Origin: an uncultured Planctomycetales bacterium
GTDB taxonomy: Bacteria; Omnitrophota; Gorgyraeia; Gygaellales; Profunditerraquicolaceae
Assembly: GCA_964427405.1 (NCBI GenBank)
Contig: CAYRUB010000007.1
Coordinates: 25,364 to 89,363 of the forward strand
Direction of reading: 5' to 3'
DNA length: 64,000 bases
Notes under the pieces: generated by a model
Told to the model about the DNA's origin: nothing
The model's input: the letters and a program-made list of their open reading frames with translations, nothing else
Database searches by the model: none
Position numbers and translations under genes: made by a program
Part shown: positions 1 through 64,000 of the stretch, in pieces
Position numbering within the stretch: position 1 is the first letter of the stretch
How the letters are laid out: every line of letters begins with the position of its first letter

Positions 1-978
1 CTGGCTGGAAGCGCCTTTTAATAAATTATCAATAGCGCTGATAACAATAATCGTCTTGCCGAAATCCTTAACCCCGATATCACAAAAATTAGTCTTTACT
101 ACATCCTTAATTCTGGGAAAAGCGCCATCCGGCTTAATCCGGATAAAAGGCTCGTTCTTATAGAATTTCTTAAATAAATCTGTAAGGCTCTTAACCTTAA
201 GCTTTGCTCCGGAAGCTTTCTTAACATAAATAGTTGAAAGTATCCCCCGCTCGATCGGCAATAAGTGCGGCACAAAAACTACATCCACTTTTTTCCCGGA
301 TACTTTTGAAAGCACCTGATTTATCTCAGGAGTATGCTGATGCACATTGACTTTATATGCCCTGAAATCACCTTGTATTTCAGAAAACAAGAACTCTTTA
401 TCCAGCTTTTTGCCCGCGCCGCTTACACCGGATTTAGCGTCAATAATTATAGAGTTTAAATCGACCAGATTAACCGCCAACAACGGCGCCAACGCTAAGA
501 TTATTGAAGTAGGATAACACCCCGGGTTAGCCAGAAGGTTGGCGGTCTTGATTTTTGCCCGGTAAAGCTCAGGCAATCCATAAACCGCGTCTCTTAAGTT
601 AGCCTTATCCGCATGAGTAACTTTATAAAATTTCTCATATACCGACGGATTAATAAGCCTATAGTCAGCGCTTAAGTCGATAACCTTTTTACCCAGGCTT
701 AAAAGCTTTGGCACAAATTTCATGGATACAGTATGCGGAAGGGTCAGAAAAACCAGGTCGCAATCTTTCTTAATCTTGAGCCAGTCGGGTTTTGTACAAA
801 CCAAATCAAGCCGGTGTTTAAATTTTGGGAAGACATCGGAGATAACTTGAGCGCCCTGGCCGGTTTTGCCGGAATTAAAAAGATGGGTAATCCTGACATT
901 AGGATGATTAAGCAAGAGCTCAATAAGCACCTCACCCGTATGCCCGGTTGCGCCGATTATGCCAACATTGATCATCAT
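1..978 (-). CDS. argC: N-acetyl-gamma-glutamyl-phosphate reductase; 3' end truncated by the window edge, so absent from the ORF track
   Basis: The reverse complement of 918-978 translates to MMINVGIIGATGHTGEVLIEL..., a GxxGxxG Rossmann N-terminus typical of ArgC. The frame stays open to position 1. Confidence 0.75.
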   Translation of the reverse strand, partial: MMINVGIIGATGHTGEVLIELLLNHPNVRITHLFNSGKTGQGAQVISDVFPKFKHRLDLVCTKPDWLKIKKDCDLVFLTLPHTVSMKFVPKLLSLGKKVIDLSADYRLINPSVYEKFYKVTHADKANLRDAVYGLPELYRAKIKTANLLANPGCYPTSIILALAPLLAVNLVDLNSIIIDAKSGVSGAGKKLDKEFLFSEIQGDFRAYKVNVHQHTPEINQVLSKVSGKKVDVVFVPHLLPIERGILSTIYVKKASGAKLKVKSLTDLFKKFYKNEPFIRIKPDGAFPRIKDVVKTNFCDIGVKDFGKTIIVISAIDNLLKGASSQ

Positions 979-1104
979 TTTATTCTCCACGCTTTTTAAA
1001 AAAGCCTTTTATATCGATAAATTGACAATTCAATAGTTAAATCATATTAGAATAAAATCCATCTTCCGTCAAGGATTTTTCTCGTCGGAATCAAAGATAT
1101 GGTT

Positions 1105-1270
1105 TAACGGGTCCTGACGAGCCTTGCCTCTCGCAGCACCGCTTGATTTTCCCCAGCGTGGAAAATCTTCGCTTCAGCAAAAATTCTCGCTCTGCCGGGA
1201 CATTTATTACGGGCAACCGTGCCCGCTCGCATTTTTGAGATGCTGTTCGAGTTCAAGGCTCGTCACCCGT
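1105..1270. ncRNA. Candidate structured small RNA of unknown family in the 360-bp ORF-free gap between argC and rpsI; strand undetermined
   Basis: A long closing stem pairs aacgggtcc-tgacgagccttg (1105-1125) with caaggctcgtca-cccgtt (1252-1269). An internal hairpin cgggcaaccgtgcccg lies at 1211-1226. The segment is more GC-rich than its flanks and has no ORF. Confidence 0.3.
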
Positions 1271-1332
1271 TAATAACATACCAATTCTTAAGGTTCCCGA
1301 CTTCGTAGCAGACGGCAAAAACCCTATACAAA

Positions 1333-1366
1333 CAAAAAATCCCGCTTTCTGAGCGGGATCGTTTGC
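1333..1366 (-). terminator. Rho-independent terminator downstream of rplM-rpsI
   Basis: The minus strand reads gatcccgctcagaaagcgggattttttgtttg: a GC hairpin followed by a T-run, immediately 3' of the rpsI stop. Confidence 0.6.
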
Positions 1367-1400
1367 GAAAATTATTTTTATATAAAAGGAGTTGTTCCTC

Positions 1401-1796
1401 CTACCTCTTCGTCCACTGGAAGCGCTTACGCGCGCCCTTTAAGCCGTACTTCTTGCGCTCCTTCATACGCGGATCACGCGTTAAATATCCGTTTTTACGA
1501 AATATATCCTTAAAGTTAGAATCCGCGATTAAGAGTGCCCTGGCAATACCTAAACGCAAAGCTCCTGCCTGACCGGTTAACCCGCCGCCATTAAGCCTGG
1601 CCGCGACATTAAATTTAGCCGCGCTTTCCGTAATCGCCAAAGGTTGTTTAGCAATAATGCGGTCGGTTTCGCGCAAAAAATATTTCTCAAAAGGACGGCC
1701 GTTAATTGTAATCTCTCCCGTACCGGGTTCCATACGTACCCTGGCGGTTGATTCTTTGCGCCTGCCTAATGCTATATATTTAGTTGAATCAGTCAT
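1401..1796 (-). CDS. rpsI: 30S ribosomal protein S9
   Basis: 131 aa. GGGLTGQAGALRLGIARAL and a C-terminal RKRFQWTKR tail are diagnostic S9 motifs. Confidence 0.95.
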   Translation of the reverse strand: MTDSTKYIALGRRKESTARVRMEPGTGEITINGRPFEKYFLRETDRIIAKQPLAITESAAKFNVAARLNGGGLTGQAGALRLGIARALLIADSNFKDIFRKNGYLTRDPRMKERKKYGLKGARKRFQWTKR

Positions 1797-1802
1797 TTAT
1801 TT

Positions 1803-2234
1803 TTAAACCTCCAAGACAATCGGTTTTGCTCCGGTCAATTTATGCTTATCATCCGCATAGACCCTCAATTTCTTAATTAAATCCCTGCCTAAAGGCCCAA
1901 TAGGAAGCATCCTTTCCACAGCTAAATGTATAACTGTAGTTGGGTTTTTAGCTAAAAGCTTTTCCAAAACTATCTCACGCTGGCCTCCGGGGTAACCGGA
2001 ATACCTGCTATAGACTTTTTGTTTAAGTTTACGTCCGGTAACCTTGATCTGGCTGGCATTAAGCACAATCACTCCATCACCGGTATCAATGTGGGGAGTA
2101 AAAATCGGCTTATGCTTACCTCTTAAGATAGAGGCAACCTTAGCTGCCAACCTTCCAAGAATCTTGCCCTTGGCGTCGACAATATACCACTTCATCTTGA
2201 TATCTTCTGGTCTTGCTGTATAGGTCTTTTTCAT
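1803..2234 (-). CDS. rplM: 50S ribosomal protein L13
   Basis: 143 aa with an L13-like sequence, sitting directly upstream of rpsI in the conserved rplM-rpsI operon. Confidence 0.93.
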   Translation of the reverse strand: MKKTYTARPEDIKMKWYIVDAKGKILGRLAAKVASILRGKHKPIFTPHIDTGDGVIVLNASQIKVTGRKLKQKVYSRYSGYPGGQREIVLEKLLAKNPTTVIHLAVERMLPIGPLGRDLIKKLRVYADDKHKLTGAKPIVLEV

Positions 2235-2279
2235 AGAAAGATAATTATAGCAAAATAATGAATAAAGTCAAATCTTTTT

Positions 2280-3041
2280 TTAGTACTTTACCTTGACTAA
2301 ACACAATCCTTTTGCCGGAAGCGCCGGCCCGGCAAGCTTGCGGTTGCGCGATTCTAAAATTTTTCGCATACTGCCCCTAAGGAACCTCCCCCTGCCTATC
2401 TCTAATAATGTGCCGGCAATATTCCTGACCATATTATACAAGAAGCTATCCGCCTCTATATCAATATGCAGAAGGTTCTTATCCCTGGTAATTTTAATAC
2501 TCTTAATAGTGCGTACAGGATTTCTGTATCTTAACTCAGTGGCCTGGAAAGATGTAAAGTTATGCTTTCCCGAGAGCGCTTTAGCTTCACTGCGCATTAG
2601 CCCTATATCCAAAGGATGATGAAAAAAATAAACCCGGCTCGCCAAAAGCGGAGATGAATATTTATGGTTTAAGATTGTATAACGGTAAAGCTTGGATTTA
2701 GCGCAAAAGCGGCTGTTAAAATCCGGCCCAACTTTACTTATCCGGGTTACTTTAATATCCTCAGGCAATAAACAATTCAAGGCCCAACGCAACCTCTGTA
2801 AAGGCATTCTGGAGGAACTTTTAAAATTAGCAACCTGTGAAAGAGCATGTACACCTGAATCTGTGCGCCCGGCGACAATCAGCTTAATATTTTCCTGCAG
2901 AAGCTTTCTAAGAACCTGCTCTAAAACATACTGAATTGTCTTCTTAGGCTGGTAATGCGCTCTGGCTTTTGTTTTATTTTGTACCTGCCAACCGTGATAG
3001 GCTGTGCCGTCGTATTCTATTTCGAGCTTGAAATTAAACAT
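2280..3041 (-). CDS. truA: tRNA pseudouridine(38-40) synthase
   Basis: 253 aa with an EIEYDGTAYHGWQ N-terminus and the RTDSGVHA catalytic-aspartate motif. Confidence 0.9.
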   Translation of the reverse strand: MFNFKLEIEYDGTAYHGWQVQNKTKARAHYQPKKTIQYVLEQVLRKLLQENIKLIVAGRTDSGVHALSQVANFKSSSRMPLQRLRWALNCLLPEDIKVTRISKVGPDFNSRFCAKSKLYRYTILNHKYSSPLLASRVYFFHHPLDIGLMRSEAKALSGKHNFTSFQATELRYRNPVRTIKSIKITRDKNLLHIDIEADSFLYNMVRNIAGTLLEIGRGRFLRGSMRKILESRNRKLAGPALPAKGLCLVKVKY

Positions 3042-4045
3042 TCAGCTATTTGCACGGCATTAGTAGCAGCACCTTTACGCAGGTTATCCGCTACAACCCA
3101 CAACCATAAACCTTTTTTATTAAAAGCATCCTGGCGGATACGGCCGATAAAAGTTTCATCCTTGCCTTCCGCATCTTTAGGCATAGGATAAAGATTATTT
3201 TTCAAATCATCCATAACAATTATACCGGCTGATTTGGCGAGGATTTTTTTTGCCTCATCAGGATCAATCGCTTTTTCAGTTTCAATATAGACGGATTCCG
3301 AATGGCCTGTCCTTACCGGAACACGCACCGTAGTAGCAGAGATTTTAATCTTTGGGGCATGCATAATTTTGTGAGTTTCATTAACCAATTTCCACTCTTC
3401 ATTGGTATAGCCGCCTTCCACAAAACTACCGATATGTGGAAAACAATTATAAGCCAATTGCTGCGGCATAGTCTTATTCACGCCATCAGCCTGTACACTG
3501 TTAAATCCACCCTGGGCAATCTTAGCGTTTTCATTATTTAACTGCTCAACAGCGGCTTTACCAGCTCCGCTGGATGCCTGCAAAGTAGTAACAATAATCT
3601 TCTTAATACGATATTTCTTATGTAAAGGGTTAAGCGCCACAACCATCTGGATAGTGGAACAATTAGGATTGGCGATAATTCCTTTGTGTTTTTTAACATC
3701 AGCGCCATTTACTTCAGGAACTACTAACGGAACTTTGGGATCCATGCGAAAGTCAGCTCCATTGTCAATAACCACTGCCCCTCTTTTAACCGCTTCAGGA
3801 GCATAAGTTACCGCAGCGCCTTTTTCACCTTCGGTGCCGGCGAATAAAGCGATATCAATACCATTAAAGCCATCTGCTGAAATTGGTTCAACCGCATATA
3901 CCTGGCCATCCACTTCCATATTTCTGGCTGAGCGCGCGAAGACCTTTAATTGATTAACCGGAAAATTACGCTGTTTTAAAACTCGCAGCATTTCAACACC
4001 TACAACACCGGCGCCGATAACCGCAACATTATATTTTTTCATCAA
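3017..4045 (-). CDS. asd: Aspartate-semialdehyde dehydrogenase
   Basis: 342 aa. GAGVVGVEM NAD-binding N-terminus and the NPNCSTI active-site cysteine motif. Confidence 0.9.
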   Translation of the reverse strand: MMKKYNVAVIGAGVVGVEMLRVLKQRNFPVNQLKVFARSARNMEVDGQVYAVEPISADGFNGIDIALFAGTEGEKGAAVTYAPEAVKRGAVVIDNGADFRMDPKVPLVVPEVNGADVKKHKGIIANPNCSTIQMVVALNPLHKKYRIKKIIVTTLQASSGAGKAAVEQLNNENAKIAQGGFNSVQADGVNKTMPQQLAYNCFPHIGSFVEGGYTNEEWKLVNETHKIMHAPKIKISATTVRVPVRTGHSESVYIETEKAIDPDEAKKILAKSAGIIVMDDLKNNLYPMPKDAEGKDETFIGRIRQDAFNKKGLWLWVVADNLRKGAATNAVQIAECLISSSK

Positions 4046-4046
4046 A

Positions 4047-5108
4047 TTACCCCTTCAAGTTTTTAACCACCAGGTTACCGATTTCAGTGGTCGAATAACC
4101 CATTTTTCCGGCAGCCAGCGATTTTATATCCTTATTTACAATCCCGATTACCGACTGCTCAATTGCTTTGGCAGCTTTCTCTTGGCCAAGATTTTCAAGC
4201 ATCATGCCACAAGCGCAAATCGCGGCCAACGGATTAATCACATTTTTACCGGTATACTTTGGAGCGCTACCGCCAATAGGTTCAAACATGGATACGCCTT
4301 GCGGATTGATATTCCCGCCTGCCGCAATTCCCATACCGCCCTGGATCATTGCCCCTAAGTCCGTAATAATATCTCCAAATAAGTTGTCGGTAACAATCAC
4401 ATCAAACCATTCCGGATTCTTCACAAACCACATGGTGGTTGCGTCCACATGCGCGTAATCAGTAGTTACATCCGGATACTCCTTAGCTACCTCATTAAAT
4501 GTGCGCTGCCAAAGATCCCAGGCATAAGTTAAAACATTAGTCTTGCCGCAAAGGGTCAGCTTTTTCTTTTTATTACGTTTGCGAGTACACTCAAAGGCAT
4601 AACGGATGCAACGCTCTACCCCTTTACGCGTATTATAAGAAATCTGAATTGCCACCTCATCCTTACTCCCTTTATCTTTAAACTCCCCCATACCTTTATA
4701 TAGGCCTTCGGAGTTCTCACGCACGACCACAAAATCAATATCCTCCGGTTTTTTATCTTTTAAAGGGCAATACGCGGAATTATAAAGTTTTACCGGCCTA
4801 AGGTTGATATACTGATCAAGGGCAAACCTCAGCTTAAGCAATACTCCCGTCTCAATAATTCCGGGTTTAACCTCAGGGTCACCCACCGCGCCAAGATAAA
4901 TCGCGTTGTATTTTTTTAATTCCTCGATATCGCTATCATCAACGAGTTTGCCGGTTTTTAAATATCTCTGGCCGCTGAAATCAAAGAATTTGGTTTCATA
5001 TTTAAAACCGAATTTCTTGCCGGCTTGCTCTAAAACCTTTAAACCTTCATTAATTACTTCGGGACCGGTTCCATCACCAGGTATGACCGCGATTTTATAC
5101 ATAAGCAC
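4047..5108 (-). CDS. leuB: 3-isopropylmalate dehydrogenase (isocitrate/isopropylmalate DH family)
   Basis: 353 aa. IAVIPGDGTGPEV N-terminus and NLFGDIITDLGA motif. It is adjacent to leuC/leuD. Confidence 0.85.
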   Translation of the reverse strand: MLMYKIAVIPGDGTGPEVINEGLKVLEQAGKKFGFKYETKFFDFSGQRYLKTGKLVDDSDIEELKKYNAIYLGAVGDPEVKPGIIETGVLLKLRFALDQYINLRPVKLYNSAYCPLKDKKPEDIDFVVVRENSEGLYKGMGEFKDKGSKDEVAIQISYNTRKGVERCIRYAFECTRKRNKKKKLTLCGKTNVLTYAWDLWQRTFNEVAKEYPDVTTDYAHVDATTMWFVKNPEWFDVIVTDNLFGDIITDLGAMIQGGMGIAAGGNINPQGVSMFEPIGGSAPKYTGKNVINPLAAICACGMMLENLGQEKAAKAIEQSVIGIVNKDIKSLAAGKMGYSTTEIGNLVVKNLKG

Positions 5109-5130
5109 CTCTTAGTTTTTATCTAGCGAA

Positions 5131-5190
5131 ATCCCGCGGAGTGCTCCAAAATTATCGAAGAAAATTTTGGAGCTGAATACGAAGCGGGAT
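5131..5190 (-). promoter_or_regulatory. Nested stem-loop between leuD and leuB; possible intercistronic attenuator or processing site
   Basis: atcccgc...gcgggat encloses a perfect 11-bp stem gctccaaaatt/aattttggagc with a 9-nt loop. It lies in the 90-bp leuD-leuB gap. Confidence 0.35.
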
Positions 5191-5198
5191 ATTTGTCA

Positions 5199-5690
5199 TT
5201 ACTTTACTGTCTGTCTTTTAATATAATTAATCAAACCTCCGCACTCCACAATCTGCTGCAGGAATTCCGGAAAAGCCTGTGTTTTATATTGTTTATTTTG
5301 CGTTATATTATTAATCGTGCCTGTTGTTAAATCTATTTCAACAATATCCCCATGATTAATCTTATCTACATCCGCCGATTCTAAAAACGGCAAACCGATA
5401 TTTATAGCGTTCCTAAAGAATATGGCAGCGAAGCTTTTGGCAATTACCGCGGAAACCCCGCACCCTTTAATTGCTAAAGGCGCATGTTCACGGCTTGAGC
5501 CACAGCCAAAGTTATTTCCGGCGACAATTATATCCCCCGGGCTGACCACCTGAGAAAAACTGGGGTTTATAGTTTCCATGCAATGCTTGCCTAACTCCTG
5601 AGCATCAGTAGAAACCAGGTATTTAGCCGCGATAATATCGTCAGTATTTATATCATCGCTGAATTTATGAACCTTACCTTTAATAATCAT
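5199..5690 (-). CDS. leuD: 3-isopropylmalate dehydratase small subunit
   Basis: 163 aa from the aconitase small-subunit (LeuD) family. Its start overlaps the leuC stop. Confidence 0.88.
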
Positions 5691-6955
5691 ATTTTATCGG
5701 GATGCGTAATTCTTCCTGTAATCGCCGAGGCTGCGGCTACCGCCGGATTAGAAAGATAAACAAATGATTTCGGGCTGCCCATTCTTCCCAGAAAATTCCT
5801 GTTAGTCGTAGCGATAGCGACCTCGCCATCAGCTAAAATTCCCATATGCCCGCCTAAGCACGGCCCGCAGGTCGGGGTTGAGAATACGCCGCCGGCTCTA
5901 ACAAAAATTTCAGCCAAGCCTTCTTCAACCGCCTGTAAATAAATCTTTTGTGTTGCCGGAAAAACAATTAATTTTACCCCCTTGGCCACCTTCCTACCCT
6001 TAAGTAAAGAAGCAGCAATACGTAAATCTGAAATCCGGCCATTAGTACATGAGCCGATAACTGACTGATCGATCTTTATGTTTTTCAGGCTATTAACCGG
6101 CTTGGTATTACTTGGCAGATGCGGACAGGCCACTTGCGGCTCAAGTTTCGTAACACCCCATTCATATATTTTCTCATAATGGGCATCCTTGTCAGAATAA
6201 TAAAATTTAGGTTTACGCTTAAAGCCCGCGACATATTTTTTAGTTTTTTCATCAGGTTCAATTAAACCTGCCCTTGCTCCGGCTTCAATAGCCATGTTAC
6301 ACATAGAAAATCTATCATCCATACCTAATCTTTGAATTACCGGGCCGCAAAACTCCATTACCTTATATAGGGCCCCATCCACGCCAATCTGGCCAATGGT
6401 ATAAAGAATAAGGTCTTTGCCTCCTACCCATTTGTTTAGCTTACCTTTATATATAAACTTTATAGATGCCGGAACCCTTAACCAGCACTTGCCGTCAATA
6501 TAAGCGCGGGCTAAATCAGTTGAGCCCATACCAGTGGCATAAGCACCTAAGGCCCCATAAGTACAAGTATGGGAATCCGCTCCGATAATCAGGTCTCCGG
6601 GCAGGACAATTCCTTTTTCAGGAAGCAGCGCGTGCTCAATACCCATGCATCCGATTTCAAAATAGTTCTTTATCCCCTGCTCTTTGGCGAAATCAGCCAA
6701 AACCTTGCATTGATTGGCGCTTTTTAAATCTTTAGCCGGGGCGAAATGATCCGGGACTAAAACAATTTTATTTTTGTTAAAAACTTTTTTAAAACCTGAT
6801 TTTTTAAACTCTGAAATAGCTAAAGGCGCGGTGATATCGTTAGCCAAGGCAACATCAACTTTAGCCTGGGTAAACTCGCCGGGCTTAATTGACTTTTGGC
6901 CAGAATGCTTTAATAAGATTTTTTCCGCGATAGTGTAGGGCATTTTTAAAATCAA
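5687..6955 (-). CDS. leuC: 3-isopropylmalate dehydratase large subunit
   Basis: 422 aa aconitase-family catalytic domain with an Fe-S ligand region (CGPC), lying 5' of leuD. Confidence 0.88.
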   Translation of the reverse strand: MILKMPYTIAEKILLKHSGQKSIKPGEFTQAKVDVALANDITAPLAISEFKKSGFKKVFNKNKIVLVPDHFAPAKDLKSANQCKVLADFAKEQGIKNYFEIGCMGIEHALLPEKGIVLPGDLIIGADSHTCTYGALGAYATGMGSTDLARAYIDGKCWLRVPASIKFIYKGKLNKWVGGKDLILYTIGQIGVDGALYKVMEFCGPVIQRLGMDDRFSMCNMAIEAGARAGLIEPDEKTKKYVAGFKRKPKFYYSDKDAHYEKIYEWGVTKLEPQVACPHLPSNTKPVNSLKNIKIDQSVIGSCTNGRISDLRIAASLLKGRKVAKGVKLIVFPATQKIYLQAVEEGLAEIFVRAGGVFSTPTCGPCLGGHMGILADGEVAIATTNRNFLGRMGSPKSFVYLSNPAVAAASAITGRITHPDKI

Positions 6956-6971
6956 GAGGACGTTTCTATTT

Positions 6972-8216
6972 TTATCCTTTGAACTTCTTTACTATAAGAG
7001 AGGCGTTGTGCCCACCGAATCCTAAAGAATTAGACATGCAGGCTGTTAGGTTCGCTTTGCGCGCTATATTAGGCACGTAATCCAGGTCGCACTCCGGATC
7101 AGGATGTTCGTAGTTGATAGTAGGAGGAACAACTCCGTCTCTAATCGCTAAACAACAGGCCACAAACTCCACTCCGCCTGCCGCTCCCAAAAGATGCCCG
7201 GTTACAGACTTCGTGGAAGAAACCATTACCTTCTTGCTATAATCGCCAAATGACTTCTTTATAGACAAGGTCTCGATTTTATCATTTAATTTAGTTGAAG
7301 TTCCATGCGCGTTTATATAAGAAATATCGGAAGGATTCATCCGGCCGTCTTTTAACGCCATAGTTATTGCCTGAGCAGCCCCCGCTCCATCAGGATCAGG
7401 CGCGGTTATATGGTAAGCATCACAACTCATACCGTATCCAACAATTTCAGCGATAATATTGGCATTTCTTTTTTGAGCATGTTCTAAGGTCTCCAAGACA
7501 ACCAAACCGCTCCCCTCAGCCATTACAAAACCATCACGGTCGCGGTCAAACGGACGGCTGGCCTTCTGAGGATCATCATTCCTGGTAGAAAGCGCCCTTA
7601 ACGCGCAAAAACCACCCACCGCGGTAGGCACAATACAACTTTCCGTACCTCCGGTAAGCATTACATCCGCGTCTCCATAAAGGATCGTCCTATACGCCTC
7701 GCCTATGGCATGCGAACCCGAAGCGCAGGCAGTAACTACGCAAGAATTCGGGCCTTTTAACCCATGAATAATCGCGACCAGGCCGCTTGCCTCATTAACA
7801 ATAAGCATAGGAATAAGAAACGGTGATAACCTGGAAGGCCCTTTGCTAAGCAAAACTTTATGTTCTTCTTCAACAGTATGCAAACTTCCGATACCTGAAC
7901 CAATGATCGTACCAAGGCGGGTTCTATCCTCTTTATCTAAATCTAAACCGGAAGATTCCATTGCCTGTTTAGCGGCAGCTACAGCAAACTGTACAAACCT
8001 TGCCGTTCTTTTAATATCTTTAAGGGAAATCCCATAATGAGTAGGGTCAAAATTCTTTACTTCCGCCGAAATACGGGAATCAAAAGCTGACGCATCAAAA
8101 CTGGTAGTCGGCCCGACCCCGCTTTTGCCATCCTTTAAAGATTGCCAAAAGCTAGGGACATCATTACCTACCGGTGTGATTACGCCTAAACCTGTAATTA
8201 CTACTCTTTTTTTCAT
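6972..8216 (-). CDS. fabF: 3-oxoacyl-ACP synthase II
   Basis: 414 aa. VVITGLGVITPVGN N-terminus, the active-site Cys region (ACASGSHAIG) and the His-His motifs of KAS II. Confidence 0.93.
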   Translation of the reverse strand: MKKRVVITGLGVITPVGNDVPSFWQSLKDGKSGVGPTTSFDASAFDSRISAEVKNFDPTHYGISLKDIKRTARFVQFAVAAAKQAMESSGLDLDKEDRTRLGTIIGSGIGSLHTVEEEHKVLLSKGPSRLSPFLIPMLIVNEASGLVAIIHGLKGPNSCVVTACASGSHAIGEAYRTILYGDADVMLTGGTESCIVPTAVGGFCALRALSTRNDDPQKASRPFDRDRDGFVMAEGSGLVVLETLEHAQKRNANIIAEIVGYGMSCDAYHITAPDPDGAGAAQAITMALKDGRMNPSDISYINAHGTSTKLNDKIETLSIKKSFGDYSKKVMVSSTKSVTGHLLGAAGGVEFVACCLAIRDGVVPPTINYEHPDPECDLDYVPNIARKANLTACMSNSLGFGGHNASLIVKKFKG

Positions 8217-8230
8217 ATTTATTCTAACAA

Positions 8231-8262
8231 AATTTACCCCGCAAAAGCTAAAATGCGGGGTA
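8231..8262 (-). terminator. Hairpin after acpP; partial terminator or attenuator ahead of fabF
   Basis: A 10-bp stem ttaccccgca/tgcggggtaa with a 10-nt loop sits directly 3' of acpP. The downstream U-tract is weak. Confidence 0.4.
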
Positions 8263-8287
8263 AATTGTTTGTTTTTCTATCTAATTA

Positions 8288-8551
8288 TTATTTGGCGCTT
8301 TTCTCATCAATGTACTTCATGGCATCGCCAACAGTAGTGATCTTCTCCGCGTCCTCATCAGGAATTTCAATACCAAACTCTTCTTCTAAAGCCATAACCA
8401 GCTCTACAGTATCGAGTGAATCAGCACCCAAGTCATCAACAAATGATGCCTCAGGAGTTACCTCTTCGGGTTTTACACCTAACTGTTCTGCTATGATAGA
8501 TTTTACTTTCTCTTGTACTGCCATTCTCTTTTCCTCCTTGTGTAGAAACAC
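8288..8551 (-). CDS. acpP: Acyl carrier protein
   Basis: 87 aa with the [21 protein letters not shown] phosphopantetheine-attachment motif. Confidence 0.95.
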
Positions 8552-8556
8552 ATACT

Positions 8557-9300
8557 TTATGACATTACCATGCCGCCATCAATCGTGATTACCTGCCCGG
8601 TGATATAACTTGACTCATCAGAAGCCAAGAACAAACAGGTATTCGCTACATCCTGAGGTGTTCCAAGCTTAGCTAAAGGTATTGCCTCCAGCATCTTCTT
8701 CTTTATATCCTCAGGGAGCTTGGCGGTCATCTCTGTTTGGATAAATCCGGGAGCTACAGCATTAGCATTAATATTACGGCTGGCTAATTCTTTAGCTACT
8801 GTCTTTGTAAGAGCGATTATACCCGCTTTTGAAGCGGCGTAATTTGCCTGACCGGGATTACCCATTAAACCGATGATCGAAGCTATGCTAATGATCCGTC
8901 CGCTTCTTTGTTTTATCATCGGCCGGGTTACGGCCTTGATGCAGTTAAATGTACCCTTAAGGTTAACATTAATTACCGCATCCCAATCTGCCTGGGACAT
9001 TCTAAGTAAAAGATTGTCTTTAGTAATCCCAGCGTTGTTAACTAATATATCAACCTTTCCCATTTTGTCAAGAATTTTATTTATGCCTTCTTCTACCTTC
9101 TCATAATTGGTTACATCCATCTCCAAAGCCAGTGCCTTACGGCCTAAACCTTCAATTTCAAGCGCCGTTTTCTGGGCTATTTCTAAATTTACATCAGCTA
9201 CAACAATATCCGCGCCCTCTCTGGCAAATGTCAAAGCAATCGCCTGGCCTATCCCTCTTGCTCCACCTGTAATCAAAGCTACTTTATCCTTTAGTCTCAT
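8557..9300 (-). CDS. fabG: 3-oxoacyl-ACP reductase
   Basis: 247 aa [15 protein letters not shown] cofactor motif, NNAG, and a YxxxK catalytic pair (YAASKAG). Confidence 0.92.
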
Positions 9301-9340
9301 TTTATCCTCCTAACCCACGAGGGTACACCGGCCACTTCCT

Positions 9341-10258
9341 TTAAGGCCGGGTGTTAACCACCTGATCCATATCCGTGCTCTTTTCTATATTTATAACTTG
9401 CGCGTTACTTTCAATGCGGCGCATCAGGCCCTTTAAAACCTTTCCCGGGCCAAATTCATAAAATTTAGTTACCCCTTCAGATAAAATAAAACGCATCGAT
9501 TCTTCCCATCTCACTGAACCCTTTATCTGATTGACCAGATTCTCCCTTATTTGGCCAGCTTTATATTGCGGCTGCGCAGTATAATTGCTGATTACAGGAA
9601 ACTTGGGTTCAGAAATCTGTATATTATCAAGAATAAGCTTTAATTCTAACGCAGCCTCTGACATTAAGGAAGAATGAAAGCCGCCGCTGACCTCAAGGAG
9701 AATCACCCTTTTTGCCCCTGCCTGATTACAAAGCTCCATAGCCTGATTTACCGCTTCCGCCTTTCCGGTAATGACAATCTGGCCGGGGCAGTTAAGATTC
9801 GCGATTTCAGCTCCGGATTGCAGGCAGATTTCCTTTAGCTTTTCTACGGATAACTCCAAAACCGCGGCCATCTTTCCAGGGTGCTTCTTGGAGGCCTCTT
9901 CCATCAGTTGGCCTCTTTTATTTATCAAACGAATACCGTCATCAAAAGCTAAGGCGCCTGCGGCAATTAAGGCGGAGTATTCACCTAAACTTAAGCCCGC
10001 GGTAAAAGAAGGGACAAGATTTGATTTAGATTTAAAAACCTCAAAAGCCGCGATACTTGCGGTTACGATCGACGGCTGAGATACATCGGTAGATTTAAGT
10101 TTCTCTTCGGGGCCTTCAAAACAAAGCTTCTTTAATTCAAAACCCAGCAACTCCTCTGCCCTGTCAAATACCTTACGCGCCTCCGGGAAAGACTCGTACA
10201 AATCTTTACCCATGCCTGCATATTGGCTTCCCTGGCCGGCAAAAAGATAGCCTACCAC
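9341..10258 (-). CDS. fabD: Malonyl-CoA:ACP transacylase
   Basis: 305 aa. FAGQGSQYAGMG and the GLSLGEYSA active-site serine motif. Confidence 0.92.
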   Translation of the reverse strand: MVGYLFAGQGSQYAGMGKDLYESFPEARKVFDRAEELLGFELKKLCFEGPEEKLKSTDVSQPSIVTASIAAFEVFKSKSNLVPSFTAGLSLGEYSALIAAGALAFDDGIRLINKRGQLMEEASKKHPGKMAAVLELSVEKLKEICLQSGAEIANLNCPGQIVITGKAEAVNQAMELCNQAGAKRVILLEVSGGFHSSLMSEAALELKLILDNIQISEPKFPVISNYTAQPQYKAGQIRENLVNQIKGSVRWEESMRFILSEGVTKFYEFGPGKVLKGLMRRIESNAQVINIEKSTDMDQVVNTRP

Positions 10259-11229
10259 TCAATGACACAGGCACCCCAGACTAAGCCCGCCCCAAATGCA
10301 TCCAGAAGAATAATGTCCCCTTTTTTAACTTTGCCTTCTTGTACCGCTTCACAAAGCGCGGTAACTGTGGAAGCGCTGGACATATTCCCGCATCTTTCTA
10401 TGTTCAGATAAACCCGGTCTTCAGGAATACCCAATTTCTTGGCAACAGCCATAATGATACGCGCGTTTGCCTGATGCGGAATAATCATATCCACATCAGC
10501 GAAAGTCATACCTGCCTGCTGCAAAACAGTTTCCGCGGCTTTAGTCATAGTATTAACCGCGATCTTAAATAATTCATTACCCTGCATTTTTATAAAATGC
10601 TGGCGGTTCCTTACTGTTTCGGTAGTTGCCGGGTTCGCCGAGCCTCCGGCAGGTATATTTAATAAACCCAATTTTGAACCATCGCAACCCAGATAGGTAG
10701 AAATGATACCCCTGTTTTTTACTTCTGACAAAACCACTGCTCCGGCGCCGTCTCCAAACAAAACACAGGTATTGCGATCCTGCCAATCGGTAACAGAGGT
10801 CAAAACTTCAACACCGATAACAAGCGCGTTTTTATAGGTAGACGAGGCTATAAACTGCTGGGCTACGGAAAGCCCATAAACAAAACCCGCGCAGGCAGCG
10901 GAAATATCAAAACTAGCGGCTTTCTTTGCGCCGAGCTTATTTTGCAGGATAGAGGCTACTGAAGGACAAGGCATATCGCCGGTAATTGTCGCCACAACTA
11001 TAAGGTCTAAATCTCCGGGGGAAAGTTTGGCGTTTTTTAACGCCACTTCAGCGGCCTTAAAAGCTAAATCTGACGCAGCCTCACCCTTTGCTGCCTGATG
11101 CCTTTCCTTTATACCGGTGCGGGTAGTAATCCACTCATCGGAGGTATCAACCATTTTTTCAAGGTCGGCGTTAGTTAATATTTTCTCAGGCAGGTATTCA
11201 CCTACCCCGATAATGCCTACTTTTTTCAA
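10252..11229 (-). CDS. fabH: 3-oxoacyl-ACP synthase III
   Basis: 325 aa. FabH N-terminus and an active-site Cys (AACAGFVYG). Confidence 0.92.
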   Translation of the reverse strand: MKKVGIIGVGEYLPEKILTNADLEKMVDTSDEWITTRTGIKERHQAAKGEAASDLAFKAAEVALKNAKLSPGDLDLIVVATITGDMPCPSVASILQNKLGAKKAASFDISAACAGFVYGLSVAQQFIASSTYKNALVIGVEVLTSVTDWQDRNTCVLFGDGAGAVVLSEVKNRGIISTYLGCDGSKLGLLNIPAGGSANPATTETVRNRQHFIKMQGNELFKIAVNTMTKAAETVLQQAGMTFADVDMIIPHQANARIIMAVAKKLGIPEDRVYLNIERCGNMSSASTVTALCEAVQEGKVKKGDIILLDAFGAGLVWGACVIEW

Positions 11230-11240
11230 ATCAAATCCCT

Positions 11241-12224
11241 TTATTTAAGTGCCTCAAGAATCTTGGTATTAACCTGCCGCTCAACTTCTTCTTTAGCTAC
11301 GCGAATAGCATTTTTAATCGCCCTTATACTAGAACGGCCATGTCCGATAATCACCACGCCATTAACCCCTAATAAAAGCGCTCCGCCATACTCAGCGTAA
11401 TCAATATCTTTTTTAAAATGCTTAAGGCTGGGCATCATAAAGATCAAGCCGATCTTACCCCAAATATTGCCTAAAAGATGCCGCTTCAGGAATGTCTGCA
11501 TTGCTTCCGCGGCGCTCTCCGCAACCTTTAAAGCGACATTACCCACAAAACCATCACAGATAATAACATCGCACTTTCCGCTAAAAAGATCTTTACCTTC
11601 TACGTTTCCGATAAAATTAAGCCTGCTCTTTCCCAAAAGTTCATAAGCTTCACGAATAAACTCCGTGCCTTTTTTCTCTTCTTCACCTATATTAAGTAAC
11701 CCTACGGTAGGGTTGGATTTATTTAAAATATTCTTACAGTAGGCATCAGCCATAATCCCGTATTGCAATAATTGAGAAGGCTTAGGGTCAATATTGGCGC
11801 CAACATCAATAATCAGGGAATTTCCTTTTAAGGTGGGAGCAACAACAGCGATACCTGCCCGTTCAATTCCCGGCAGGAGCCTTAATTCTAAAGTCGCCGC
11901 ACAAACCGCTGCTCCGGTATTGCCGGCGCTGAAAAAAGCATCAGCCTTGCCTTCTTTAACCATATTCAGGCCGACCACAATCGAAGAGCCTCTCTTACGA
12001 CGGACACTATTTGCCGCAGGTTCACACATCTCGATAGTTTCCGTAGCATGTTGTATACTGATCCGGTTACCGGTATATTTGGCTTTCTTTAAAAGAGCTT
12101 CGATTTTGGGTTGATCCCCCACCAAAATAATCTCAACTTCATACTCTTTTAACGCAGCCAAGCTGCCGCTAACCACTACATCAGGGGCATGGTCGCCGCC
12201 CATAGCATCAACAACTATCTTCAT
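11241..12224 (-). CDS. plsX: Phosphate acyltransferase PlsX
   Basis: 327 aa with the signature N-terminus MKIVVDAMGGDHAP. Confidence 0.92.
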   Translation of the reverse strand: MKIVVDAMGGDHAPDVVVSGSLAALKEYEVEIILVGDQPKIEALLKKAKYTGNRISIQHATETIEMCEPAANSVRRKRGSSIVVGLNMVKEGKADAFFSAGNTGAAVCAATLELRLLPGIERAGIAVVAPTLKGNSLIIDVGANIDPKPSQLLQYGIMADAYCKNILNKSNPTVGLLNIGEEEKKGTEFIREAYELLGKSRLNFIGNVEGKDLFSGKCDVIICDGFVGNVALKVAESAAEAMQTFLKRHLLGNIWGKIGLIFMMPSLKHFKKDIDYAEYGGALLLGVNGVVIIGHGRSSIRAIKNAIRVAKEEVERQVNTKILEALK

Positions 12225-12300
12225 TCTTTTCTCCTAAATATTACTTCCTTCCCCCTTCGCAAGCTCCGGGGGATTTCGCTAAATAAAATCTATAAGGTGC

Positions 12301-12501
12301 TTACTTTTTCTTCTTTTTTTCCTTAACTTTTATTTCCACAACCTGACGGCCATCATAAAAACCGCAGACCAGGCAAACGCGATGGGTAAGTTTTAGCTGT
12401 TTGCATTGCGGACAAGGAACTAAAGTAGTTTTCTGAATCTTCCAGTGCGTACGACGTTTTCGGCCGCGTTGTGCTGAATGTTTTCTCTTAGGTAGAGCCA
12501 C
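12301..12501 (-). CDS. rpmF: 50S ribosomal protein L32, with an unusual poly-lysine C-terminal tail
   Basis: 66 aa. MALPKRKHSAQRGRKRRTHWK N-terminus and a CPQC...CLVC zinc ribbon. It ends in VKEKKKKK. Confidence 0.9.
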   Translation of the reverse strand: MALPKRKHSAQRGRKRRTHWKIQKTTLVPCPQCKQLKLTHRVCLVCGFYDGRQVVEIKVKEKKKKK

Positions 12502-12901
12502 AGTTACATCCTCCTTCGTTTTTGTTTTTACCGCATTTTGCGCAAAGTCCCTTGCAGTTTAAACTACACAGGGGCTTCATAGGGTAATCTAATATTATTT
12601 CTTCTCTTATCTCAGGGCCTAAATCAATAAAGCTGGCGCTGCTATCAATTGGGTAACTTAGCTGCACATCTTTATTAAACTGCCACTCAAATTCCTCAAG
12701 GCAGCGGGAACAAGCTGCAGAAAGAATCGAGCGCATATTCAAATCTACGATCAACCCGCTAATCACACGAGAAACATGCGCCTTAATTTTCAAATTGGAA
12801 CGGAATTTTATCAGCTCGGTCTCAAGCTCAAGTTCTGCCGGTTTAATCTCTTCTTCTAATAACAGGCCCTCTGCAGGAACCTGATTAATTATTATCTTCA
12901 C
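12488..12901 (-). CDS. yceD: DUF177/YceD family protein (23S rRNA accumulation protein)
   Basis: CSRC...CKGLCAKCG Cys motifs and the conserved position upstream of rpmF. The track ORF (12488..12979) overlaps coaD by 82 nt. A GTG at 12899-12901 gives a canonical VKIIINQ.. start that abuts the coaD stop. Confidence 0.7.
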   Translation of the reverse strand: MKIIINQVPAEGLLLEEEIKPAELELETELIKFRSNLKIKAHVSRVISGLIVDLNMRSILSAACSRCLEEFEWQFNKDVQLSYPIDSSASFIDLGPEIREEIILDYPMKPLCSLNCKGLCAKCGKNKNEGGCNCGST

Positions 12902-13386
12902 TTTTTCCGGCGCAATTTTTTCTGCAAGGCCTTGGCCACAAAATCCGGCACAAAACTTGAAAGATCCGCTCCCAAACAAGCACCTTCTTTAATCAGTCTT
13001 GCCGATAAATAGCTATAAGATTCATGCGGCATAAGGAAAATTGTTTCGATATCACTGGCGAGCTTACGATTAGTTAAGGCCATCTGAAACTCATATTCAA
13101 AATCTGAAAGCATACGCACTCCGCGCACCAAGACCTTGGCTTTCATTTTATGGGCAAAATCTACTAGCAGGCCGTCAAAATGCGTAACACTTACCCCATC
13201 CATACCGACAGTAGCTTGTTTAAGCATATCCATTCTCTCGGCAACGCTAAAAACCGGTTTCTTATGCGGATTATGCGCCACCGCCACGATGACATCATGA
13301 AAGATCTCATGCGCACGAGAGATCAAATCAATATGCCCGTTAGTTACAGGGTCAAATGTTCCTGGATATAAAGCCACCTGGCACAT
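12898..13386 (-). CDS. coaD: Phosphopantetheine adenylyltransferase
   Basis: 162 aa with the nucleotidyltransferase motif YPGTFDPVTNGHIDLI. Confidence 0.92.
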   Translation of the reverse strand: MCQVALYPGTFDPVTNGHIDLISRAHEIFHDVIVAVAHNPHKKPVFSVAERMDMLKQATVGMDGVSVTHFDGLLVDFAHKMKAKVLVRGVRMLSDFEYEFQMALTNRKLASDIETIFLMPHESYSYLSARLIKEGACLGADLSSFVPDFVAKALQKKLRRKK

Positions 13387-13388
13387 AG

Positions 13389-13931
13389 TTATTCTTTCTT
13401 CCTGAAAATAGAAAGCCGGGTATCTCCGTACTTGGCTTCTTTAATTAAGCTAAAATTTGGGCTGGATTCAGGCAGCAATTCTGTCTTGGGATGCTGCGCG
13501 ATTATCAAACCATTGGGCGCTAATATATCATAACCCTCCAGGGTATGCAAGATTTTTTTTGCCATCCCCTCATGATACGGGGGATCAAGAAATATGATAT
13601 CAAAACTCTTTTTATCCCGAGCCAGGAGTTTGATTGCTTTCTCCGCGTCCAGATAATACAGGTTGCAGGCAGGAGCCTTGAGCAGGACGATGTTCTTTTT
13701 TATTGTCAATACGGAGTTATGATTACACTCAACCATAGTCAGCTCAATTACCCCGCGGGAAAGCGCCTCAAACCCCACTGCCCCGGAACCGGCATAAAGT
13801 TCTAAGAATGAGAGCCCCTCCACATCACCTAATATATCAAAAATTGCCTTACGCACCTTATCCTGGGTAGGACGGATCCCCCTGGGCATAAATAATTTTC
13901 GATTATGATATTTTCCTGTAGTTATACGCAT
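13389..13931 (-). CDS. rsmD: 16S rRNA (guanine966-N2)-methyltransferase
   Basis: 180 aa with a DPPY motif (FLDPPY) and an RsmD-like N-terminus. Confidence 0.85.
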   Translation of the reverse strand: MRITTGKYHNRKLFMPRGIRPTQDKVRKAIFDILGDVEGLSFLELYAGSGAVGFEALSRGVIELTMVECNHNSVLTIKKNIVLLKAPACNLYYLDAEKAIKLLARDKKSFDIIFLDPPYHEGMAKKILHTLEGYDILAPNGLIIAQHPKTELLPESSPNFSLIKEAKYGDTRLSIFRKKE

Positions 13932-13932
13932 A

Positions 13933-16008
13933 TTAACCCACTAAGATTAATTTCTCATACTCCGGGAATCTCTGCAAAAGTTTTTCTTTTAATAGCTGGT
14001 GCGGCCGCTCTTCTAAACGGGGATCCTGGCTAAGCAGTTTTATCGCTTCATCCCGGGCTGCCTTAAGCAGCTGCATCTGGGTGAGCGGATTGGCAAGCTT
14101 TAGCTCTGCTAAGCCATGCTGCCGGTTTCCGAAAAACTCCCCCGGCCCCCTGATTTTTAAATCTTCCTCCGAAATACGAAAACCATCGCTTGAAGAAACC
14201 ATCGCCTGCAATCTCGCCTTTGACTCATCGGTCTGTGCGTCAGATATAAGAATACAAAATGACTGCAGGTTTCCCCTGCCGATTCTTCCGCGCAGCTGAT
14301 GCAACTGGCTTAAACCAAAACGTTCAGCATGAGCAACAATCATACAAGTTGCGTTAGGAATGTCAATACCTACTTCCAAAATAGTAGTCGAGACCAAAAG
14401 ATCCAACTCTTTGTTCCTGAATTTAAGCATTGCCTCTTGCTGTTCTTTTGTCTTAAGCTTTCCATGAACCAGCCCAAGCCGAAAATCTTTAAACTCACCT
14501 TCTTTTAATTCCGCAAACATCTTTTTCGCCCCGGCGATATCCAAAGCGTAGGACTCCTCAATCACCGGATAAATTATATAAGCCTGACGGCCATAACTTA
14601 ACTCTTCTTTTACAATCGCAAAACCCTTTTCCCTGTTCTTTTGGCTAAAATGCATTGTCTTTACAGGAATACGCCCGGCAGGCAACTCATTAATTACCGA
14701 AATATCCAGGTCGCCATAAAGTGTAATCGCCAGGGTGCGCGGGATTGGGGTAGCAGTCATAATTAATACATCAGGGTTATTGCCTTTCTTGGGCAAAAGC
14801 GCTCGTTGTCCCACGCCGAATTTATGCTGCTCGTCAATGACGATAAAACTCAAGGCCTTAAATCTTAACTCTTCCTGCAAAAGGGCGTGTGTGCCGATAA
14901 CCAAATCAATCTTCCCCTCTTTAATCTCCCGGTATATTTTATCCTTTTCTTTATCCTGGCCGGTTAATAAACCCACGCGTATTTTACGCCCCGCAAAAAC
15001 TAACCCCGCCAACTGAGAGGTTATTTTTACATAGTGCTGGCGGGCAAGTATCTCTGTCGGCGCCATAAAAGCCGCCTGATACCCGCTTTGGATAGCGATC
15101 AAACAAGCCAAAGTAGCTACCACGGTTTTACCTGAACCCACATCACCCTGCAGGAGCCGCTGCATGGCTTGACCGGAAGCCATATCCGCTTTTATCTCAT
15201 CCAGGACCTTCTGCTGCGCGGAGGTTAATTTAAAAGGTAATTGGAAAATAAAATCCTCGATTAGATTAGCGTTAACAATATGCTTTATTCCTTTATTTTC
15301 TTTATGCCTTAGCTTTCTTAAGACAAGCGGCAGCTGAAAGATAAAAAACTCCTCAAAACTTAAACGCATCAGCGCCTGTTTTTGCAGTTCCAGGTCTTGC
15401 GGAAAATGAATGTTTAACAAACTCTGCGCTAAATTAAGCAGGTTGTTGCGGCTGCGTAAATCAAAGGGCAGATAATCTTTAATTTTAGGTAAAAATTCAT
15501 CCATGGCACCTTTGATCAGATGACGCATGCTGCGCTGGCTAAATCCTTGAGGCAAGGTATAAATCGGGACAATCCGGCCGATGTTTAATGAATCATCATC
15601 CCCATCAATAAATTCAAATTCCGGGTTATTCATCTGCATCCTGCCGTTGTAAATCTCCACCTTACCGAAAAGGATCAAAGAAGTTCCGGTCTTAAGGTAC
15701 TCTTTTAAGTACGGCTGATTAAACCAAACACAGTTAATTTTACCTGTTTTATCCGCCAGCACCGCCTCGGTTATGCTAAACGCGCGCCTGCGCCAGGAGT
15801 TGCGCTGGCCCCCGGTTAAAACCTGAGTTTTTATGGTATAAACCTCTCCCTCCTTAAGCTCGGAAATATTGGAGAAATTCGTGCGGTCTTCATAACGGCG
15901 GGGAAAATAATAAAGCAACTCTTCAATGGTATCTACGCCCCTGTCAGAAAAACTTTTTTTCCGCTTTGGCCCGATTCCTTTAAGATATTGAATGGATGTA
16001 CCTTGCAT
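13933..16008 (-). CDS. recG: ATP-dependent DNA helicase RecG
   Basis: 691 aa. Wedge domain, helicase motifs (GDVGSGKT, DEQH) and a RecG C-terminus. Confidence 0.92.
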   Translation of the reverse strand: MQGTSIQYLKGIGPKRKKSFSDRGVDTIEELLYYFPRRYEDRTNFSNISELKEGEVYTIKTQVLTGGQRNSWRRRAFSITEAVLADKTGKINCVWFNQPYLKEYLKTGTSLILFGKVEIYNGRMQMNNPEFEFIDGDDDSLNIGRIVPIYTLPQGFSQRSMRHLIKGAMDEFLPKIKDYLPFDLRSRNNLLNLAQSLLNIHFPQDLELQKQALMRLSFEEFFIFQLPLVLRKLRHKENKGIKHIVNANLIEDFIFQLPFKLTSAQQKVLDEIKADMASGQAMQRLLQGDVGSGKTVVATLACLIAIQSGYQAAFMAPTEILARQHYVKITSQLAGLVFAGRKIRVGLLTGQDKEKDKIYREIKEGKIDLVIGTHALLQEELRFKALSFIVIDEQHKFGVGQRALLPKKGNNPDVLIMTATPIPRTLAITLYGDLDISVINELPAGRIPVKTMHFSQKNREKGFAIVKEELSYGRQAYIIYPVIEESYALDIAGAKKMFAELKEGEFKDFRLGLVHGKLKTKEQQEAMLKFRNKELDLLVSTTILEVGIDIPNATCMIVAHAERFGLSQLHQLRGRIGRGNLQSFCILISDAQTDESKARLQAMVSSSDGFRISEEDLKIRGPGEFFGNRQHGLAELKLANPLTQMQLLKAARDEAIKLLSQDPRLEERPHQLLKEKLLQRFPEYEKLILVG

Positions 16009-16178
16009 AGGTTTATTATACTATAAAAAACCAAAAACCCGCTCCAAAAATATTTTTTAGGGGTACTTGATAATTGTCTATTTATGTGGCATACTTACTA
16101 TGTATTAGGAAACAGAACATGCAACAAGGAGGATAGTAACGATAGCGAAAGCTATTAGGCCTATCACCTACAAAGAAA

Positions 16179-16207
16179 CCCCGGGAAAAGACGGGGCTTT
16201 TTTGTTA
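16179..16207. terminator. GC hairpin with flanking T/A runs; possible bidirectional terminator
   Basis: ccccgggaaaagacggggc followed by tttttt on the plus strand, with an A-run upstream. Confidence 0.4.
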
Positions 16208-16235
16208 ATCAAAGCACAATTTAATCCTTAAGATA

Positions 16236-16266
16236 AATCAGCCCTGACAAAACGTCAGGGCTGATT
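16236..16266. repeat. Copy 1 of a conserved palindromic hairpin element (aatcagccctg..cagggctgatt)
   Basis: An 11-bp perfect stem with an 8-nt loop. A near-identical copy lies at 18641-18670. Both sit 3' of minus-strand envelope genes. Confidence 0.7.
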
Positions 16267-16280
16267 TTAAACAAGTGTAT

Positions 16281-16330
16281 TTGTTATGTAACAATATTAT
16301 TTACAGCAAGTTGCATAAACTGTCTACTAG
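16281..16330. repeat. Copy 1 of a ~50-bp dispersed intergenic repeat (gttaygyaayaatat...actgtctac)
   Basis: About 76% identical to 19563-19612. Both copies begin within about 3 nt of the stop codon of a minus-strand gene. Confidence 0.65.
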
Positions 16331-16331
16331 T

Positions 16332-17000
16332 CTAGTTTTTAACCTTGCTTATTTTAGAAGGCAATATAACAATTTCTACTCTTCTGTTTTTCTGTTTATC
16401 CTGCGCTGAATCGTTGGGCGCTACCGGTCGGAATTCACCGTAACCATTAGCAGATAACCGCTGCGGTTTCACCTTGCACTCATCAACGAAATAATGTAAA
16501 ACTGCCAAAGCCCTGGCTGAAGATAGCTCCCAGTTGGTTTTCCAACCGGAATGCTTTATTGGATCATTGTCAGTATAACCTTCAATTGCTACTTCGGAAC
16601 TCGGAACATCTCTATTTAAAACTTCACTTACCTTCAAAAGTGCGGACTTCCCATCCTGTTTCACTTTATCCTTCCCCGAATCAAAGAAAACCTCTGATAC
16701 AAAAGTTATAACCAGACCACGCTCAGTCATCTTTAGTTTTGCTTTATATTCTCCAATTTCTTTTTTCAGAGACGCTTCAAGCTCAAGCTTTGCCCTTTCA
16801 AGCTCGGAAAGTTCTTTGTCTTTTTCTTCAGCCACACGCTCAACAGCTTTAACGTTTTCCTTTTGCAATTGAGATATTTTATATTTTAGATTGGCATTTT
16901 CGGCTTCCAGCTCATCTGTCCTGCGGGATTTCTGAATGTAAGTACAACCCGATAGAAAAAAAATACCGGATAAAACAAGGAACAATAATTTGCTTTTCAC
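16332..17000 (-). CDS. OmpA-family lipoprotein with an N-terminal coiled coil (MotB/Pal-like peptidoglycan-binding domain)
   Basis: LSGC lipobox. A coiled-coil region. The C-terminal OmpA domain ends in the NRRVEIVILP motif. Confidence 0.8.
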   Translation of the reverse strand: MKSKLLFLVLSGIFFLSGCTYIQKSRRTDELEAENANLKYKISQLQKENVKAVERVAEEKDKELSELERAKLELEASLKKEIGEYKAKLKMTERGLVITFVSEVFFDSGKDKVKQDGKSALLKVSEVLNRDVPSSEVAIEGYTDNDPIKHSGWKTNWELSSARALAVLHYFVDECKVKPQRLSANGYGEFRPVAPNDSAQDKQKNRRVEIVILPSKISKVKN

Positions 17001-17228
17001 TGTATCCCTCCTTATGCTTTTTAATATAATTTATTACTGCGTTACGCGCGCTCAGCCTGCTAAACCGAAGAACTAGCCTATAGAAGGAGATAAAAATGAG
17101 CATCCCTGTAATAAAATTATAGCTAATAATATGATTAACGAATATAAACTTTTTCTCATCTCGCCCCTCCCTAGGTTCGTGATAAAATAATACTATTGAA
17201 TTTATTATAGGTACTGGCAGAATTAAAT

Positions 17229-17250
17229 CAATTGTACCTAGGTACAATTG
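17229..17250. promoter_or_regulatory. 22-bp perfect palindrome (candidate operator) in the divergent promoter region
   Basis: caattgtacctaggtacaattg is its own reverse complement. It lies about 72 bp upstream of the plus-strand lipid-kinase start. Confidence 0.4.
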
Positions 17251-17322
17251 CATGATTTTGCTATTTTCGCGTATAATAAATGAATAACTCAAGAGTAAGA
17301 TATTCGCAGAAGAGAAAAGGCT

Positions 17323-18237
17323 ATGGAAAAGAAAATAAAAAATATTCATATCATTATTAATCCCGCCGCAGGAAAGAGAGAATCCATCCTGCCTATTATC
17401 AATACCTCGATGAAAGAAGCCGGCATTAAGTGGGAGGCATTTATTACCCACCAGGCAGGCGATGCGATCAAATTTGCAAAGGCTTCCGTAAAAACTGGAG
17501 TAGATTGCCTCGCTGTTTACGGCGGAGACGGCACACTCACGGAAGCAATCACCGGCCTGATTGGATCAGAGATTCCCTTGTTAATTTTACCGGGAGGATC
17601 GGCTAATGCCATGGCCACCGAACTTGGCATACCCGCCGACCTTAAAGAAGCCTGCATGCTCCTGAACCAGGAACCACTAGAAACAAAAACCATTGATGTG
17701 GGGCAGTTCGATAAGCGCTATTTTATTGTAGGAATAAGCCTTGGCTTTGAAGCGGATATCGTCAGAGGAACGGATCGCCAGACCAAAAATAAGATTGGCA
17801 TCTTCGCCTATCTTTTTGGAGCGACCGCGGCATTAAAAATAACTAAAAAAACCGTTTACCATTTAAAAATCGATGGGCAAGAACATAAAGTTAAAGGTTT
17901 AATGTGTCTTATTGCTAATACAGGTAATCTCAGATTCAGTAACATATCTTTCGATAAACATATAGATGTCAGCGATGGATTCCTGGATGTTGTTGTCGTG
18001 CGGAAAGCGAATCTCAGCCTGTTGAAACTTATAGTTGTCACCCTGCTTAAACGTGAGCGTCCGGACAATCTGGAATTAGTAGAGCACTGGCAAAGTAAGG
18101 ATATCAGCGTCTTCTCAAGCCCCAAGCAAGCGGTTCAATGCGATGGTGAAATATTAGAAAAAATACCTCTTCATATCAAAGTCATTCCGGAGGCAATCAA
18201 GGTTTTGGTTCCTAAAAAAGATAAAATCATTGAATAA
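17323..18237 (+). CDS. Diacylglycerol-kinase catalytic-domain lipid kinase (YegS/BmrU family)
   Basis: 304 aa. IIINPAAGKRE and the AVYGGDGTLTEA DAGK_cat motifs. It is the only plus-strand gene in the window. Confidence 0.85.
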   Translation: MEKKIKNIHIIINPAAGKRESILPIINTSMKEAGIKWEAFITHQAGDAIKFAKASVKTGVDCLAVYGGDGTLTEAITGLIGSEIPLLILPGGSANAMATELGIPADLKEACMLLNQEPLETKTIDVGQFDKRYFIVGISLGFEADIVRGTDRQTKNKIGIFAYLFGATAALKITKKTVYHLKIDGQEHKVKGLMCLIANTGNLRFSNISFDKHIDVSDGFLDVVVVRKANLSLLKLIVVTLLKRERPDNLELVEHWQSKDISVFSSPKQAVQCDGEILEKIPLHIKVIPEAIKVLVPKKDKIIE

Positions 18238-18243
18238 ACGTCT

Positions 18244-18450
18244 CTACGCAACAATATCAATCTTCTGATCGCCAAACTCCACGCAATCTCCTGAGCGTAC
18301 CTTCCGGCGGATGCGTGATTCAACAGCTCCGTTGACTTTAACCAAACTCGCCTGTATCTGCTGCTTAGCTTCAGCGCCACTGGCAACAAGTTCAAGAACC
18401 TTTAAAACATTATCTAACTCAACAAACTCAGTCTTTAGTTTAAATTCCAT
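18244..18450 (-). CDS. ybcJ: S4-domain ribosome-associated RNA-binding protein (YbcJ family)
   Basis: 68 aa. GAEAKQQIQASLVKVNGAVESRIRRKVRSGDCVEF closely matches E. coli YbcJ (GAQAKIAIAEGQVKVDGAVETRKRCKIVAGQTVSF). Confidence 0.8.
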   Translation of the reverse strand: MEFKLKTEFVELDNVLKVLELVASGAEAKQQIQASLVKVNGAVESRIRRKVRSGDCVEFGDQKIDIVA

Positions 18451-18461
18451 GGAAAGCTAGC

Positions 18462-18530
18462 TTATTGCGCCTTTACTTTATTTAATTTAGGAGGCAAAAT
18501 CACAATTTCCACCCGTCTGTTTTTGCCCGC
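18462..18530 (-). pseudogene. Degraded copy of an OmpA-domain gene 3' end (22 codons)
   Basis: The minus strand encodes AGKNRRVEIVILPPKLNKVKAQ*, bounded upstream by an in-frame TGA. About 75% DNA identity to 16335-16400, which encodes QKNRRVEIVILPSKISKVKN*. Confidence 0.6.
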
Positions 18531-18640
18531 TCAAGTTCGGAAACCTTTTTATCTTTTCCCTCATTTTACAGCTGCAGTTTAAATAGCCGTACTTTATTAT
18601 AGCAAATTAATTGTTTTATAAAACAATTAATCAATTATAA

Positions 18641-18670
18641 AATCAGCCCTGGTAAACTCCAGGGCTGATT
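18641..18670. repeat. Copy 2 of the aatcagccctg..cagggctgatt hairpin element
   Basis: Same 11-bp stem as 16236-16266. It lies 3' of the lipoprotein gene. Confidence 0.7.
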
Positions 18671-18707
18671 ATCAGACATGCGTATCTGCTATATAATGAT
18701 ATAAGTT

Positions 18708-19382
18708 TTATTTCTCCCAGGAGAATACACAGCGAAAAGGAATATCCCCCATCAAATCATAAATCCATATACCGACGACTTTGGGGGCTTCCGCTGCAAC
18801 GGATGGCTTTATGACCTCTTCCTCCATCCCCGGAATAGCTACTTTTAAAGCAGCTATGCCAGTTGCTACTGAAGTTGCCGCTGAAGCGGTATCTTTCAGG
18901 GCTGTACCGACAGCCTGAATGATTTCTGTCGTCTTAGAATCGCCTTTCGTATTCAAACCAGTCAATTTCCAGCCATCTATAAGGGTTACGGCTGAATCAT
19001 AAGTACCTGTTCCCCTATTATAGTAAAGAGCATATTTCTGATCCGCATCAGGCAGATAGATTACCTGCATCGAGTAAGTATCTTTGTTTGAAACAGTATC
19101 ATTTTTAGACGAACTATCGCTGGAGGTAGTTTTTGGTTTACTGGAATCTTGTTTACTGGCAGCCTGGTCAGAAGCCTGGCTTGCCGTAGATCCGGACTTT
19201 TCAGCTGTTACACATACAAGATTCTTTGTTACCACTAAATAAGGATGCGGCAGGTAATAAGGTATCCCTTTACCAGGTGATTGAGTTTTAGCTTTATGGC
19301 TCAAAGGAATAGAATATGGAGTTGTAGCGCATCCACAAAGGAATAAAATCAAAAACACCGGCACTAACCTGTTTAATCTCAT
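18708..19382 (-). CDS. Hypothetical lipoprotein with a Ser/Thr-rich linker
   Basis: 224 aa. Signal peptide plus LCGC lipobox and a low-complexity S/T/K region. No recognisable domain. Confidence 0.6.
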   Translation of the reverse strand: MRLNRLVPVFLILFLCGCATTPYSIPLSHKAKTQSPGKGIPYYLPHPYLVVTKNLVCVTAEKSGSTASQASDQAASKQDSSKPKTTSSDSSSKNDTVSNKDTYSMQVIYLPDADQKYALYYNRGTGTYDSAVTLIDGWKLTGLNTKGDSKTTEIIQAVGTALKDTASAATSVATGIAALKVAIPGMEEEVIKPSVAAEAPKVVGIWIYDLMGDIPFRCVFSWEK

Positions 19383-19400
19383 TTCCTCCCCCTTTCGTTT

Positions 19401-19442
19401 AAAAAAAAGGCAATCCCCTATTTTCTAGAGAATTGCTTTTAG
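19401..19442. repeat. Copy 1 of a dispersed A-run/palindrome element (aaaaaaaagrcaaycccctatttt.agagrattgc)
   Basis: About 85% identical to 33737-33777 inside the island. On the minus strand it reads as a hairpin plus T8, i.e. terminator-like, directly upstream of the lipoprotein start. Confidence 0.6.
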
Positions 19443-19562
19443 ATTTTGTTATCTAAATTCATACTAACGCCCCTTTTTTCAGGTCGAGTTTATTCTATCG
19501 CTCTATTCTAGTTTTTCAACTAAAATTATGGTTATTATTGGCATTGTTTCTGACGCGTATTT

Positions 19563-19612
19563 GTTACGCAATAATATCATCTCCAACGAGTTACGTAGAC
19601 TGTCTACAATCC
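19563..19612. repeat. Copy 2 of the ~50-bp dispersed repeat
   Basis: Matches 16281-16330. It lies directly 3' of the DUF45 gene stop. Confidence 0.65.
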
Positions 19613-19615
19613 AAC

Positions 19616-20140
19616 TTACAATCTAAAACTGCCTACAGCGATAAGATACCCTTTAGCCCTCTCAGCGAGCTTATAGCGGTTTACAATATCCCAGAATGCC
19701 TTGCTATGGTCAGGGGCTACTAAATGCGCCAGCTCGTGGATAATAACATAATCCCTTACCCATTGCGGCATACTGCTTATGCGGTGCGAAATACGGATAG
19801 AACCGGTGCGGAAATTGCAGCAGCCGAACCTGGTTTTCTGGCCGGTGACGTATTCAATGGAATTGACTTTAAGTTTATTTTCAAAATAACGCTTATTAAA
19901 TTTTTCTGCCCTGGAGGCGAGATTTTCACTTTTATTCAATTCTTCTTTTAGATGCTTTCGCTCAATTCTGGCTTTAAGCTCAGCAATAACTTCCTGCAAA
20001 CGGATTTCCGGCATGTTTTCCGGAGCCCTGACAACAAGAGTATCCCTTACCAGTCGCGCGCTTACGCTGCGCCTCCTCTTTTTGCTGCGCAATATTTTAA
20101 CCGCGCTTATATTTACTGGCATATTTTTTAAACTCTCCAA
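19616..20140 (-). CDS. YgjP/DUF45-family zinc metallohydrolase (M48-like HExxH)
   Basis: 174 aa with a HELAHLV motif in the DUF45 context. Confidence 0.75.
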   Translation of the reverse strand: MESLKNMPVNISAVKILRSKKRRRSVSARLVRDTLVVRAPENMPEIRLQEVIAELKARIERKHLKEELNKSENLASRAEKFNKRYFENKLKVNSIEYVTGQKTRFGCCNFRTGSIRISHRISSMPQWVRDYVIIHELAHLVAPDHSKAFWDIVNRYKLAERAKGYLIAVGSFRL

Positions 20141-20141
20141 A

Positions 20142-20501
20142 TTAAATTATTTCTTCATCTTCTTTACGCCAGGCAGGATCAACAATACACAAAAACTCCA
20201 AATTTGACTTACCGGTGTTTTTTATATACTGGGTTGAGCTTGGCGGAATATAAATAGCGCAGCCGCTGTTTACCTTTGAAATTTTTTTATCTACATGCAT
20301 TAAACCCGTCCCCTTCAAGATATAATATACTTCTGTTGTTTTAAGCTTGTGGGGATTTGTAATTTTTCCCGGCTTGACTACCGCATGCGCCAGGCTGTAA
20401 CGGAATTTAAAATTACCTTTGTCAACATGCAGGAGTTCGCGTAAAATCGCCTTATCGCCTGAAATAAACTTCGGACAATCCTTTAATTTTTTAATAAACA
20501 T
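20142..20501 (-). CDS. Cupin-domain protein
   Basis: 119 aa small beta-barrel cupin, abutting the upstream gene. Confidence 0.6.
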   Translation of the reverse strand: MFIKKLKDCPKFISGDKAILRELLHVDKGNFKFRYSLAHAVVKPGKITNPHKLKTTEVYYILKGTGLMHVDKKISKVNSGCAIYIPPSSTQYIKNTGKSNLEFLCIVDPAWRKEDEEII

Positions 20502-20505
20502 TTAT

Positions 20506-20850
20506 CTAAGCAGAAATTACTAAAAGGCTTAACAGGAAACTAATAATGCTAAAAAGTATATACCCCCAGAAAGCCGGCCAGAAACCCGTAATCACGAAGC
20601 CTTTGACAATTTTAGAGACAAGAAGAAAAAGAGCTCCGTTGATAAAAAGAGTGAATGCTCCCAAAGTAACGATATTGATCGGCAGTGTAATCAGGATGAT
20701 CAAAGGCCTCAGGAAAGCGTTAATAATCCCTAATATCAAAGCAATCACCAGGACAGTGGCGGTGCTTGAAACTTCTATTCCTTTTACAATGTGCGCGACA
20801 ATAAAAATCGACAGCGAACTAATTCCCCATCTTACTAAAAATTGCATCAT
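20506..20850 (-). CDS. 4-TM membrane protein, phage-holin-like family IV (DUF360/YvlD-like)
   Basis: Hydrophobic helices: FLVRWGISSLSIFIVAHIV...GIINAFLRPLIILITLP. The start is trimmed to an internal Met that abuts the upstream stop; the track ORF runs to 20913. Confidence 0.55.
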   Translation of the reverse strand: MMQFLVRWGISSLSIFIVAHIVKGIEVSSTATVLVIALILGIINAFLRPLIILITLPINIVTLGAFTLFINGALFLLVSKIVKGFVITGFWPAFWGYILFSIISFLLSLLVISA

Positions 20851-20851
20851 C

Positions 20852-22192
20852 TTAATCCTCCTTATTTTCCATTTCTTGAGCCAGGTAATCTTTTGTTTCC
20901 GCATGGACAACACTGCTTAAAACAAGCAATGAAATAAGATTCGGCAGGGCCATTAAAGCGTTGGCGATATCCGAAAACGACCAAACAATAGGAACTGTTG
21001 CCACAGAACCAACCATTACCACAACTACCCACAACCAGCGATACGGTTTTATCGCCCCATGGCCAAAGAGGTATTCCGCTGCCTTCTCTCCATAATACGA
21101 CCATCCAAGAATTGTGCTAAAAACAAAGGTTAAGAGCCCGATAGTCAAAACAATCGGCCCAATCATCGGTATCGCGGTAAAAGCTGTTTTAGTAAGCAAG
21201 GCTCCGTCTAAGCCTTTGGTCCAGACATTGGAATTAACCAAAACAAGCCCTGAAACAGCGCAAATTACCACCGTATCCCAGAATGTTCCGGTTGAAGAAA
21301 CCAAGGCCTGCCTGGCAGGATGTTTTGTCTGGGCGGCAGCGGCAACAATCGGCGCGCTTCCTAAACCGGACTCGTTTGAGAAAAGCCCGCGGGCCACACC
21401 GAAACGAACCGCCTCTTTCATCCCCGCGCCAAGAAAACCGCCTATGGCGGCCTGGCCGGTAAAGGCGCTCTTAAAAATCAGCATTATTGTCGCCGGTATC
21501 GTATCAAATTTAAGCGCCAGTATAACCAGACAACCCAAAACATAAAATACCGCCATTAATGGAACAAATTTTTCACAAACTTTGGCAATAGAATGTATCC
21601 CCCCGATTATCACCACTGCCGTGAAAATAGTAATAATTATTCCGGTGATCCAGGGCGAAATATGAAATGTGTCTTTTACAAGCACGGCTATGGAGTTAGC
21701 CTGCACCATATTGCCGATGCCAAATGCCGCGATAGCCGCAAAGAAAGCAAACATTGCCCCCAGCCAGCGGGACTTCATACCCAGCGCCAAGACATACATC
21801 GGGCCGCCGGAGATCATACCCTTCTTTGATTTAATGCGGTATTTCACTGAAAGCAACGCTTCGGCGTATTTGGTAGCGATACCAAAAACACCGGTCAGCC
21901 ACATCCAAAGAACAGCGCCCGGGCCGCCGGCGGCGACAGCCGTGCCGACACCGACAATATTACCTGCGCCGATGGTCGCGGCAAGGGCGGTAGTAAGGGC
22001 TCCGAAATGGCTTATATCTCCCCGGCCTTCTTTTTCTCTTTTAAAAGAAATTTTAATCGCCTTAAAAATATACTTCTGCACAAACCCGAGCCGGAAGGTA
22101 AGAAAAATATGCGTGCCCATCAGCAAAACAAGCATGGGAACGCCCCAGACATAGCCGTCTACAGTATTAAGAAACTTTTCGAATATTTCCAT
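20852..22192 (-). CDS. Alanine/glycine:cation symporter (AGCS family)
   Basis: 446 aa polytopic protein with AGCS-like sequence (GALTTALAATIGAGNIVGV). Confidence 0.85.
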   Translation of the reverse strand: MEIFEKFLNTVDGYVWGVPMLVLLMGTHIFLTFRLGFVQKYIFKAIKISFKREKEGRGDISHFGALTTALAATIGAGNIVGVGTAVAAGGPGAVLWMWLTGVFGIATKYAEALLSVKYRIKSKKGMISGGPMYVLALGMKSRWLGAMFAFFAAIAAFGIGNMVQANSIAVLVKDTFHISPWITGIIITIFTAVVIIGGIHSIAKVCEKFVPLMAVFYVLGCLVILALKFDTIPATIMLIFKSAFTGQAAIGGFLGAGMKEAVRFGVARGLFSNESGLGSAPIVAAAAQTKHPARQALVSSTGTFWDTVVICAVSGLVLVNSNVWTKGLDGALLTKTAFTAIPMIGPIVLTIGLLTFVFSTILGWSYYGEKAAEYLFGHGAIKPYRWLWVVVVMVGSVATVPIVWSFSDIANALMALPNLISLLVLSSVVHAETKDYLAQEMENKED

Positions 22193-22196
22193 GCTC

Positions 22197-23321
22197 TTAT
22201 TTCAACTCACCGGTTACGTCAATAAAATTTTGATGCCTATCATCTATTGCAAGAGACTTTACAGGAGTCCCCAGCTCAAAATTAAATGCCTTTAATTCCA
22301 CTTTTTTCCAGGCGGTATTTTCATAAGTTTTATAATAAAGAGTCAGGTTTGTCAAATCTTTGATAACTACCCATTGAGCGTATCCTTCCATATGGACAAG
22401 CGGAGCGGGATTTTCTTTAATCGCGCCTTTGGGAATATCGACAACGTTTAAGAGATGCTCTGCCAAATTTATTGCCCCGGAAACACCTTTCACAGGCAAA
22501 GCCGCATCCAGGGAATAGGCAACACGCACAAATCTTGACGGAGGCGTCCAGTCACCAGGCAGACCAAGCAATCCGCTGCCAACGCCGGTAGGCTCTAATT
22601 TCAAGCCGTTAAGCATCCTATCTTTTCTGTCATGCGCGTCTAAATTTATATAATTTCTCAAATTATTGATCTGCCACTGGAAATCCGGCCGGTTAGTCAT
22701 AACCCCGAGCGGATTATCATAAACCTTCACTTCTCCATCAATAAACTCAATAACCAGATTCCTTCCGCTGGCATCGTGCACAGCAATATGCATATATAGC
22801 TGGCCGCCGGCTTCTTTTAAGCTTCTACCTGCAACATTAATTTTAGGTAAAGCTTCTTTCACTTCTTCGACGGTAGCAAAATTTCCCATAATCCATGAAC
22901 CTATATCAGCAATAGTCACAAATTTGCCTGCCTCTGCCGGCTGATACTTTGCGCCTGTAAACATCAACGCGCCAAAAGCCAGCCCCTTTTCATTAAAACC
23001 CTCCACATAACAATTCTTTAGATTATAGGCATCTATGCCCAGAAAACCATATTTATTCATCCAGGATATACCTTTAACACCTTTATCGCCTATGCTGGTA
23101 AACTTCTCTCCGCCAGGGACAATGACAACGTTAGAATGAAGATCAACCGGGAACTCCATGGAGCGGCCGATCACCACCGTGCCGTCTTCGGCCTTAACTT
23201 GAAAATCCGTGCAGGCAAAAGACAGATTAACTCCTAAAGCCAAAAATAAGATTACCGCGATAAAAATTACCCCACTTTGTTTTCTCGTCATTTCTCCCCC
23301 ATTCTTCCGGCTAACAAACAT
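22197..23321 (-). CDS. Choloylglycine hydrolase / penicillin V acylase family Ntn-hydrolase (linear amide C-N hydrolase)
   Basis: A signal peptide followed by the SFAC|TDF nucleophile cysteine. The true start is probably the internal Met MTRKQ. Confidence 0.75.
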   Translation of the reverse strand: MFVSRKNGGEMTRKQSGVIFIAVILFLALGVNLSFACTDFQVKAEDGTVVIGRSMEFPVDLHSNVVIVPGGEKFTSIGDKGVKGISWMNKYGFLGIDAYNLKNCYVEGFNEKGLAFGALMFTGAKYQPAEAGKFVTIADIGSWIMGNFATVEEVKEALPKINVAGRSLKEAGGQLYMHIAVHDASGRNLVIEFIDGEVKVYDNPLGVMTNRPDFQWQINNLRNYINLDAHDRKDRMLNGLKLEPTGVGSGLLGLPGDWTPPSRFVRVAYSLDAALPVKGVSGAINLAEHLLNVVDIPKGAIKENPAPLVHMEGYAQWVVIKDLTNLTLYYKTYENTAWKKVELKAFNFELGTPVKSLAIDDRHQNFIDVTGELK

Positions 23322-23877
23322 TTGTTATTTTCAGCCTTTTAACACATTCATCCACGTTCTTCACAAAAGTAACCAGCTCGTTACAACAAGAAACCTTGCA
23401 TTTACTTTTAATTTTCTCGCTAAGCACCGGCTCTTTCTTTAAACAACACAAAGCCGGCTTCCAAAAATCGCCCAGCATAATTATCGGCTTAGGATTGATT
23501 AATCCCTTATTCAGATGTTCAAGCACCGCGGATAATTCTAATAATGTCCCGGTTCCGCCCGGCAGGACAATGAAAGCGTCGGCTTTCTTAAGCATAATAT
23601 CGATGCGCTCAAATAAAGTTTCGGCGACAATCTCTTCATCAATAAATTCATTTGCGCCTTTGTATAAAGGCTTCTCCCATTTATACCAGGTTACCCCAAT
23701 GGTCGAACCTCCGGCAGATTTAGCCCCGCGCGAAATATCCTCCATCGTTCCGCCGAAACCTCCGGAGATTACGGTTAGGCCAATCTGCGCCAACAATTTC
23801 CCCAACCGGACAACCTCCGCCTTTTCTTTCTTGCTTAAATCTTTATAACTGCCAAAAATACAGACTGTTTTAATCAT
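23311..23877 (-). CDS. LOG-family protein (TIGR00730; cytokinin riboside 5'-monophosphate phosphoribohydrolase-like)
   Basis: 188 aa. GGFGGTMEDISRGA and the PGGTGTLLEL motifs. The C-terminus is unusually Cys-rich. Confidence 0.8.
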   Translation of the reverse strand: MIKTVCIFGSYKDLSKKEKAEVVRLGKLLAQIGLTVISGGFGGTMEDISRGAKSAGGSTIGVTWYKWEKPLYKGANEFIDEEIVAETLFERIDIMLKKADAFIVLPGGTGTLLELSAVLEHLNKGLINPKPIIMLGDFWKPALCCLKKEPVLSEKIKSKCKVSCCNELVTFVKNVDECVKRLKITNVC

Positions 23878-23939
23878 GGGATCCTACATTATTTCAAAAG
23901 ATTAATTTTAAAATGACAATTTAATGAATGGCAACCCCC

Positions 23940-26693
23940 TTAAAACTTCATACGGTAGTAAGCGCGGATAATGTGCTGGGTATCGAGTGTAGTAAGACTG
24001 CCCCCGAAGGGATCCTGGGTATAATCAATACTACTGCTGTTAATATACCCCTCTCCGTATTCCAGGACCAGCTGGGCATCCTTGGAAAAAGAATAATAAA
24101 ACGACGAGAAGAAATTGTGGTGTCCGATCATCTTGTCTTTCCCTGCCTTAAGATTATCGACGTCTTTGAGCATGGAATAAACATATTTCAGGACTATGCC
24201 GATTCTTTCCGTAGGGGTGATCACGAATTCACAGCCGCCGTGGTTCATGTTTTCCGAGTTCTGCCCGGCGAGTTGAAATTCATTGTTGGTATAATCGAAA
24301 TAAATCTGGAACTTATCGGGTATAGGGGTTAATCTTAAGCCAGTCTTATAGATATTATAATAAGGATACGGCGCTTGAGGGAAATATCCCTGGTCGTAGA
24401 GATAGGCGACCTTCTCGCGGTAAAGCTTGCCGTTCTGGGAATACGTCGTCCAGCTGCTGGAATTATATATACCGTTGGGATAACTGCCGTAGGTCAGGTA
24501 ATAATCGTTGGTGATCTCGTATACTCCGTTCAAAGACATCCAATTGAAAAAGGCATATTCCAAGCCCAGTGAACCCGTGACCAGAGAGGGGTCTTCTCCG
24601 TCGGGAACGGCACTATTAAGAAAATATTCACCCGTATCGGAATCATAAAGAAAAGGGTCCACCCCGCCCTTGGTTAGCGGCAGGCAATGGTATATACCCA
24701 GCCCCTTAACGGTCAGCTTGTCGCCTACCTTCAGGGTTATCTCATCCCGCGCGACATTCTCGATGAACTTGCCGTTAACATTATGCACGTTGCGCATGTC
24801 AAAAAGGTTGGTCAGGCTATCCTGATACTGGAACTCTGTGCGAAAACCGACAGTATTCCTGCCGACATCTATGCCGTCTCCAATGCGAGTAGCCCACAAC
24901 TCGTCAAAATTCACCCCCGAACCTGTGCCCCCGCCAAAACGCCCATACGGCTTGCGGAAAGTAAGATAACGGGACCAAAACATATCGTCGCGGGTATTAG
25001 CGAAAGAGGAAAGCTCGGAATTGAAATTCTGGTCCATGTGCGCGCCGTAAAATTTGGTCTTTACCAGGAAATCCTCCTCCTTGTTCTTCCTGATGCCGTC
25101 ATAACCATACTCCACGTCTTTAAGGCTTTCCAGCGGATAACGGTTGACCAGGTTAAAATAATAAGCGTTTCCCCGGGCATCGCTTTTATATTCCGCGTTG
25201 GTCAGGTCGTATCTGGAAAACGAGGTGAGCACCTCACCCTGCAGTTTCAGGCCATCGAATATTTCGTATCCTAAATCCAGGCCGCCGACATAGTTTTCAC
25301 TGTCCAAATCCATACTGCTATCGGTAGTGAAACCGTGACGGGATGTAAAGGTCGCGCCAGCTACCGCCCTTTCACCGAGAGCCTGCTTGAGACGGACGGC
25401 GGCGATAATGTTATCCACCTCGCCGTAATCCTGCCAGAGATGTTTCGGAGTGGCCACAGTCGCGCTGAGAGAAGTAGTCTCCGTAGGCTGGCTGGAAAAA
25501 GAAACCCCGCGCAAGGCAGTCAGATAAGTCCCGCTGCCGTCCTTAGACAAGAAGGCCAGAGAATTGTCATAATAACCCTTGGTGAAATCAACAGGGGTGG
25601 TTCTGGTATTCACGTTGCCTGTCTGATAACGGCGAAGCCAAAGACTGTTCTCCCACCACTTATGGTGATTGGTAATATTCAAAGGGTCATCCGAAGTCAA
25701 GGCCTGATCCTGGTAAGCTATCGGAAACACCCTTACCTTGGTGCTGCCGTTGACATAATCAACCCAAAGTTCCCTGATCGGCTGAAACCCGGTGCTTATC
25801 TTTGTCTCCGGAACAGTTAAAGTATCCGGATAAGGATAAAAATTCCCGGAAACGTCAAAAGAAACGACTTTACCATTAACTATTTTCGCCTCCGGCAAAG
25901 CGAAACTATTGCCGAAAATCCTGGAATAAGCGATCTGGTTGACGGTATACTGGGTGCTCCCGCTGTATAAAAGCTGGAGATCAACTTTATCGTCGTAAGC
26001 AGTGGTAAGAGACATCGTATCGCTTTTCCCCGCGAAACTCCAGGGATCGACAACCAAGTTGGCGTGCACATTGAAACCGTCATCTTTATTGGTAGTATCC
26101 AGATTCAAGTTAAGGCTTTGATAGACATTCTTATTGTAAGTATTAAAACCGTTGTTCAACGCGTCGTAAGACTGCATCCTCCAGTTGCGCTCGTTCAAAT
26201 CGTAGTTGGAACTATTCCAGATGAAGTCGCCGTTGGAACTAACCCCGAAACTCAACTGGGCCTCTCCGCTAATCTTCATCCACTCCGTGGACTGTTTTTT
26301 CTTATCTCCATATCTATCAAGTGGTTTAGTCTCTGTTTTTAAAGGATCCACGGACTGTTCGGTTGCCTGACGGCCGGATTCCTGGCTTTCGAGATCCTTC
26401 AAGACGCTATCAAACGCCTCCTCCCTGGATGCAGCGGAAGGCTTGATTTCCGGATTACCGGAGGAAGCAAAAATCTCATTCACGTATTTCTTGGCGGTTT
26501 GGTTTTCCGGATCGGCAAACAATACTTTTTCAAACTCCGCCAGGGCTTCCTCGTATTTTCCCTGCTTGTAATAATTTATCCCTGATTCACAAAGGTATTC
26601 AACCGCCTGGCCAGAGGCTAAGGCTTGTTCAGTGGAAACGAGCAACAATAACGAACCCACAATGAAAAACACAATCAAAAACTTTCTCAACAT
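23940..26693 (-). CDS. Large secreted outer-membrane-type protein: N-terminal TPR motif plus a ~800-aa predicted beta-barrel domain
   Basis: 917 aa. Signal peptide, a TPR-like YYKQGKYEEALAEFEKVL, a Y/N/G/T-rich region of alternating hydrophobicity, and a C-terminal ...YYRMKF aromatic end. Confidence 0.6.
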   Translation of the reverse strand: MLRKFLIVFFIVGSLLLLVSTEQALASGQAVEYLCESGINYYKQGKYEEALAEFEKVLFADPENQTAKKYVNEIFASSGNPEIKPSAASREEAFDSVLKDLESQESGRQATEQSVDPLKTETKPLDRYGDKKKQSTEWMKISGEAQLSFGVSSNGDFIWNSSNYDLNERNWRMQSYDALNNGFNTYNKNVYQSLNLNLDTTNKDDGFNVHANLVVDPWSFAGKSDTMSLTTAYDDKVDLQLLYSGSTQYTVNQIAYSRIFGNSFALPEAKIVNGKVVSFDVSGNFYPYPDTLTVPETKISTGFQPIRELWVDYVNGSTKVRVFPIAYQDQALTSDDPLNITNHHKWWENSLWLRRYQTGNVNTRTTPVDFTKGYYDNSLAFLSKDGSGTYLTALRGVSFSSQPTETTSLSATVATPKHLWQDYGEVDNIIAAVRLKQALGERAVAGATFTSRHGFTTDSSMDLDSENYVGGLDLGYEIFDGLKLQGEVLTSFSRYDLTNAEYKSDARGNAYYFNLVNRYPLESLKDVEYGYDGIRKNKEEDFLVKTKFYGAHMDQNFNSELSSFANTRDDMFWSRYLTFRKPYGRFGGGTGSGVNFDELWATRIGDGIDVGRNTVGFRTEFQYQDSLTNLFDMRNVHNVNGKFIENVARDEITLKVGDKLTVKGLGIYHCLPLTKGGVDPFLYDSDTGEYFLNSAVPDGEDPSLVTGSLGLEYAFFNWMSLNGVYEITNDYYLTYGSYPNGIYNSSSWTTYSQNGKLYREKVAYLYDQGYFPQAPYPYYNIYKTGLRLTPIPDKFQIYFDYTNNEFQLAGQNSENMNHGGCEFVITPTERIGIVLKYVYSMLKDVDNLKAGKDKMIGHHNFFSSFYYSFSKDAQLVLEYGEGYINSSSIDYTQDPFGGSLTTLDTQHIIRAYYRMKF

Positions 26694-26805
26694 AATGTTA
26701 TGCGTAGACCCCCCGCGCGTAAATATGTGAATATTAAAGGTGAACGATTATTAATAAGTATTATAGTAAATTTACCGACGTTAACAAGAAAAAACTTTTG
26801 CCCCT

Positions 26806-26831
26806 AAAATAAAGGGGACGGTTCTATTTTT
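26806..26831. repeat. REP element, inverted orientation (aataaaggggacggttctatttt)
   Basis: Reverse complement of the 24-bp REP consensus aaaatagaaccgtcccctttatt. It forms an inverted pair with 26869-26893. Confidence 0.8.
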
Positions 26832-27582
26832 CTTGTAATTTTCGCACTCCTCGCGACATTTCATCTTTAAAAATAGAACCGTCCCCTTTATTTAAAATAG
26901 AACCGTCCCCTTTATTTTTTGACGGCCTTCCTCTATTTTCCCTTTTGTTATTTATCTGATAATATTCTTGGAGCTTATTGACAAAGGTTTGGCTACCAAT
27001 ATATAATTTATTCTCAAGTAGTTCTGAATTTATTATACTGCTGTCAACCACAAAATCAGCATATTGCCGCTGCCGGGATCTATCAGAATCGGATAAACCA
27101 CAGTAAGCCGGACTTTGAGTAAGAAGACTGTCTGGTATGCCTTTCGCGTAAAGGTTATAACTGGAAAAACGATATTCTGAAGGATGCGTCACTATGCCCG
27201 CCCGGACAGAATTAAGCTCGATGTATTTGCCGCATTGTAATAAATAAGAATCTGCCTCAATGATATTACTTTTAAATCTATCCTGCCATAAATGCCCGCA
27301 ATAACTATAGATCTTTCTATAATAGTAAAAATAGCTTAAATTAACCTGCTTCATAAATCTGGATAACATACTTAGCGAATTAATGAGCAGAACTAAATGA
27401 ACGTGATTATCCATAAGGCAATAGTGTAAGATATTTACCGCATTATAATCTTTCCATTGCCTTAATAAAGTGTAATATTTTAGTTTATCGTTATCACTAT
27501 GAAAAACGTTCTGGCGGTTATTGCCCCTGCAGATAATATGTAGAGCCGCATTAAGTGGAATAACCCTCTTTGTTCTTGGCAT
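26824..27582 (-). CDS. IS200/IS605-like Y1 (HuH) transposase; REP-associated tyrosine transposase (RAYT)-type
   Basis: HVHLVL (HuH) and a downstream catalytic-Tyr region (YRKIYSYCGHLWQDRF). The 3' end reads through the REP copies (translated KGDGSILNKGDGSIF), so the functional protein is probably shorter. Confidence 0.75.
   Translation of the reverse strand: MPRTKRVIPLNAALHIICRGNNRQNVFHSDNDKLKYYTLLRQWKDYNAVNILHYCLMDNHVHLVLLINSLSMLSRFMKQVNLSYFYYYRKIYSYCGHLWQDRFKSNIIEADSYLLQCGKYIELNSVRAGIVTHPSEYRFSSYNLYAKGIPDSLLTQSPAYCGLSDSDRSRQRQYADFVVDSSIINSELLENKLYIGSQTFVNKLQEYYQINNKRENRGRPSKNKGDGSILNKGDGSIFKDEMSRGVRKLQEK
26869..26916. repeat. Tandem pair of REP elements in direct orientation
   Basis: Two head-to-tail copies of aaaatagaaccgtcccctttatt. 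They lie inside the 3' end of the RAYT reading frame as called. Confidence 0.8.
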
Positions 27583-27634
27583 AAAACCCTCCTTCTACTG
27601 CTAATAGACGTAAAAGGAGGATAAATCTAACTAG

Positions 27635-27658
27635 AAAAATAGAACCGTCCCCTTTATT
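27635..27658. repeat. REP element, direct orientation
   Basis: aaaaatagaaccgtcccctttatt, 53 bp upstream of the RAYT start. Confidence 0.8.
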
Positions 27659-28040
27659 CCCCTATTTTCTTTTTCTCGTAATGCGCCTGCGCCTTGATTA
27701 CCTTACGATCAGGGCTAAAATAAAAAACCTCAACGGCAATCAAGCTGCCAACACCCCGATACTGGATTGTAATACTGTTTACTCCAGCGCAAACCGTCAT
27801 TAACTCAAAATGTAGATCAGGAGCCATTTCTAATGCCTTAGCCCAATAATCACCCACCGCGTCTTTTCCTTTTAACAGACCAGAAGAGTTGCCGGTAACC
27901 TTAGCGATCATCGGAGAAATCATCTCGAAATCATCACTATAATGAGAAAGAACCTTCGCCAGGTCATGGCTATTCCAGGCGTTAATCCAATCATGGGCAA
28001 AATCCATTGCGAATTTTTCTTCAATCATTATTTTTTGCAC
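27654..28040 (-). CDS. SnoaL/NTF2-like (DUF4440, ketosteroid-isomerase-like) small protein
   Basis: 128 aa. DFAHDWINAWNSHD and YSDDFEM are typical of NTF2-like folds. The gene is bracketed by REP copies. Confidence 0.6.
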   Translation of the reverse strand: MQKIMIEEKFAMDFAHDWINAWNSHDLAKVLSHYSDDFEMISPMIAKVTGNSSGLLKGKDAVGDYWAKALEMAPDLHFELMTVCAGVNSITIQYRGVGSLIAVEVFYFSPDRKVIKAQAHYEKKKIGE

Positions 28041-28071
28041 CTTCCGTAGAACCTAAAAACACTTCTATATA

Positions 28072-28098
28072 AAAAAATAGAACCGTCCCCTTTATTTT
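28072..28098. repeat. REP element, direct orientation
   Basis: aaaaaaatagaaccgtcccctttatttt, between the NTF2-like gene and the helicase gene. Confidence 0.8.
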
Positions 28099-29437
28099 AA
28101 ACTAGACTGGCGAAGCGGTCGTTAAATTCATAGATGCGTTCGTCAAATATGACATCACTATGAACCACTGGACGTTTAAGTTTGATACCATTCAGGCAAG
28201 TGCATCGGCTAAGCGCCACATATAACTGGCCATGGGTAAATGCGCCATGCCCAAGGTCAATGATCACTTTATCAAAAGTCTGGCCCTGGCTCTTGTGAAT
28301 GGTTATCGCCCAGGCCAGCTTTAGGGGGTATTGCGCAAATTCCCCCACCACCTCATCTTCTATCTTATCCTCCTCCTCATTGTAGCTATATTCGATCTTC
28401 TCCCACTTCGTAATCGGGACATCATACTCAAAACCATTAATATCCACAACAATGGAATCTTGTGATAAAGCCGCCACCTTGGCCAGCGTGCCATTCACCC
28501 AGCGCTTATCCGGATCATTTTTTATCAAGATTACCTGCGCGCCCTTTTTAAGCTTTAATGATGCTTCGGTAGGATATGCCGGCTCTTCGAATTTACCGGT
28601 AGCATAAGCTTTATATGCAATCTCTTTACCGGGAAGTTTGGATAAACGCTCCTGGTTTATCGCGTTGGCCAGGCTATTGGTCGTAGTCAGGATCACGGTT
28701 GAGTCTTTCCGGGAGGCCGTCACATCTTTTTGCACCTTCTTGTTTAATATCTTAAGGTCCTCATCGGTATGCTCTTTATTCCTTACCCGGTTTAAAAGCT
28801 CCATAAACGAGCTATCTTTCTGCCGATAGATAGTCGACAACTCAATTGTCCTAAGATGGCAATCGTCAAATACTTTAGCGCTGAAGAAATACGGGCTTAA
28901 ATAACGCTCTCCCAAAAGCTGCCTGGCTTCATTTTCCACCACCGGAGACAGCTGAAAAAGATCACCGAAAAATACCATTTGGACTCCGCCAAACGGCGAC
29001 TTCATCCTGCCACGATTAAGACGTAACGCGTAATCAATACCATCCATAAGGTCTGAGCGAACCATAGAGACCTCATCGATAATTATCATATCGAGATTCT
29101 CAAATATACTTCTATCCCTGAGGTGCTTTATCGTATCCTTTTGGATGATCTTGGGAGGAAACCTGAAAAAAGAATGAACAGTCTGGCCGCCGACATTAAC
29201 CGCGGCAACACCTGTCGGAGCTAAAACGATTATATTCTTGCCGGTATTGGCCTTAAAATATTTTAAAAGAGTGGATTTGCCGGTGCCTGCCTTGCCGGTG
29301 ATAAAAAGGCACTCCTTGGTGCGCTCCATAAGATCAAACGCCGACTTGAATTCATCATTTATATCAAGGTTCCCCGGAAGTTGATCTTCGACTATTGTTT
29401 GGTTAGTGAAAAATTTCATATTTTCTTTCTTGATCAC
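28097..29437 (-). CDS. Pif1/RecD-like SF1 DNA helicase
   Basis: 446 aa. Walker A (TGKAGTGKST), DEVSMV, GDLFQLSPV, and a C-terminal TIHKSQGQTFD...ALSR. Confidence 0.8.
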   Translation of the reverse strand: MIKKENMKFFTNQTIVEDQLPGNLDINDEFKSAFDLMERTKECLFITGKAGTGKSTLLKYFKANTGKNIIVLAPTGVAAVNVGGQTVHSFFRFPPKIIQKDTIKHLRDRSIFENLDMIIIDEVSMVRSDLMDGIDYALRLNRGRMKSPFGGVQMVFFGDLFQLSPVVENEARQLLGERYLSPYFFSAKVFDDCHLRTIELSTIYRQKDSSFMELLNRVRNKEHTDEDLKILNKKVQKDVTASRKDSTVILTTTNSLANAINQERLSKLPGKEIAYKAYATGKFEEPAYPTEASLKLKKGAQVILIKNDPDKRWVNGTLAKVAALSQDSIVVDINGFEYDVPITKWEKIEYSYNEEEDKIEDEVVGEFAQYPLKLAWAITIHKSQGQTFDKVIIDLGHGAFTHGQLYVALSRCTCLNGIKLKRPVVHSDVIFDERIYEFNDRFASLV

Positions 29438-30261
29438 TTCCAGGTAATTTTGGCAGGGTTACGCATAGGTATCCGGCTATAACGGTATTTCGGATGGCCA
29501 ACCATCATTACCGCCCCGGCTATCGCGTGTGAAGATAAACCTGTAAACTTTCTTATTTTTTCCGACATATTGATTGCCATATTCACATAACCTGCCCAGC
29601 AAGCGCCCAGACCGCAGCCAAATGCCGCCAGTTCCAAATACGTTGCCGCTATCGTACATGACTGAGGAACCATCGGGTCATCCTTAATACCCTGGGCAAT
29701 AACTATGCAAGGCGCGTTGCGGCAAATCAAATCTTCTTCATTCTTCCAGGCGCTAAGTAAACGGTCAAAACGAAAAGATATCGCCATCTGATTCTTGGCT
29801 TCCAAAAGCTCTTCAATCCATTCAACGATTAAACCACCTAATTCATGCACTTTATCTTTACCCATAATCGTAATCCAACTCACCGGCTGGCGATTGATCC
29901 CGGAGGGAGCATAACGGGCAATATCCAAGAGTTTCTCAATGGATTCTTTAGCTACAGGCTCATCTTTATAGTTACGAATCGAGCGCCGGCTTTTAAGGAA
30001 AAGCTCTGTTTGTTCGGCGTTCGGAAGACTGGCGTAATCCAAGCGCATGGCATCTTTAACATCCATTGTCGAGAGTTTGATCGAACCCTTCGGGCAAAAA
30101 GCAAAACAATGCCCGCAGTTAATACAAGCCTCCCCGCCTCCCGGTATAAATTCCGGCACCCGCTCTGCATTCATCTTTAATATATGCATCGGGCAAACCT
30201 CAACGCATTTTCCATCTCCGGCGCAGGTTTTCTTATCGACTTCAATAGTGATCATTAACAA
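29434..30261 (-). CDS. 4Fe-4S ferredoxin domain fused to a nitroreductase-family flavoenzyme
   Basis: The N-terminus has two Cys clusters (CAGDGKCVEVCP, CINCGHCFAFCP). It is followed by a nitroreductase fold (RRSIRNY...). The start overlaps the helicase gene by 4 nt. Confidence 0.75.
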   Translation of the reverse strand: MLMITIEVDKKTCAGDGKCVEVCPMHILKMNAERVPEFIPGGGEACINCGHCFAFCPKGSIKLSTMDVKDAMRLDYASLPNAEQTELFLKSRRSIRNYKDEPVAKESIEKLLDIARYAPSGINRQPVSWITIMGKDKVHELGGLIVEWIEELLEAKNQMAISFRFDRLLSAWKNEEDLICRNAPCIVIAQGIKDDPMVPQSCTIAATYLELAAFGCGLGACWAGYVNMAINMSEKIRKFTGLSSHAIAGAVMMVGHPKYRYSRIPMRNPAKITWK

Positions 30262-30274
30262 CCCTCATAATAGA

Positions 30275-31255
30275 CTACGCCTTAACTATCACTCCAAATA
30301 AAGTATAAATTTTACACCTTAATTCGTCATCACATGCATTGTACTCATCTATCAACTTAATAATCCTATCAACTTGAACTTTCGATTGTTTTGGCAATAA
30401 AGAAATCTCAACCAATTCATTTTTATTAAGATACTGATGCAGATACTTATAAGGGTCTATTTTTTGAGGAATTGCTTGAGAAAGAATAAGATTCCAGCAA
30501 CATTGAGCATCAATACCATTTAAAAACCGTTCAAACTCTCTGTATTCCTTAAGAGAAACTTCACCTACTAGTTCAATTTTCTGCTGAAACCACTTTTGAA
30601 AGCGCGCCACCTGTTCCCTATAAGACGTAAAGACTTTCTCAATATCAATAGATCCAGAATCGGAGATGAACTTTCTGCTGAGAGCGTTCCAGTTTTTCCA
30701 AGCCAGCAAGTCTCTGGAATATACGATGAAGTGAATAGTCTTCCCACCTCCCGATGGATATGAAACCTGCCAATTGGCTCTTACCATTTCATTATGACAA
30801 ATATAATTCCTCAATTCTTGAACGAAATGATGCTCTGGATTATCAAGAAACACTTCCTTGATTTTTTCTTGGTAGCCATCTATTGGGATTTTCTTAATAG
30901 CATTTCTCGACATATCTACTAACGCCATTGCACTAGTGGTGGCTGAAAACATACCTCTCCTAATCGCTAATTCAAGTTGAGCAATCCGTATACGATTAAC
31001 AGGAAACCAAAACTCTTCAGTATTTTCTTCAGACTTAAAGGTATCAATTGAATCAAATAGATTTACTACAGCATCAGAAAATATATCGAAAGAAAGACTT
31101 AAATTTGCCAATTCTGCGTGGTACATATACCCGGGATGTTCTTTTATTGCCTCTCTAGTCAGAATAAAATCTTGGAAGTAAGCTTTCTCCAAAGATTCCC
31201 TTGTCCAAGGAAGCTGACCCAATGTAACTGCAGAAATTCTATTTGAATTATCCAT
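30275..31255 (-). CDS. Hypothetical protein with a candidate HEPN-type Rx4H motif (ELRNYICHNE)
   Basis: 326 aa with no family match recognised by eye. RNYICH fits the RNxxxH HEPN signature. Last gene of the repeat-punctuated array. Confidence 0.4.
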   Translation of the reverse strand: MDNSNRISAVTLGQLPWTRESLEKAYFQDFILTREAIKEHPGYMYHAELANLSLSFDIFSDAVVNLFDSIDTFKSEENTEEFWFPVNRIRIAQLELAIRRGMFSATTSAMALVDMSRNAIKKIPIDGYQEKIKEVFLDNPEHHFVQELRNYICHNEMVRANWQVSYPSGGGKTIHFIVYSRDLLAWKNWNALSRKFISDSGSIDIEKVFTSYREQVARFQKWFQQKIELVGEVSLKEYREFERFLNGIDAQCCWNLILSQAIPQKIDPYKYLHQYLNKNELVEISLLPKQSKVQVDRIIKLIDEYNACDDELRCKIYTLFGVIVKA

Positions 31256-31343
31256 ACTTCTTAAACAATCTTTTGTATGCCGCCGCTTAAACCTGTTTCA
31301 TTTTTTCTCATCACAAATGACATTCCGATAAAACTTAGGGAAG

Positions 31344-31401
31344 CTTCTATAGTTTTTGCTTCCTCGGCCGTACCCACTTTGACCCCGGAAACGACACTTA
31401 G
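31344..31401. repeat. Cassette-associated ~58-bp conserved intergenic element, copy 1
   Basis: cttctatagtttttgcttcctcggccgtacccactttgaccccggaaacgacacttag. Over 80% identical to copies at 32239-32296 and 33045-33102. Confidence 0.8.
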
Positions 31402-31403
31402 TT

Positions 31404-32180
31404 TTATTTATTAACTTTAAAATCTCTAAATCTGCTATTTTCCTCATAAAAACGCAGATTTTGAATATCTTCATTAACAACAGCTAATATCTTTGTTTTT
31501 GTTTCACTGTTAAATTCATCAAAATTATTAACCAGATTTATAAATTCATCTGCGTTATTAGTTAATTTTCTATTCTGCAACCACCCCTCAAACTTATTTT
31601 TCTGACTATAGTAATTTCTATGTCTTTTGATATAAAGATCATATGCTTCTCGATTTTTATCATTTACAACTTTAAAATTGTTATTTTCTAAGTTTAGGTC
31701 TTTCTCGATAGGATCAAAAAACTGCGCCATACTCCCATACAACTTGTTTTTTAAATCAAAAATATTATAGAAATGATAATCTCGAGATATTGACGTAATC
31801 TCAGCATTACTAAAATTTAACCTCTTGGAAATTGTTATGATTTTTTCATAATAACGTGCGGCTTCTTCTTTAGGCATGCTCGAATCCCATCTTCCCATAC
31901 GCATCATAGTAGAAATATTCATTTCGGTAACTGGAACAGCCAAATCGTGTAAATATTTTAGGAGCTCATCTGCTCTGTGAATCTTTTCTTGAAGCTCAAC
32001 TTCGAGCCCAAGCCCCTTAAAAGATTTAACTGTGTCGGGACAAAGAAAAATTAAGCATAGAAAAGCAGCACAGAATGGCGTCAAAGAAGCACTAGCTTTA
32101 TTTTCGTATGACAACCAACCTCCTAAAACAATAAGCAGAATAAAAAAAGCTAAAAGTATTAAATTTATTATATTACTCAT
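31404..32180 (-). CDS. Hypothetical membrane protein (two N-terminal TM helices plus a soluble domain)
   Basis: 258 aa. TM1 IINLILLAFFILLIVLGGWL and TM2 FCAAFLCLIFLCP. No recognisable domain. Confidence 0.5.
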   Translation of the reverse strand: MSNIINLILLAFFILLIVLGGWLSYENKASASLTPFCAAFLCLIFLCPDTVKSFKGLGLEVELQEKIHRADELLKYLHDLAVPVTEMNISTMMRMGRWDSSMPKEEAARYYEKIITISKRLNFSNAEITSISRDYHFYNIFDLKNKLYGSMAQFFDPIEKDLNLENNNFKVVNDKNREAYDLYIKRHRNYYSQKNKFEGWLQNRKLTNNADEFINLVNNFDEFNSETKTKILAVVNEDIQNLRFYEENSRFRDFKVNK

Positions 32181-32238
32181 ACCCTACCTCCATTTTCTCT
32201 AATAAATAGAGCCTAATTCAATACAATATTTATGGCTA

Positions 32239-32296
32239 ATAATCATTCGCTTCTATAGTTTTTACTTCCTCGGCCGCACCCACTTTAACCCCGGAA
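32239..32296. repeat. Cassette-associated conserved intergenic element, copy 2
   Basis: cttctatagtttttacttcctcggccgcacccactttaaccccggaaacatcccctaa. Confidence 0.8.
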
Positions 32297-32346
32297 ACAT
32301 CCCCTAATTTATTCTCCTTGAAATTCCGCTATCAAATCTTCCCATT

Positions 32347-32919
32347 TTAATGCCCACTTTTACAAAACTGTGTGTTAATCAAAGTTTTCAACTCATGAAA
32401 ATCTTTTTCTAAATTTGGTAATTTCGCTATTAATTCAGGTAATTTTTTAAAAAAAGACCCAGGGTTGTCAACTATTACCAGATTCCCCTCGTTTAGTAAC
32501 ATAATATATGTAAAAAGATGTAACCTTTCCCTGATAGTTACTTGATCCCTATCCATAGAAGCAAGCAGCATACAACCATTTCTCCTTGCTTCAAATATAA
32601 TCGGCTCTTGTTTTGCAAAATTATGGCCTTCACTTAAAATTAAAGTATTTCTTCCCAATTCTTTATTCTTTAATTCGTTTACATCATTTATTCGTAATTT
32701 AACAATCCCTTTAGCGAATTTAACATCTTCTCCTTTTTTATCAATAGAATCTATCACGGCGCCTTTACCTGCGCCTCTTGCCCCTATCAGCAAAATCATA
32801 TCGCCATAGTTTAAATTAAAAGTGACATTAAACAAACCATACTCTCTATTAATACCGGATTTTTCTCTCCTATTACTTCTAGTCAAATCTTTAACTTGTA
32901 ACGGAATAATGTTACTCAT
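32347..32919 (-). CDS. Miniature ABC/SMC-like P-loop ATPase with degenerate motifs
   Basis: 190 aa. A beta-hairpin plus Walker A (FNVTFNLNYGDMILLIGARGAGKGAVIDSI) of the ABC/RecF/SMC type. LSEGH in place of the LSGGQ signature. LVIVDNPG in place of the DEP Walker B. A C-terminal SGH. Confidence 0.45.
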   Translation of the reverse strand: MSNIIPLQVKDLTRSNRREKSGINREYGLFNVTFNLNYGDMILLIGARGAGKGAVIDSIDKKGEDVKFAKGIVKLRINDVNELKNKELGRNTLILSEGHNFAKQEPIIFEARRNGCMLLASMDRDQVTIRERLHLFTYIMLLNEGNLVIVDNPGSFFKKLPELIAKLPNLEKDFHELKTLINTQFCKSGH

Positions 32920-33044
32920 ATTTTTTATTCTCCTTAAGAATTACTCTCGATTATTTTGAAATCCAGAAACACACTGTTTATTTACCCCCAGCCTTCACCC
33001 CAAAGTAATAAAGGAGACATCTCTATTTTTCTTATTTTGGCTAC

Positions 33045-33102
33045 CTTCTATAAATTTTACTTCCTCGGCCGCGCCCACTTAAACTCCGAAAGCGACGCTT
33101 AG
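33045..33102. repeat. Cassette-associated conserved intergenic element, copy 3
   Basis: cttctataaattttacttcctcggccgcgcccacttaaactccgaaagcgacgcttag. Confidence 0.8.
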
Positions 33103-33117
33103 TTTAAAGAAACTTCC

Positions 33118-33702
33118 CTATTGCTTTATATCTTTTTCTATGTTGTATGTCTCAAAAAATACTTTTATAAAGAACAGTTCCAACAAATGCCTAAAAGCAA
33201 TATTTACTTGCACCATCGCAAAAGTAAAAAAATATGAAGAAAACATAGTAATGAAAATTTTGATAATTATTTTAAACCATGTTGCCATTTTGGATATAAA
33301 TTGAGGATGATAGAAATATGTATCCCTAATGATTGTTTTGGCTGCATATAATATTGCAAAAGAAATGATAATAAATACCGCAGAGAGGAACAGCTTTTCT
33401 CCAACAAAACAGTAAATCCTGCTCCTACTTGCATCTTTAGTAGCCCTAGATGCGCTAAATGACAGTGCCCCCAAAGCAATAATAGAACCAATAACTGTAA
33501 TAATAATCTTAAGGTCTTCTACACTTTGTTCTGTGCGTAGATTCATGACCTTACTAAAATAAAATTGCCCCAACCATAGAACAAAATAAATCGGGATTAA
33601 TAGTACCACTTCTTTTCCGATCCATTTTATTTTAGTTATAGCGGATTGCCTTAATAAAGTTTTCATATCAAATGCTCGTATTTTTTTGTCGATATATTCC
33701 AA
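33118..33702 (-). CDS. Hypothetical polytopic membrane protein (~4 TM helices)
   Basis: 194 aa with four hydrophobic segments. No recognisable domain. Confidence 0.5.
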   Translation of the reverse strand: MEYIDKKIRAFDMKTLLRQSAITKIKWIGKEVVLLIPIYFVLWLGQFYFSKVMNLRTEQSVEDLKIIITVIGSIIALGALSFSASRATKDASRSRIYCFVGEKLFLSAVFIIISFAILYAAKTIIRDTYFYHPQFISKMATWFKIIIKIFITMFSSYFFTFAMVQVNIAFRHLLELFFIKVFFETYNIEKDIKQ

Positions 33703-33736
33703 AATACTGAACTATACAAAAATTAACCCAACCAAC

Positions 33737-33777
33737 AAAAAAAAGACAACCCCCTATTTTAGAGGATTGCCTTATAG
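33737..33777. repeat. Copy 2 of the A-run/palindrome element
   Basis: aaaaaaaagacaaccccctattttagaggattgccttatag. Matches 19401-19442. Confidence 0.6.
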
Positions 33778-33827
33778 TCGTTTATTCTTGAACCCCATAA
33801 AGGGCTCCTTGTGTAGTTTATACTATT

Positions 33828-34442
33828 TTAGATTCCTAATATCTTTTTGATAAATACCGGCCGCGCATAAAACGCACGAGTCTTTGAACCATGCCCTGAC
33901 CCTTTTGTGCGTGCCTGTATCCACTTGCCATCTTTACCGGTCAAACTCCCAAACCCTTGAGTAATAAGCTTATTGCGAATGAAATCATAATCAGCTTTAA
34001 CTTCTAGGATAAGTTCATCTGTTTTGGCAAAATCCAGGCTCGTAACTTCCAATAATTCGGCTTTTTCCGCATTCTTTCCATACCACATTACAGCGCAGAA
34101 AATAATTGCTTTGAGTTTCGACCAACAATGACTCTCAAAGAATGAGTTCGCCTTTAGTTCTTCGGGATTAATCATGGTGATAGCCATCGTCTCTTTAGGC
34201 ACAAGCTTATCTTTTACATAATGAAAGCTGACGGATTTTAATTCATAAGTAAGGCCATTAGGAGCTTTAGAAACATTTGTTTCCAATCCAGCCAAGCGCT
34301 CTAAAATTAGGCCTTTCCAACCCTTGTTTTGTCTCCCGGTTTCAAAGGTAGTAACGCCATATTTTAAAGCTAACTTTCTTAAATCTTGCCCGATATACTT
34401 TTTTAAATTACTTATTGCTGTTGCGCGTGTGATAATCTTCAT
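33828..34442 (-). CDS. MutH/Sau3AI-family type II restriction endonuclease
   Basis: 204 aa. NKGWKGLILERLAGLETNVSKAPNGLTYELKSVS aligns with E. coli MutH [36 protein letters not shown]. Confidence 0.6.
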   Translation of the reverse strand: MKIITRATAISNLKKYIGQDLRKLALKYGVTTFETGRQNKGWKGLILERLAGLETNVSKAPNGLTYELKSVSFHYVKDKLVPKETMAITMINPEELKANSFFESHCWSKLKAIIFCAVMWYGKNAEKAELLEVTSLDFAKTDELILEVKADYDFIRNKLITQGFGSLTGKDGKWIQARTKGSGHGSKTRAFYARPVFIKKILGI

Positions 34443-34458
34443 AGTATTGAGCAGGTTT

Positions 34459-35337
34459 TCATGTTTTCCCTAAATCATTAAGCCTCTTTATAGAAGTTTT
34501 CAGGTATGATTGTTCTAACTCTATCCCTATAAACTGTCTCTTTCCTCCTACTGCCGCGACGCCGGTAGTAGAGCTACCCGTAAAGGGATCCAATACTATA
34601 TCTCCCGGCTTTGTGGAGGCTAATACAATCCTATTTAACAATTCCAGGGGTTTTTGAGTTGGGTGTTTACCATATATTTTCTCTGCCGAGCCCGGGGCCT
34701 TAATAGACCAAAGACTTAGCATTTGCTTATCGTTATTCATTTTCTTCATCAAGGGATAATTAAAAAAATGCTTACTGTCTTTACTCTTAGCTGCCCAAAG
34801 AATAGTTTCTGTGGAATGAGTAAAATACCTACAGCTTAAATTCGGCGGAGGATTTACTTTAAACCAAGCAATATCATTTAATATCTTGTAGCCCAATCCT
34901 TGCATAGCTGAGCCAACTGTATAAATTATATGTGATGTTCCAGAAACCCAAATTGTGCCATTAGGGGTTAAAACCCTCTGACATTCTCTAAGCCATCTTT
35001 GAGTAAAGATAAAATCCTCTTCAATACCTTTTGAAACATCCCATTTACCTTTATTTACAGAGACTTTCTTTCCAGCATGACAAGTAAACCCACCGTTTGA
35101 CAAAAAATATGGTGGGTCAGCAAAAATCATATCTACTGAGTTTTCAGGTAGCTTAGAAAGAATATCGAAACAATCGTTATTAAAAAGAACAACACTGTGT
35201 TTCTTATCCACAAAATATGGCTTTTCGGGAATATCTTTAATCAAATTAAAGATATCTTTCTTATTAATTGATTTTTCTATAGTTGTGGTAGGCATAACTA
35301 TCGCAGGCAGATTAATAATGTTTTCATTTTGTTCCAT
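34459..35337 (-). CDS. DNA amino-methyltransferase (N6-adenine or N4-cytosine; DPPY then FxGxG order)
   Basis: 292 aa. FADPPYF (motif IV) precedes VLDPFTGSSTTGVAA (motif I). Confidence 0.8.
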   Translation of the reverse strand: MEQNENIINLPAIVMPTTTIEKSINKKDIFNLIKDIPEKPYFVDKKHSVVLFNNDCFDILSKLPENSVDMIFADPPYFLSNGGFTCHAGKKVSVNKGKWDVSKGIEEDFIFTQRWLRECQRVLTPNGTIWVSGTSHIIYTVGSAMQGLGYKILNDIAWFKVNPPPNLSCRYFTHSTETILWAAKSKDSKHFFNYPLMKKMNNDKQMLSLWSIKAPGSAEKIYGKHPTQKPLELLNRIVLASTKPGDIVLDPFTGSSTTGVAAVGGKRQFIGIELEQSYLKTSIKRLNDLGKT

Positions 35338-35434
35338 TCTAGCACCTCCCTATTTAATCGTCAATATTATCCTCTCTTATTTAATTGACGTAGGAAGTGA
35401 CGGAATCTAACAACAAAAAAAACATTGAATGAGC

Positions 35435-36484
35435 TCAGAAAATCCACACAAAGTTCAAAGACTCAAAAAGCCCCTCAAGCCGGTCTTTCCCGGCATACTC
35501 CTGGCTCACCTTTGCGGTAAGAGAACATTTATCTTTAATCGCCCAGTAAACAATCTGCGCCCCAACACCGCTAATAGCATTCTTAGTCTTATCCGTAGCC
35601 GAGCTTCCGGAATCATCAGTAATCTGCCACTGATTATAACCGGTAAGCCCAATTTCAACACGCGGATGCACATACTGGCTTACGCCATATTCAATGGTCA
35701 TGGTCTGGCCCGGCTGAATATCCGTATCGATTTTCTTGCTGTTCCATTCATAGGTAGGAGTAAACATAAAAGCCGTGGTTTTATTTTCAAAGGGATAGAA
35801 ATATGTAGCCGCCTGCAGGCGCTGCGAGAAAAATCCCATACCAACGTTAGCGACTTTGTCTTTATCATAGGCGCCGGTCGGAAGCGTTACGGCATAACTA
35901 AAAGCCACATCATGCCTCTTACCTCGCCAGTCCAGCCACAGAGGCTGAACAATTAGATCCCCGAGCCCCCACTGCTGGCCCTTAATTTTAACTTCTTCTC
36001 CCATGGAAAAATCACGGGAATGCGATCCTACCTTAATCGTACCTGATGCTGTCCCCTGGACTGCGACATTAACGCTCGTATAGCCCCAGGACGGTATTAC
36101 CATAAATCCATAATCAGCTCCCAGAATCTTTTTATCGGTAGCCCAGGCAAAAGCAAGGGTCTGCATCGCGCTATGTATACTAAAATCCAGGTTCGCGTTA
36201 AGAGTACCGGTAATTGTAATAGGTACTGATTTAACCGTCCCCCTCCATGAACCTGAAACACTCACTGAATCAAAGGTGTTCCCGCTTGAGTCTTTCATTT
36301 TATCTGCATGATAATAAGTATCATAGCCGATCAAATAAAAACCCTTGGACGGCATAACATAATCTCTCAGCGCCATAGGCGCAGGAGCATAATGCCCTTG
36401 CTCACCGGCAAATGCAGAACCAATAAATATTAAATTCAGAATTGATAAAACCAGGCACAAAAAGAGATGCATAATTCTGCGCAT
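35435..36484 (-). CDS. Outer-membrane beta-barrel protein (putative transporter/porin)
   Basis: 349 aa. Signal peptide, alternating beta-strand pattern, and a C-terminal ...NFVWIF. Confidence 0.6.
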   Translation of the reverse strand: MRRIMHLFLCLVLSILNLIFIGSAFAGEQGHYAPAPMALRDYVMPSKGFYLIGYDTYYHADKMKDSSGNTFDSVSVSGSWRGTVKSVPITITGTLNANLDFSIHSAMQTLAFAWATDKKILGADYGFMVIPSWGYTSVNVAVQGTASGTIKVGSHSRDFSMGEEVKIKGQQWGLGDLIVQPLWLDWRGKRHDVAFSYAVTLPTGAYDKDKVANVGMGFFSQRLQAATYFYPFENKTTAFMFTPTYEWNSKKIDTDIQPGQTMTIEYGVSQYVHPRVEIGLTGYNQWQITDDSGSSATDKTKNAISGVGAQIVYWAIKDKCSLTAKVSQEYAGKDRLEGLFESLNFVWIF

Positions 36485-39198
36485 TATTTCCCTCTTTGTT
36501 GATCACCCGCGTAGATAGTCTTCCAATCATCCTTCATACTCGCGACTGTCCAACCTTTAGCCAAAGCTTCATCCAGTCCTTTGTCAAAAGGATCCGCAGA
36601 CTTACGGTCATAAGCCCACTCTCGCTGGTCATCGGTATGATGCACATAAAGACAAAAACGTGCTCCGGGGCCTGCGGCAGTCCATTGCATCATTGCCAGG
36701 TCATTATCGGAATTGCCGAAAGAAGCAATCGGGCGGCGGCCGATGTGGGATTGGATACCGACAGGTTTGCCGCTTCCGGCGTTGATAAAATTCAACTCCG
36801 GCATACCCATAATCGCTGGAATACCGTTACGAAGTTCAAACTGGGTTTTTATACTGCTTCCGACGACTTGCTCAGGCACAATACCATAAACCTTTTCCGC
36901 CCAGGGGCGCATAAAATCCATACTGCCGCCTGAAACAATGTAGGTTTTGAAACCGTTGGCGCGCAAATAAACAAGCAATTCAAGCATAGGTTGATATACC
37001 ATCTCTGTATATAACCGCTTAGTCTCCGGATGCCTGGCGGTAGCAATCCACTCCGTAACGTATTTTTCAAATTCATCCGAGGTTACTCCGGACTGCGTGG
37101 CGATAATCATTTCCGAAAGTTCATTAATTCCTCCGGATAACGCAGAGTTCTGATCACCTTTAAGTATAGAAACAAAAGGCTCTTTACTCATCCACTCCGG
37201 ATGCTCTTGAGCAAGGGCTTTAATCCGATCAGAAATAAAATAACCCTGGAAAACCATCGGCTGTTCACTCCAAAGCGTGCCGTCATTGTCAAAAGTAGCA
37301 ATGCGTTCCTCAACCGGCACAAAATTAGGAGAACCAGGCCTGGTCACCTCTTCAACAAAAGCGACAATTGCCTTTTTCGGCGCTGTATCATTCCAGGATG
37401 GCAAGGGATCATCAATGCGCACCAAATCTAATTTTGACAATTTTTCCTGCATTGCAGTGCTCAGTTGTTTTACAAGCTCTGCATTATATGATCCATTAGG
37501 CCTTGGCTTTACAGTTGGATCATTTGTAGGATTATAATCATATATATTTGCATTAGTTATCTGCTCTGCCGCAATGGCGTATGTTCGCGATGCCGCAGCC
37601 AATGATCCTTCCTTGACTGCCGGATCAACGTTAGTCGTAACGATTGAAATTGTATTGTCGCTATTAAGATATATCTGGAAAGTGCGGAACTGCTGCGGGA
37701 AATCCCTTAATGATGAAGTCTCAACATGCCAGAAGCCTTTTTCAGGGGCGTTAACCGGATCAGGTGAGATAAATGCTTTAACCGTATTCAAATGACGGTG
37801 CCCGGCAATCCACATAATCAAATTCGGATGGCTTTGCAGTTCAGTAATTAAATCCGGAAAGTTTACCGCGTTTTGAGGGTCAGTCCACCAACCCATCTCG
37901 GAATTAGGCGCGGTCACTTCTACGCCTATCGGTACGTGCGCGGCAATAATCATCAGCTGGCCAGCGGCATCTCCATCGAAAAGTTCTTTCTTTAACCACT
38001 CCCAACGCGCTGAATCAAGAAAACCGTGCCCATGGATGTCGGCAGAACCATCGTCTTCCTTTTGGGTATCATCAAGCACGATAATCTTAAGCGGTATATT
38101 CGACTTCGGCACAAAGCTATAGCAGGCAAAACCCTTGTTGGCATCGACCAGGTTGAAACCATGGCCTGCCGGGTTTGTTGTGGTTATAAGAAATTCCTTC
38201 ATCCACTCATCTCTCTTAAGTGAACGGCGATTCAGATCAGCTGCAACCTTTGGCGGGCTCTTAAAGTCTGCTGCGGGTCCGGCGTATTTGACATCACCAT
38301 AAGGTGTCAAGCCATCAAGTACACCCATATAATAATCATGTTTGTTTATTGTCGCGGGGTTTGTAAGGATATCTCCCGTGGCAAAGACTTCATCGCTGAT
38401 ATATGACTGTCGAAGATCCTTTCGCAGGCCATAATCCACAGGAATGGAACCAATCCAGAAATGATCATGGTTGCCGAGAGCCTGATACCAGGGGATTGTC
38501 TTATCCAGCCCTGCTGCCTGAAAAGGTTTTTGATAATCGATAGTCCCGGCTCCAAGATGAGCCCCGGAGCTTGGGAAAATTACCTTACCGTCTAAGACAT
38601 CAATATACCACCTAAGCTCATTGTACTGCGTGCTGTTACAGGTATCTCCCAGAGAAATTCCAAAATCAAATGGGCTTTGTTTATGAAGGGCATTTATCGT
38701 CTGAACAGCGGCATCCAAAACTTGAGTTGTATACAACATAATCCCTGAATGCAGTGAAGCGCCAATTGGCAATGTTGGATGCAAGTTTTGAAGATAGATC
38801 AATTGATTAGGAGCTTCTTTGTCGGTGATATGGATGTCGGTTATAGTAAAGAAATTGAGGAGTTTTGCTTTTTTAACGGCTGTTGAGGCATCGTAAAGAG
38901 CCAGCATGATATCGGTCCGGGTTTCAGATTTAAGAGGATCGCCAAAGCTCCAGCTACCATAGCCGTATTGTTTGTATTTTGAAATCTCATCAAGGCGAAC
39001 CGCCTCAGCAGGTTTTGGGCCAGGCACGACTGTCCTCTGGAGAGTCGTAAAAACATCAGTAGCAATCGGGTATTCCTGAAGCTGACTTTGATTTTTGACT
39101 GCGGTTTTTGAACATGTCGAGCATCCCGCTAAAGAGAAAATCAGCGCACCTATTAAAAAGGTTAAACAGAGCTTATTGAATTTATAAGATGGTTTCAT
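36484..39198 (-). CDS. Lipoprotein fusion: calcineurin-like metallophosphoesterase domain plus a C-terminal HAD-superfamily phosphatase domain
   Basis: 904 aa. LAGCSTC lipobox. MPE motifs GDTCNS, GNHDH, AAHVPIG, GHRHLN. A HAD motif I FDNDGTLW and a distal GNSDNDLAM. Confidence 0.7.
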   Translation of the reverse strand: MKPSYKFNKLCLTFLIGALIFSLAGCSTCSKTAVKNQSQLQEYPIATDVFTTLQRTVVPGPKPAEAVRLDEISKYKQYGYGSWSFGDPLKSETRTDIMLALYDASTAVKKAKLLNFFTITDIHITDKEAPNQLIYLQNLHPTLPIGASLHSGIMLYTTQVLDAAVQTINALHKQSPFDFGISLGDTCNSTQYNELRWYIDVLDGKVIFPSSGAHLGAGTIDYQKPFQAAGLDKTIPWYQALGNHDHFWIGSIPVDYGLRKDLRQSYISDEVFATGDILTNPATINKHDYYMGVLDGLTPYGDVKYAGPAADFKSPPKVAADLNRRSLKRDEWMKEFLITTTNPAGHGFNLVDANKGFACYSFVPKSNIPLKIIVLDDTQKEDDGSADIHGHGFLDSARWEWLKKELFDGDAAGQLMIIAAHVPIGVEVTAPNSEMGWWTDPQNAVNFPDLITELQSHPNLIMWIAGHRHLNTVKAFISPDPVNAPEKGFWHVETSSLRDFPQQFRTFQIYLNSDNTISIVTTNVDPAVKEGSLAAASRTYAIAAEQITNANIYDYNPTNDPTVKPRPNGSYNAELVKQLSTAMQEKLSKLDLVRIDDPLPSWNDTAPKKAIVAFVEEVTRPGSPNFVPVEERIATFDNDGTLWSEQPMVFQGYFISDRIKALAQEHPEWMSKEPFVSILKGDQNSALSGGINELSEMIIATQSGVTSDEFEKYVTEWIATARHPETKRLYTEMVYQPMLELLVYLRANGFKTYIVSGGSMDFMRPWAEKVYGIVPEQVVGSSIKTQFELRNGIPAIMGMPELNFINAGSGKPVGIQSHIGRRPIASFGNSDNDLAMMQWTAAGPGARFCLYVHHTDDQREWAYDRKSADPFDKGLDEALAKGWTVASMKDDWKTIYAGDQQRGK

Positions 39199-39293
39199 GA
39201 AACCCCCTTGTTAATTATCCTCAATGAAAACTATTCTTATAGGTTATACCGGTTACCAAGAAAGTCAATCTTAAATAAAAAATCCCTGGCTGT

Positions 39294-41186
39294 CTACAAC
39301 TGGAGGGTTTCAAGGTATTCCCAACGCTGGTTGGCTTTGTCCAATTCAGAAGAGAGTTCCTCGGAGCGCGCCTCGGCTTGAGCTCTCTCCTCAGGGCTTT
39401 TCTGGTAAAAATTCAAATCCGCGAATAACGCGTAGAGCGCTTTTTGCTCCTCTTCCATTTTCTCTATTTTTAAAGGCAACTCATCTAATTCTTTCTGCTC
39501 TTTAAAGGTAAGCTTACGCGGAATAATCGGTTTTTCTTTTTTGATGGGTTCTTTTTTGACCTTGATCTTTGGCGGTTCAGAGGATATTTCAGGATGACGC
39601 TGGCTCAACCAATCATCATAACCTCCGGCATACTCATTAATCAGGCCATCTCCTTCCAGGACCATGGTCGAGGTTACCACATTATTAAGAAAAGCCCGGT
39701 CATGGCTGACCAAAATAAGCGTGCCGGGATACTCCAGTAATAATTCTTCCAAGAGCTCAAGGGTCTCAATATCTAAATCATTAGTCGGCTCATCCATAAC
39801 TAAAACATTCGAGGGCTGGGAAAAAAGTCGCGCCAGAAAAAGGCGGTTGCGTTCCCCACCCGAGAGCCTCTTGATCGGTGTGCGCGCCCGATCAGGAGTA
39901 AAAAGAAAATCCTGTAAATATCCGATGATATGTTTGGGCTTGCCGTTAATCACGATGGTGTCGGATTCTCCGTTAACATTCTCGGCCACAGTTGCCTCTT
40001 CATCTAGTTGTTCGCGCAGCTGATCATAATAAGCAATCTGCAGATTCGTCCCCAAGGTTACCTTGCCTCTCTGGGGTTCAAGTTTTCCCAGCAAGAGACG
40101 CAATAATGTTGTTTTGCCGCTGCCGTTGGGACCAATCACGCCGATTTTATCACCCCGCATTATTTGAGTAGTAAAATCCTTGACCAGACATTTTTCACCA
40201 TAACTAAAACTCAGTTGCGAAATTTTAACTACCCGATGGCCCGAAGGGTCAGCTTTCTGCGCCCGCATACGCACCTGGCCAACCGCCTTACGCTGGGTCT
40301 TCTTTTCTTCCCTTAAGCGCTCCAGCGCCTTGACCCGTCCTTCGTTACGGCACCTGCGCGCCTTGACCCCCTTACGAATCCAAATCTCCTCTTCCGCTAA
40401 TTTTTTATCAAAATGCCCCCACTGCGCTTCATCAATATCCAATGCTGCTTGTTTACGTTCAAGGAAGGTCTTATAATCACATGGCCAGCTATATATTTTT
40501 CCACGGTCAAGTTCAATGATTCTCGTAGCTAGCCGCGTCATAAACATCCGATCATGCGTTACAAAAAAAACCGTGCCGGAATAATTAAGCAAAAATCCTT
40601 CCAGCCAAAGCATAGAGTCAATATCCAAATGGTTGGTCGGCTCATCCAATAGTAAAACCTCCGGCTTAAGCACCAATGCCCTGGCCAAAAGCGCCCGGCG
40701 TTTTTGGCCGCCGGATAACTTGGCAAAATCACTATCCGGGTCAAGCTTCATCTTGGCGATAACTTCTTCCACTTGATTATTCACATCCCAGCTGTCGGTA
40801 TGGTTCAGCTTATCTTGCAACACATCAAGTTGCCTTAATAATTGCGGAGTCTGCTGCGTTTGCAGACGATGGGTAAGATGGTGGTGCTGGCTTAATAGTT
40901 CAGCGCGCGGCCCCAGCCCCGAGAGGACTATATCAAAAACACTCCCCGTAATATCCACGGGAACTTCCTGCGGCAGATGGGCAACCTGAATTCCTTTTTG
41001 CGTAATCACATTACCGGAATCAACCTGCTGCTGGCCGGTCATTACCTTCATTAAAGTCGTTTTCCCCGCGCCGTTACGTCCCAGCAAGGCAATACGTTCC
41101 CCTGGCTCCAACTGCAAGTTTAAGCAATCAAAGATAAGCGGGCCGGCGAACTTTAGACTAATCTCCTGTAAACTGATTAATGCCAT
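39294..41186 (-). CDS. uup: ABC-F family ATPase (Uup/EttA-like) with a C-terminal coiled coil
   Basis: 630 aa. Two ABC cassettes (GRNGAGKTT and GPNGSGKTT, plus LSGGQ/LSGGE) and a Lys/Glu-rich coiled-coil tail. Confidence 0.85.
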   Translation of the reverse strand: MALISLQEISLKFAGPLIFDCLNLQLEPGERIALLGRNGAGKTTLMKVMTGQQQVDSGNVITQKGIQVAHLPQEVPVDITGSVFDIVLSGLGPRAELLSQHHHLTHRLQTQQTPQLLRQLDVLQDKLNHTDSWDVNNQVEEVIAKMKLDPDSDFAKLSGGQKRRALLARALVLKPEVLLLDEPTNHLDIDSMLWLEGFLLNYSGTVFFVTHDRMFMTRLATRIIELDRGKIYSWPCDYKTFLERKQAALDIDEAQWGHFDKKLAEEEIWIRKGVKARRCRNEGRVKALERLREEKKTQRKAVGQVRMRAQKADPSGHRVVKISQLSFSYGEKCLVKDFTTQIMRGDKIGVIGPNGSGKTTLLRLLLGKLEPQRGKVTLGTNLQIAYYDQLREQLDEEATVAENVNGESDTIVINGKPKHIIGYLQDFLFTPDRARTPIKRLSGGERNRLFLARLFSQPSNVLVMDEPTNDLDIETLELLEELLLEYPGTLILVSHDRAFLNNVVTSTMVLEGDGLINEYAGGYDDWLSQRHPEISSEPPKIKVKKEPIKKEKPIIPRKLTFKEQKELDELPLKIEKMEEEQKALYALFADLNFYQKSPEERAQAEARSEELSSELDKANQRWEYLETLQL

Positions 41187-41265
41187 AAAACCTCACTTAA
41201 AAAAATTATCTACGCCGATAATTATTTAGATTATTTTAATGAATGGAAAGGAATAGGGGAATTGA

Positions 41266-41703
41266 TTAGGCGCGGTCTCTGCTGCGCTTTCGGAAAGCCG
41301 GCTTTCTTCTTCCAGCTGGACTGCGGTCTTCTCTAACAGGAGCTCCTTCTCTATCTTGCCGCTTGGCAAAACACTCTTTGCAGTATACTGGACGGTCTCC
41401 GGTAGGCCTAAAGGGGACCTCGCATTCAGTTTTGCATTCCGCACAGATAGCTTTGGTAAAACTTCTCTCCCGGAAACTATTTTCCCGATCACCTCTGTCG
41501 CGCCGAAAAGAGTTATCGAAGCGCCGAAAAGGCTTGCCGTATTCTTTTCTCTCTAAAGGCTTTTGCGCAGATTGAGCGATCAAGGTATCGATCTTCTGCT
41601 CTAGAAAAGTTAGTTGCTGTTGAATTCTGCCAATTGTACCGGATAGATCCGGCTGGACAAGCGGTTCAACTGCGGGACTCTTACGTTTAAATATTTTCTT
41701 CAT
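41266..41703 (-). CDS. Coiled-coil / CxxC zinc-ribbon protein with an Arg-rich tail
   Basis: 145 aa. The ICAECKTECEVPFRPTGDRPVYCKECF zinc ribbon. The region is GC-rich. An alternative-frame ORF at 41226..41492 overlaps it. Confidence 0.55.
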   Translation of the reverse strand: MKKIFKRKSPAVEPLVQPDLSGTIGRIQQQLTFLEQKIDTLIAQSAQKPLERKEYGKPFRRFDNSFRRDRGDRENSFRERSFTKAICAECKTECEVPFRPTGDRPVYCKECFAKRQDREGAPVREDRSPAGRRKPAFRKRSRDRA

Positions 41704-41813
41704 TTGGCTCCTTATTTTTTGTACGGTTCAATTGATCATATTTTGTTTATCTACTATACACCATTTACAATATAAAGCAAATAACTTCACCGGATATTAC
41801 ATAAAACGTTTTA

Positions 41814-42245
41814 TCAATTTTTATCTATTTTTTTAGGTAAGGAAGGCTTAAACTCACCCTGATCCGGAGATTTAAATAACTCTTTTTCAGACTTTTTCTG
41901 CTCTACGTTTGAAATTAATCTATCCGAGTTAAACTCATCTTGCTGGCCCTCAAAGATTAAACCTGAACTCCTGAATTCATTGCTGATCTGGTTAGCAATA
42001 CCACTGGGGTTTCTAAACTCTCCGGATTTTACATTTTTAAACATTGATTTACTGGAAAATGATCCTTTAGTAACAAACTCTTCATCGGCAGGGACACCAA
42101 GTTTAAAATTAAATACCCCGGTTGGAGACGCGAATTCACCGGGCTTTTCTTTATGAGGAAGCTTTAAATGGTAAATTTCGGCATGAACAAAAACAGGAAA
42201 ATGAAGTAAAATTACCAAAGTTATGATTAGTTGTTTTTTATTCAT
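41814..42245 (-). CDS. Secreted hypothetical protein with repeated GEF motifs
   Basis: 143 aa. A signal peptide and three PGEF/SGEF/QGEF repeats. Confidence 0.5.
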   Translation of the reverse strand: MNKKQLIITLVILLHFPVFVHAEIYHLKLPHKEKPGEFASPTGVFNFKLGVPADEEFVTKGSFSSKSMFKNVKSGEFRNPSGIANQISNEFRSSGLIFEGQQDEFNSDRLISNVEQKKSEKELFKSPDQGEFKPSLPKKIDKN

Positions 42246-42248
42246 TTA

Positions 42249-43214
42249 TTAAAGATTGTCTTGCAACAAATCAATAAGCCCCGCCATCTCTTCTCTTGTC
42301 TTGGCGCGGGAGGATTTTTCCCTTAAGGGACGGATGTTACGGACCCCCTTGGTATACCAGGCAAAGAATTTGCGGAATAAGATTACTCCGTTTCTTTCTT
42401 CATAAAAAGCTATCGAGGCGTCTAAATGCTCCAGCATTATTTTAATTACCTTGGCTCTTGCCGGTTTCAGAAGAACCTCACCGGTTTTTAAGAATTCTTT
42501 TATTTCCTTAAATATCCACGGATTACCAAATGAACCGCGGGCAATAACTAATCCGTCGCAATTTGTTTCACTGAGCATTTTTTTGGCTAACTGCGCTGTA
42601 AATACATCGCCGCTGGCAATAACCGGAATGCCCAGCGCCTTCTTCACTCTAGCTATTATATCATAATCTACATTACCGCCATACTCCTGAGTTTTAGTCC
42701 TTCCGTGGATAAATAAACCGCTGACTCCGGCATCCTGGGCATAAAGTGCTACTTCCCTGGCGTTGATACTGTCCTTATCCCAGCCTAAACGTATCTTTAC
42801 GGTTACCGGGATCTGAGAATTCTTTACCACTAGCTTAAGTATTTTATTAAGCTTCCTGGGCTCTTTTAGCAGGGCCGCTCCCTCACCGCGCCGGACAACT
42901 TTCTTTGCCGGGCAGGCAGCATTAAAATCCATAATATCAAATTTGTAAGTTTTCAAAACTTCTAAGGCCTTTAGGATATACTTCTCTTCGCATCCTAATA
43001 TCTGAATACCTAAAGGCTTGTCCTTGGCCAAAGTAGAAAGCATATGCCGGGTTTTTCTGCTCTTATGCGAAATCGAGCGGCAGTTAATCATCTCGACAAA
43101 TGTTAACTCCGCGCCAAACCTCCGGCAGAGCATACGAAACGGCAAATCAGTAATCCCGGCCATAGGCGCCAGGATTAAATTTGATTTCAATTTTAAGTTA
43201 CCGATTTTAAGCAT
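42249..43214 (-). CDS. dus: tRNA-dihydrouridine synthase
   Basis: 321 aa TIM-barrel flavoenzyme with a Dus N-terminus (LAPMAGITDLPFR). Confidence 0.88.
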   Translation of the reverse strand: MLKIGNLKLKSNLILAPMAGITDLPFRMLCRRFGAELTFVEMINCRSISHKSRKTRHMLSTLAKDKPLGIQILGCEEKYILKALEVLKTYKFDIMDFNAACPAKKVVRRGEGAALLKEPRKLNKILKLVVKNSQIPVTVKIRLGWDKDSINAREVALYAQDAGVSGLFIHGRTKTQEYGGNVDYDIIARVKKALGIPVIASGDVFTAQLAKKMLSETNCDGLVIARGSFGNPWIFKEIKEFLKTGEVLLKPARAKVIKIMLEHLDASIAFYEERNGVILFRKFFAWYTKGVRNIRPLREKSSRAKTREEMAGLIDLLQDNL

Positions 43215-43230
43215 AGAAATATCTTATATT

Positions 43231-45246
43231 TTACCTGACTATTGATATCGCCTTGGCAAATCCGGCGATAATGAGGGCCACAGAAAAAATGAACTTGGCA
43301 TTATATACAAAACAGGTAGATTCTTTATCCGCAATTCTTAATTTCTTGATTTCAATGTATGGAACAGGTGAACGCCTATACCAGCCGATAACCTCCACAT
43401 CCTGATTTATGTAGCTGGCTGCCCTTAAGAGCCCGAAAAGAAAATTAAAAATTCCCAGCGGTTGGCGATAATCCAGAAAGATAATTCCGCTTTCATCCTG
43501 CAAGACAAAGTCTTCTGAAAAAATAAGCCCCGGGACGCCTCTTCCGATAATTTTCCCTTTTATCAGGCAAGGCACCGGCCTGATCGCGGAAACCTTGATT
43601 TTGCTTAATAAGTTCTTAATATTCATTACAGCGAAATCAGAATCAGGATAGGAAAAAACAGTATGTATTAAATAGGCGTAACCAAAAACAGACACCCCGA
43701 GCCAGAAATAGAACATTTCTTTCTTTACTATAGCAAACGCGATAGCCGAAATAAAAACAATAAGAGGCAGAACCTTGACTAATAAATCCAATAAGAAATC
43801 ATCCCAATACGATTCCGGCCTGCGCTGATTAAACTCTATATAAGGATCTTTTCCTAATACCCGAGACTGGTTACTTAGAAATTTTAATCTTTTAGCGATC
43901 AATGGATGCGTTGACTGTAATTCATAATAGGAGGCCCAGGGATTCCAAAGATCCCATTTCGCCGCATCTTTTAGCTTATCCTTATCAACCTCTCCGCCCA
44001 TACTGCGCGGGCCTGAATAGCCGCTAACCGCTAGAATACTCGCAGTTTTAGAATCAAATATCCCCATCGGCCCAATTGAATTTAATGTAGCTTGCCTTTC
44101 TTTATAATTCGCTTCCCCTTTTCCCCTATCGTCTCCGGCTAAACCATAGCCAATTTTGACTAAAGCGGAGGCTAAAGCATTCGGGTTACCGGTAACCTGA
44201 CCGGAATACCTATCCGCGAAATATTCCCTTAACCGGGAAAACCAAAGCACAATAAATTCACTTATAACATATAACACATAAGCTACAAGCGCCAGGATCA
44301 AACGGGCAGGCGCTGATTTACCGTTACCCCTGCATCTATTTCTGGTTAAAGATTTATAAGCATAATAAAGGACCAGCGGCACAAGCTGAGCTAAAGTCAT
44401 AATTAACATATCCCAATGCATAACATGGCCCATCTCATGAGCCAGGACTGCTTGCGCCTCTTCTTCGGTTAAAAGATCAAGCAACCCCCGGGTAATTACA
44501 ATCCTGGCGTTATTCGGATGGTGCCCATAGGTAAAGGCATTCGGCGCGCCGTCTAAAATAATACCTATGCGCGGAAAATTAATCCCTTCATCCTGGCAAT
44601 TTTTACTAATAAAGATCCTTAAATGCTGCGGCAGGTCTTCAGGGTTTACCCAATTCATTTTGTATAAGAACTTTAAGGAAAGGTCCATTAAAAAAGGGCC
44701 GAATATAAACTGTAATGCGGCAAAAACTATCCCCACCCCAAAAGCAAATGAAGCAGAAATTCTACCCAGCTCCACGAAGACAATCAAGAATAAAGTAAGT
44801 AAAGCATACAAACCAAACAAGACCATCCCGGAACGCAGGGCAAGATTAGGTAAGACAAGCAGAGTTTTAGATAACCCTTGCTTACTATCCCCGAATATAC
44901 CTTTATCTATTTGGATTTTTGTTTTTATTGCCGGCAGCTTATTAATCTCATCCTTATCCAGCCAGAAACCTTCTGATTCAGGGCAATAATCAATGCGTAT
45001 TTCTCCCCCTAAAATAGGCAGTTCTACCATTGGCCTGGAAATTACAGGTGATAAACGGGCGGAGTCTTTCTTGGATTGAATCGCTTCTTCAATTTTTGCT
45101 TTTAAGTAGGTGGGAACGCGGGTAAAAAGATAGATTTCATTTTTATCCAGCCAAATGCCTTCACATTGAGGACAAAAGTCAATCTCCGCCCCTTGTTGGG
45201 TCATAACGGGAGCAAGATCCTTATCTTTGCAATTTGGGCATTTCAT
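43231..45246 (-). CDS. Membrane M48-family zinc metalloprotease (HtpX-like) with two N-terminal zinc-ribbon modules
   Basis: 671 aa. CPNC...CPQCEGIWLDKNEI and a second CPESEGFWLDKDEI module. HEMGHVMHWD (HExxH). Multiple TM segments. Confidence 0.75.
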   Translation of the reverse strand: MKCPNCKDKDLAPVMTQQGAEIDFCPQCEGIWLDKNEIYLFTRVPTYLKAKIEEAIQSKKDSARLSPVISRPMVELPILGGEIRIDYCPESEGFWLDKDEINKLPAIKTKIQIDKGIFGDSKQGLSKTLLVLPNLALRSGMVLFGLYALLTLFLIVFVELGRISASFAFGVGIVFAALQFIFGPFLMDLSLKFLYKMNWVNPEDLPQHLRIFISKNCQDEGINFPRIGIILDGAPNAFTYGHHPNNARIVITRGLLDLLTEEEAQAVLAHEMGHVMHWDMLIMTLAQLVPLVLYYAYKSLTRNRCRGNGKSAPARLILALVAYVLYVISEFIVLWFSRLREYFADRYSGQVTGNPNALASALVKIGYGLAGDDRGKGEANYKERQATLNSIGPMGIFDSKTASILAVSGYSGPRSMGGEVDKDKLKDAAKWDLWNPWASYYELQSTHPLIAKRLKFLSNQSRVLGKDPYIEFNQRRPESYWDDFLLDLLVKVLPLIVFISAIAFAIVKKEMFYFWLGVSVFGYAYLIHTVFSYPDSDFAVMNIKNLLSKIKVSAIRPVPCLIKGKIIGRGVPGLIFSEDFVLQDESGIIFLDYRQPLGIFNFLFGLLRAASYINQDVEVIGWYRRSPVPYIEIKKLRIADKESTCFVYNAKFIFSVALIIAGFAKAISIVR

Positions 45247-45267
45247 GGCGCAGGCTCATCTACCCTT

Positions 45268-46740
45268 CTAAAGTATGTATTCGGGGTTTTTAACCAGGGG
45301 TTTACTTTTTATCTCCTCAGTAACCGCTTGCGGGATTCCGGGCTTGCCCAGCTTGTAATACATATAATTTTTATACCCTTCCACTCCGGGCTGGTCAAAG
45401 GCGTTTATGTTAAGCAACTCACCTTCAAAGGCAGTGGCCATCTCAAAGAAAAATAAAAGCGCTCCCCAGTTATACGCGGAGACTTCGGGCATGATAATCG
45501 TGCAGTTCGGCCGGCTTTCGCTGACCAATGCCCACTCTGTGGCCTCCTGGGCCAAATGCATAAGCGAGCTAAAACTTTTCCCGGAAAGCAGATCCCCGGT
45601 TCCTGGGATTCTTAAATCTGTTTTAAAGTTCTCTACGCGGATAAAGGTAAGAACCTTATTATCTTCTCCTTCAACATTATTTTGCTGGATAGAATGCAAG
45701 TCGTTAGTTCCGGCGGCAGATATAGGTGTTCTGCCCTTGCTAAATAAAGATTTTTTATCCGCCAGCCAACTCTCTATTCCATCAACACCTACCTCAATCT
45801 TACGGTGGTATTTTTTACCTAAACTTTCAGCTAAAAGCTGCACATACCAATCTGCCGTTGATTTAAGCGTTTGAGAAAAAGGCATTAATATAGCCAATGA
45901 TTTTGCTTTCTTCCTGTAGAGAATCGTATGCAACAAAGCGTACATGTACGCGGGATTCTTTAATATATCTTCCTGGCTGCAGCGATTAAACATCTCCTTA
46001 ACACCTGAAAAAAGCTCTGGTATATTTACGCCCACGATAGCCAGATGCATTAGGCCCATATTAAACTCAGAGAACCTTCCGCCTACGCCTTTTAAAATTG
46101 GAAACGCGCGAAAACTTAAAACATCTTTTCTTTGCTCAGACTCCACTTTTTTGCGCAAAGTACCGGATTGCGGGTCAGTAATCGCCAAAATCTGCCTGCC
46201 GTATTTCTTGCCGACTCCCTTTTTAAGCCAAGCCTCAACTAAGGCAAATGCCGCCTTAGGCTCTGTGGTTTCGCCTGATTTAGAGATAACAATCACAAAT
46301 GTTTTCCTGGGCTTAAGATTCTTTAATAAAACCTGCAGGGTATCCGGGTCAAGATTATTGCCTTCCAGATAAATCCGCGGAGATTTCTTCCTTAAGGGCT
46401 TAAATTCATTGTAATAAGGCGCGCACAACGCGTCCTGCGCGGCTTTTAAACCAAGATATGAACCACCGATTCCCAGAAAAACAACATTATCATATTTTTT
46501 AGAGATCTCTTTTCCGAGTTTCTGGATCTTGGCAATCTCCTCTTTGTCCTGTTGATGAAGATTCGCCCACTCAAGGCCTAAATTTACCCTTGCCTGAGGA
46601 TTAGCAATAATTTTATTTAAGTGCAGCGCGCAAAGTCGCGCCTCGGGAAGGATCTCATCAATATCCTGCTGGCTTACGCCATGAGCGCCAACGTTAGAAC
46701 TAAACATATTATTAAAATCAAACTTTAGATTCATATTCAT
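45268..46740 (-). CDS. pgi: Glucose-6-phosphate isomerase
   Basis: 490 aa with LGIGGSYLG and SKSGETTE motifs. Confidence 0.85.
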   Translation of the reverse strand: MNMNLKFDFNNMFSSNVGAHGVSQQDIDEILPEARLCALHLNKIIANPQARVNLGLEWANLHQQDKEEIAKIQKLGKEISKKYDNVVFLGIGGSYLGLKAAQDALCAPYYNEFKPLRKKSPRIYLEGNNLDPDTLQVLLKNLKPRKTFVIVISKSGETTEPKAAFALVEAWLKKGVGKKYGRQILAITDPQSGTLRKKVESEQRKDVLSFRAFPILKGVGGRFSEFNMGLMHLAIVGVNIPELFSGVKEMFNRCSQEDILKNPAYMYALLHTILYRKKAKSLAILMPFSQTLKSTADWYVQLLAESLGKKYHRKIEVGVDGIESWLADKKSLFSKGRTPISAAGTNDLHSIQQNNVEGEDNKVLTFIRVENFKTDLRIPGTGDLLSGKSFSSLMHLAQEATEWALVSESRPNCTIIMPEVSAYNWGALLFFFEMATAFEGELLNINAFDQPGVEGYKNYMYYKLGKPGIPQAVTEEIKSKPLVKNPEYIL

Positions 46741-46744
46741 CTCC

Positions 46745-47776
46745 TTACCTACTCAACTCTGCTAATTTTAGAATCAACTCCTTAGTATCATTCCAACCTA
46801 AACAAGGATCGGTGATTGACTGGCCGAACACCTTGCCTCCGACTTTCTGCGCGCCCTCCACCAGATAACTTTCCACCATCAGCCCTTTAACTGTCTTTCT
46901 TAAATCTTTAGACTGGGCTAAGCTATTCATTATCTCTTCCGCTATCCGGGGCTGCTGGGTGAAATCTTTATCTGAATTGGCATGATTAGTATCAACGATA
47001 AGCGCAGGATTTACAAGATTGCGTTTTAGATACAGCTGAACAAAATGAATTAAATCTTCGTAATGATAATTCGGGATGCTTTGGCCCTGGCGGTTAATCG
47101 CTCCGCGAAGGATACAGTGCGCCAGAGAATTGCCGTCAGTTTTGACCTCCCAGCCATTATAAATAAAGGTGTGCTGGATCTGCGCGGCTTCCACAGAATT
47201 CAGCAGGACATTTAAATCTCCGCTGGTAGGGTTCTTCATGCCAACGGGAATATCCAGGCCGCTTACTGTCAGGCGATGCTCCTGGTTCTCTACGGAACGC
47301 GCGCCGATTGTAACATAACTCAAAACATCCTCCAGGTACGGATAGTTTCCCGGATAAAGCATCTCATCCGCGGCGGTTAAGCCGGACTCGCTGAGTACCC
47401 TAAGGTGCATACGCCGGATAGCCTTGATCCCACGGGAAATATCAGGATCACCCGAGGCCTCGGGCTGATGCAGCATGCCTTTATACCCTTTTCCGGTTGT
47501 ACGGGGTTTATTCGTATAAATACGGGGAATTAAAATTAACCTATCCTTAACTTTATGCTGAAGTACGGCAAGGCGGGATACATATTTCGAAAGCGCATCT
47601 TCATTATCAGCTGAACAGGGGCCGATAATTAAAAGCAGCCGGCTATCATTACCTTTTATAACATTTAAAATGTCTTTATCCCGCGCTGCCTTTACTTTTT
47701 TCAGCTTTGCCGGCATAGGCATAAGCTGGAGGATCTCAAGCGGCGTGGGAATTTTCTGCAGATATGCAAAACTCAT
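46745..47776 (-). CDS. aroG: 3-deoxy-7-phosphoheptulonate (DAHP) synthase, class I (AroG-type)
   Basis: 343 aa with GPCSADNED (GPCSxE) and KPRTTGKGYKGM (KPRTS) motifs. Confidence 0.85.
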   Translation of the reverse strand: MSFAYLQKIPTPLEILQLMPMPAKLKKVKAARDKDILNVIKGNDSRLLLIIGPCSADNEDALSKYVSRLAVLQHKVKDRLILIPRIYTNKPRTTGKGYKGMLHQPEASGDPDISRGIKAIRRMHLRVLSESGLTAADEMLYPGNYPYLEDVLSYVTIGARSVENQEHRLTVSGLDIPVGMKNPTSGDLNVLLNSVEAAQIQHTFIYNGWEVKTDGNSLAHCILRGAINRQGQSIPNYHYEDLIHFVQLYLKRNLVNPALIVDTNHANSDKDFTQQPRIAEEIMNSLAQSKDLRKTVKGLMVESYLVEGAQKVGGKVFGQSITDPCLGWNDTKELILKLAELSR

Positions 47777-47779
47777 TTT

Positions 47780-48112
47780 CTAATTATTATTTTGCTGGAT
47801 GATCTTAAGCGTGGTGCGCTGGCCGTCTTTCCAAGGCCAAAGCATGGCAAGGATACTGTCTGTCCCAGTAGTTTTATAATATAGCGTCTGGCCCGGCATA
47901 ATCCCCCCAAGGCCATTGACCGTTTCCTGCACTTTATGCGGCAACCTGGATTTTGAAGGAAAAACCGGCTCCCCCATAAAACTCTTTAGCTGCAGGTGAA
48001 GTTTTTCCAGCTCCCGCTGAATAATAACTCCCTCGAAATGATTATCACAATCAGTGCGCAGATCTTCAAAACTAAACTGCTTCATGTTTCTTCTCAGGGA
48101 ACTAAAGTCCAT
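47780..48112 (-). CDS. Hypothetical protein upstream of the DAHP synthase
   Basis: 110 aa with no recognisable motif. It is 4 nt from the aroG start and probably co-transcribed. Confidence 0.4.
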   Translation of the reverse strand: MDFSSLRRNMKQFSFEDLRTDCDNHFEGVIIQRELEKLHLQLKSFMGEPVFPSKSRLPHKVQETVNGLGGIMPGQTLYYKTTGTDSILAMLWPWKDGQRTTLKIIQQNNN

Positions 48113-48167
48113 GGGGATCTCCTTTGTTTGTTATTATAACATAGCTAAAAACAATTAAAACATATTT

Positions 48168-48647
48168 TTAAAATTCTTTATATGGCCGCAAAGTCGCCCC
48201 GATAAAACGCAAGATCTCACACCGGCGCCCCTGGTCAAGGCCCTTATAACAGACACCTAAGCGAAATTCATTTTCATACGGCAGGCAGCTTCTCACCTCC
48301 GCCTCTACCTCAACCGGTTTAACTATATTTACCGAGCCTTCATCTGAGCCAAAAAAAATGAACTTCAAAATCAAGTTAGACCAGACCGGAATCTGATGTT
48401 TGGATAAAAATGCCAGGCCCGCGGTACTTAAATCCAGGGTGGTGGCCTCCATATCTTTCTCGCCAAACTCAACCCGCAGATGCTCAGGAGTGCGCACTTT
48501 ATACCAAACAGTTAAATTTAAAAGTAAGCGCTGGAACCTGCGCCTGTCTTTACCCCAGTAGCGGTTAAACAAGTTGCCCCCCAAAAGTAAAAAGCCACGA
48601 TTATAAAGGTTTCCACCAAAAACACCTTTATCACCGTGGCAGGACAA
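48168..48647 (-). CDS. PilZ-domain protein (c-di-GMP binding)
   Basis: RRRFQR and DLSTAGLAF PilZ motifs. Confidence 0.7.
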   Translation of the reverse strand: MSCHGDKGVFGGNLYNRGFLLLGGNLFNRYWGKDRRRFQRLLLNLTVWYKVRTPEHLRVEFGEKDMEATTLDLSTAGLAFLSKHQIPVWSNLILKFIFFGSDEGSVNIVKPVEVEAEVRSCLPYENEFRLGVCYKGLDQGRRCEILRFIGATLRPYKEF

Positions 48648-48698
48648 TTACAGAGTAAGTATATACTATATTTTGCTAAATTTCAAGCCCGGGGCAAA

Positions 48699-49136
48699 TT
48701 ATATGATTCTTAATAAATTAAGCCCGGTTTGAGGATCGATCTCTTTACTGGCTTTGATTCCTTTTAACTCCAGGAGCACTGCCTCAATAACCAGGAATAC
48801 CTTTGACTTACCGCGCAGGCATCCGGTGAGCACCCTGTTCTTTTTACCCATGCTGCTATGGATATGTATCTGCGGGCCGCTGGAGTTTACAAAAACTGTG
48901 CCGATACCCATAACCTCCCAGCCATCTTTGAAAGTTAGTTTATTTGGCTGCGGGGGGATTACCGGCTTTTTGGGCCCGGTAACCAAGTCTCCTTTTCTAA
49001 GCGCGCCGATAAAGATCATCGTCGCCGCTTTTACACGCTCTTTCTTGACCAAAAGGCTCAGCTTATCAATCAAAATATCGTTATCTTCAAATTTAATAAG
49101 GAAAACCCTGCCGATTGAACCTTTAGTATATTTCAT
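48699..49136 (-). CDS. PPC/DUF296-domain protein (plant and prokaryote conserved)
   Basis: 145 aa with DUF296-like sequence (GRVFLIKF...IHIHSSMG). Confidence 0.6.
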   Translation of the reverse strand: MKYTKGSIGRVFLIKFEDNDILIDKLSLLVKKERVKAATMIFIGALRKGDLVTGPKKPVIPPQPNKLTFKDGWEVMGIGTVFVNSSGPQIHIHSSMGKKNRVLTGCLRGKSKVFLVIEAVLLELKGIKASKEIDPQTGLNLLRII

Positions 49137-49362
49137 TTTGCAAAAACTGATAATAGTTATTTAAGGATTTTAAAGATTTTAAGAAAACCGCAGTTAACAA
49201 AAAGGTCAATATAACTACGGCTACGCTCACGATGATCTTTTTCTTCTTGCTAAAGCTGGGATTAACCCAAACTAAAGGCAGCATAAAAGGCCCTACGAAA
49301 AAGAAAGAGACAATCAATGACCAGGTCTTGAAATACCATTTTTTCTGCGCTTGATTATCCAC
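49123..49362 (-). CDS. Small membrane protein
   Basis: 79 aa with two hydrophobic helices. Overlaps neighbours at both ends. Confidence 0.45.
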   Translation of the reverse strand: MDNQAQKKWYFKTWSLIVSFFFVGPFMLPLVWVNPSFSKKKKIIVSVAVVILTFLLTAVFLKSLKSLNNYYQFLQNEIY

Positions 49363-49748
49363 TATTTGTTTTTCCTGGCTGACTTAACTTTTTTTATGCG
49401 CGATTTATGCACCACACACAAGACATCGGCAATGGGGGCAATCTTTTTGCCCTCGTAGGGAAATTCTTTGCAGGTCACCGGTTTAAGAGCATAATCAATC
49501 TTGTGTATTCTGCAGAGCCCGTCAGGATCCTGAAAAACACATTGCTCATCCTCATAGCTGGTACCTACCTTGTACCCGGAAGGAAAATCTTTATCTATTT
49601 CTAAATGGAAAAAGTCGCCTTTTATACCAAGCGACAGTATCTTTTTGGCCTCTTCCAAATCAATCCAGGCACCAAGCCGGCAGCAATCCGCCTGATTACT
49701 GCATTTCTTACAATCAATAGCCTGATCTGTTGTTTTTTTGTTTTTCAT
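49362..49748 (-). CDS. YkgJ-family Fe/Zn-chelating CxxCxxCC-domain protein
   Basis: 128 aa with CKKCSNQADCC and downstream Cys residues. Confidence 0.65.
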   Translation of the reverse strand: MKNKKTTDQAIDCKKCSNQADCCRLGAWIDLEEAKKILSLGIKGDFFHLEIDKDFPSGYKVGTSYEDEQCVFQDPDGLCRIHKIDYALKPVTCKEFPYEGKKIAPIADVLCVVHKSRIKKVKSARKNK

Positions 49749-49828
49749 AAGTTATGATTATACATGTTTTAGCTTAAAATCCCAAATACATTTAAGTACC
49801 TGGGATTTTAAAACTGCTATTTATTTAA

Positions 49829-50029
49829 TTAGGCGATATGCACGTTGATTGCGCGCGGGCCTTTGTCGGATTTCTCGATATCATAAGTAACTGCCTGCTC
49901 TTCGGTCAAAGCGTCAAATTTGACTTCAACTAAACTATTCTGATGAAAAAATACTTCTCTGCCGTCGGTATCGCTGATGAAACCAAACCCTCTGTCGCGC
50001 ACTAATTTCTTTATTTTTCCTGTATTCAT
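49829..50029 (-). CDS. Cold-shock protein (CspA family)
   Basis: 66 aa with RGFGFI and VFFH RNP motifs. Confidence 0.9.
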   Translation of the reverse strand: MNTGKIKKLVRDRGFGFISDTDGREVFFHQNSLVEVKFDALTEEQAVTYDIEKSDKGPRAINVHIA

Positions 50030-50093
50030 TTATACTCCTTTTTAAGAAATAGCCTGGCCTCAAAAATTAGAGGCCAGGCTATTTTTACCAGTA

Positions 50094-50294
50094 TTAAAGC
50101 TTGACTACGTTAGTAGCCTGTTCGCCTTTAGGTCCTTTTTCGATGTTGAACTCTACTTCCTGACCCTCAGCCAATGATTTATAACCTTCACCCTGGATTG
50201 CGCTGTGATGAACGAATACATCGCTTCCGGATTCAGGTGTGATAAACCCAAAACCTTTCTGGTCTGAAAACCACTTTACTTTTCCCTTTGCCAT
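50094..50294 (-). CDS. Cold-shock protein (CspA family)
   Basis: 66 aa with KGFGFI and VFVHHSAI. A tandem paralogue of the preceding gene. Confidence 0.92.
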
Positions 50295-50464
50295 TATTTA
50301 CTACCCCCTCTCCTATGAAATTTTAGCAAATAACGGCAGAAACAAAAAACCGCGAAGGTTAGTTTTCTAAACCTCGCGGCCTACAAACTTCTAATCCTTT
50401 ATTCACTACGAAAAAGAGTATAACACATTTTGTGTATTTGTCCAGTAAAAGTTTAACTATTTAA

Positions 50465-50719
50465 TTAATGCCTAAAATGCACAAAAATCCTGCCAAAGTT
50501 CTTGTCGTCTTTTTCTAAGCGGTGATAACGCTGCTTTATCTCCGGCTGCTCAAGAAAACGTAAGACGTGCTTCTTTAATTGGCCGCTGCCCTTACCCGGG
50601 ATAATTTCGATTTCGCTAATCCTTTTCTTTGCCGCCTCATCGATTACCCGCTTAAGCTCAGCCTCAATCGCCCTGCCATTGCTATAAATATCATGCAAAT
50701 CCAGCTTAATTCTACCCAT
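50465..50719 (-). CDS. Smr-domain protein
   Basis: 84 aa with LDLHD...IIPGKGSGQLKKHVLRFL. Confidence 0.65.
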   Translation of the reverse strand: MGRIKLDLHDIYSNGRAIEAELKRVIDEAAKKRISEIEIIPGKGSGQLKKHVLRFLEQPEIKQRYHRLEKDDKNFGRIFVHFRH

Positions 50720-50740
50720 ATGAATATTATATTTTGCTAT

Positions 50741-51166
50741 TTAAATCCGGTCCGGGATATCCAAATTACTGCCGCCCTTGGCTTCTCTTACGTAAAGCGG
50801 GATACTCGCTTCAACCCTGCCATCAACTAATATATTAACCACATAATCACCGGGTTTTTGAAAGGCAACGTTTTGCCCGTTAAGCGCAAAGGAAAAAGAG
50901 GCTTCGGGCACCAGGCTCTGAGGAAGCTGAAAGTTTATTTTTATATCGCTATTCATTAATTTCTGGCCATCGGCATCAGTTAAAGAGATGTTTAATTTAT
51001 GGTCTCCTACCTCCAGCCTGTTAATCAGCAGGCGTAAAGCAACGCTCATGCGCGGTATTACATACGGAAACTTATCAACATTAATACTATCAAATGCCCT
51101 GCATAAAGTCAGGCAACCATTTTCAACCCATGCATGATCCGCAACAGCCGCAACCAGAACCTTCAT
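50741..51166 (-). CDS. Hypothetical protein
   Basis: 141 aa with no recognisable motif. Confidence 0.4.
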   Translation of the reverse strand: MKVLVAAVADHAWVENGCLTLCRAFDSINVDKFPYVIPRMSVALRLLINRLEVGDHKLNISLTDADGQKLMNSDIKINFQLPQSLVPEASFSFALNGQNVAFQKPGDYVVNILVDGRVEASIPLYVREAKGGSNLDIPDRI

Positions 51167-51182
51167 AGTTTGCTCCTTTATT

Positions 51183-52577
51183 TTACCCTAATACCTTAAC
51201 AAGCGCCTGGACAACCGCGGGGTTAAACTGTGTCCCGGAACCGGATTTTATTTTTTCCAGCGCCTCTTCTTTGGGCAACGCCACATGATAAGAACGGGAA
51301 GAAGTCATCGCGTCATAGGCATCCGCGACCGAAACAATCTGGGCGGAAATAGTAGTATCGTCTGCCTTTAGCCCATCGGGATAACCTGTGCCGTCATAGC
51401 GCTCATGATGCGACCTGATCACAGAAAGCATCTGCGAATCCAGGAATACAGGCTTTAAGATCTCTTCCCCTACCTCGGGATGTTTACGCACAAGATCCCA
51501 TTCCCCTTGCGACAAACTGCTTTTTTTATTCAGGATATCATCATGGATACCCAGCTTACCTATATCATGCATCTGAGCTGCTTTCTTTAATAATTCCGCT
51601 TCCTTAGTGGCGATACCCATCTTAATCGCAATCTCATAGGAGTATTCGCTGACCCTGTCTGAATGGCCACGCGTATACGGGTCTTTTGCTTCCAGGCTGC
51701 GCACCATAGCCTGTACCATGCGGTAAAAATATTCATGCAATTTCTCCCGGGCATCCGCAAGGCTGGCGGTCATATCATTAAAAGATAAAGCAAGCTGGCC
51801 AATCTCATCCTGGGATGGGATTTTCACCCGGTAGCTCAGGTCGCCTCCCGCTACATGCTTTGTGCCATCAATGAGCCTCTTGACCGGAGAAATTATCCTT
51901 ATCGAGAATATAGAACCGAGTAACAGGGAAAAAACAATCCCCATCAACAAAACAAATATCCCCCTGTATAACAAATCTTTTTCGGCAAGACGAACGTCGT
52001 TGGCATTTATGTCTATACCCAGTATGGCAACGGGAAGGTTATTCTTATCAAAAATAGGAGCATACCCGGAAAGAAAATTGCCCCATTCATCAACAGCCAG
52101 CTTGGTGTCCGCGCTCGGGCCATCAAAAGCCTTAAGCATCTCCGGAAAACGCTGGGCATTGTATTTATCGCCCGGGTAAGAAGTCAGCCCTTTCCTGGCA
52201 ACTTTAGCCATAAGCGCATCAGGATCAACCACAAACTGATAAATACCCGGTTTATCTGTTTTTGCCATTATGTAAATACTCCTGATCATCGGGTTAGCTT
52301 GTTTTATTTTTAACAACCGGGAGGCTATATTTTCGAAGGAAGGCGTATCTACCCCTTCGGGGCTGAGCGGGATATTACTCAGCTCGTCTCCATCCACTGA
52401 AAGTACGGCAGTTTGCGCGATTACCTTAAGCTTATCCCGCAGCTGGTTAAATTGAGACTGTAAACTGAACTCCAAAAGGATATAATTACTCAGGATCGCC
52501 ACAAATAACAGGGAAAGAATAAAAGATAACGCTACTTTTACGTAAAAACTTTTAAAAAACAAATTTTTGCTTCTCAT
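51183..52577 (-). CDS. Membrane-bound sensor with HAMP and HD-GYP domains (c-di-GMP phosphodiesterase)
   Basis: 464 aa. An N-terminal TM plus periplasmic region, HAMP (PVKRLIDGTK...), HDIGKL, and HERYDGTGYPDGL. Confidence 0.8.
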   Translation of the reverse strand: MRSKNLFFKSFYVKVALSFILSLLFVAILSNYILLEFSLQSQFNQLRDKLKVIAQTAVLSVDGDELSNIPLSPEGVDTPSFENIASRLLKIKQANPMIRSIYIMAKTDKPGIYQFVVDPDALMAKVARKGLTSYPGDKYNAQRFPEMLKAFDGPSADTKLAVDEWGNFLSGYAPIFDKNNLPVAILGIDINANDVRLAEKDLLYRGIFVLLMGIVFSLLLGSIFSIRIISPVKRLIDGTKHVAGGDLSYRVKIPSQDEIGQLALSFNDMTASLADAREKLHEYFYRMVQAMVRSLEAKDPYTRGHSDRVSEYSYEIAIKMGIATKEAELLKKAAQMHDIGKLGIHDDILNKKSSLSQGEWDLVRKHPEVGEEILKPVFLDSQMLSVIRSHHERYDGTGYPDGLKADDTTISAQIVSVADAYDAMTSSRSYHVALPKEEALEKIKSGSGTQFNPAVVQALVKVLG

Positions 52578-52583
52578 CTTATT

Positions 52584-53048
52584 CTACTGCTCCTTAATTA
52601 CCTTGAAAGAATTAAAGCTCCTGTCGCTTTTATAACCGGAATACGAAATCTGGATTAAAGACCAGGTATAAACTTGGCCATCCTCAAATAAATCCGACTT
52701 GATCTTTATGGATGATGTGTCAGGCGGTAAATCTTCTTTATAGATTAAGTTTGCTAAATACATCTTATAACCTTTATAGATCTTAAAGATGAATTTACGC
52801 AAACCCACAACCTCAATCCACCATTTAAACTCCAGGTTATCCTGCCCGGTTAAAACAGCCGTATCATTAATAGGATACCTAAGCCTTGGTTCAGGCAAAC
52901 TATTATAAGGGCCATTGCCATAGGTAAAACTAAGCGTACCCGCGAAACTGGACGCGCTAAAAAACATGACTAAAGATATCGCTATCACTGCGATTCTTTT
53001 CATAGACATAAAGATACGCCTATTTTTTCTTACCGATAGAAAATGCAT
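52584..53048 (-). CDS. Secreted hypothetical protein
   Basis: 154 aa with a signal peptide. Confidence 0.45.
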
Positions 53049-53586
53049 CGCCTAACCGGTTACCCACGCCATAATAAGTACGGCTGGCGGGATTAAAAAT
53101 CATGGGTTTTATTTTCTCGATATCAGGAAATCCTTCTTTTGTTAATGCCTCTTCCTCTACTTTCACATCTTTAATCTGCCCGATAAAAAGTGTATGCAGC
53201 CCTACCTTAACCGCATGCAGCATAATACATTCCAAAACCAGGGGAAATTCTTTGATATAAGGGGCATTTACAAGCTCGCTCTTTACCGGGGTAAGAGCGG
53301 TTGAAGTAAATTTATTCTCCGTCCTGCCTGAAACAATACCGAAATAATCTGCCTCTTTGATGTATGCTTCAGAAGGAATATTTACAGTAAAAGCCTTGCT
53401 TTCCAAAATATTAGAGTAAGTATAAGTAGCATCTCTTAAAGAGATACTAACGCAGGCCGGGTCAGAACAACATATCCCTCCCCAGGCGCAAACCATAGCG
53501 TTCGGTTTAGCTTCTTTATCGTATGTACCTACAACAAAAACCGGGGTTGGAAAAACAATGGTGATGGCTCCGATAGATTTTTTCAT
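53020..53586 (-). CDS. Flavin reductase-like (FMN-binding split barrel) protein
   Basis: 188 aa with [11 protein letters not shown]...AMVCAWGG. Confidence 0.7.
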
Positions 53587-53599
53587 CCCTTCCTCCTGT

Positions 53600-54172
53600 T
53601 TAAGTAATTCTCCTGCCTAAAGCAACCGCCTGTTTACGGATATCATCTTTATGCTTAATATCTCCGGATTCACCTGCGTTTGGAACGAGCAAAGATTCAA
53701 ACTTCATCCCGGAGTAATCCGCGGTTATGGCAAATGTTTTCTCAAGAACATCCAACCCGATATCTTCAAAGGCACTGGCGATTAAAACAAGGGTCTTTCC
53801 TTTTAGCGGTGTCTGCGTTGTCCCGGCCTGATTATCCCATTTATAAAGCGAAAACATCCTGTCCATAACCAGTTTTAGCTGAGCGCTTGCTCCGTAAAAA
53901 TATAGCGGGGTGGCCATCACGATTACATCCGCTTCTATCATCTTCGCCAGGACAGGACTGGCTTCATCATTAATAACACATTCATATTTAACCAGTTTCT
54001 GACAGGCCCTGCAGGATGTGCAACCGGTAGATTTATATTTAAGGAAAGCAGTCTGCACAACTTCAACCTGAGCGCTTTTTGGCCGGATGCCTTCTACGAA
54101 CCATTTTACCAAGAGGGCAGTATTGCCGTCTTTTACGGGGCTGCCGGAGAGTATCAATATTTTCTTAACCAT
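53600..54172 (-). CDS. Iron-sulfur flavoprotein / NADPH-dependent FMN reductase family
   Basis: 190 aa with a flavodoxin-like [14 protein letters not shown] and a Cys cluster CTSCRAC. Confidence 0.7.
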
Positions 54173-54244
54173 AATGCTATTCTACTCCAATAAAGCAAAA
54201 ATCCCAAGTATAAATTTACCGGGATTAAGAATGTTGAATACACC

Positions 54245-54583
54245 CTACTTTTCGGTTAAATTCGCTAAGAATTCTCTATCTTTTATATCCATCTCATAGA
54301 ATTCTACTCCGGCATCAAAAGAGATGATCCTGCCTAAACCGGGCCTTAACATTAAGACCCAAACGACTTTGCCCTTACATTGAATATCCCGGCCATTGAT
54401 ACACATCTTAATTTCTAAAGAATCGCCTACCTTAATTAATCTTACTACTATAACCCTCAGGCCCAATGCGCTGATATCTTTAACCGCTAAAACAGTGTAA
54501 TTGTCTTGCCCGGGAAAACGCGCATTAATTTCGCAAGGGAAAATTTTTCTTTTAGCCTTTCTTTTAATTTCTCCGCCATCCAT
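54245..54583 (-). CDS. PilZ-domain protein
   Basis: 112 aa with a DISALG region and a beta-barrel-like C-terminus. Confidence 0.55.
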   Translation of the reverse strand: MDGGEIKRKAKRKIFPCEINARFPGQDNYTVLAVKDISALGLRVIVVRLIKVGDSLEIKMCINGRDIQCKGKVVWVLMLRPGLGRIISFDAGVEFYEMDIKDREFLANLTEK

Positions 54584-54618
54584 CTACAACTCTCCTTAAG
54601 TTCATTGTGCCCGCTTTT

Positions 54619-55008
54619 TCAGGAAAAGATCAGTGTTTTTAATTTCTGCGGATCCCAGGGATAAAAAGTAAGAAATTCCTCTTTAACTACATCGGGCAGG
54701 ACAGCATCCTGGACCCCTTTTAAGGCCATAGCGATAATTTTATTCCCCTTATTCCTGTTCTTACGCAACTGGCAATCAACCCACCTGCTTTTATGAGTAT
54801 TTTCTCCTATAAGGCAGACAGCAATGTTACATTTTACTATTTTCTCTCCTATCGCCCTCCTGACAGCTTCAGCCCCTTCCGCATCAAAATCCAAATCCAG
54901 GGGGCCTTCATAGAAATCAAGTTCGTAGTCCTGGCCGCGCAGAAAAGAAATCAGCTTTTCCACTCTTGAAGCATCTTCATGCGCGAAACTCAAGTAAACT
55001 TTTTTCAT
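54619..55008 (-). CDS. TIR-like domain protein (DUF1863 / MTH538 TIR-like)
   Basis: 129 aa. KVYLSFAHEDASRVEKLISFL opening strand-helix and a conserved SRWVDCQL. Confidence 0.55.
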   Translation of the reverse strand: MKKVYLSFAHEDASRVEKLISFLRGQDYELDFYEGPLDLDFDAEGAEAVRRAIGEKIVKCNIAVCLIGENTHKSRWVDCQLRKNRNKGNKIIAMALKGVQDAVLPDVVKEEFLTFYPWDPQKLKTLIFS

Positions 55009-55086
55009 AAAGAATATTATGCTTCTTTATACAAACGTAAGTTGTTATTTTTTCTTAGCAATATGGAAATTACACAGGCAGGATTA

Positions 55087-55326
55087 CTAAATTCTTCCTT
55101 CAGCTTCAGCAAAACTGGTTTCAATATACCAAGGGCATTCCCAGCAGTTTTTGAATTTACGCTCAACCATGGCAACGCACCCGGACAACAACCAGCACCT
55201 TTTGCCGTAGTTTTTTTGGTAGATGGGGCACTTTTCTCTGACAGCTTTTACGCACGACCAAAACTGCCAGCAATATTGGGGTTCCCGTGGCTTAGACATA
55301 TTCCCCCTTTGATAGAAGTATACCAT
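55087..55326 (-). CDS. Cys/Trp-rich mini-protein (7 Cys, 5 Trp) of unknown function
   Basis: 79 aa with YCWQFWSC...KCP...RCW...GC...NCWECPWY. No family recognised. Confidence 0.4.
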   Translation of the reverse strand: MVYFYQRGNMSKPREPQYCWQFWSCVKAVREKCPIYQKNYGKRCWLLSGCVAMVERKFKNCWECPWYIETSFAEAEGRI

Positions 55327-55530
55327 ATTTCTTACTCATTTGTAAAGTCCATTCTTACCTTACAGCAAATAAAAAGGCCTCTTTCAAATCTCAAAAGAGG
55401 CCTTTTTATTTATGATGAATGGATTATTTCTGGTTTTTGATTGAGACTAGGCTCAACACATCGCCAACCTGCTTGGCAGTAACTGATACTTGTAACTTGC
55501 TGTCAGCGTTTCGTGCCTTATGCTTAAAAC

Positions 55531-55797
55531 TTACTTCTTTGCAGTCGTATCTACTTTTTCAGCCGCTAATTTATCTGCTGCTGCTTTATCTGCTGCTTCT
55601 TTCTCTAAGGTTGCTTCATCCTTAACTTCCTCAGTAGCAACTATAGCATCGGTCTTTGCTTCATCTGATACGACAACCACGCCCGGTGCTGCTTCTGTTG
55701 CCACGGCCTTCTCATCAGCAGGCTTAGCCGCTTCTCCAGCTAAAGCTAAACTGCTGGCGAAACAAAGTGCTAAAATAACAAATATTACTTTTTTCAT
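55531..55797 (-). CDS. Secreted Ala/Glu/Lys-rich low-complexity protein
   Basis: 88 aa with a signal peptide. Confidence 0.45.
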   Translation of the reverse strand: MKKVIFVILALCFASSLALAGEAAKPADEKAVATEAAPGVVVVSDEAKTDAIVATEEVKDEATLEKEAADKAAADKLAAEKVDTTAKK

Positions 55798-55866
55798 CTT
55801 GATTCACCCCCTCTCGCTTAATTAAAATAATCTTAGCAGTATTTTCCCAGTTGTCAATGAATAAAC

Positions 55867-56298
55867 CTATGCTTTGCCAATTTTTTTGGATTTAGGCCTA
55901 TTGATAGATTTAACAACCAGCCGCAAGACAAATAATATAAATATAATGTAAATTGCTGCGGAGCGTAAACTCTTAACGGAATTAAGCATTTTTTTGCTCT
56001 TATCAACCTTGTCCTGCAAGAATGTTCCGGGATTTGTTAAGGTTTCAAGCCGGACAGTAAAATCCCTAGCTAACATTGACTCGCGGGCCATTTTATCAGT
56101 AACCGGTATTTTACCGAGCTCTAGCTTAAGGCCTGCCGGCCCGCCGATAGTATAAGCAACCAGAAGTTTGTCATAAAAATATGTATCTACCCCATAGCGA
56201 ACTATCATTCTTAGCGCGAAAAAATTCGCAAAGAGCGTACAGCATACAAAAACCAGCATTACCACAAACTTAATTATCCCTTTTCTGGAAAACTCCAT
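55867..56298 (-). CDS. Hypothetical membrane protein
   Basis: 143 aa with N- and C-terminal TM helices. Confidence 0.45.
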   Translation of the reverse strand: MEFSRKGIIKFVVMLVFVCCTLFANFFALRMIVRYGVDTYFYDKLLVAYTIGGPAGLKLELGKIPVTDKMARESMLARDFTVRLETLTNPGTFLQDKVDKSKKMLNSVKSLRSAAIYIIFILFVLRLVVKSINRPKSKKIGKA

Positions 56299-56338
56299 AC
56301 TCCCCTTTCCATTGTTATATTATACCAATTACAAGCAG

Positions 56339-57046
56339 TTAAAATGACCAGTTAACAAAAACCATGAATTCCAGAGGATCTTTATTGCCATTGTAGTTAG
56401 CAAGGCCAATCTGGAGTCCGTCGAGAGATTTAGTATAATTAACCAGCCCGAGTTGCAATCCGTGCATTTCAGCAGCAGAGTTAACTATGCCTCCCTGAAA
56501 ACCTTTTACTGAGCCTTCGGCATAATTGACTATGCCTAAAGCTGCTCCGCTAAATTCTCCCTTAGCCATATTAACCGCACCAAGTTGCGCGCCAATGAAG
56601 CGGCCGGTTGAGTAATTAAATAACCCGGCTTGGGCGCCATGCACATATCCTTCAGCCCAATTTACCGCGCCAAGCTGCGCTCCGGTTAAATCTCCTTTGG
56701 TAATATCTAAAATACCGCTTTGCAGGCCAACAAAACGGGATCCGACACGATTCACAAAACCAGCTTGCCAGCCGTGAAAAAGACCCTCAACCCAGTTGCC
56801 AAGGCCAAATTCTACGCCCTGAACATCCCCTTTAGCCTCGTTGACCCCAAAAAAAACAAAGCTAAGGCCGGTAACGTTCTGGTTGGCGGCATAAATCAAA
56901 CCAAGGCTAACGCCTTTGATTGATTCAGTTTTCGGGACCAGCTGAACCGGATTAAATAACGCCAACTGCACAGGTTTATCCTCTGCCATAACCATACCCG
57001 CTAAACTTAAAACAAGCAACACACTGAGTATTAATCTTTTACTCAC
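56339..57046 (-). CDS. Secreted repeat protein (about ten ~15-residue GxxGxVNxAxGxxxG repeats)
   Basis: 235 aa with a signal peptide and a periodic LGAVNWAEGYVHGAQ-type repeat. Confidence 0.55.
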   Translation of the reverse strand: MSKRLILSVLLVLSLAGMVMAEDKPVQLALFNPVQLVPKTESIKGVSLGLIYAANQNVTGLSFVFFGVNEAKGDVQGVEFGLGNWVEGLFHGWQAGFVNRVGSRFVGLQSGILDITKGDLTGAQLGAVNWAEGYVHGAQAGLFNYSTGRFIGAQLGAVNMAKGEFSGAALGIVNYAEGSVKGFQGGIVNSAAEMHGLQLGLVNYTKSLDGLQIGLANYNGNKDPLEFMVFVNWSF

Positions 57047-57125
57047 GGTACCCTCCTCTTTGATATAACACCAATAACTACCAAGCTTACCCTTGCTTAT
57101 CCACCTCCTTCCAAACTAACGTCTT

Positions 57126-57566
57126 CTATTTTCCCGAAGCCTGCATTGTTTCAATAACCCGCTGACTTACGCCCTGTTTCTGTAAATAGCTAATATCATC
57201 CGCGGTTAAAGAATACTTGGAATTTGCAGCTTTAATTTTAGCGATGATTTCATCGCCGGATACTCCTTGCTTAGTCAAATCAACTATCTGCTGCATGGTC
57301 AGCTGCGCCGGCACCTGGGATGAATCATTCTGGGTTGGCTTCTTGATCTGCGCTCCCACTAATGCTCCTGTACCCCCACCGATTACTCCGCCTATTGCGG
57401 CACCCTGAATGGGATGTCCACTCTGAAAACCGATAATTCCACCTGCTATCGCACCAACAGTCCCTCCAATACCAGCCCCTTCGCCTACTCTCGTTTTATT
57501 TGTCGCACAACCACAAACAACTAATGCAAATACTAAAATAGAAAATAAACAAAAATACCGTTTCAT
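57126..57566 (-). CDS. Glycine-zipper lipoprotein
   Basis: VVCGC lipobox and a GxxxG-rich segment (GAIAGGIIG...GGVIGGGTGALVG). Confidence 0.6.
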   Translation of the reverse strand: MKRYFCLFSILVFALVVCGCATNKTRVGEGAGIGGTVGAIAGGIIGFQSGHPIQGAAIGGVIGGGTGALVGAQIKKPTQNDSSQVPAQLTMQQIVDLTKQGVSGDEIIAKIKAANSKYSLTADDISYLQKQGVSQRVIETMQASGK

Positions 57567-57892
57567 TTAATACCCCTTTCTTTTATACCTGAGGACTGCT
57601 CAGGCAATGATACTTGATCAGCTACTTTTTTAATCTTCAATGACATGATGCTCCAATTATCAATACTGTAAAAACCATTAAGCATATCAACCCAATAGGC
57701 GCTATCTTTGCCATTTGTTTTTGACAATTCCTTGCCAGCAGATTCCTTTTCCTCATTGGACGCAGCGATCCACCCATAACCATTATCATCGAGAGTTAAA
57801 GCAAAACAAAGACTTGATGAAATTAATATAAAAATAAATAATAAAAATACTTTATTCATTTTTCCCTCATACCGCCAAGAAAATATGCTCAT
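57563..57892 (-). CDS. Secreted hypothetical protein
   Basis: 109 aa with a signal peptide. Confidence 0.4.
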   Translation of the reverse strand: MSIFSWRYEGKMNKVFLLFIFILISSSLCFALTLDDNGYGWIAASNEEKESAGKELSKTNGKDSAYWVDMLNGFYSIDNWSIMSLKIKKVADQVSLPEQSSGIKERGIK

Positions 57893-58260
57893 CCCCTGAC
57901 ATTCTCCTTAATGCAAGCTATAAGTTCTCTCACAGTTACTGTCTTTGCTAAAAGCGAATACCCCTTGGTAAAACCCGCGCCAACCTCATCTTTTCTTACC
58001 AGGGAAGTCAAAAACACAATAGGGGTATCTTTTATGCTGTCATCGCTCCTTATTAGAGAAACAACGTCTCCGCCGTCTAAGCCCGGCATTATTATATCAA
58101 GCAATATCAAATTCGGTTTTACCTCCTTAATCAACTTAATCCCGTCATCGCCGTTTGTTGCCGTATACACTTCAAACTCATTCGTCTTTTCCACATTTTT
58201 CTTCACCAGGTTACAGAAATTCTCTTCGTCGTCAATGATCAATATCTTCTTTTTATCCAT
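57889..58260 (-). CDS. Single-domain response regulator (CheY-like receiver)
   Basis: 123 aa with ILIIDDEE...LLDIIMPGLDG. Confidence 0.85.
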   Translation of the reverse strand: MDKKKILIIDDEENFCNLVKKNVEKTNEFEVYTATNGDDGIKLIKEVKPNLILLDIIMPGLDGGDVVSLIRSDDSIKDTPIVFLTSLVRKDEVGAGFTKGYSLLAKTVTVRELIACIKENVRG

Positions 58261-59676
58261 CTATCCCTCCTGTTTAGAGATTCTCAAAGTAACGCTGACC
58301 TTAGTCCCTTTTCCAACCTGGCTGCTTATTTCCATCAGCCCTTTATGTAAATGAATAATATTTTGGCTTACCGATAACCCAAGGCCGGTCCCTTTGCCCG
58401 GGCCTTTTGTAGTAAAGAAAGGATCAAATATCCTTTTCAGGTTTTCTTCGGAAATCCCAGTGCCCGTATCCTCAATTTCCACGATAATAACCTCTTCCGC
58501 TTTCTTGAGGAAACAACGGATGGTAAGTTCCCCGCTTCCGGGCATTGCGTGAGCCGCGTTCACAAACAGGTTAATAAATACCTGCATCAGCTTATTTTTG
58601 TCTACCGGAACCTTTGGCAGGCCTTCCTGAATCTGCCTGGTTACCTTAACATGTTTTAATTCTGTTTTTACCAGGTTCAAACAACTTTCCAGTATAGAAT
58701 TGATGTCTTCGGGGCGCAATTCCAACTTTGTGGCCCTGGAGAAATCCAGAAGCGAAGCAACGATCCCGTCTGCCCTTTGCGCGCTGTCCATAATCATGGT
58801 CAGGGTCTCCAACTGCTCTTTTTCAGCCGGAGGAATTAACTGCTCCAAATAAGAAACCCCCTGTATTATAATCCCCAGCGGGTTCCTCATATCGTGGGCC
58901 ACGCCGCTTGCCAGTTGGCCGATGGCCTTGAGCTTCTCCATCTGAGTCAGTTTATCCTGCATTTCTTTTAATTCATCGTAAGCTATCCTCAATTCCTCCG
59001 CTCTTTTTAAGGCCTGCTCATACAAGCGGACGTTCTGCAGGGTAATCGCGCCTACGCGGGCGATACTCATAACTACCGAGGCTTCCCTCTGCGTGAAAGG
59101 CCCGGGAGACTTCTTGTCGCAAACATGCAACACGCCTAAGACTTCATTTTTATATATGACCGGCACGCTGATAAACGCCTTTTGCAGGTACTCCTCTTTG
59201 TTCAGCTTATTTAAATACGACTCCTTGGACAAATCAGCAACTACCAATGATTCCCGGTTATGTATCACAAGCCCAGATATGCTGTCCTTGCCTATTACCA
59301 AAGGGCTCTGGCTGCGATCGCGGCCCCAGCCCATTGCGCAGGCCAGAGTGAACTGCTCTGAATTCTTGTCCCAGGCAAGAAAAACAGTACGTTCAATGGA
59401 AAGGAAATTATGCGCGGCCTCAGTAATGCAGCGCACTGCATCCTGATAGCCAAAGGCTGAAATCAACTTTTCATTGAATTTAAACAGGAAATCCAGCTCT
59501 GTTTCATACCAGATCTTGTCCTCTAAATACGACGAGTTCTGCTGCGGGATGGGTTCCTGCTGCGGAAATTCTTGAGGCTGAGAAGGTTTTTTCTGACGCA
59601 AAGAAACAGCCAGCATAAAACCAAACAATATACCGATTAAAAGAAATAAGATAATCATAATATTTGATTCATACAC
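58261..59676 (-). CDS. Sensor histidine kinase with a GAF domain
   Basis: 471 aa. TM, GAF, HisKA (VAHDMRNPL) and HATPase_c (DTGTGI...GLGL). Confidence 0.85.
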
Positions 59677-60539
59677 TATTTTGTGATCTGATTAATGATA
59701 TCTTCTAATTGCTTGTTGAATTCATCCGAGGCCTCAATCATCAGAAAATGCCCTACTCCCCGCATTATCCTTAAATGATATGACTTAAGATACTTGCTGT
59801 TAATCTCTGGATGCTGATACTGCTGCCAAAGGTCGGCGCTTAAGCACCACAATGGCACATTCACATCAGCTAAAAGCGGAATAATCGGAGTATCAAAATA
59901 ATATTCCATGGTATTAATCGCGATTTCCGGGTTAGACCGGGCAACATTCCTGACTACCAACTCAACCAGTTTGGGATCCGCGTTCTTATCGAACATATCC
60001 CTCATAAAAGGCCCGGAATTCTTTACAAAATCCTTTTTTAAAGGTTCGATGTATTTTATTTTATCTTCCGGAGTGGCCATATACTCAAAGTTCTCAAGGG
60101 TGTCAACCGCGACAAGCCCGACTACCTTGTCCTTAAGAATCCGGTTTGCCTCCAATATTATTGTGCCTGACATGGAATGGCCGATAAGGATAGCCTTATC
60201 AACTTTTTCCGCATTCACGACCGCGGCTACGTCCTCGCCAAATGCTTTCTGGGTATAGGCCTTTCTCTGACGGCCGGATGCGCCGTAGCCGGCCAGATCC
60301 AAAACAATCACCTTGTATTTCTTGGCAAAATACGGCACTTGCCTGTACCAGACAGCACGGCTGCCACACCATCCGTGTATAAAGACCAATGCCGGCTCGC
60401 CTTTGCCGAATACGGAATAAACAATCTTTGTTCCGTCTTTTGAAATAGCAGTTTTATTATTTAATCCTACTTGCACATAGATCAAATAAGCTGCTATAAG
60501 AATAACCAAAAATACTATCCCACGGAATATTTTTTTCAT
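59676..60539 (-). CDS. Alpha/beta-fold hydrolase
   Basis: 287 aa with the GHSMSG nucleophile elbow (GxSxG). Confidence 0.8.
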   Translation of the reverse strand: MKKIFRGIVFLVILIAAYLIYVQVGLNNKTAISKDGTKIVYSVFGKGEPALVFIHGWCGSRAVWYRQVPYFAKKYKVIVLDLAGYGASGRQRKAYTQKAFGEDVAAVVNAEKVDKAILIGHSMSGTIILEANRILKDKVVGLVAVDTLENFEYMATPEDKIKYIEPLKKDFVKNSGPFMRDMFDKNADPKLVELVVRNVARSNPEIAINTMEYYFDTPIIPLLADVNVPLWCLSADLWQQYQHPEINSKYLKSYHLRIMRGVGHFLMIEASDEFNKQLEDIINQITK

Positions 60540-60572
60540 TTTATTTTTTTAAACTCCTCCTCTTTCGGCTGC

Positions 60573-61277
60573 CTAAACCTGATGCTCGCGAAGTAATGCC
60601 AGATTAGTTTGCATCCGGCGCGCCCAAAAACTAAAAGCATCCTGCACATCGCCCCAGCGGGTATATTTATCAGCCAATGATTTAGTGCCTGCCCTCCGGT
60701 CAACCACAGCAGCCAGACGCTGGCCGGTAACGCTATCCAACAATTCCCCTTCTACGCTTACTACTCCCACACCACTATGCGTTCCAAGCATAAAGTGTTT
60801 AGCATAACTAATCCCCAGCCCATAAGGAGTAACAGTAGAAAGTATCTCTTTAACCGGGCTCGTCGCCTTGGCCTCGGTTATAGCGCATCTAACTTTCATC
60901 ACATCCGGCCCGGGCTCATTAACAATAACATAATCTCTCTTAAAGGCATCCGAGAGCGAAACATAAAGATAATCCACGATTAACTGTTGATCCTCTTTAG
61001 ACAAACTATTTAATGCGGATTCGCTGTTTTCAGCGGCCCAAAGCTGCACCGGTTCAAGGATAACTTTCTGGTACTTACTAAAATCCACGTTAATATCCCG
61101 GTAAACATACTCAGCCTGCCCGCCCTTGCCGCGGTGAAATTGCGTATAGTCGCCGAGAAATCCTGACATCTGCGCATTTGGCGCTTGCTCTGTAGTCGCA
61201 CATCCGACGATAATCAATACCATAATACCTAGATTAACTAAACGGGTAATTTGCTTAAGAAATATTTCCATAACCAA
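60573..61277 (-). CDS. Lipoprotein (DUF3313-like)
   Basis: 234 aa with an IVGC lipobox. Confidence 0.45.
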   Translation of the reverse strand: MVMEIFLKQITRLVNLGIMVLIIVGCATTEQAPNAQMSGFLGDYTQFHRGKGGQAEYVYRDINVDFSKYQKVILEPVQLWAAENSESALNSLSKEDQQLIVDYLYVSLSDAFKRDYVIVNEPGPDVMKVRCAITEAKATSPVKEILSTVTPYGLGISYAKHFMLGTHSGVGVVSVEGELLDSVTGQRLAAVVDRRAGTKSLADKYTRWGDVQDAFSFWARRMQTNLALLREHQV

Positions 61278-61337
61278 CCTCCTCCTATTTAACCCCTCGC
61301 CGACTTTATTTTCATAAAATAATTATATTCCCGGAAT

Positions 61338-62099
61338 TCACCTAGCATTAAGAAAAGACTTTCTTTTCTTCTCCGGGAATTTCTCTATTGCATAACGCAG
61401 CATTGTCCGCGGTAAAACTTTACAATTCTTACGCAAGAAATTCTCTTCAGCTAATGCATCGCGTTTACCTGCTTCACGCAGCATCCATCCGCAGGCTTTA
61501 TGAATTAAATCTTCTTTATCGCCAAGCAAAAGCTTGCTAATCGCGAAAACATCTTTAAAATCCCCTAACCGGATAAAAGTAAAGGTAGCCAGAATCGCTA
61601 TCCGCCTATCCCAGAGCAAAGGAGATTTGGCCAATTTATAAAGTATTCTCCTGTCTTGATCTATAAGAAATCCACCGATAATCTGGGGAGCGCTTAGATC
61701 AACCAAATCCCAATTATTGATAAATTTTGTGTTTGCCAAATATGCCTTGTATATTTTTTCTTTAGCCCCGGTATCTGCCTTATTAAACTGGCGTACCATA
61801 ATTAAAAGCGCCAAAGCCCTTTCTTCATGAATCTTTGAATGCAAAAGCTTGATTAAATCTGAAAGCGCCAGATCCTGAAACTCTTTTACTATATTTCTGG
61901 TAAGAGCAGCTGTTAAGCCGAGGAAAATATCTCCTTCGGCATATTCGCCTGGCCCGGTTTTAAAGAAACGCTGCAATCCTTTAGCCTTTTCTTTATCCGC
62001 GCCTCGGCGCAGTTGCTTTTCAGCTTCTTCTAATCTACCCATGTTTTTATTATACCTATAAATAGTAAGAACCCAAGCATTTTTAGGGCTTGGGTTCAA
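61338..62099 (-). CDS. DNA alkylation repair protein (AlkC/AlkD HEAT-like repeat family)
   Basis: 253 aa with an AlkD-like sequence (KGLQRFFKTGPGEYAEGDIFLG). Confidence 0.7.
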   Translation of the reverse strand: MNPSPKNAWVLTIYRYNKNMGRLEEAEKQLRRGADKEKAKGLQRFFKTGPGEYAEGDIFLGLTAALTRNIVKEFQDLALSDLIKLLHSKIHEERALALLIMVRQFNKADTGAKEKIYKAYLANTKFINNWDLVDLSAPQIIGGFLIDQDRRILYKLAKSPLLWDRRIAILATFTFIRLGDFKDVFAISKLLLGDKEDLIHKACGWMLREAGKRDALAEENFLRKNCKVLPRTMLRYAIEKFPEKKRKSFLNAR

Positions 62100-62129
62100 A
62101 CACTTTGTAGTTTTTAGCTAACGTAATCC

Positions 62130-62408
62130 TTAAGCAATAACCTTATCAAATTCCTCCATAGTGATTGCGGGAAAACTGGTAAAGGAGATATTGGTCAGTT
62201 TATTTAACGCAACCGAAACTTTCATTACCTCGGAAATACCTGGAAATTCCGTAATCAACACGATGTCGTATTTGCCCAGAAGCGCGTACATAGAGTTGAC
62301 TTTGCCGCCAGCCTTGGTTATTACATCAAGCGCCTTCGTGGTTCTATCGGCCGAAATGCCACCCAGTGCATCCTTACTATACTTACCGTACATAAAAAAC
62401 TTTGCCAT
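62130..62408 (-). CDS. GYD-domain protein
   Basis: 92 aa. MAKFFMYGKYS...GKYDIVLI is typical of the GYD family. Confidence 0.7.
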   Translation of the reverse strand: MAKFFMYGKYSKDALGGISADRTTKALDVITKAGGKVNSMYALLGKYDIVLITEFPGISEVMKVSVALNKLTNISFTSFPAITMEEFDKVIA

Positions 62409-62486
62409 TTTGACACCTCCTTGTTTTATTTCTTATTATAATAATCCAAATATAAATGCTAGGTTATCGAAACTCTAGAAAATTTA

Positions 62487-62726
62487 TTATTTAAAAAAGA
62501 GAGTAAGAACTGATACGAAAAGCGCACATGCAGAAATATAAAATGCCCTATTAGCTACTCTATAAGTTCCCTCAAATTCCTTTATACGAATCCATTCTAA
62601 CACTAAAGGCAACCAACTGCCTTTATTCTGGTATTCTCCATTAGCCCATTCAATTCTGACTTTTCTTAAACCTTCCTTTTCTAATCTTCTAATAAACCCA
62701 TCACGCTCTTGAATAGACAATGTCAT
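62487..62726 (-). CDS. Small membrane protein
   Basis: 79 aa with one TM helix (ACALFVSVLTLFF). Confidence 0.4.
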   Translation of the reverse strand: MTLSIQERDGFIRRLEKEGLRKVRIEWANGEYQNKGSWLPLVLEWIRIKEFEGTYRVANRAFYISACALFVSVLTLFFK

Positions 62727-62862
62727 ATACTACCCCCTTTTTTTACCTAAAACGGTCTCCTAAAATACAAAAACTCGACACGTAACGTAATTATATTTAC
62801 ACTAATAATTTCAATTCTTTTAGGTATTAGAGATTCCATTTCGATATCCATATTCCATTCTT

Positions 62863-63306
62863 CTATTTTCTTTCAGCATCAACGATCTTTAATTTATTAT
62901 CGATTCTCATAATATTTGCTTCCCTGATATCTTTAAGCTTGTATTTTTTCCCCACTTTCTTTAAATATTTAAGTTCCTTGGGAGGAACCTTTACCTCTTT
63001 CCCATATTTTTGTAACATAAATAATCCATGCTCCCAGTATATCTTAGCAAAATATCTATTCCGGATGTTTCTTGGCAAGCTTAGGTAGGTCATATAATCC
63101 TTACGAATATGTTTTCTACTTCTACCTATTTTTAGAACCAACCTTCTTCTATCGGAATAAATTACATATACATGCTTAAAAAAAACCTCTTCCAGTTTTA
63201 TAGTATTTAGTCTTAGGGAAAAATATTCTAATGATACTTTCAATCTCCTTAAAAGGCATGGTTTTTCTTTTTCTAGACCTCCTAATAAAATAGATTGCCG
63301 GTCCAA
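62863..63306 (-). CDS. Hypothetical basic protein, possibly a degenerate kinase-like fragment
   Basis: 147 aa, Lys/Arg-rich, lying in the AT-rich segment. ANIMRIDNKLKIVD weakly resembles a lipid/protein-kinase catalytic loop plus DFG region. Confidence 0.3.
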   Translation of the reverse strand: MDRQSILLGGLEKEKPCLLRRLKVSLEYFSLRLNTIKLEEVFFKHVYVIYSDRRRLVLKIGRSRKHIRKDYMTYLSLPRNIRNRYFAKIYWEHGLFMLQKYGKEVKVPPKELKYLKKVGKKYKLKDIREANIMRIDNKLKIVDAERK

Positions 63307-63423
63307 TTATTTTCTCTACTAAATCTTTTATTTTCTTATATCTCATAATTCTTATCCTTCTAAATAATTATCTTAAATAACTTTAATATAAATTGCTAAA
63401 AGTGGTTATAAAATAAAAAGGGC

Positions 63424-63455
63424 GGTTTTATTTTTAAAAAACCGCCCCTCGAATT
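63424..63455. terminator. Bidirectional-type hairpin terminator
   Basis: A 10-bp stem gggcggtttt/aaaaccgccc with A/T runs on both sides, 3' of the DUF4145 gene. Confidence 0.5.
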
Positions 63456-63591
63456 GCGTAAAACGATAATAGCTGTCTTACATAACATGGGTATTCCTAT
63501 CTTTAGAAATCTAATACAGCAACCTTACCATTATCTATTTCTCTCCAACATAGCTTTAATCTCTAAATATATCTTAACTACCTTGCCATTC

Positions 63592-63981
63592 TTATTTTCG
63601 AGTTTCAAAATTCTTCTTTACTTGGTCTATAAGTGCTGGTGCCGTATAGACATATTCTAAAATTGCATTACAAAGCGCACCTAATATAGGAACTTCGTTT
63701 TCCGTTAAATCCCCTAAATCTGCATGAGCCCCTATATTACGCAATTGTCTTAATTGATGAGCCATTTCTGCTAAACGACTAGGGATTTCTCCCTGCCCTG
63801 CTAAATATTTCAATTTCTCTGATAAAGATTTTCCTCGAGCTTTCCTATCTAAACAAACCTTATCTAACACCCGCCCCAGCAAAACAGCAAAAGCATTAGT
63901 ATCAATATTACGAACTTTCAATGCTGCTTCATAGGACCTACTTACACCTTTTGGCAGCCCTATTATTGGTTTTAACTTCAT
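63592..63981 (-). CDS. HEPN-like DUF4145-family protein
   Basis: 129 aa with QLRNIGAHADLGD (RNxxxH motif), characteristic of the DUF4145 HEPN fold. Confidence 0.55.
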   Translation of the reverse strand: MKLKPIIGLPKGVSRSYEAALKVRNIDTNAFAVLLGRVLDKVCLDRKARGKSLSEKLKYLAGQGEIPSRLAEMAHQLRQLRNIGAHADLGDLTENEVPILGALCNAILEYVYTAPALIDQVKKNFETRK

Positions 63982-64000
63982 TGGATAAAGTATCTCTGGC

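Follow-up and report, generated by a model that had tools for sequence, protein, structure and literature searches.

The window, as the whole 64-kb stretch of DNA analysed here is called, carries at 26824-27582 on the minus strand a gene encoding a TIRYT / RAYT-like Y1 HUH nuclease of 252 aa (the transposase gene), which is present in a single copy in the 64 kb. Its neighbours are SnoaL-like, Pif1-like (helicase; 28097-29437, minus strand), nitroreductase and TPR genes. The sequence-only reading of this DNA had proposed a Y1 HuH transposase lying between repeats, judging by an HVHLVL motif and a catalytic tyrosine. This assignment is borne out by a Pfam Y1_Tnp match on the 252-aa ORF (E 2e-15), the HUH motif D58-N-H-V-H62 (DNHVHLV, residues 58-64, with HUH at H60-V-H62) and the Y motif Y120-I-E-L-N-S125, where Y120 is invariant and of the catalytic type. 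W99-Q100 and the SS motif F139-S-S-Y142 are also present, G218-R219-P220 is invariant, and the protein tail closes with an invariant, AT-hook-like RGRP. Nearly all of the 1275 homologs found are 225 aa long. As follows from the alignments, residue 125, serine in the window protein, is a nearly invariant proline in the homologs (Y---NP motif).

The protein scored 55.3 bits against NCBIfam NF047646 (REP_Tyr_transpos; cutoff 80) and 21 bits against NF033573 (transpos_IS200; cutoff 55), both values being below the cutoffs. The only match of a profile search of the PDB was 4er8, TnpA-REP of E. coli, and a fold search with the AlphaFold model (pLDDT 80.6) also placed 4er8_A first, with a TM of 0.70 on the target, while the TnpA proteins of IS608 and ISDra2 ranked second and below. 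Judging by the NCBIfam scores and the best structure, the transposase is RAYT-like rather than IS200-like, and the comparison with the RAYT and IS200 TnpA groups that had been proposed earlier is decided in favour of the former. The model contains three short helices with pLDDT of 55-73. No Pfam match to a C-terminal HTH-like domain (Bac_DnaA_C, HTH_23, HTH_28) was obtained with the whole protein or with residues 157-225 at E up to 10.

Scanning of the window revealed five copies of an exact 23-mer, AAAATAGAACCGTCCCCTTTATT, within 26808-28096, four direct and one inverted. The chance expectation for this 23-mer is 0, and it was not matched in 100 dinucleotide-preserving shuffles. The five copies, one of them inverted, had been noticed before at the same sites, at positions that were off by 1-2 nt because A residues flank the repeats. 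Two of the copies bracket the transposase gene. The upstream terminal repeat (27636-27658; plus strand as a match to the 23-mer, minus strand in the feature list) reads AATAAAGGGGACGGTTCTATTTT on the sense strand of the gene; its end is 54 nt, and the start of its core 70 nt, from the ATG. The downstream terminal repeat (26808-26830; plus strand in the feature list), inverted relative to the upstream one, reads AAAATAGAACCGTCCCCTTTATT on the same sense strand, and the TAG stop of the gene (26824-26826) is located inside it. A tandem pair of exact 23-mers occupies 26870-26892 and 26894-26916 (plus strand as matches). Each of the two genes upstream likewise has a repeat copy at its stop codon: the AATAAA part of the upstream terminal repeat provides the SnoaL-like gene with its TAA stop (27654-27656), and a single copy at 28074-28096 (plus strand as a match, minus strand in the feature list) lies directly behind the stop codon with which the Pif1-like helicase gene ends. 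The repeat unit of about 25 nt can be written as AATAAA-GGGGACGGTTCT-ATTTTT. All exact copies are confined to 1.3 kb, and the other 62 kb of the window contain one degenerate solitary copy, AATCAAGAGGACGTTTCTATTTT, with three mismatches (6950-6972; minus strand as a match, plus strand in the feature list). Beyond the five exact copies and the degenerate one, no further copies were found in the 64 kb.

The unusual length of the window protein is explained by an insertion that includes the tandem pair. The C-terminus of the transposase reads ...RGRPSKNKGDGSILNKGDGSIFKDEMSRGVRKLQEK and therefore the pair is translated, as had been supposed. It belongs to an 81-nt in-frame insertion (26836-26916, minus strand) comprising the two tandem units (26894-26916 and 26870-26892) and 34 nt more (26836-26869), which encodes NKGDGSILNKGDGSIFKDEMSRGVRKL. 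The insertion site is three codons upstream of the ancestral stop, which is within the terminal repeat, and the insertion is missing from the 88%-identical homologous locus L121, which reads TCAAAA followed directly by CAAGAAAAATAG. The sequence-only reading took the 252-aa product for a read-through artefact of a shorter enzyme; the normal enzyme is indeed shorter, with homologs of about 225 aa, but the extra length is an insertion upstream of the ancestral stop and no stop codon has been missed. The 34-nt loop segment, TAAAGATGAAATGTCGCGAGGAGTGCGAAAATTA (26836-26869, minus strand), corresponds to part of the 5′ end of a small ORF rich in Cys; in L121, this ORF adjoins a further copy of the repeat, 1.8 kb downstream from the transposase gene (blastn, window 26893-26832 versus L121 2597-2655, 92% identity over 62 nt). 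A paralogous copy of this donor region of L121 was not found within the window. The tail residues 226-252 are modelled by AlphaFold with pLDDT <50. Judging by this disordered 27-aa insertion and the P125S substitution, the window copy of the transposase may be impaired.

Folding of the repeat is confined to inverted pairs. The downstream terminal repeat and the nearer inserted repeat make up an inverted dimer (26808-26892, no strand assigned), a REPIN-like hairpin with 25-bp arms and a 35-nt loop and a DNA fold of -31.5 kcal/mol (z -9.4). A search of Rfam in evalue mode over 26000-29000 gave sub-threshold matches only, such as Plastid-psbJ-5 at 36.6 versus 53.1 bits, and these merely mirror a long hairpin. 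A single unit of 25-30 nt, with dG of 0 to -0.3 kcal/mol, folds no better than its shuffles, 136-200 of 200 of which fold as well. The GT[AG]G foot (GTAG or GTGG) is not present in the repeat unit. A REP hairpin with a 5′ tetranucleotide, anticipated earlier, is thus not found here, and for this repeat subfamily the classic REP hairpin was discarded on the folding energy of the single unit. In more distant clades (L146, L174), the same 12-mer tops a hairpin, the lower stem of which is a 6-bp GC-containing helix (dG -5 to -7.6).

L121 is the closest homolog (88% aa and 92% nt identity) and retains the same upstream nitroreductase gene, which suggests inheritance in place with local rearrangement, not reinsertion. 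The two loci differ at the repeats. The window contains an extra 1.8-kb block, whose insertion point is precisely the 5′ edge of the upstream repeat and which runs from the Pif1-like helicase through a repeat and the SnoaL-like gene to another repeat; the 3′ end of the transposase gene has received a copy of a repeat together with 34 nt of foreign DNA from its flank; and downstream synteny stops at the outer edge of the terminal repeat. In this one comparison, rearrangement breakpoints coincide with repeat boundaries in three places. As no more than a lead on the cleavage site, the breakpoints in partial repeat copies lean to the GTCCCC stretch, in small numbers and with AT-rich seeds that match by chance. 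The differences at the repeat edges, taken with the retention of an identical 12-nt core across at least eight phyla and between enzymes of 27-43% identity, have led to a far-reaching reading, according to which the repeat boundaries are sites of whole-gene capture and shuffling, so that TIRYT and repeat would constitute a Y1-based cassette-like system of gene shuffling and not only of repeat spreading. This reading is to be regarded as a long shot.

No OrfB/TnpB domain or other IS partner was detected in the ORFs between 20.8 and 36.5 kb, about 6-9 kb on either side of the transposase gene; an accompanying TnpB, which according to the sequence-only reading would have pointed to an ordinary IS, is thus absent from this interval. 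A canonical IS200/IS605 element would share the Pfam Y1_Tnp domain and the structural resemblance to IS608 and ISDra2 TnpA at second rank and below. This identification is refuted by the IS200 profile score, the Y---N(P/S) motif in place of Y---Q, the length of 225 aa rather than about 150, the lack of tnpB in that interval and the ends, which are inverted repeats and not distinct left and right subterminal hairpins; its probability is next to nil. The Pif1 helicase was also considered as a Helitron-like partner and dismissed: homologs of the Pif1-like, SnoaL-like, nitroreductase and TPR genes were found in 0 of about 200 other loci, and the neighbours are treated as coincidental. A phage or plasmid vehicle was discarded, one weak phage match and 16 plasmid records having been found, all at <40% identity. 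The GC content of the transposase gene (0.36, versus 0.42-0.50 for the immediate neighbours) was rejected as a sign of foreign origin because the region is too heterogeneous.

The bracketing geometry recurs in at least 15 related loci (L121, L203, L205, L207, L209, L041, L035, L072, L124, L146 and others), in which 36-188 nt separate the start of the upstream repeat core from the ATG, and the inverted copy coincides with the stop or follows it closely; in homologs, too, the stop codon is overlapped by the terminal repeat. A gene-bracketing inverted repeat of at least 11 nt is present in 60 of the 78 full-length homologs, and nearly all bracketing repeats begin with GGGGWC or GGGAC. The comparison of the 78 homologous loci with the protein tree indicates that the type of flanking repeat tracks the protein clade. 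At the same time, the GGGGACGGTTCT core brackets enzymes of only 27-43% mutual identity. Homologs at 67-72% identity are found in unrelated neighbourhoods.

Genome contigs were scanned for the 21-mer; the figures refer to the matches listed, and the source genome is represented here by the 64-kb window. A 5-kb contig identical to the DNA of this locus is present in the Logan run SRR13007709. Among the matches listed, the same 21-mer occurs in at least 120 genome stretches of at least eight phyla, mostly Omnitrophota; 100 of the 115 close repeat pairs are inverted, their members most often standing 18-21 nt apart, and 94 of the 95 dimers are extragenic, as against 76% ORF coverage of the same loci. 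The number of units per MAG reaches at least 18-45 in several Omnitrophota (sampled loci only). The dimers are GC-cored stems with A and T runs on the flanks, located between co-directional or convergent genes in 48 of the 52 classified cases, and single copies are found at stop codons, often supplying the TAA. These features would suit selected host elements of a regulatory or structural kind, such as bidirectional terminators or mRNA-stabilising hairpins, which are immobile, with the nuclease gene as a decaying relic; the P125S substitution and the 27-aa insertion of the window protein would be in line with such decay. Terminators, however, do not depend on a fixed sequence, but the 12-nt core of the repeat, about 97-100% invariant between phyla, is unusually conserved, far more than the enzyme. 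The core also varies together with the enzyme clade, and a lone unit does not fold. The gene, for its part, is intact: no catalytic residue is missing, and its 1275 homologs are conserved in length. It is therefore unlikely that the repeats are host elements only.

The flanks of the dimers bear on mobility. No target-site duplications were detected, the lengths of direct repeats flanking 82 dimers being equal to those of a re-paired control, and a DDE-type IS or MITE was rejected on this ground; the absence of such duplications is as expected for Y1 enzymes. It also speaks against the view that the whole unit of repeat, gene and inverted repeat (about 850 bp) is an autonomous IS moving as a block, with the dimers as MITE-like derivatives. 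That view draws on the terminal inverted repeats, which together with short dimers ending in the same way recall an IS/MITE pair, on the unrelated neighbourhoods of the 67-72%-identical homologs, on the low GC of the gene relative to its neighbours and on the 16 plasmid records. It is nevertheless improbable, considering the nitroreductase gene shared with L121, the one copy in 64 kb, the published copy number (about 1.9 per genome, the copies being of low mutual identity; PMC6006769) and the use of hairpins, not TIRs, by Y1 enzymes of known mechanism.

Taken together, the locus is probably a TIRtron, that is, a gene of TnpA-Y1 subclass 2.1 (TIRYT, Bertels Group 1) with inverted copies of its cognate repeat on both sides. 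By analogy with E. coli TnpA-REP and REP and with IS608 TnpA, the enzyme would recognise the conserved GGGGAC-containing core on single-stranded DNA, and the DNA would be nicked and rejoined via Tyr120 and the HUH metal site. Such nicking and rejoining might copy or move repeat units without target-site duplication and might cause local rearrangements at repeat boundaries. The transposase gene itself seems to be a resident, mostly single-locus gene and not a multicopy IS, and the repeat dimers may also serve as hairpins or terminators between genes.

TIRtrons have been described with the GGGGWSAS motif (in ‘some TIRs’), 3′ overlap and dimers or clusters (Di Nocera, De Gregorio & Rocco 2013, PMC3733652). 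The TIRtron/TIRYT corresponds to TnpA-Y1 subclass 2.1 (Quentin et al. 2018, PMC6006769) and to RAYT Group 1, which is reported to be the largest group of RAYTs (Bertels et al. 2017, PMC5581495). The motifs of subclass 2.1 are NHVH as HuH, W[EQ], YIELNP and SS in the proximal tail (Table 1, PMC6006769), and a C-terminal HTH-like domain is frequent in it, being heterogeneous in subgroup 2.1.2 (PMC6006769). As for the cognate repeats of TIRYT genes, PMC3733652 and PMC6006769 disagree, the latter reporting no REP-like sequences adjoining subclass 2.1 genes. The window locus and its relatives support the cognate-repeat relationship by the constant geometry, the repeat type following the clade, the dispersed extragenic REPIN-like dimers and the unusual conservation of the 12-nt core. 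Since the arrangement has already been described, the locus adds a clean example to a known, little-studied kind and is not a new system. It provides, with GGGGACGGTTCT in A/T-rich flanks, a defined substrate with which a TIRYT could be tested in vitro for the first time, and explains recurrent oddities of annotation, namely C-terminal tails such as KGDGSIF, RTVPF and IEPSP on proteins called ‘transposase’ in MAGs of Omnitrophota.

With IS200/IS605 elements (IS608, ISDra2) the locus shares the fold of the HUH/Tyr catalytic core and, presumably, single-strand DNA chemistry; it differs from them in the longer protein and its Y motif, the missing tnpB, the inverted terminal repeats and the low gene copy number. 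The likeness to REPtrons and REPIN-RAYT systems (E. coli TnpA-REP with REP/BIME; Pseudomonas fluorescens SBW25) is closer, comprising a domesticated-type Y1 nuclease gene between inverted extragenic repeats, repeats that are mainly inverted hairpin-forming doublets without target duplications, co-variation of repeat and enzyme and 4er8 as the best structural match. Unlike in these systems, the repeat lacks the GT[AG]G foot, its single unit is not a stable palindrome and its sequence is kept across phyla rather than being lineage-specific, and the protein, which scores below the NCBIfam RAYT cutoff (55 versus 80 bits), is of another subclass. Of the classic REP/RAYT arrangement seen by the sequence-only reading, the RAYT-like protein, the inverted bracketing and the dispersal of the repeat in other genomes hold, but the repeat is not a classic REP.

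The precise published category of the locus is TIRtron/TIRYT, a sister of the REPtron. Some differences from the published description were noted. The core of the window repeat, GGGGACGG, matches GGGGWSAS at 7 of 8 positions, with G for A at position 7, and sister clades match it fully (GGGGACAG, GGGGTCAG, GGGGACAC); the host phylum, Omnitrophota, is outside the sampling of those papers; the invariant RGRP tail stands in place of a detected HTH-type C-terminal domain; an identical 21-mer is common to at least eight phyla; and the window gene carries in-frame repeat units, while repeat units inside the own gene have been called unique to subclass 2.4 (PMC6006769). In other respects the locus is like a TIRtron/TIRYT: a Y1 HUH protein of about 225-240 aa with NHVH, WQ, YIELN(P) and SS, long inverted repeats bracketing the gene at a fairly constant distance, the 3′ one overlapping the gene end, a repeat that begins with GGGGWS and occurs elsewhere as singles, dimers and clusters, and a wide, patchy taxonomic spread.

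The gene at 26824..27582 (minus strand) encodes a 252-aa protein with a Y1_Tnp domain (Pfam, E 2e-15), and its DNHVHLV sequence bears out the sequence-only reading, which had placed an HVHLVL-type Y1 gene among the repeats. The protein scores 55.3 bits with the NCBIfam RAYT model (cutoff 80) and 21 bits with the IS200 model (cutoff 55), so that it is nearer to RAYT while remaining below both thresholds. E. coli TnpA-REP (4er8) is the sole solved structure matched by the homolog profile, and 4er8_A also ranks first for the AlphaFold model (pLDDT 80.6; TM 0.70 on target), with the TnpA proteins of IS608 and ISDra2 behind it. As judged by sequence, the motifs NHVH (59-62), WQ (99-100), YIELN(S/P) (120-125) and FSSY (139-142), together with the family length of about 225 aa, match the TnpA-Y1 subclass 2.1 in Table 1 of Quentin et al. 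2018; this subclass is equated with RAYT Group 1 of Bertels and the TIRYT proteins of Di Nocera et al. 2013 (PMC6006769). The window protein has Ser in place of Pro125, a residue of the Y---NP motif with at least 90% conservation among 108 homologs. Near the C-terminus, the 108-sequence alignment shows an invariant G218, with R219 and P220 at least 90% conserved; the resulting AT-hook-like RGRP motif could contact the A/T flanks of the repeat. Membership of the IS200/IS605 family is refuted by the missed IS200 cutoff and the absence of tnpB, or any other IS gene, within about 6-9 kb of the gene.

Exact copies of the 23-mer AAAATAGAACCGTCCCCTTTATT start at 26870, 26894, 27636 and 28074 on the plus strand, and an inverted exact copy lies at 26808, confirming the four direct repeats and one inverted repeat initially read 1-2 nt away. 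The 23-mer was matched in none of 100 dinucleotide-preserving shuffles, and apart from a copy with three mismatches (6950-6972) no further copies were found in the 64 kb. The conserved unit, (A)AATAAA-GGGGACGGTTCT-ATTTTT(Y), has a 12-nt core that is 97-100% invariant in 309 copies. The initial assignment to a classic REP/RAYT system holds for the protein, which is nearer to RAYT than to IS200, but not for the repeat. A REP hairpin with a 5' tetranucleotide had been expected; the unit has no GTAG foot and is therefore not a classic REP, and units taken singly fail to fold (dG 0 to -0.3 kcal/mol, equal to or worse than shuffles). The inverted pair 26808/26870 is strongly folded (-31.5 kcal/mol, z -9.4). 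In more distant clades, whose proteins have 248-257 aa, the flanking repeats each form a small hairpin of their own (locus L146, 182-211 and ~1000-1030; locus L174, 239-268; DNA dG -5 to -7.6 kcal/mol), the lower stem being a 6-bp GC-containing helix, ACACAA/TTGTGT or AGACGA/TCGTCT, around the same core; the window's subfamily retains no more of this stem than an A/T remnant.

The tandem repeat pair is indeed translated as the C-terminus of the ORF (...RGRPSKNKGDGSILNKGDGSIFKDEMSRGVRKLQEK), and homologs are shorter, as supposed when the 252-aa product was taken for a read-through artefact (among the best 120 listed, mostly 223-225 aa, ending ...RGRPxKxxx). Sequence comparison shows, however, that no stop codon was overlooked: the extra length comes from a genuine insertion. 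At L121, the locus of the closest homolog (P0001, 88% identical), the gene ends in ...CCG TCA AAA CAA GAA AAA TAG AACCGTCCCC, which places the stop codon inside the terminal repeat. The window has 81 extra nt (26836-26916) between TCAAAA and CAAGA, comprising two repeat units and 34 nt, in frame and with the original QEK-stop retained; for the residues gained (226-252) the AlphaFold model predicts disorder. The inserted repeat and 34 nt are 92% identical to L121 sequence lying 1.8 kb past the gene, where a small Cys-rich ORF follows a further repeat copy. This indicates that the insertion brought with it DNA flanking a different repeat. The window dimer loop (26836-26869) is the first 34 nt of this ORF, which is complete in L121 (2622-2780; MKCRECENYKPIDSRKGACFGAVIKGDRDPKDSEKCQGRFFKPPKTNKKEL, 51 aa) and shows faint Pfam similarity to the N-terminus of the 4-hydroxyphenylacetate decarboxylase gamma subunit (E 0.045). 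Repeat-encoded tails also occur in other homologs (RTVPF, IEPSP, GDGSHF). In one clade the homologs are shorter (185-207 aa, ~68-70% identical; P0113, P0117, P0118, P0101, also P0087, P0094, P0114 and P0115) and stop right after a conserved DFVV(D/E). The first four of them end in repeat-encoded peptides, e.g. NKGDGSLE and KRGDGSVENRTVP, which points to insertion of a repeat or dimer within the gene, with loss of the last ~40 residues.

With one genome per species scanned, the 21-mer form of the repeat is present in at least 120 stretches, mostly of Omnitrophota; other carriers among the matches listed belong to Nitrospirota/Nitrospinota, Smithella/Syntrophaceae, further Deltaproteobacteria, Planctomycetes, Aminicenantes, Elusimicrobia and Desantisbacteria. 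Several Omnitrophota MAGs have at least 18-45 units each in the sampled loci alone. Of 115 close pairs, 100 are inverted, the GGGGAC arm coming first, then the loop and the GTCCCC arm; the commonest spacer length is 18-21 nt. Compensatory changes are found in the inner A/T part of the dimer arms, and the outer part is often unpaired. Dimers are extragenic in 94 of 95 cases, against a 76% coverage of the loci by ORFs of at least 120 aa, and no target-site duplications were found at them. Solitary units (loci L001-L120) mostly follow the upstream gene's stop codon at 2-10 nt, with GGGGAC reading along the sense strand of that gene (27 vs 9), and the TAA within AATAAA is frequently the stop codon itself. 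In the window, the stop TAA of the SnoaL-like gene (27654-27656) is supplied in this way.

The gene order at L121 is nitroreductase, repeat, gene; in the window it is nitroreductase, Pif1-like helicase, repeat, SnoaL-like gene, repeat, gene. The nitroreductase ends are orthologous (90% over 52 nt), and downstream similarity stops at the outer edge of the terminal repeat. The insertion point and this limit indicate, in a single comparison, breakpoints at repeat edges. Homologs are found in unrelated neighbourhoods, and some IS-like traits are known for Group 1 (PMC5581495), as would suit an autonomous IS; this reading is unlikely, the upstream neighbour being retained in the nearest relative and published copy numbers being low (PMC6006769). 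The second gene upstream of that for the Y1 HUH nuclease encodes the Pif1-like SF1B helicase (446 aa, 28097-29437). Helitrons combine an HUH nuclease with a Pif1 helicase. Here the proximity is probably a coincidence, because no Pif1 homolog was found adjoining other family members. SnoaL likewise does not recur beside them. Upstream of the nitroreductase, 30275-35337 has a low GC content (0.30-0.38) and contains three ORFs without Pfam match, a short ABC-ATPase-like ORF and a MutH-like endonuclease (33828-34442) adjoining an N6/N4 DNA methylase (34459-35337), probably a restriction-modification pair. This stretch and its gene content place the repeat-gene unit at the edge of a variable region. 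A 24-kb Pseudomonas aeruginosa plasmid (NZ_CP116719.1) has three separate matches to the protein (36% identity), an unusually high density for the family.

A homolog of the gene is present in 8 of the 120 repeat-selected loci listed. Among loci chosen by the protein alone, a subset has the identical core in identical geometry: its GGGGAC form precedes the ATG by 36-188 nt, and the inverted form coincides with the stop or closely follows it. A bracketing inverted repeat of at least 11 nt was found in 60 of 78 full-length homologs; by our own calculation, an exact 12-mer is expected by chance at about 0.007 per locus (300 nt upstream plus 370 nt downstream). Nearly all bracketing repeats start with GGGGWC or GGGAC, and their type (GGGGACGGTTCT, GGGGTCAGGYCTT, GGGGACAGATTT, GGGGACACCATAC and GGGACAGTCACCC among others) tracks the protein tree, the GGGGACGGTTCT core bracketing enzymes with a mutual identity of only 27-43%. 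A purely structural or terminator role of the repeats is improbable, as it leaves unexplained a fixed sequence that tracks the enzyme clade. A mechanism coupling enzyme and repeat can be proposed from what TnpA-REP and IS608 TnpA do: the enzyme would recognise single-stranded DNA by the conserved core, and Tyr120 and the HUH site would cut and rejoin it; repeat units would then spread without target duplication, with rearrangements at repeat edges. At loci L203 (5670-5700) and L207 (5671-5720) only a partial terminal repeat (AGAACCGTC| or AAAATAGAACCGT|) is present at the homolog's stop codon, and a complete copy or dimer lies further downstream. Breaks of partial copies elsewhere tend to fall inside GTCCCC, which may faintly hint at the cleavage or joining site.

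TIRtrons are described as having TIRs at similar distances, a GGGGWSAS motif in some of them and an overlap at the 3' end, with TIR copies that form dimers or clusters (PMC3733652). The window's GGGGACGG agrees with GGGGWSAS at 7 of 8 positions. Modestly new are the identity of the repeat across phyla, the in-frame repeat insertion within a subclass 2.1 gene and, from the one comparison of the window with L121, the breakpoints at repeat edges. The bracketing arrangement at the window and related loci is the one named TIRtron by Di Nocera et al. (PMC3733652), and it is quite likely that the locus is a new Omnitrophota example of this known TIRtron/subclass 2.1 system.

Follow-up and report, generated by a model that had tools for sequence, protein, structure and literature searches.

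The window analysed here, a stretch of 64 kb taken as a whole, raises the question of whether four small genes (g1 to g4), with a copy of the same repeat in each gap between them, act as one unit or merely share a neighbourhood. An earlier note had proposed a candidate novel defence or abortive-infection (Abi) module. Our ORF check recovered all four genes, co-directional on the minus strand, exactly where that note had placed them (Table 1). They do occupy the most AT-rich part of the island, with a GC content of 0.32-0.34 versus about 0.42-0.44 around them, although GC is equally low at the end of the window (63-64 kb). Their position between a restriction-modification (R-M) pair and a helicase/nitroreductase pair is also confirmed on both flanks. 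The nitroreductase-Fer4 gene likely starts at 30255, and the nitroreductase-PIF1 block lies inside the variable region, which extends from about 23.3 kb to 35.4 kb, and is common to relatives. On the other side, the putative terminator found by consensus scan would separate g1 from the R-M operon.

Table 1. Coordinates of the four genes, the repeats and the neighbouring features in the window.
Feature	Position	Strand	Remarks
Type II R-M pair	33828..35337	-	upstream edge of variable region
N6_N4 MTase gene	34459-35337	-	part of R-M pair
Sau3AI/MutH-like REase gene	33828-34442	-	part of R-M pair
Terminator-like hairpin and T-run	33743..33773	-	between REase gene and g1; consensus scan only
g1	33118..33702	-	194 aa from TTG; ~4 TM segments by hydropathy
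R60 copy 1	33007..33124	-	core 33045-33105; degenerate R24-like arms on both sides
g2	32347..32919	-	190 aa; degenerate ABC-type nucleotide-binding domain (predicted)
R60 copy 2	32250..32310	-	core only, both arms lost; fold z +0.8
g3	31404..32180	-	258 aa; 2 N-terminal TM segments (hydropathy) and soluble domain
R60 copy 3	31326..31410	-	core 31344-31404; fold z -1.5
Partner-gene remnant	31259..31330	-	frameshifted 3' end of 252-aa gene; comparison with L130, L147
g4	30275..31255	-	326 aa; invariant RNxxxH motif (R149, H154)
Nitroreductase-Fer4 gene and overlapping PIF1-family helicase gene	28097..30261	-	downstream flank of array
R24 copy, then internally deleted R60 remnant TATAGAAGTGTTTTTAGGTTCTACGG	28041..28096	-	R24 at 28073-28093; downstream of PIF1
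RAYT-like Y1 (HUH) transposase gene	26824-27582	-	26806..27658 with flanking R24 repeats
R24 by transposase gene	27635-27655	-	inverted flanking orientation
R24 by transposase gene	26869-26913	-	inverted flanking orientation
R24 by transposase gene	26811-26831	+	inverted flanking orientation

The earlier note could not assign the four proteins to any named system, and our searches agree, since no PADLOC model matches any of them below E = 0.003 and the weak matches span short stretches only. For g1 there was no Pfam, NCBIfam or PHROG match and one weak PADLOC match (E 0.013), and its 90%-identity cluster consists of g1 alone; judged by that cluster and the profile searches, it is a predicted membrane ORFan. 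The gene call of the source assembly begins g1 at the ATG at 33666 (182 aa), which is likely the true start. Hydropathy bears out the membrane topologies that had been proposed for g1 and g3. The description of g2 as an ABC-like P-loop protein with degenerate motifs holds as well: its N-terminal similarity to Pfam ABC_tran is weak (E 5e-5; 24.2 bits, cut-off 25), its Walker A (GARGAGKG) and Walker B (LVIVDNP) motifs are degenerate, and the LSGGQ signature is absent. The only match to g2 among 5.8 billion proteins is g2 itself, and by its sequence it is an ORFan with a putative, degenerate ABC-type nucleotide-binding domain. The single homologue of g3 is distant (27% identity) and is a lone gene at an unrelated locus, beside a peptidase gene and without the repeat. 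Both g1 and g3 are thus predicted membrane proteins with no or almost no relatives.

The g4 protein belongs to a large, uncharacterised family (1678 representatives). The RNxxxH HEPN-type motif reported for it (RNYICH, residues 149-154) proved to be conserved, R149 and H154 being the sole invariant residues among 114 diverse family members, and because these are the R and H of RNxxxH, g4 is probably a HEPN-like RNase of a new family. Its dN/dS is 0.24-0.29. The structure model (pLDDT 96) places the motif at the C-terminus of helix 140-154, with a loop after it, which is where HEPN motifs sit (PMC3710099). Structure prediction, suggested earlier as a check on the HEPN fold, agrees in the placement of the motif; fold searches with the model gave no significant match, and HEPN structures scored no higher than generic helical bundles. 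None of the Pfam HEPN families matches any of the 114 members, and no conserved partner, MNT-type or other, was found for g4. Family members elsewhere neighbour HNH_2, HEPN_AbiU2, integrase/Rep_trans, and GGDEF plus TIR genes. In our view, g4 most likely encodes a stand-alone effector, a HEPN-type RNase of the Abi or toxin kind with a predicted activity. In three related loci (L130, L147 and L148) it forms a two-gene unit with an upstream 252-aa gene, without g1-g3. The boundaries of homology of the g4 segment (31330 and 30263) are identical against L130 and against L147; the ~70-nt remnant of the 252-aa gene abuts R60 copy 3, beginning where that copy ends, and the usual partner of g4 is truncated exactly at this point.

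The repeat itself, here called R60, had been described as a near-identical element of about 58 bp in each gap. One copy of about 60 nt is indeed present in each of the three gaps (plus-strand coordinates 31335-31404, 32241-32310 and 33036-33105), but near-identity was an overstatement: the copies share 77-79% identity over 70 nt, and close to 90% over a centre of ~45 nt. A 21-nt core pattern, allowing up to three mismatches, has three matches in the 64 kb compared with none in 100 shuffles, and no copies were found in the rest of the window. The core begins 0-36 nt past the upstream stop codon and ends 69-125 nt ahead of the next start; that of copy 3 overlaps the g3 stop codon by one base. 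In copy 1, the 5' arm overlaps the g1 stop codon and a 3' inverted stretch (33007-33030) resembles a 24-nt repeat, R24 (AATAAAGGGGACGGTTCTATTTTT), with a hairpin that is not significant (z +1.3). Copy 3 retains a short terminal inverted repeat, ATAAAACT.AG / CT.AAGTTTTAT. None of the three folds better than its shuffles, and their arms resemble R24 at chance level only; these copies are mostly decayed, with their arms mostly lost.

Where R60 is preserved, it is a palindromic element of ~85-130 nt in which two inverted arms surround a conserved spacer of ~40 nt, GGGGTTTAAGTGGGCGCGGCCGAGGAAGCAAAAACTAT. The arms of well-preserved copies resemble R24 or are directly flanked by it: an inverted R24-like stretch follows nine of the 23 compared copies, in six of which another lies just upstream, and the best such pairs are perfect. 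The 5' arm of a copy in L130 scores 22 against R24 (shuffle mean 10.7; reached by 2 of 1000 shuffles). Arm columns are 78% paired, a share that drops to 31-54% once the partner is shifted by 1-3 columns, and no covariation beyond column composition was detected in the arms. As single-stranded DNA, copies L130_3989 and L129_2822 fold with z of -4.5 and -7.2. A TA bounds the element on the 5' side in 14 of 20 copies and on the 3' side in most short-arm copies, which may just be an extension of the palindrome. R24 itself, whose self-complementarity is weak by eye, brackets a RAYT-like gene about 3.5 kb downstream of the array, and two tandem copies lie inside the 3' end of this transposase ORF (26869-26913). 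The best NCBIfam score of the transposase is for REP_Tyr_transpos, with 55 bits versus 21 bits for IS200, below the RAYT cut-off of 80 bits. From the relationship between the arms and R24, and from the bracketing of the RAYT-like gene by R24, we therefore read R60 as a REP doublet (REPIN/BIME-like or MITE-like). This reading rests on the better-preserved copies in relatives, because those of the window neither fold better than shuffles nor resemble R24 above chance.

Besides the window, seven related Candidatus Omnitrophota loci carry the R60 family, which makes eight in all, and the repeat is always co-oriented with the genes (loci labelled L098, a Candidatus Omnitrophota MAG, L124-L127, L129, L130, L147 and L148). 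Contrary to the idea that the repeat is tied to g1-g4, it separates unrelated single genes or two-gene units, many of them defence-type, in every related locus, and all-against-all BLASTP showed the cassette genes to be otherwise unique to each locus. In a complete metagenome scan, the strict R60 pattern was found at one place only in the 475-kb contig of a close relative. L129, L130 and L147 share NTR, PIF1, RAYT or flank genes with the window at 89-95% nucleotide identity, but have different genes between the repeats. PIF1 varies too, L130 having a different gene after NTR, and L147 has no RAYT at the hotspot and only weak, decayed R60 and R24 copies. In L129, an inserted unit of an MFS gene plus R60 separates NTR from PIF1 exactly at their junction, its end coinciding with the last base of an R24 arm. 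Synteny between relatives breaks mostly at R60 or R24, as is in part to be expected of repeats that take up most of each short intergenic gap; some junctions fall within a gene or within the element and not at a single, fixed crossover site. The hotspot is bordered by fixed core genes, a Phenol_MetA_deg-type gene at one end and CBAH/Na_Ala_symp genes at the opposite end. The proposed defence-island setting is supported, the hotspot in relatives holding R-M systems, an NB-ARC/TPR NTPase, an SLFN-group-3 helicase with a MazG-like gene, HNH, a DEAD helicase, Schlafen AlbA_2, a DUF87 ATPase and SIR2. Beside R60 copies on L098, a short Omnitrophota contig not placed relative to the hotspot, there is also a GmrSD gene.

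The explanation we favour, and hold to be moderately probable, is that g1-g4 are four separate accessory genes in a hypervariable, defence-rich Candidatus Omnitrophota hotspot, punctuated by REP-doublet or MITE-like elements. The neighbouring RAYT, or another transposase, would spread R60 locally, and the elements would act as junctions for the gain, loss and swap of accessory genes, whether by insertion of the element, by recombination over short homology or by deletion associated with it; as a transcribed 3' structure, R60 may also insulate or stabilise the mRNA of each gene. Several observations sit uneasily with a REP doublet, among them the poor folding and chance-level R24 resemblance of the window copies, the lack of covariation in the arms and the low RAYT score. 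Classical REPs, too, typically follow closely on stop codons, but they are spread over the whole genome, while these elements appear confined to one locus. Across samples and genomes, the spacer of R60 is better conserved than its arms, the opposite of what classical REPINs show. We give hardly any credence to a single novel four-gene defence or Abi system with the repeat as a regulatory or processing element common to its genes, even though the genes all point the same way at close spacing in a defence-rich island, the HEPN-type motif of g4 is conserved and g2 is P-loop-like. The comparative data have already refuted it in large part: g4 homologues keep a different partner and none of g1-g3, the sole g3 homologue stands alone, g2 has no homologue and degenerate catalytic motifs, the stretch from copy 3 to g4 is a remnant of another gene, the repeat lies between unrelated genes in eight loci, and PADLOC offers no match below the threshold given above. 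The co-occurrence check proposed earlier thus gave the cassette outcome, with genes varying independently.

The spacer conservation hints at some function, and R60 could instead be a cis-acting RNA or protein-binding site travelling with accessory genes, its arms being incidental. A 3'-UTR stabiliser, an RNase site, a nucleoid-protein site and a promoter are candidates, the position just past stop codons is fixed, and there are precedents in the BIME-1 linker of E. coli, which has an IHF site, and in Correia elements, which carry IHF sites and promoters. We nevertheless find this decidedly unlikely as the main explanation, as R60 has no Rfam match at E <= 1, its core has no stable fold and no sigma-70-like spacing, and a promoter scan was not above chance; a peptide is ruled out by 1-nt indels in the A-run. 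Such a function is compatible with separate genes punctuated by REP doublets and does not exclude them. In an integron-type array, R60 would be an attC-like site that an integron integrase encoded elsewhere recombines in folded single-stranded form (a CALIN, or cluster of attC sites lacking an integrase). Such an array fits the architecture, in which single ORFs share one orientation and an imperfect palindrome of 80-130 nt follows each of them, the variable cassette content among close relatives, the confinement of the repeats to one locus and the ends ...AAAAC / GTTTT..., where the AAC/GTT triplets of attC R boxes occur. It is highly improbable all the same: apart from those triplets the ends misfit RYYYAAC / GTTRRRY, the equal-length arms have no conserved extrahelical bases or bulges, the central ~40 nt are conserved and not self-complementary, and some junctions deviate from a single crossover point. 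The tyrosine-recombinase motif is absent from all ORFs of the window, neither the complete hotspot of L147 nor L130 has a recorded Phage_integrase domain, and the arms are related to repeats flanking a Y1 gene. That last relationship would suit a Y1-based platform in which the RAYT, perhaps with PIF1, moves gene-plus-R60 units as single-stranded DNA; the arms would then be hairpin ends and the whole a functional analogue of the integron. The RAYT stands at the array edge in the window and L129, copies are sharper where it is present than in L147, an R60 end abuts a truncated gene, and the MFS unit of L129 sits exactly between NTR and PIF1 and ends with an R24 arm. Still, no cassette was found at two positions with identical element-defined ends, several junctions resemble illegitimate deletions, PIF1 is variable and the window copies lack arms, so that we rate this platform as unlikely while granting it some chance. 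RAYTs are, moreover, regarded in one account (PMC5581495) as domesticated, single-copy genes that move REPINs, not genes.

Among known systems, R60 comes closest to REP/BIME/REPIN with RAYT (REPtrons) and TIRtron/TIRYT (Di Nocera et al. 2013, PMC3733652), with which it shares a single-copy Y1 gene bracketed by inverted short repeats, the same repeat in head-to-head doublets around a conserved 20-100-nt spacer, and an extragenic position close to the upstream ORF's 3' end, the distance to the following ORF being variable. R24 contains GGGGACGG, a 7/8 match to the GGGGWSAS motif reported in the TIRs of TIRYT genes (PMC3733652). Unlike in REPtrons, the copies here are apparently restricted to one variable locus of ~12 kb and separate strain-specific genes, and the spacer conservation, the weak palindrome of R24 and the transposase score also set them apart. 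Integron arrays and CALINs likewise have co-oriented, promoterless-looking single ORFs followed by imperfect palindromes, and many cassettes that are ORFans or toxin/defence-type, but here IntI is missing from the array along with the attC features discussed above. The likeness to Correia (CREE/NEMIS) and similar bacterial MITEs is architectural: elements of this size with terminal inverted repeats, intergenic, TA-bounded, co-oriented with genes, probably co-transcribed and with a conserved central segment. Correia elements, unlike R60, are scattered in hundreds of copies and are not known to be linked to a Y1 transposase.

With HEPN RNase toxins and Abi proteins (HepT, AbiU2, AbiV, RnlA; Anantharaman et al. 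2013, PMC3710099), g4 shares the invariant R-N/D-x3-H at a helix end before a loop, a largely helical protein, and family members in defence or mobile-element neighbourhoods. At ~330 aa with a beta-hairpin insert it is much larger than a HEPN domain, and it differs from HepT and its like in lacking a Pfam HEPN match and an MNT-type partner. In the literature, we found no description of a defence hotspot that combines boundary palindromic elements with a Y1 transposase gene. The window has in common with defence islands and variable hotspots its fixed core flanks and a strain-specific content rich in R-M systems, NTPases and nucleases; unlike the usual defence hotspots, nearly every module boundary here carries the same small palindromic element, in the company of a Y1 transposase gene.

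The four ORFs g1 to g4, which an earlier note had proposed as a single defence module, are present on the minus strand exactly where it had placed them, in an array of low GC (0.32-0.34, against about 0.43 in the surroundings), and hydropathy agreed with its count of about four transmembrane segments in g1 and two N-terminal ones in g3. The flanks are likewise as it described: one consists of a Sau3AI/MutH-like restriction endonuclease with an N6_N4 methyltransferase, the other of a nitroreductase-ferredoxin gene that overlaps the gene of a PIF1-family helicase. The module itself does not hold: g4 stands with another partner elsewhere, the relative of g3 is solitary, and g2 is without homologue. 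Co-occurrence in related genomes was checked and the genes do not travel together, an outcome close to the one, scattering at unlinked loci with no shared repeat, that the earlier note had named as speaking against its proposal.

Two further observations concern this setting. The endonuclease, only 204 aa long, matches the first ~190 of the 475 positions of the Sau3AI model and nearly the whole MutH model; it is therefore MutH-sized and presumably a GATC-type nuclease, paired with the N6_N4 methyltransferase. GC falls again (to 0.33-0.35) over the last part of the window, and this second stretch, which has small ORFs, may represent another accessory region.

Coordinates of the features discussed, in the window unless another locus is named
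Feature	Position	Strand	Remark
g1	33118..33702	-	start in the source-assembly gene call ATG 33666 (182 aa), not TTG 33702
g2	32347..32919	-	
g3	31404..32180	-	
g4	30275..31255	-	
R60 copy 1	33036-33105	+ coordinates	gap g1/g2
R60 copy 2	32241-32310	+ coordinates	gap g2/g3
R60 copy 3	31335-31404	+ coordinates	gap g3/g4
Restriction endonuclease gene	33828-34442	-	
Left flank of L147	35435-36576		Phenol_MetA_deg-type gene
Right flank of L147	23293 downward		
Remnant of 252-aa gene	31259-31330		frameshifted, last ~24 codons
g4 stop to nitroreductase start	30256-30274		19 nt; TCTATTATGAGG GTTGTTA ATG
Stretch following the R24 copy 3' of PIF1 gene	28041-28072	-	TATAGAAGTGTTTTTAGGTTCTACGG
R24 beside transposase gene	27635-27655	-	inverted orientation
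Transposase gene	26824-27582		
Tandem R24 copies in transposase ORF	26866-26919	-	3' end of ORF
R24 beside transposase gene	26811-26831	+	inverted orientation
R24 copy before extra segment	26806-26835		
917-aa gene	23940-26693		segment 23878-26805
Second low-GC stretch	62001-64000		
L129, past nitroreductase stop	102-180		PIF1 duplicate and truncated R60
L147, DUF87 ATPase gene and 252-aa + g4 pair	6880-10981		likewise in L148
L098, R24-like TAAAAATGAACGGTTCTATTTATTAAA	1600-1626 and 3103-3129		
L145 (NCBI CP054184.1)	6001-10069		578-aa protein

At 90% identity g1 formed a single-member cluster. One distant relative of g3 was found (27% identity), a solitary gene next to that of a pyroglutamyl peptidase; R60, the repeat that occupies the gaps of the array, is absent from its vicinity. 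The ABC-like similarity proposed for g2 was recovered as a weak N-terminal one (Pfam ABC_tran, 24.2 bits, below the cut-off of 25, with profile positions 2-75 of 137 matched), and the matches in PDB and NCBIfam were restricted to the Walker-A half. Its motifs are degenerate, as had been noted for Walker B and the signature, and depart from those of ABC-type ATPases: GARGAGKG (G after K) against the Walker A GxxGxGK[ST], LVIVDNP (N for E) against the Walker B hhhhDE, and VTIRER at the position of the LSGGQ signature. Among 5.8 billion proteins g2 found no homologue but itself. Against the system models of PADLOC-DB 2.0, g1 to g4 gave chance-level matches only, over short stretches and with E values of at least 0.003.

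The RNxxxH motif that led the earlier note to call g4 HEPN-type is real, R149 and H154 being the sole invariant columns among 114 family members (consensus LRNxxxH). With R149 and H154 conserved in 114 members, g4 carries the HEPN motif as defined in PMC3710099, an Rx4-6H that is conserved family-wide and in which the R is followed by a polar N, D or H. In HEPN proteins this motif is situated where core helix 3 passes into the next loop, within a four-helix up-down core. In an AlphaFold model built from the 114-sequence alignment (pLDDT 96.3, pTM 0.89, mostly helical), used instead of an unusable one from 4 sequences (pLDDT 47), the motif forms the C-terminal end of helix 140-154, followed by a loop and a beta-hairpin. 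When g4 and its three close homologues were combined in a profile, a search of 1.84 billion representatives returned 1678 (50% identity clusters) at E <= 1e-3 and 162 at E <= 1e-30, the latter mostly full-length at 320-370 aa; the close homologues are confined to this lineage in a word-indexed search, and dN/dS among three close copies was 0.24-0.29. None of the 114 members matched a Pfam HEPN model (E <= 0.01), another informative family or a PADLOC model, and g4 had no sequence relatives in PDB. Fold searches gave nothing significant; the HEPN structures 1ylm, 7ae6/7ae8 and 3jrt were returned, at scores no higher than those of generic helical bundles. We consider it somewhat more probable than not that g4 belongs to a new family of HEPN-like RNases: large, unannotated, with an invariant RNxxxH and found in neither Pfam nor PADLOC, the family is a candidate new HEPN-type effector.

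The neighbours of g4-family genes include HNH_2 and HEPN_AbiU2 genes, and one member lies on an integrase/Rep_trans element by GGDEF and TIR genes. No conserved partner was evident: the upstream neighbours in three loci (L130, L131 and L140) are dissimilar to each other and to g3, and a partner gene shared by the family was rejected for that reason. In the L145 locus the family domain is C-terminal (residues 254-574) in a larger protein, whose gene sits on an integrase/HTH_17/Rep_trans element with a GGDEF/Cas10-palm gene and then a TIR gene downstream; the genes may together make up a defence module of signalling type that uses the g4-family domain.

Each gap of the array does hold one repeat copy, as first noticed, but the copies are not near-identical: they share 77-79% identity over 70 nt, and near-invariance is limited to some 45 nt in the centre. 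The core pattern of R60 matched three times in the window and not once in 100 shuffles, and the cores begin 0, 12 and 36 nt past stop codons, a placement repeated in the related loci. Folding of the three window copies was no better than that of shuffled sequence on either strand, with single-stranded DNA fold z scores of +1.3 for copy 1, +0.8 for copy 2 and a weak -1.5 for copy 3.

Several identities for R60 were tried and rejected. A known RNA family found no match at E <= 1 in an Rfam scan of 29-36 kb, and an origin as tRNA-derived att repeats, of the kind known from tandem islands and tycheposons, is ruled out by the lack of any tRNA or tmRNA gene in the 64-kb window. A GTG in the core could open a peptide MGAAEE(A/V)KTIEA..., the frame of which is broken between copies by 1-nt indels in an A-run. 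As a promoter or terminator R60 shows no sigma-70 spacing and no T-run, and the scans stayed at chance level. Homology of its spacer to the spacer in the transposase gene's own 3' R24 pair (R24 being a 24-nt repeat around that gene) was equalled in score by 239 of 1000 shuffles. In viral contigs, scans for the two repeats produced chance matches at most.

A first scan of the genome collection with a GC-rich 18-base R60 pattern yielded, among the matches listed, one true one (L098, a contig of a Candidatus Omnitrophota MAG) and otherwise chance matches in Streptomyces coding sequence. A complete scan of the metagenome collection with a longer pattern gave five true contigs (L124-L127 and L129) and four chance matches, and an nhmmer profile found 23 copies in these loci and L130, together with three weaker ones in L147 and L148. 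In all loci R60 is oriented as the genes are and lies just past stop codons, between unrelated single genes or two-gene units. In an all-against-all BLASTP comparison the loci share almost nothing besides the conserved nitroreductase, PIF1 and transposase genes, and L129, L130, L124 and L147 have flanks or internal landmarks in common with the window at 89-95% nucleotide identity, L147 spanning the whole region from flank to flank.

Gene content of the hotspot in the window and in related loci (modules separated by commas, in the L147 row by semicolons; NTR, nitroreductase-Fer4 gene)
Locus	Content
Window	R-M, g1, g2, g3, g4, NTR-PIF1, SnoaL, RAYT, 917-aa gene
L130	HTH + two MTases + MvaI/BcnI REase, EamA, 192 aa, 252 aa + g4, NB-ARC/TPR + 130 aa, 109 aa, NTR
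L124	MazG-like + SLFN-group-3 helicase/S24 + HNH, 276 aa + 1049-aa DEAD helicase, 204 aa, NTR
L147	response regulator-HTH, Dam + N6_N4 MTases, DUF3825; DUF87 ATPase; 252 aa + g4; 113 aa; NTR-PIF1
L149, after NTR	R24 pairs, further modules including NTP_transf_2, GNAT, SIR2

L126 has only the MazG/SLFN-helicase pair in common with L124, and carries in addition a Schlafen AlbA_2 protein and an SMC-like ATPase with a methyltransferase; a GmrSD gene is present in L098. This gene content of the related loci shows that the defence-island context recognised in the window is real.

Alignment of R60 copies with their flanks revealed two forms. In the first, two imperfectly complementary arms enclose a core of ~60 nt, TAAAACTA(R)GGGACGCTTCY on its 5' side and AGAAACGTYCCC..GTTTTA on its 3' side; in one L130 copy (L130_3989) 18 pairs are formed over an arm of 20 nt, with a single-stranded fold z of -4.5. 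In the second, GCAGTCAAAACAAG and then an inverted R24 (AATAAAGGGGACGGTTCTATTTTT) come after the core, which in most copies of this form also has a forward R24-like stretch before it; the copy L129_2822 forms a 24-bp stem (z -7.2). Over eleven copies the arms were 78% paired, against 31-54% when slid, and these eleven showed no arm covariation beyond column composition. The short arms in L130 resemble R24, with a score of 22 that only 2 of 1000 shuffles reached (their mean was 10.7); those of the window showed no such resemblance in the shuffle test. A TA stands directly outside the 5' end in 14 of 20 copies and at the 3' end of most short-arm copies, and may be either an extension of the palindrome or a TA target duplication.

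R24 itself lies in inverted orientation around the transposase gene, with a further copy downstream of PIF1. The gene matches Pfam Y1_Tnp (E 2e-15). Among NCBIfam models it scores highest with REP_Tyr_transpos, reaching 55 bits where the cut-off is 80, and 21 bits with IS200. In having inverted R24 copies around a Y1 transposase gene of RAYT type, the locus agrees with a REPtron/TIRtron.

The surroundings of R24 hold some further peculiarities. Two tandem copies fall within the transposase ORF, at its 3' end, and code for a C-terminal extension in which ...NKGDGSI(L/F) is repeated; since the L129 homologue has 225 aa against the 252 aa of the window transposase, the repeat was inserted into the coding region. 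The sequence that follows the copy 3' of PIF1 resembles an R60 with its core deleted; at the same site L129 has a complete R24-R60-R24 element. In L098 the R24-like sequence occurs once beside R60 and once solitary after a gene, so that R24 and R60 can occur apart. The 917-aa TPR/outer-membrane-like gene is missing from the close relative L129, in which an inverted R24 copy is followed directly by a LOG-like gene; the window's extra segment starts just past an R24 copy.

Both edges of the g4 segment were compared with relatives. In L130, L147 and L148 g4 is directly preceded by a 252-aa gene, with R60 upstream of the pair. Homology of the window to L130 and L147 starts at 31330, the base after the 3' arm of R60 copy 3, and the window retains only a frameshifted remnant of the 252-aa gene; g3-R60-g4 is therefore a secondary junction and not an ancestral unit. 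The other edge, at 30263, lies directly against the nitroreductase segment; in L130 the two are separated by 4 kb that include three R60 copies, and in L147 by a 113-aa gene. The upstream leader of the nitroreductase gene, present in L124 and L130, is lost in the window, and the expression of this gene may now depend on read-through from g4. In L147 and L148 a gene for a DUF87 (HerA-like) ATPase lies upstream of the pair formed by the 252-aa gene and g4, again with R60 between.

The description that suits the locus best is that of a hypervariable defence hotspot. Between its modules lies a locus-restricted, REP-doublet/MITE-like element, which is related to the repeats that stand inverted around the neighbouring RAYT-like transposase gene. 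Most definable synteny breakpoints coincide with R60/R24 elements, which is partly expected because the elements fill short intergenic gaps, and several junctions resemble plain deletions. Two junctions are not explained by gap filling: R60 copy 3 adjoins a truncated gene, the 252-aa-gene remnant, and in L129 a truncated R60 stands against a duplicated PIF1 coding fragment, and the end of an insert of an MFS gene plus element coincides with the final base of an R24 arm. In that L129 stretch a 35-nt duplicate of PIF1 codons ~15-27 is joined to the 5'-truncated R60, and an MFS transporter gene with a full element and then the intact PIF1 gene follow; it is a rearrangement scar with one endpoint within a gene.

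These junctions, the restriction of the elements to one locus, the better conservation of the spacer than of the arms, and L147, which has no transposase at the locus and only weak, decayed copies, leave room for a more active role of the elements. R60/R24 and the RAYT-like Y1 transposase might then constitute a locus-restricted capture platform for accessory, mostly defence, genes, an HUH-based functional analogue of the integron, which we regard as unlikely. Each accessory gene would carry a 3' hairpin-forming REP doublet, gene units would be inserted, excised and shuffled single-stranded at one chromosomal site, and the HUH transposase would take the role of the integron's tyrosine recombinase. 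Among the loci compared, no cassette was found at two places with identical element-defined ends.

If the hotspot with separating elements is the true description, the locus shows that small unknown genes in a row, with a repeat in each gap, can mimic an operon-encoded system and yet consist of independent acquisitions, and a defence hotspot is documented in the little-studied phylum Omnitrophota. The locus would be of far greater importance if cassette capture were driven by the elements together with the transposase: RAYTs, usually seen as domesticated movers of REPINs, would also organise the turnover of gene cassettes, a second, mechanistically distinct way to integron-like arrays would exist, and the long-open issue of the benefit of RAYTs to their hosts would become directly testable.

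Among known systems, the closest parallels come from Di Nocera et al. (PMC3733652), who described RAYT-like genes with flanking TIRs bearing the motif GGGGWSAS, and TIR families that form dimers; the spacers of these dimers are conserved and measure 20-100 nt, and the dimers directly adjoin the ORF upstream at its 3' end. R24 has GGGGACGG, which agrees with 7 of the 8 positions of GGGGWSAS, and R60, extragenic and near the 3' end of the upstream ORF, is placed as those dimers are. With regard to the REP tags GTAG and CGTC, R24 has CGTC on the other strand and no GTAG. REP doublets are able to form long hairpins, which are strong in L129_2822 and L130_3989, whereas of the window's R60 copies the third shows a weak one and copies 1 and 2 do not form them. 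Classical REPs are multi-copy and dispersed over the genome, unlike R60 and R24 within the regions scanned: the 64-kb window has no copy of either outside 26.8-33.1 kb, and a complete scan of the 475-kb contig of the closest relative found the strict R60 pattern at one place only. The R60 spacer is also, in contrast to classical REPs, better conserved than the arms.

Judged on R boxes, bulges, hairpins and integrase, R60 was rejected as an attC site of an integron. Against the R''/R' boxes RYYYAAC...GTTRRRY, its ends read (T)AAAAC...GTTTT(A), so that only the AAC/GTT triplets fit, and its arms are equal in length and without conserved bulges, unlike attC with its extrahelical bases and L''/L' boxes. 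For an integron integrase, no H.LRH plus LGH motif pair was present in window ORFs of at least 100 aa, a weak, motif-level criterion, and no Phage_integrase domain was recorded across L130 or the complete L147 hotspot; a CALIN would need no integrase. What the locus does share with integrons is a set of co-oriented single-ORF cassettes, each ending in R60, with a content that varies between relatives.

Follow-up and report, generated by a model that had tools for sequence, protein, structure and literature searches.

Mosaic intergenic repeats at the gene junctions of a variable cassette array in Candidatus Omnitrophota and their possible role as recombination junctions

Three direct copies of a non-coding, strand-specific repeat of about 62 nt (the core) lie between co-oriented single genes in the 64,000-nt stretch of Candidatus Omnitrophota DNA analysed here (the window). 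In the sampled DNA the repeat family is confined to arrays of this kind, with several copies nested in inverted arms of a 23-nt repeat (the 23-mer), and at the same locus the genes (cassettes) differ between related genomes, whose homology breaks off at the core or at the 23-mer. From these comparisons we suggest, with about even confidence, that the cores act as a junction repeat, i.e., a recombination junction for cassette exchange, and belong to a mosaic intergenic repeat like BIMEs and NIMEs. In a low-GC hypervariable array of an Omnitrophota sub-clade the core would mark the places where single-gene cassettes meet, and it would be one module of the mosaic, often the linker between two inverted 23-mers.

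Core boundaries in the window were placed by nhmmer at 31343-31404 (copy c1), 32249-32310 (c2) and 33045-33105 (c3), all on the minus strand. Copy c1 starts at the stop codon of the gene at 31404-32180, and 87 nt separate its end from the start of the gene at 30275-31255; c2, which has no 23-mer arms, lies 36 nt past the stop of the gene at 32347-32919 and 68 nt before the start of the gene at 31404-32180; and c3 lies 12 nt past the stop of the gene at 33118-33702 and 125 nt before the start of the gene at 32347-32919. These distances are close to the 2-50 bp after a stop and 58-126 bp before a start given in an earlier note on this DNA, which had described three intergenic elements of about 58 bp with more than 80% identity. 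That the elements are real was evident from pairwise BLASTN identities of 94% over 50 nt (c1/c2), 82% over 61 nt (c1/c3) and 87% over 47 nt (c2/c3) and from the 21-mer CTTCCTCGGCCGYRCCCACTT, which occurs exactly three times in the window and not once in 100 shuffles. A repeat search also returned a single family of three direct copies (31335-31404, 32241-32310 and 33036-33105) with 77-79% identity over 70 nt. The earlier positions were on target for the first and third copies and about 10-14 nt out of register for the second (32239-32296), and the earlier length fell short both of the core and, in some copies, of a longer repeated unit. Copy c1 has an extra shared module of about 75 nt downstream (class-B right-hand module, 31270-31342, minus strand, CCCTAAGTTTTA..ATGAAACAGG..GGCGGCAT), which is common to junctions in the contigs L122, L121 and L134, and c3 has degenerate inverted 23-nt arms. 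The core consensus, in gene sense, is AAAACTAAG-N4-GTTTCCGGGGTTTAAGTGGGCGCGGCCGAGGAAGCAAAAACTATAGAAG. Its conserved part is the centre, with a block of about 30 nt (AAGTGGG..GGCCGAGGAAG..TATAGAAG) retained in nearly all copies, while the ends vary and the flanks are unrelated.

The genes separated by the cores were all on the minus strand, were co-oriented and encoded mutually unrelated proteins, mostly without a family match; their GC content was 30-36% as opposed to about 43% for the window. In order of transcription they encode a protein of 182-194 aa (33118-33702) that by eye is a multi-pass membrane protein and has no family match, a protein of 190 aa (32347-32919) with weak similarity to P-loop/ABC ATPases, a protein of 258 aa (31404-32180) without a family match, of which the N-terminal 57 aa resemble a 277-aa cassette protein of L122, and a protein of 326 aa (30275-31255) without a Pfam match, the last before the nitroreductase-ferredoxin gene. 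The latter gene (nitroreductase plus 4Fe-4S, 29434-30261, minus strand) anchors the hot spot, and its orthologues in L133-L141 are 84-92% identical. PADLOC defence-system models gave nothing significant against ten cassette proteins; restriction-modification genes adjoin cassette ORFans in all three lineages in which the locus was compared.

A search for further copies, which the earlier note had proposed, brought the number of full cores to 15, with three in the window, two in L121, five in L122, two in L123, two in L134 and one in L137, and partial cores in L128 and L134. The 12 additional full copies were confined to related Omnitrophota contigs, between unrelated low-GC single genes. All 15 lie on the gene strand, each between two different ORFs, and in eight of the 15 junctions the core or its left arm is within 0-3 nt of the upstream stop codon. 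Random intergenic copies throughout the genome, which the earlier note would have taken as the mark of a generic MITE, were not seen; no core was found outside such arrays in the approximately 165 kb of the clade inspected, the rest of the window included. A scan of viral contigs and BLASTN searches of plasmids and phages gave no match, and neither did a chimeric peptide made from five core reading frames and compared with 5.8 billion proteins; elsewhere, the element seems not to be captured by gene callers. A 17-nt GC-rich core used as a query against genome contigs was abandoned, as all 120 loci returned were chance matches in high-GC genomes.

What the earlier note had missed, besides the minus-strand orientation of the genes and the apparent status of the core as one module of a mosaic, was a RAYT-type gene with a cognate 23-nt repeat (AATAAAGGGGACGGTTCTATTTT) close by. 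The RAYT-like Y1 (HUH) transposase gene (26824-27582, minus strand) lies 3.7 kb downstream of the array. Its product matched Pfam Y1_Tnp (E=2e-15), with the HUH motif (HVH) and the tyrosine motif YIELNSVRAG both visible; the best NCBIfam model, REP_Tyr_transpos, scored 55 bits against a cutoff of 80, and IS200 scored 21 bits. At 252 aa the ORF is longer than its 225-aa homologues because two 23-mers are inserted in the 3' end of the gene. An exact 23-mer in REP(+) sense lies 53 nt upstream of the start codon (27636-27658, minus strand), and the repeat cluster at the 3' end (26808-26916, minus strand) holds tandem REP(+) 23-mers (26894-26916 and 26870-26892), a 39-nt spacer (26831-26869) and one inverted 23-mer (26808-26830), so that the gene is flanked on both sides by inverted copies (27636-27658 in + sense, 26808-26830 inverted). 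The same two-sided flanking was noted for RAYT homologues in L126/L127, L128, L129, L130 and L131/L132, and the repeat flanks RAYT homologues in at least six other genomes. Its 17-nt heart is identical or has one or two differences on both sides of homologues (L126/L127, L128, L129, L130, L131/L132) that are only 71-88% identical, and the 23-mer would appear to be a conserved flanking repeat of the RAYT-type transposase. Five exact 23-mers occur in the 64 kb, none of them more than 1.3 kb from the RAYT gene; a core-less junction at 28062-28096 (minus strand), directly after the stop of a PIF1-helicase gene, consists of an exact REP(+) 23-mer followed by TTTATATAGAAG. No RAYT gene was found near the L134 array in the 10 kb fetched on each side, or near the L137 array, for which the sequence fetched reached the contig end 6.6 kb upstream and extended 10 kb downstream.

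The association of cores with 23-mers varied between copies. The BIME/REPIN arrangement, i.e., two inverted REPs with a linker that together form a hairpin, was seen in the cores L121_1644, L122_1710 and L122_2759, flanked on either side by inverted arms; L122_3349 and L134_6608 carry the left arm alone, c3 and L137_1624 have degenerate arms, and c1, c2 and several other cores are armless. In c3 the left arm (33106-33123, minus strand, read directly) is a degenerate REP(+) 23-mer, AATAGGGAAGTTTCTT, that overlaps the stop of the upstream gene, and the right arm (33007-33044, minus strand) is a stretch like the RAYT 3' end, GTAGCCAAAATAAG, and then an inverted 23-mer, AAAAATAGAGATGTCTCCTTTATT. 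Between core and right arm there are 46 nt of homology to the RAYT gene's own 3' end. An origin of the core itself from RAYT coding or 5'-UTR sequence was rejected, with Smith-Waterman scores at shuffle level except in the 3' flank. A canonical REP has a 5' GT[AG]G foot and a GC-rich imperfect palindrome and is dispersed between genes in high copy number. By these features the 23-mer is not a canonical REP; it has no GTAG or GT[AG]G foot and, read directly, only a weak A/T stem (AAAATA/TATTTT). A canonical double-foot GTAG palindrome is present in related arrays and absent from the window.

Differences in gene content were noted when the locus was compared between genomes. In three lineages an array lies upstream of one conserved nitroreductase gene, with different genes each time, and cassettes common to several arrays have different neighbours, with homology that stops at the core or the 23-mer. 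For example, positions 1-875 of L122 and 803-1684 of L137 match at 97.6%, with no differences in the upstream 421 nt, eight in the gene and about eight in the final 45 nt of the core; past CTATAGAAG homology is absent. One methyltransferase cassette is present in L134, L137 and L121 beside differing neighbours, and its edges are the 23-mer, a degenerate core or the 3' half of a core. Homology between the window and L137 stops exactly at the 23-mer (28096) and restarts at the LDcluster4 start codon, and in L128 the nitroreductase stop is followed directly by a 23-mer and RAYT, a position taken by the helicase in the window. The crossover point could not be mapped exactly because the flanks are themselves semi-conserved. 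A model in which core-less junctions arose by deletion between two AAAAC|TA repeats was discarded, as the observed junctions TTTTTTTATATAGAAG and TTTTTAGATATGGAAG lack the predicted AAAAC. The likeness of the array to a set of cassettes, its turnover at one locus and the loss of homology at the core therefore favour a recombination site among the functions that the earlier note had listed, while a promoter or terminator and a known RNA family were unsupported.

As a recombination junction the core would work at the DNA level and would be portable, and crossovers within it or next to it may account for the gain, loss and exchange of cassettes. One candidate enzyme is the RAYT, which would act on single-stranded REP-linker-REP hairpins much as E. 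coli TnpA_REP acts on BIME linkers in vitro; the other is host homologous recombination with incoming DNA, as proposed for Neisseria NIME arrays, and cores of about 60 nt at 75-94% identity are marginal for RecA-dependent exchange. The co-orientation of cores with genes and their position after stop codons would also fit a role at the RNA level. Nonetheless, we consider it quite unlikely that the core is a cis-acting RNA element of the cassette transcripts, i.e., a 3'-UTR or inter-cistronic signal that affects how stable the mRNA is, how it is processed or how the next gene is translated, closed into a long hairpin by the 23-mer arms where these are present. The core is always on the sense strand, right after stops and 68-125 nt before the next start; a stem (GTTTCC-GG/CC-GGAAGC) was 93.5% paired across the first 12 copies, with variants that were all Y-to-Y opposite G and wobble-compatible on the sense strand only; doubly armed copies fold as long hairpins (-34 to -44 kcal/mol) followed by TTTATT; and mRNA stabilisation by REP hairpins is on record (PMC3733652). 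However, two candidate core stems had no compensatory pairs, did not exceed the shuffle control and were both lost with 15 copies, for which RNAalifold predicted no pairs, and single-copy cores folded no better than shuffles, in agreement with the earlier note, which had found no conserved hairpin. Rfam 15 gave no match in the whole window at gathering thresholds and only chance-level matches, none on a core, at E<=10 in 30200-33900; no tRNA or tmRNA identity and no sigma-70 promoter or intrinsic terminator consensus was found in the core, and by eye it did not fit sigma-54, ECF or IHF consensus sequences. An RNA element would also leave the homology breaks between genomes at the core unexplained. 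These breaks would be accounted for, since any repeat is usable by general recombination, if the core were a passive selfish or relic repeat without a role (a MITE- or REPIN-like fragment, perhaps an internally deleted derivative of a RAYT unit, that has piled up in a tolerant AT-rich accessory region), which we regard as rather unlikely. Such a repeat would be in keeping with copies in every state of decay (two arms, one or none, half cores and cores split by another palindromic repeat), with a right flank homologous to the RAYT 3' end, as for a deletion derivative, with identity among core copies (75-94%) that is not above that of neighbouring orthologous genes (85-98%) and with the lack of structure by RNAalifold. 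Random insertion would not, however, yield the uniform gene orientation and closeness to stop codons noted above, and the limitation of copies, within the approximately 165 kb inspected, to cassette junctions of one conserved hot spot in three lineages, together with retention of the central block amid unrelated flanks, also argues against a passive repeat.

The likeness of the locus to an integron, remarked upon superficially in the earlier note, proved real and deeper than was seen then. As in integron arrays and CALINs, co-oriented single-gene cassettes, mostly of unknown function, are each followed at or near the stop by a conserved site of about 60-140 bp, sites are homogeneous within a lineage and content varies among relatives at a fixed locus. 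It is nevertheless very unlikely, in our estimate, that cassettes here move by a genuine site-specific system, as in an integron analogue or CALIN-like array, with the core as attachment site of a dedicated recombinase encoded elsewhere in the genome. The compactness of the array, its unrelated genes with a conserved site from the stop codon onward, the differences in content among close relatives at one chromosomal locus and the TAAAAC...GTTTTA that brackets c1, L122_3349 and L121_891, recalling the AAC/GTT polarity of attC, would all suit such a system. An attC site, though, opens at its 5' end with an R'' box (RYYYAAC) and closes at its 3' end with an R' box (GTTRRRY), the two being 50-150 nt apart; it forms an imperfect conserved hairpin that has R and L boxes and extrahelical bases, and its central part is variable. 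Integrons also have an adjacent gene for the tyrosine recombinase IntI, with attI and Pc. A regular-expression search for RYYYAAC/GTTRRRY pairs at 50-150 nt spacing found none on either strand in 30-34 kb, in agreement with the earlier note, and the five pairs per strand in the whole window include none at a core. The conserved bottom-strand hairpin with its extrahelical bases is likewise lacking; the centre of the core is conserved and not its ends, the reverse of attC; wobble-type variation is on the gene strand and not the bottom strand; and GTTC is in the left 23-mer arm and GAAC in the right one, a polarity opposite to that of attC R-boxes. IntI was not found either; Pfam scans of about 60 window ORFs revealed no Phage_integrase and no tyrosine, serine or other recombinase, and no recombinase was among the precomputed Pfam matches listed for genes flanking the L134 and L137 arrays. 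Integron membership of the array is not supported. Rather unlikely too is a platform for cassette capture operated by a domesticated Y1 HUH transposase of RAYT type, in which single-stranded arm-core-arm hairpins would take the part of attC and cassettes would leave and enter at the core through cleavage of ssDNA followed by strand transfer.

To our knowledge, integrons are the sole well-understood store of co-oriented single-gene cassettes behind conserved sites, and the cellular role of RAYT/REP systems is debated. The present locus combines integron-like anatomy and turnover between strains, in a poorly studied phylum, with a mosaic repeat tied to RAYT/REP instead of attC/IntI. If the repeats drive exchange, a concrete function could be assigned to RAYT/REP systems, and the adjacent ORFans would stand out as an exchangeable pool of accessory genes, possibly defence genes; if the transposase runs the platform, the hot spot, in which restriction-modification systems are also present, would house a second 'integron' that is mechanistically independent; and if the repeats are passive, the locus would still be a clean natural case of short repeats setting recombination break points.

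Returning to the favoured reading of the core as a recombination junction, two known systems besides integrons offer a close comparison. In the BIME-1/REPIN and RAYT (TnpA_REP) REPtron of E. coli and Pseudomonas, as here, a pair of inverted short repeats surrounds a conserved linker (PMC3333891, PMC3337134, PMC6006769), the short repeat is inverted on both sides of a single Y1 HUH transposase gene, and repeat and linker modules occur as mosaics in many combinations. The E. coli transposase cuts and recombines linker sites in vitro; TnpA_REP cleaves the linker at C|T sites and carries out recombination at linker and iREP sites, and conservation of the BIME-1 linker is also described (PMC3333891). 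Unlike the REPtron arm, the arm found here is not a GC-rich palindrome with a GT[AG]G foot. Atypical REPs that lack GTAG have been reported for TnpAY1 subclasses 2.6 and 3 (PMC6006769). The linker (i.e., the core) is also longer than in BIMEs, at about 60-85 nt, better conserved than the arms and often armless, and copies in the sampled DNA are strictly co-oriented with genes and, rather than being dispersed, are clustered at junctions of variable arrays and near the transposase gene. The NIMEs (dRS3 plus RS elements) are alike in having 20-bp inverted repeats around repeat units of about 50-150 bp (PMC1797815) and in forming arrays of mixed repeat types beside variable genes, where they were proposed to be recombination enhancers that help neighbouring genes to be exchanged with incoming DNA (PMC1797815). 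They belong to another phylum and have no sequence similarity to the present repeats, and their arrays are mostly pure repeats between genes whereas one repeat unit alternates with one gene here. Finally, the enzyme proposed for dRS3 is a filamentous-phage recombinase, as opposed to the RAYT-like Y1 transposase encoded near the present array.

The core, a non-coding repeat of about 62 nt, is a strand-specific junction repeat. In the DNA sampled, all copies lay in cassette-like arrays that occupy a conserved hot spot, namely the variable stretch next to a nitroreductase-ferredoxin gene (29434-30261) that is conserved in Omnitrophota. A repeat search of the window returned one family of three direct repeats (31335-31404, 32241-32310 and 33036-33105), and a profile search placed the cores at 31343-31404 (c1), 32249-32310 (c2) and 33045-33105 (c3), all on the minus strand, with pairwise identities of 82-94%. 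The exact 21-mer CTTCCTCGGCCGYRCCCACTT occurred three times and was absent from shuffles. Positions proposed for these elements in the earlier note were right for the first and third copies but about 10-14 nt out of register for the second. Since nearly all genes of the window, including all of those around the array, lie on the minus strand, the core must be read on that strand. Its consensus in gene sense is AAAACTAAG-N4-GTTTCCGGGGTTTAAGTGGGCGCGGCCGAGGAAGCAAAAACTATAGAAG. The preceding stop codon lies 0-36 nt from the beginning of the core, and a further 68-125 nt separate its end from the following start codon.

The four genes set apart by these cores, here called cassettes (33118-33702, 32347-32919, 31404-32180 and 30275-31255), have a GC content of 30-36% as opposed to about 43% for the window, showed no relationship when compared with each other and gave essentially no matches in family-profile searches. 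Upstream of the array in gene sense are genes for a MutH/Sau3AI-like nuclease (33828-34442) and an N6/N4 methylase (34459-35337), which form a restriction-modification pair, while the order downstream is nitroreductase-ferredoxin, PIF1/Dda-like helicase, SnoaL-like and Y1_Tnp (26824-27582). The spacer between the nuclease gene and the first cassette gene (33743-33827) resembles a core in outline (TAAACTAC...AAACGACTATAAGG) and encloses a small hairpin (GAGCCCTTTATGGGGTTC) that is followed by a terminator-like hairpin with a T-run at 33773-33743, and may be a decayed junction element. A second stretch of low GC (33.8% versus about 43%) with small ORFs at 62863-63306 and 63592-63981 was noted at the window edge (62001-64000), where neither core, 23-mer nor palindrome (the latter two described below) had a match.

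Nine additional cores were identified by profile search in three contigs of one metagenome (L121-L123) that a collection scan had found with a 23-nt pattern. All had the same orientation as the genes, consecutive copies being separated by a single ORF. Five of them lay in a 4.4-kb stretch of L122, and the cassette proteins were again mutually unrelated and mostly without family.

Alignment of copies with their flanks indicated that the core is physically nested between repeats that are cognate to a RAYT-like transposase. Several cores were flanked by the 23-mer AATAAAGGGGACGGTTCTATTTT and its reverse complement, and these armed cores fold as long hairpins (-34 to -44 kcal/mol). The segment between core and right arm (GAAGCCAGTCAAAACAAGAAAGATAGAACC...) includes 46 nt of homology to the 3' end of the transposase gene itself. 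Some other junctions had no core but the 23-mer and then TATAGAAG (window 28062-28096; L137 5400), and others had a core with a different right-hand module of about 75 nt, shared by c1, L122_3349, L122_4303 and the start of L121. A third junction repeat, the perfect GTAG 'double-foot' palindrome CCTGGTAGGTGCCGGTCGCGACCGGCACCTACCAGG, was absent from the window but present in related genomes (L134 7214-7433, 8575-8752 and 9915-10001; L128 1515-1550; L121 2993-3016), where this canonical form interrupts some cores, in places being nested inside a split core. It would represent the canonical REP belonging to a different, unseen RAYT.

The top NCBIfam model for the Y1 (HUH) transposase gene at 26824-27582, on the minus strand, was REP-associated tyrosine transposase, below cutoff. 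This RAYT-like gene is bracketed by 23-mers in inverted orientation (26808-27658), and all five exact 23-mers of the window lie inside 26808-28096. Two of them, inserted in the 3' end of the gene, give an ORF of 252 rather than 225 aa; the insert, which causes no frameshift, comprises tandem 23-mers and a 39-nt spacer between CGTCAAAA and CAAGAAAAATAG, and a sequence matching the spacer occurs 1.8 kb downstream in L128. The 23-mer is readable as coding sequence, both in the window ORF, which ends ...KNKGDGSILNKGDGSIFKDEM..., and in a 220-aa protein of L121 (982-1644) that ends ...NKGENKEDGSIF. Insertion at the 3' end of a gene therefore lengthens the C-terminus or substitutes a new one, and provides the stop codon. 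A degenerate 23-mer (3 mismatches) was also noted far from the RAYT gene, at 6950-6972 on the plus strand, between an aconitase-family (leuC-like) gene and a ketoacyl-synthase gene. The RAYT-like protein had more than 1000 homologues, the named ones all from Candidatus Omnitrophota MAGs. At the genes for homologues 71-88% identical to that of the window (L126/L127, L128, L129, L130 and L131/L132), the 17-nt heart of the 23-mer was identical or differed at 1-2 positions; in each, one copy preceded the start codon by about 70-90 nt and an inverted one overlapped the stop codon.

The locus of the nitroreductase-ferredoxin gene was examined in relatives, amino acid identity being 92% for L133-L136, 90% for L137 and 84-85% for L138-L141. 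Upstream of this gene, L134 and L137 carry a restriction-modification system and then small unrelated genes. Cores occupy L134 5789-5847 and 6608-6663 and L137 1624-1684; at other junctions the cores are degenerate or halved. The more distant relatives had no core. Apart from a few shared cassettes, array gene content was entirely different among the three lineages, and break points of homology between genomes fall at core or 23-mer repeats. L122 1-875 matched L137 803-1684 at 97.6%. The first 421 nt were free of differences, the 132-aa gene had 8 and the final 45 nt of the core about 8, and homology was absent past CTATAGAAG, where other cassettes follow in L122 and a DNA methylase in L137. 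One methyltransferase cassette had different neighbours in each of L134, L137 and L121; its left edge followed a 23-mer, a degenerate core or the 3' half of a core, and its right edge was the stop codon with 23-mer remnants. Homology between the window and L137 over the nitroreductase and helicase genes ended exactly at the 23-mer at 28096 and resumed at the LDcluster4 start. Between the helicase stop and the start of LDcluster4 (23940-28096, versus 8760-8852 in the 90%-related L137), the window therefore carries an additional block of about 4.2 kb, in the order 23-mer, SnoaL gene, 23-mer, RAYT gene, repeat cluster and gene for a 917-aa TPR protein. Because this block is missing from L137, the RAYT unit appears to be an insertion into the hot spot. 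In L128, a 23-mer and the RAYT gene directly follow the nitroreductase stop codon, and a diverged core lies within a three-gene block bracketed by 23-mers. A different restriction-modification system (type II MutH/Sau3AI-like; type I HsdR; RE_endonuc with C5 methylase and HATPase_c_3; N6/N4 methylase) was noted immediately upstream of the cassette array or nitroreductase gene in every lineage examined (window 33828-35337; L134 1036-4233; L137 1-4523; L138 7198-8689), and the locus resembles a defence-island hot spot.

We think that the core functions as a DNA-level recombination junction; that it is a passive relic repeat seems rather unlikely. An RNA-level signal is unlikely. The core had no Rfam match, either with gathering thresholds or with E<=10 as the limit, matched no tRNA or tmRNA, contained no promoter-like or terminator-like consensus and, as a single copy, folded no better than shuffles. 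A stem seen in 12 copies lacked compensatory changes and did not beat the shuffle control, and a competing stem was worse; RNAalifold on 15 copies returned no pair at all, in keeping with the earlier note, which had found no conserved hairpin. The statement of the note that attC-type cores are absent also held, with no RYYYAAC...GTTRRRY pair on either strand in the 30-34 kb part of the window. Pfam scans of approximately 60 window ORFs yielded housekeeping genes but neither an integrase nor any other recombinase. That the core belongs to a genuine site-specific system whose recombinase was not seen is quite improbable. For a recombination junction, the agent of cassette exchange could be the RAYT or host recombination. 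Against the former, some cores lack arms and some arrays have no RAYT gene within the flanking sequence retrieved; against simple homologous recombination, cores are short and diverged. It is doubtful that the array is an HUH-driven cassette platform which, if true, would be a new kind of system.

Mosaic REP-linker repeats, RAYTs and cassette arrays are already known. What is new is the combination of one repeat unit per gene, co-oriented ORFan cassettes and turnover at a fixed locus, with no attC/IntI, a RAYT/REP system woven into the junctions and an Omnitrophota setting, of which no description was found in the literature searched. The inverted bracketing of the transposase gene resembles that of a REPtron (PMC3333891, PMC6006769). 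The 23-mer is atypical as a REP in that it lacks a GT[AG]G foot and its stem is weak. The core itself is comparable to the L linker, a conserved part of E. coli BIME-1; in vitro, TnpA_REP cleaves C|T sites of this linker and recombines linker and iREP sites (PMC3333891). It is likewise comparable to the RS elements of Neisseria NIME arrays, which lie between inverted dRS3 repeats and for which a role in promoting the exchange of adjacent genes has been proposed (PMC1797815).
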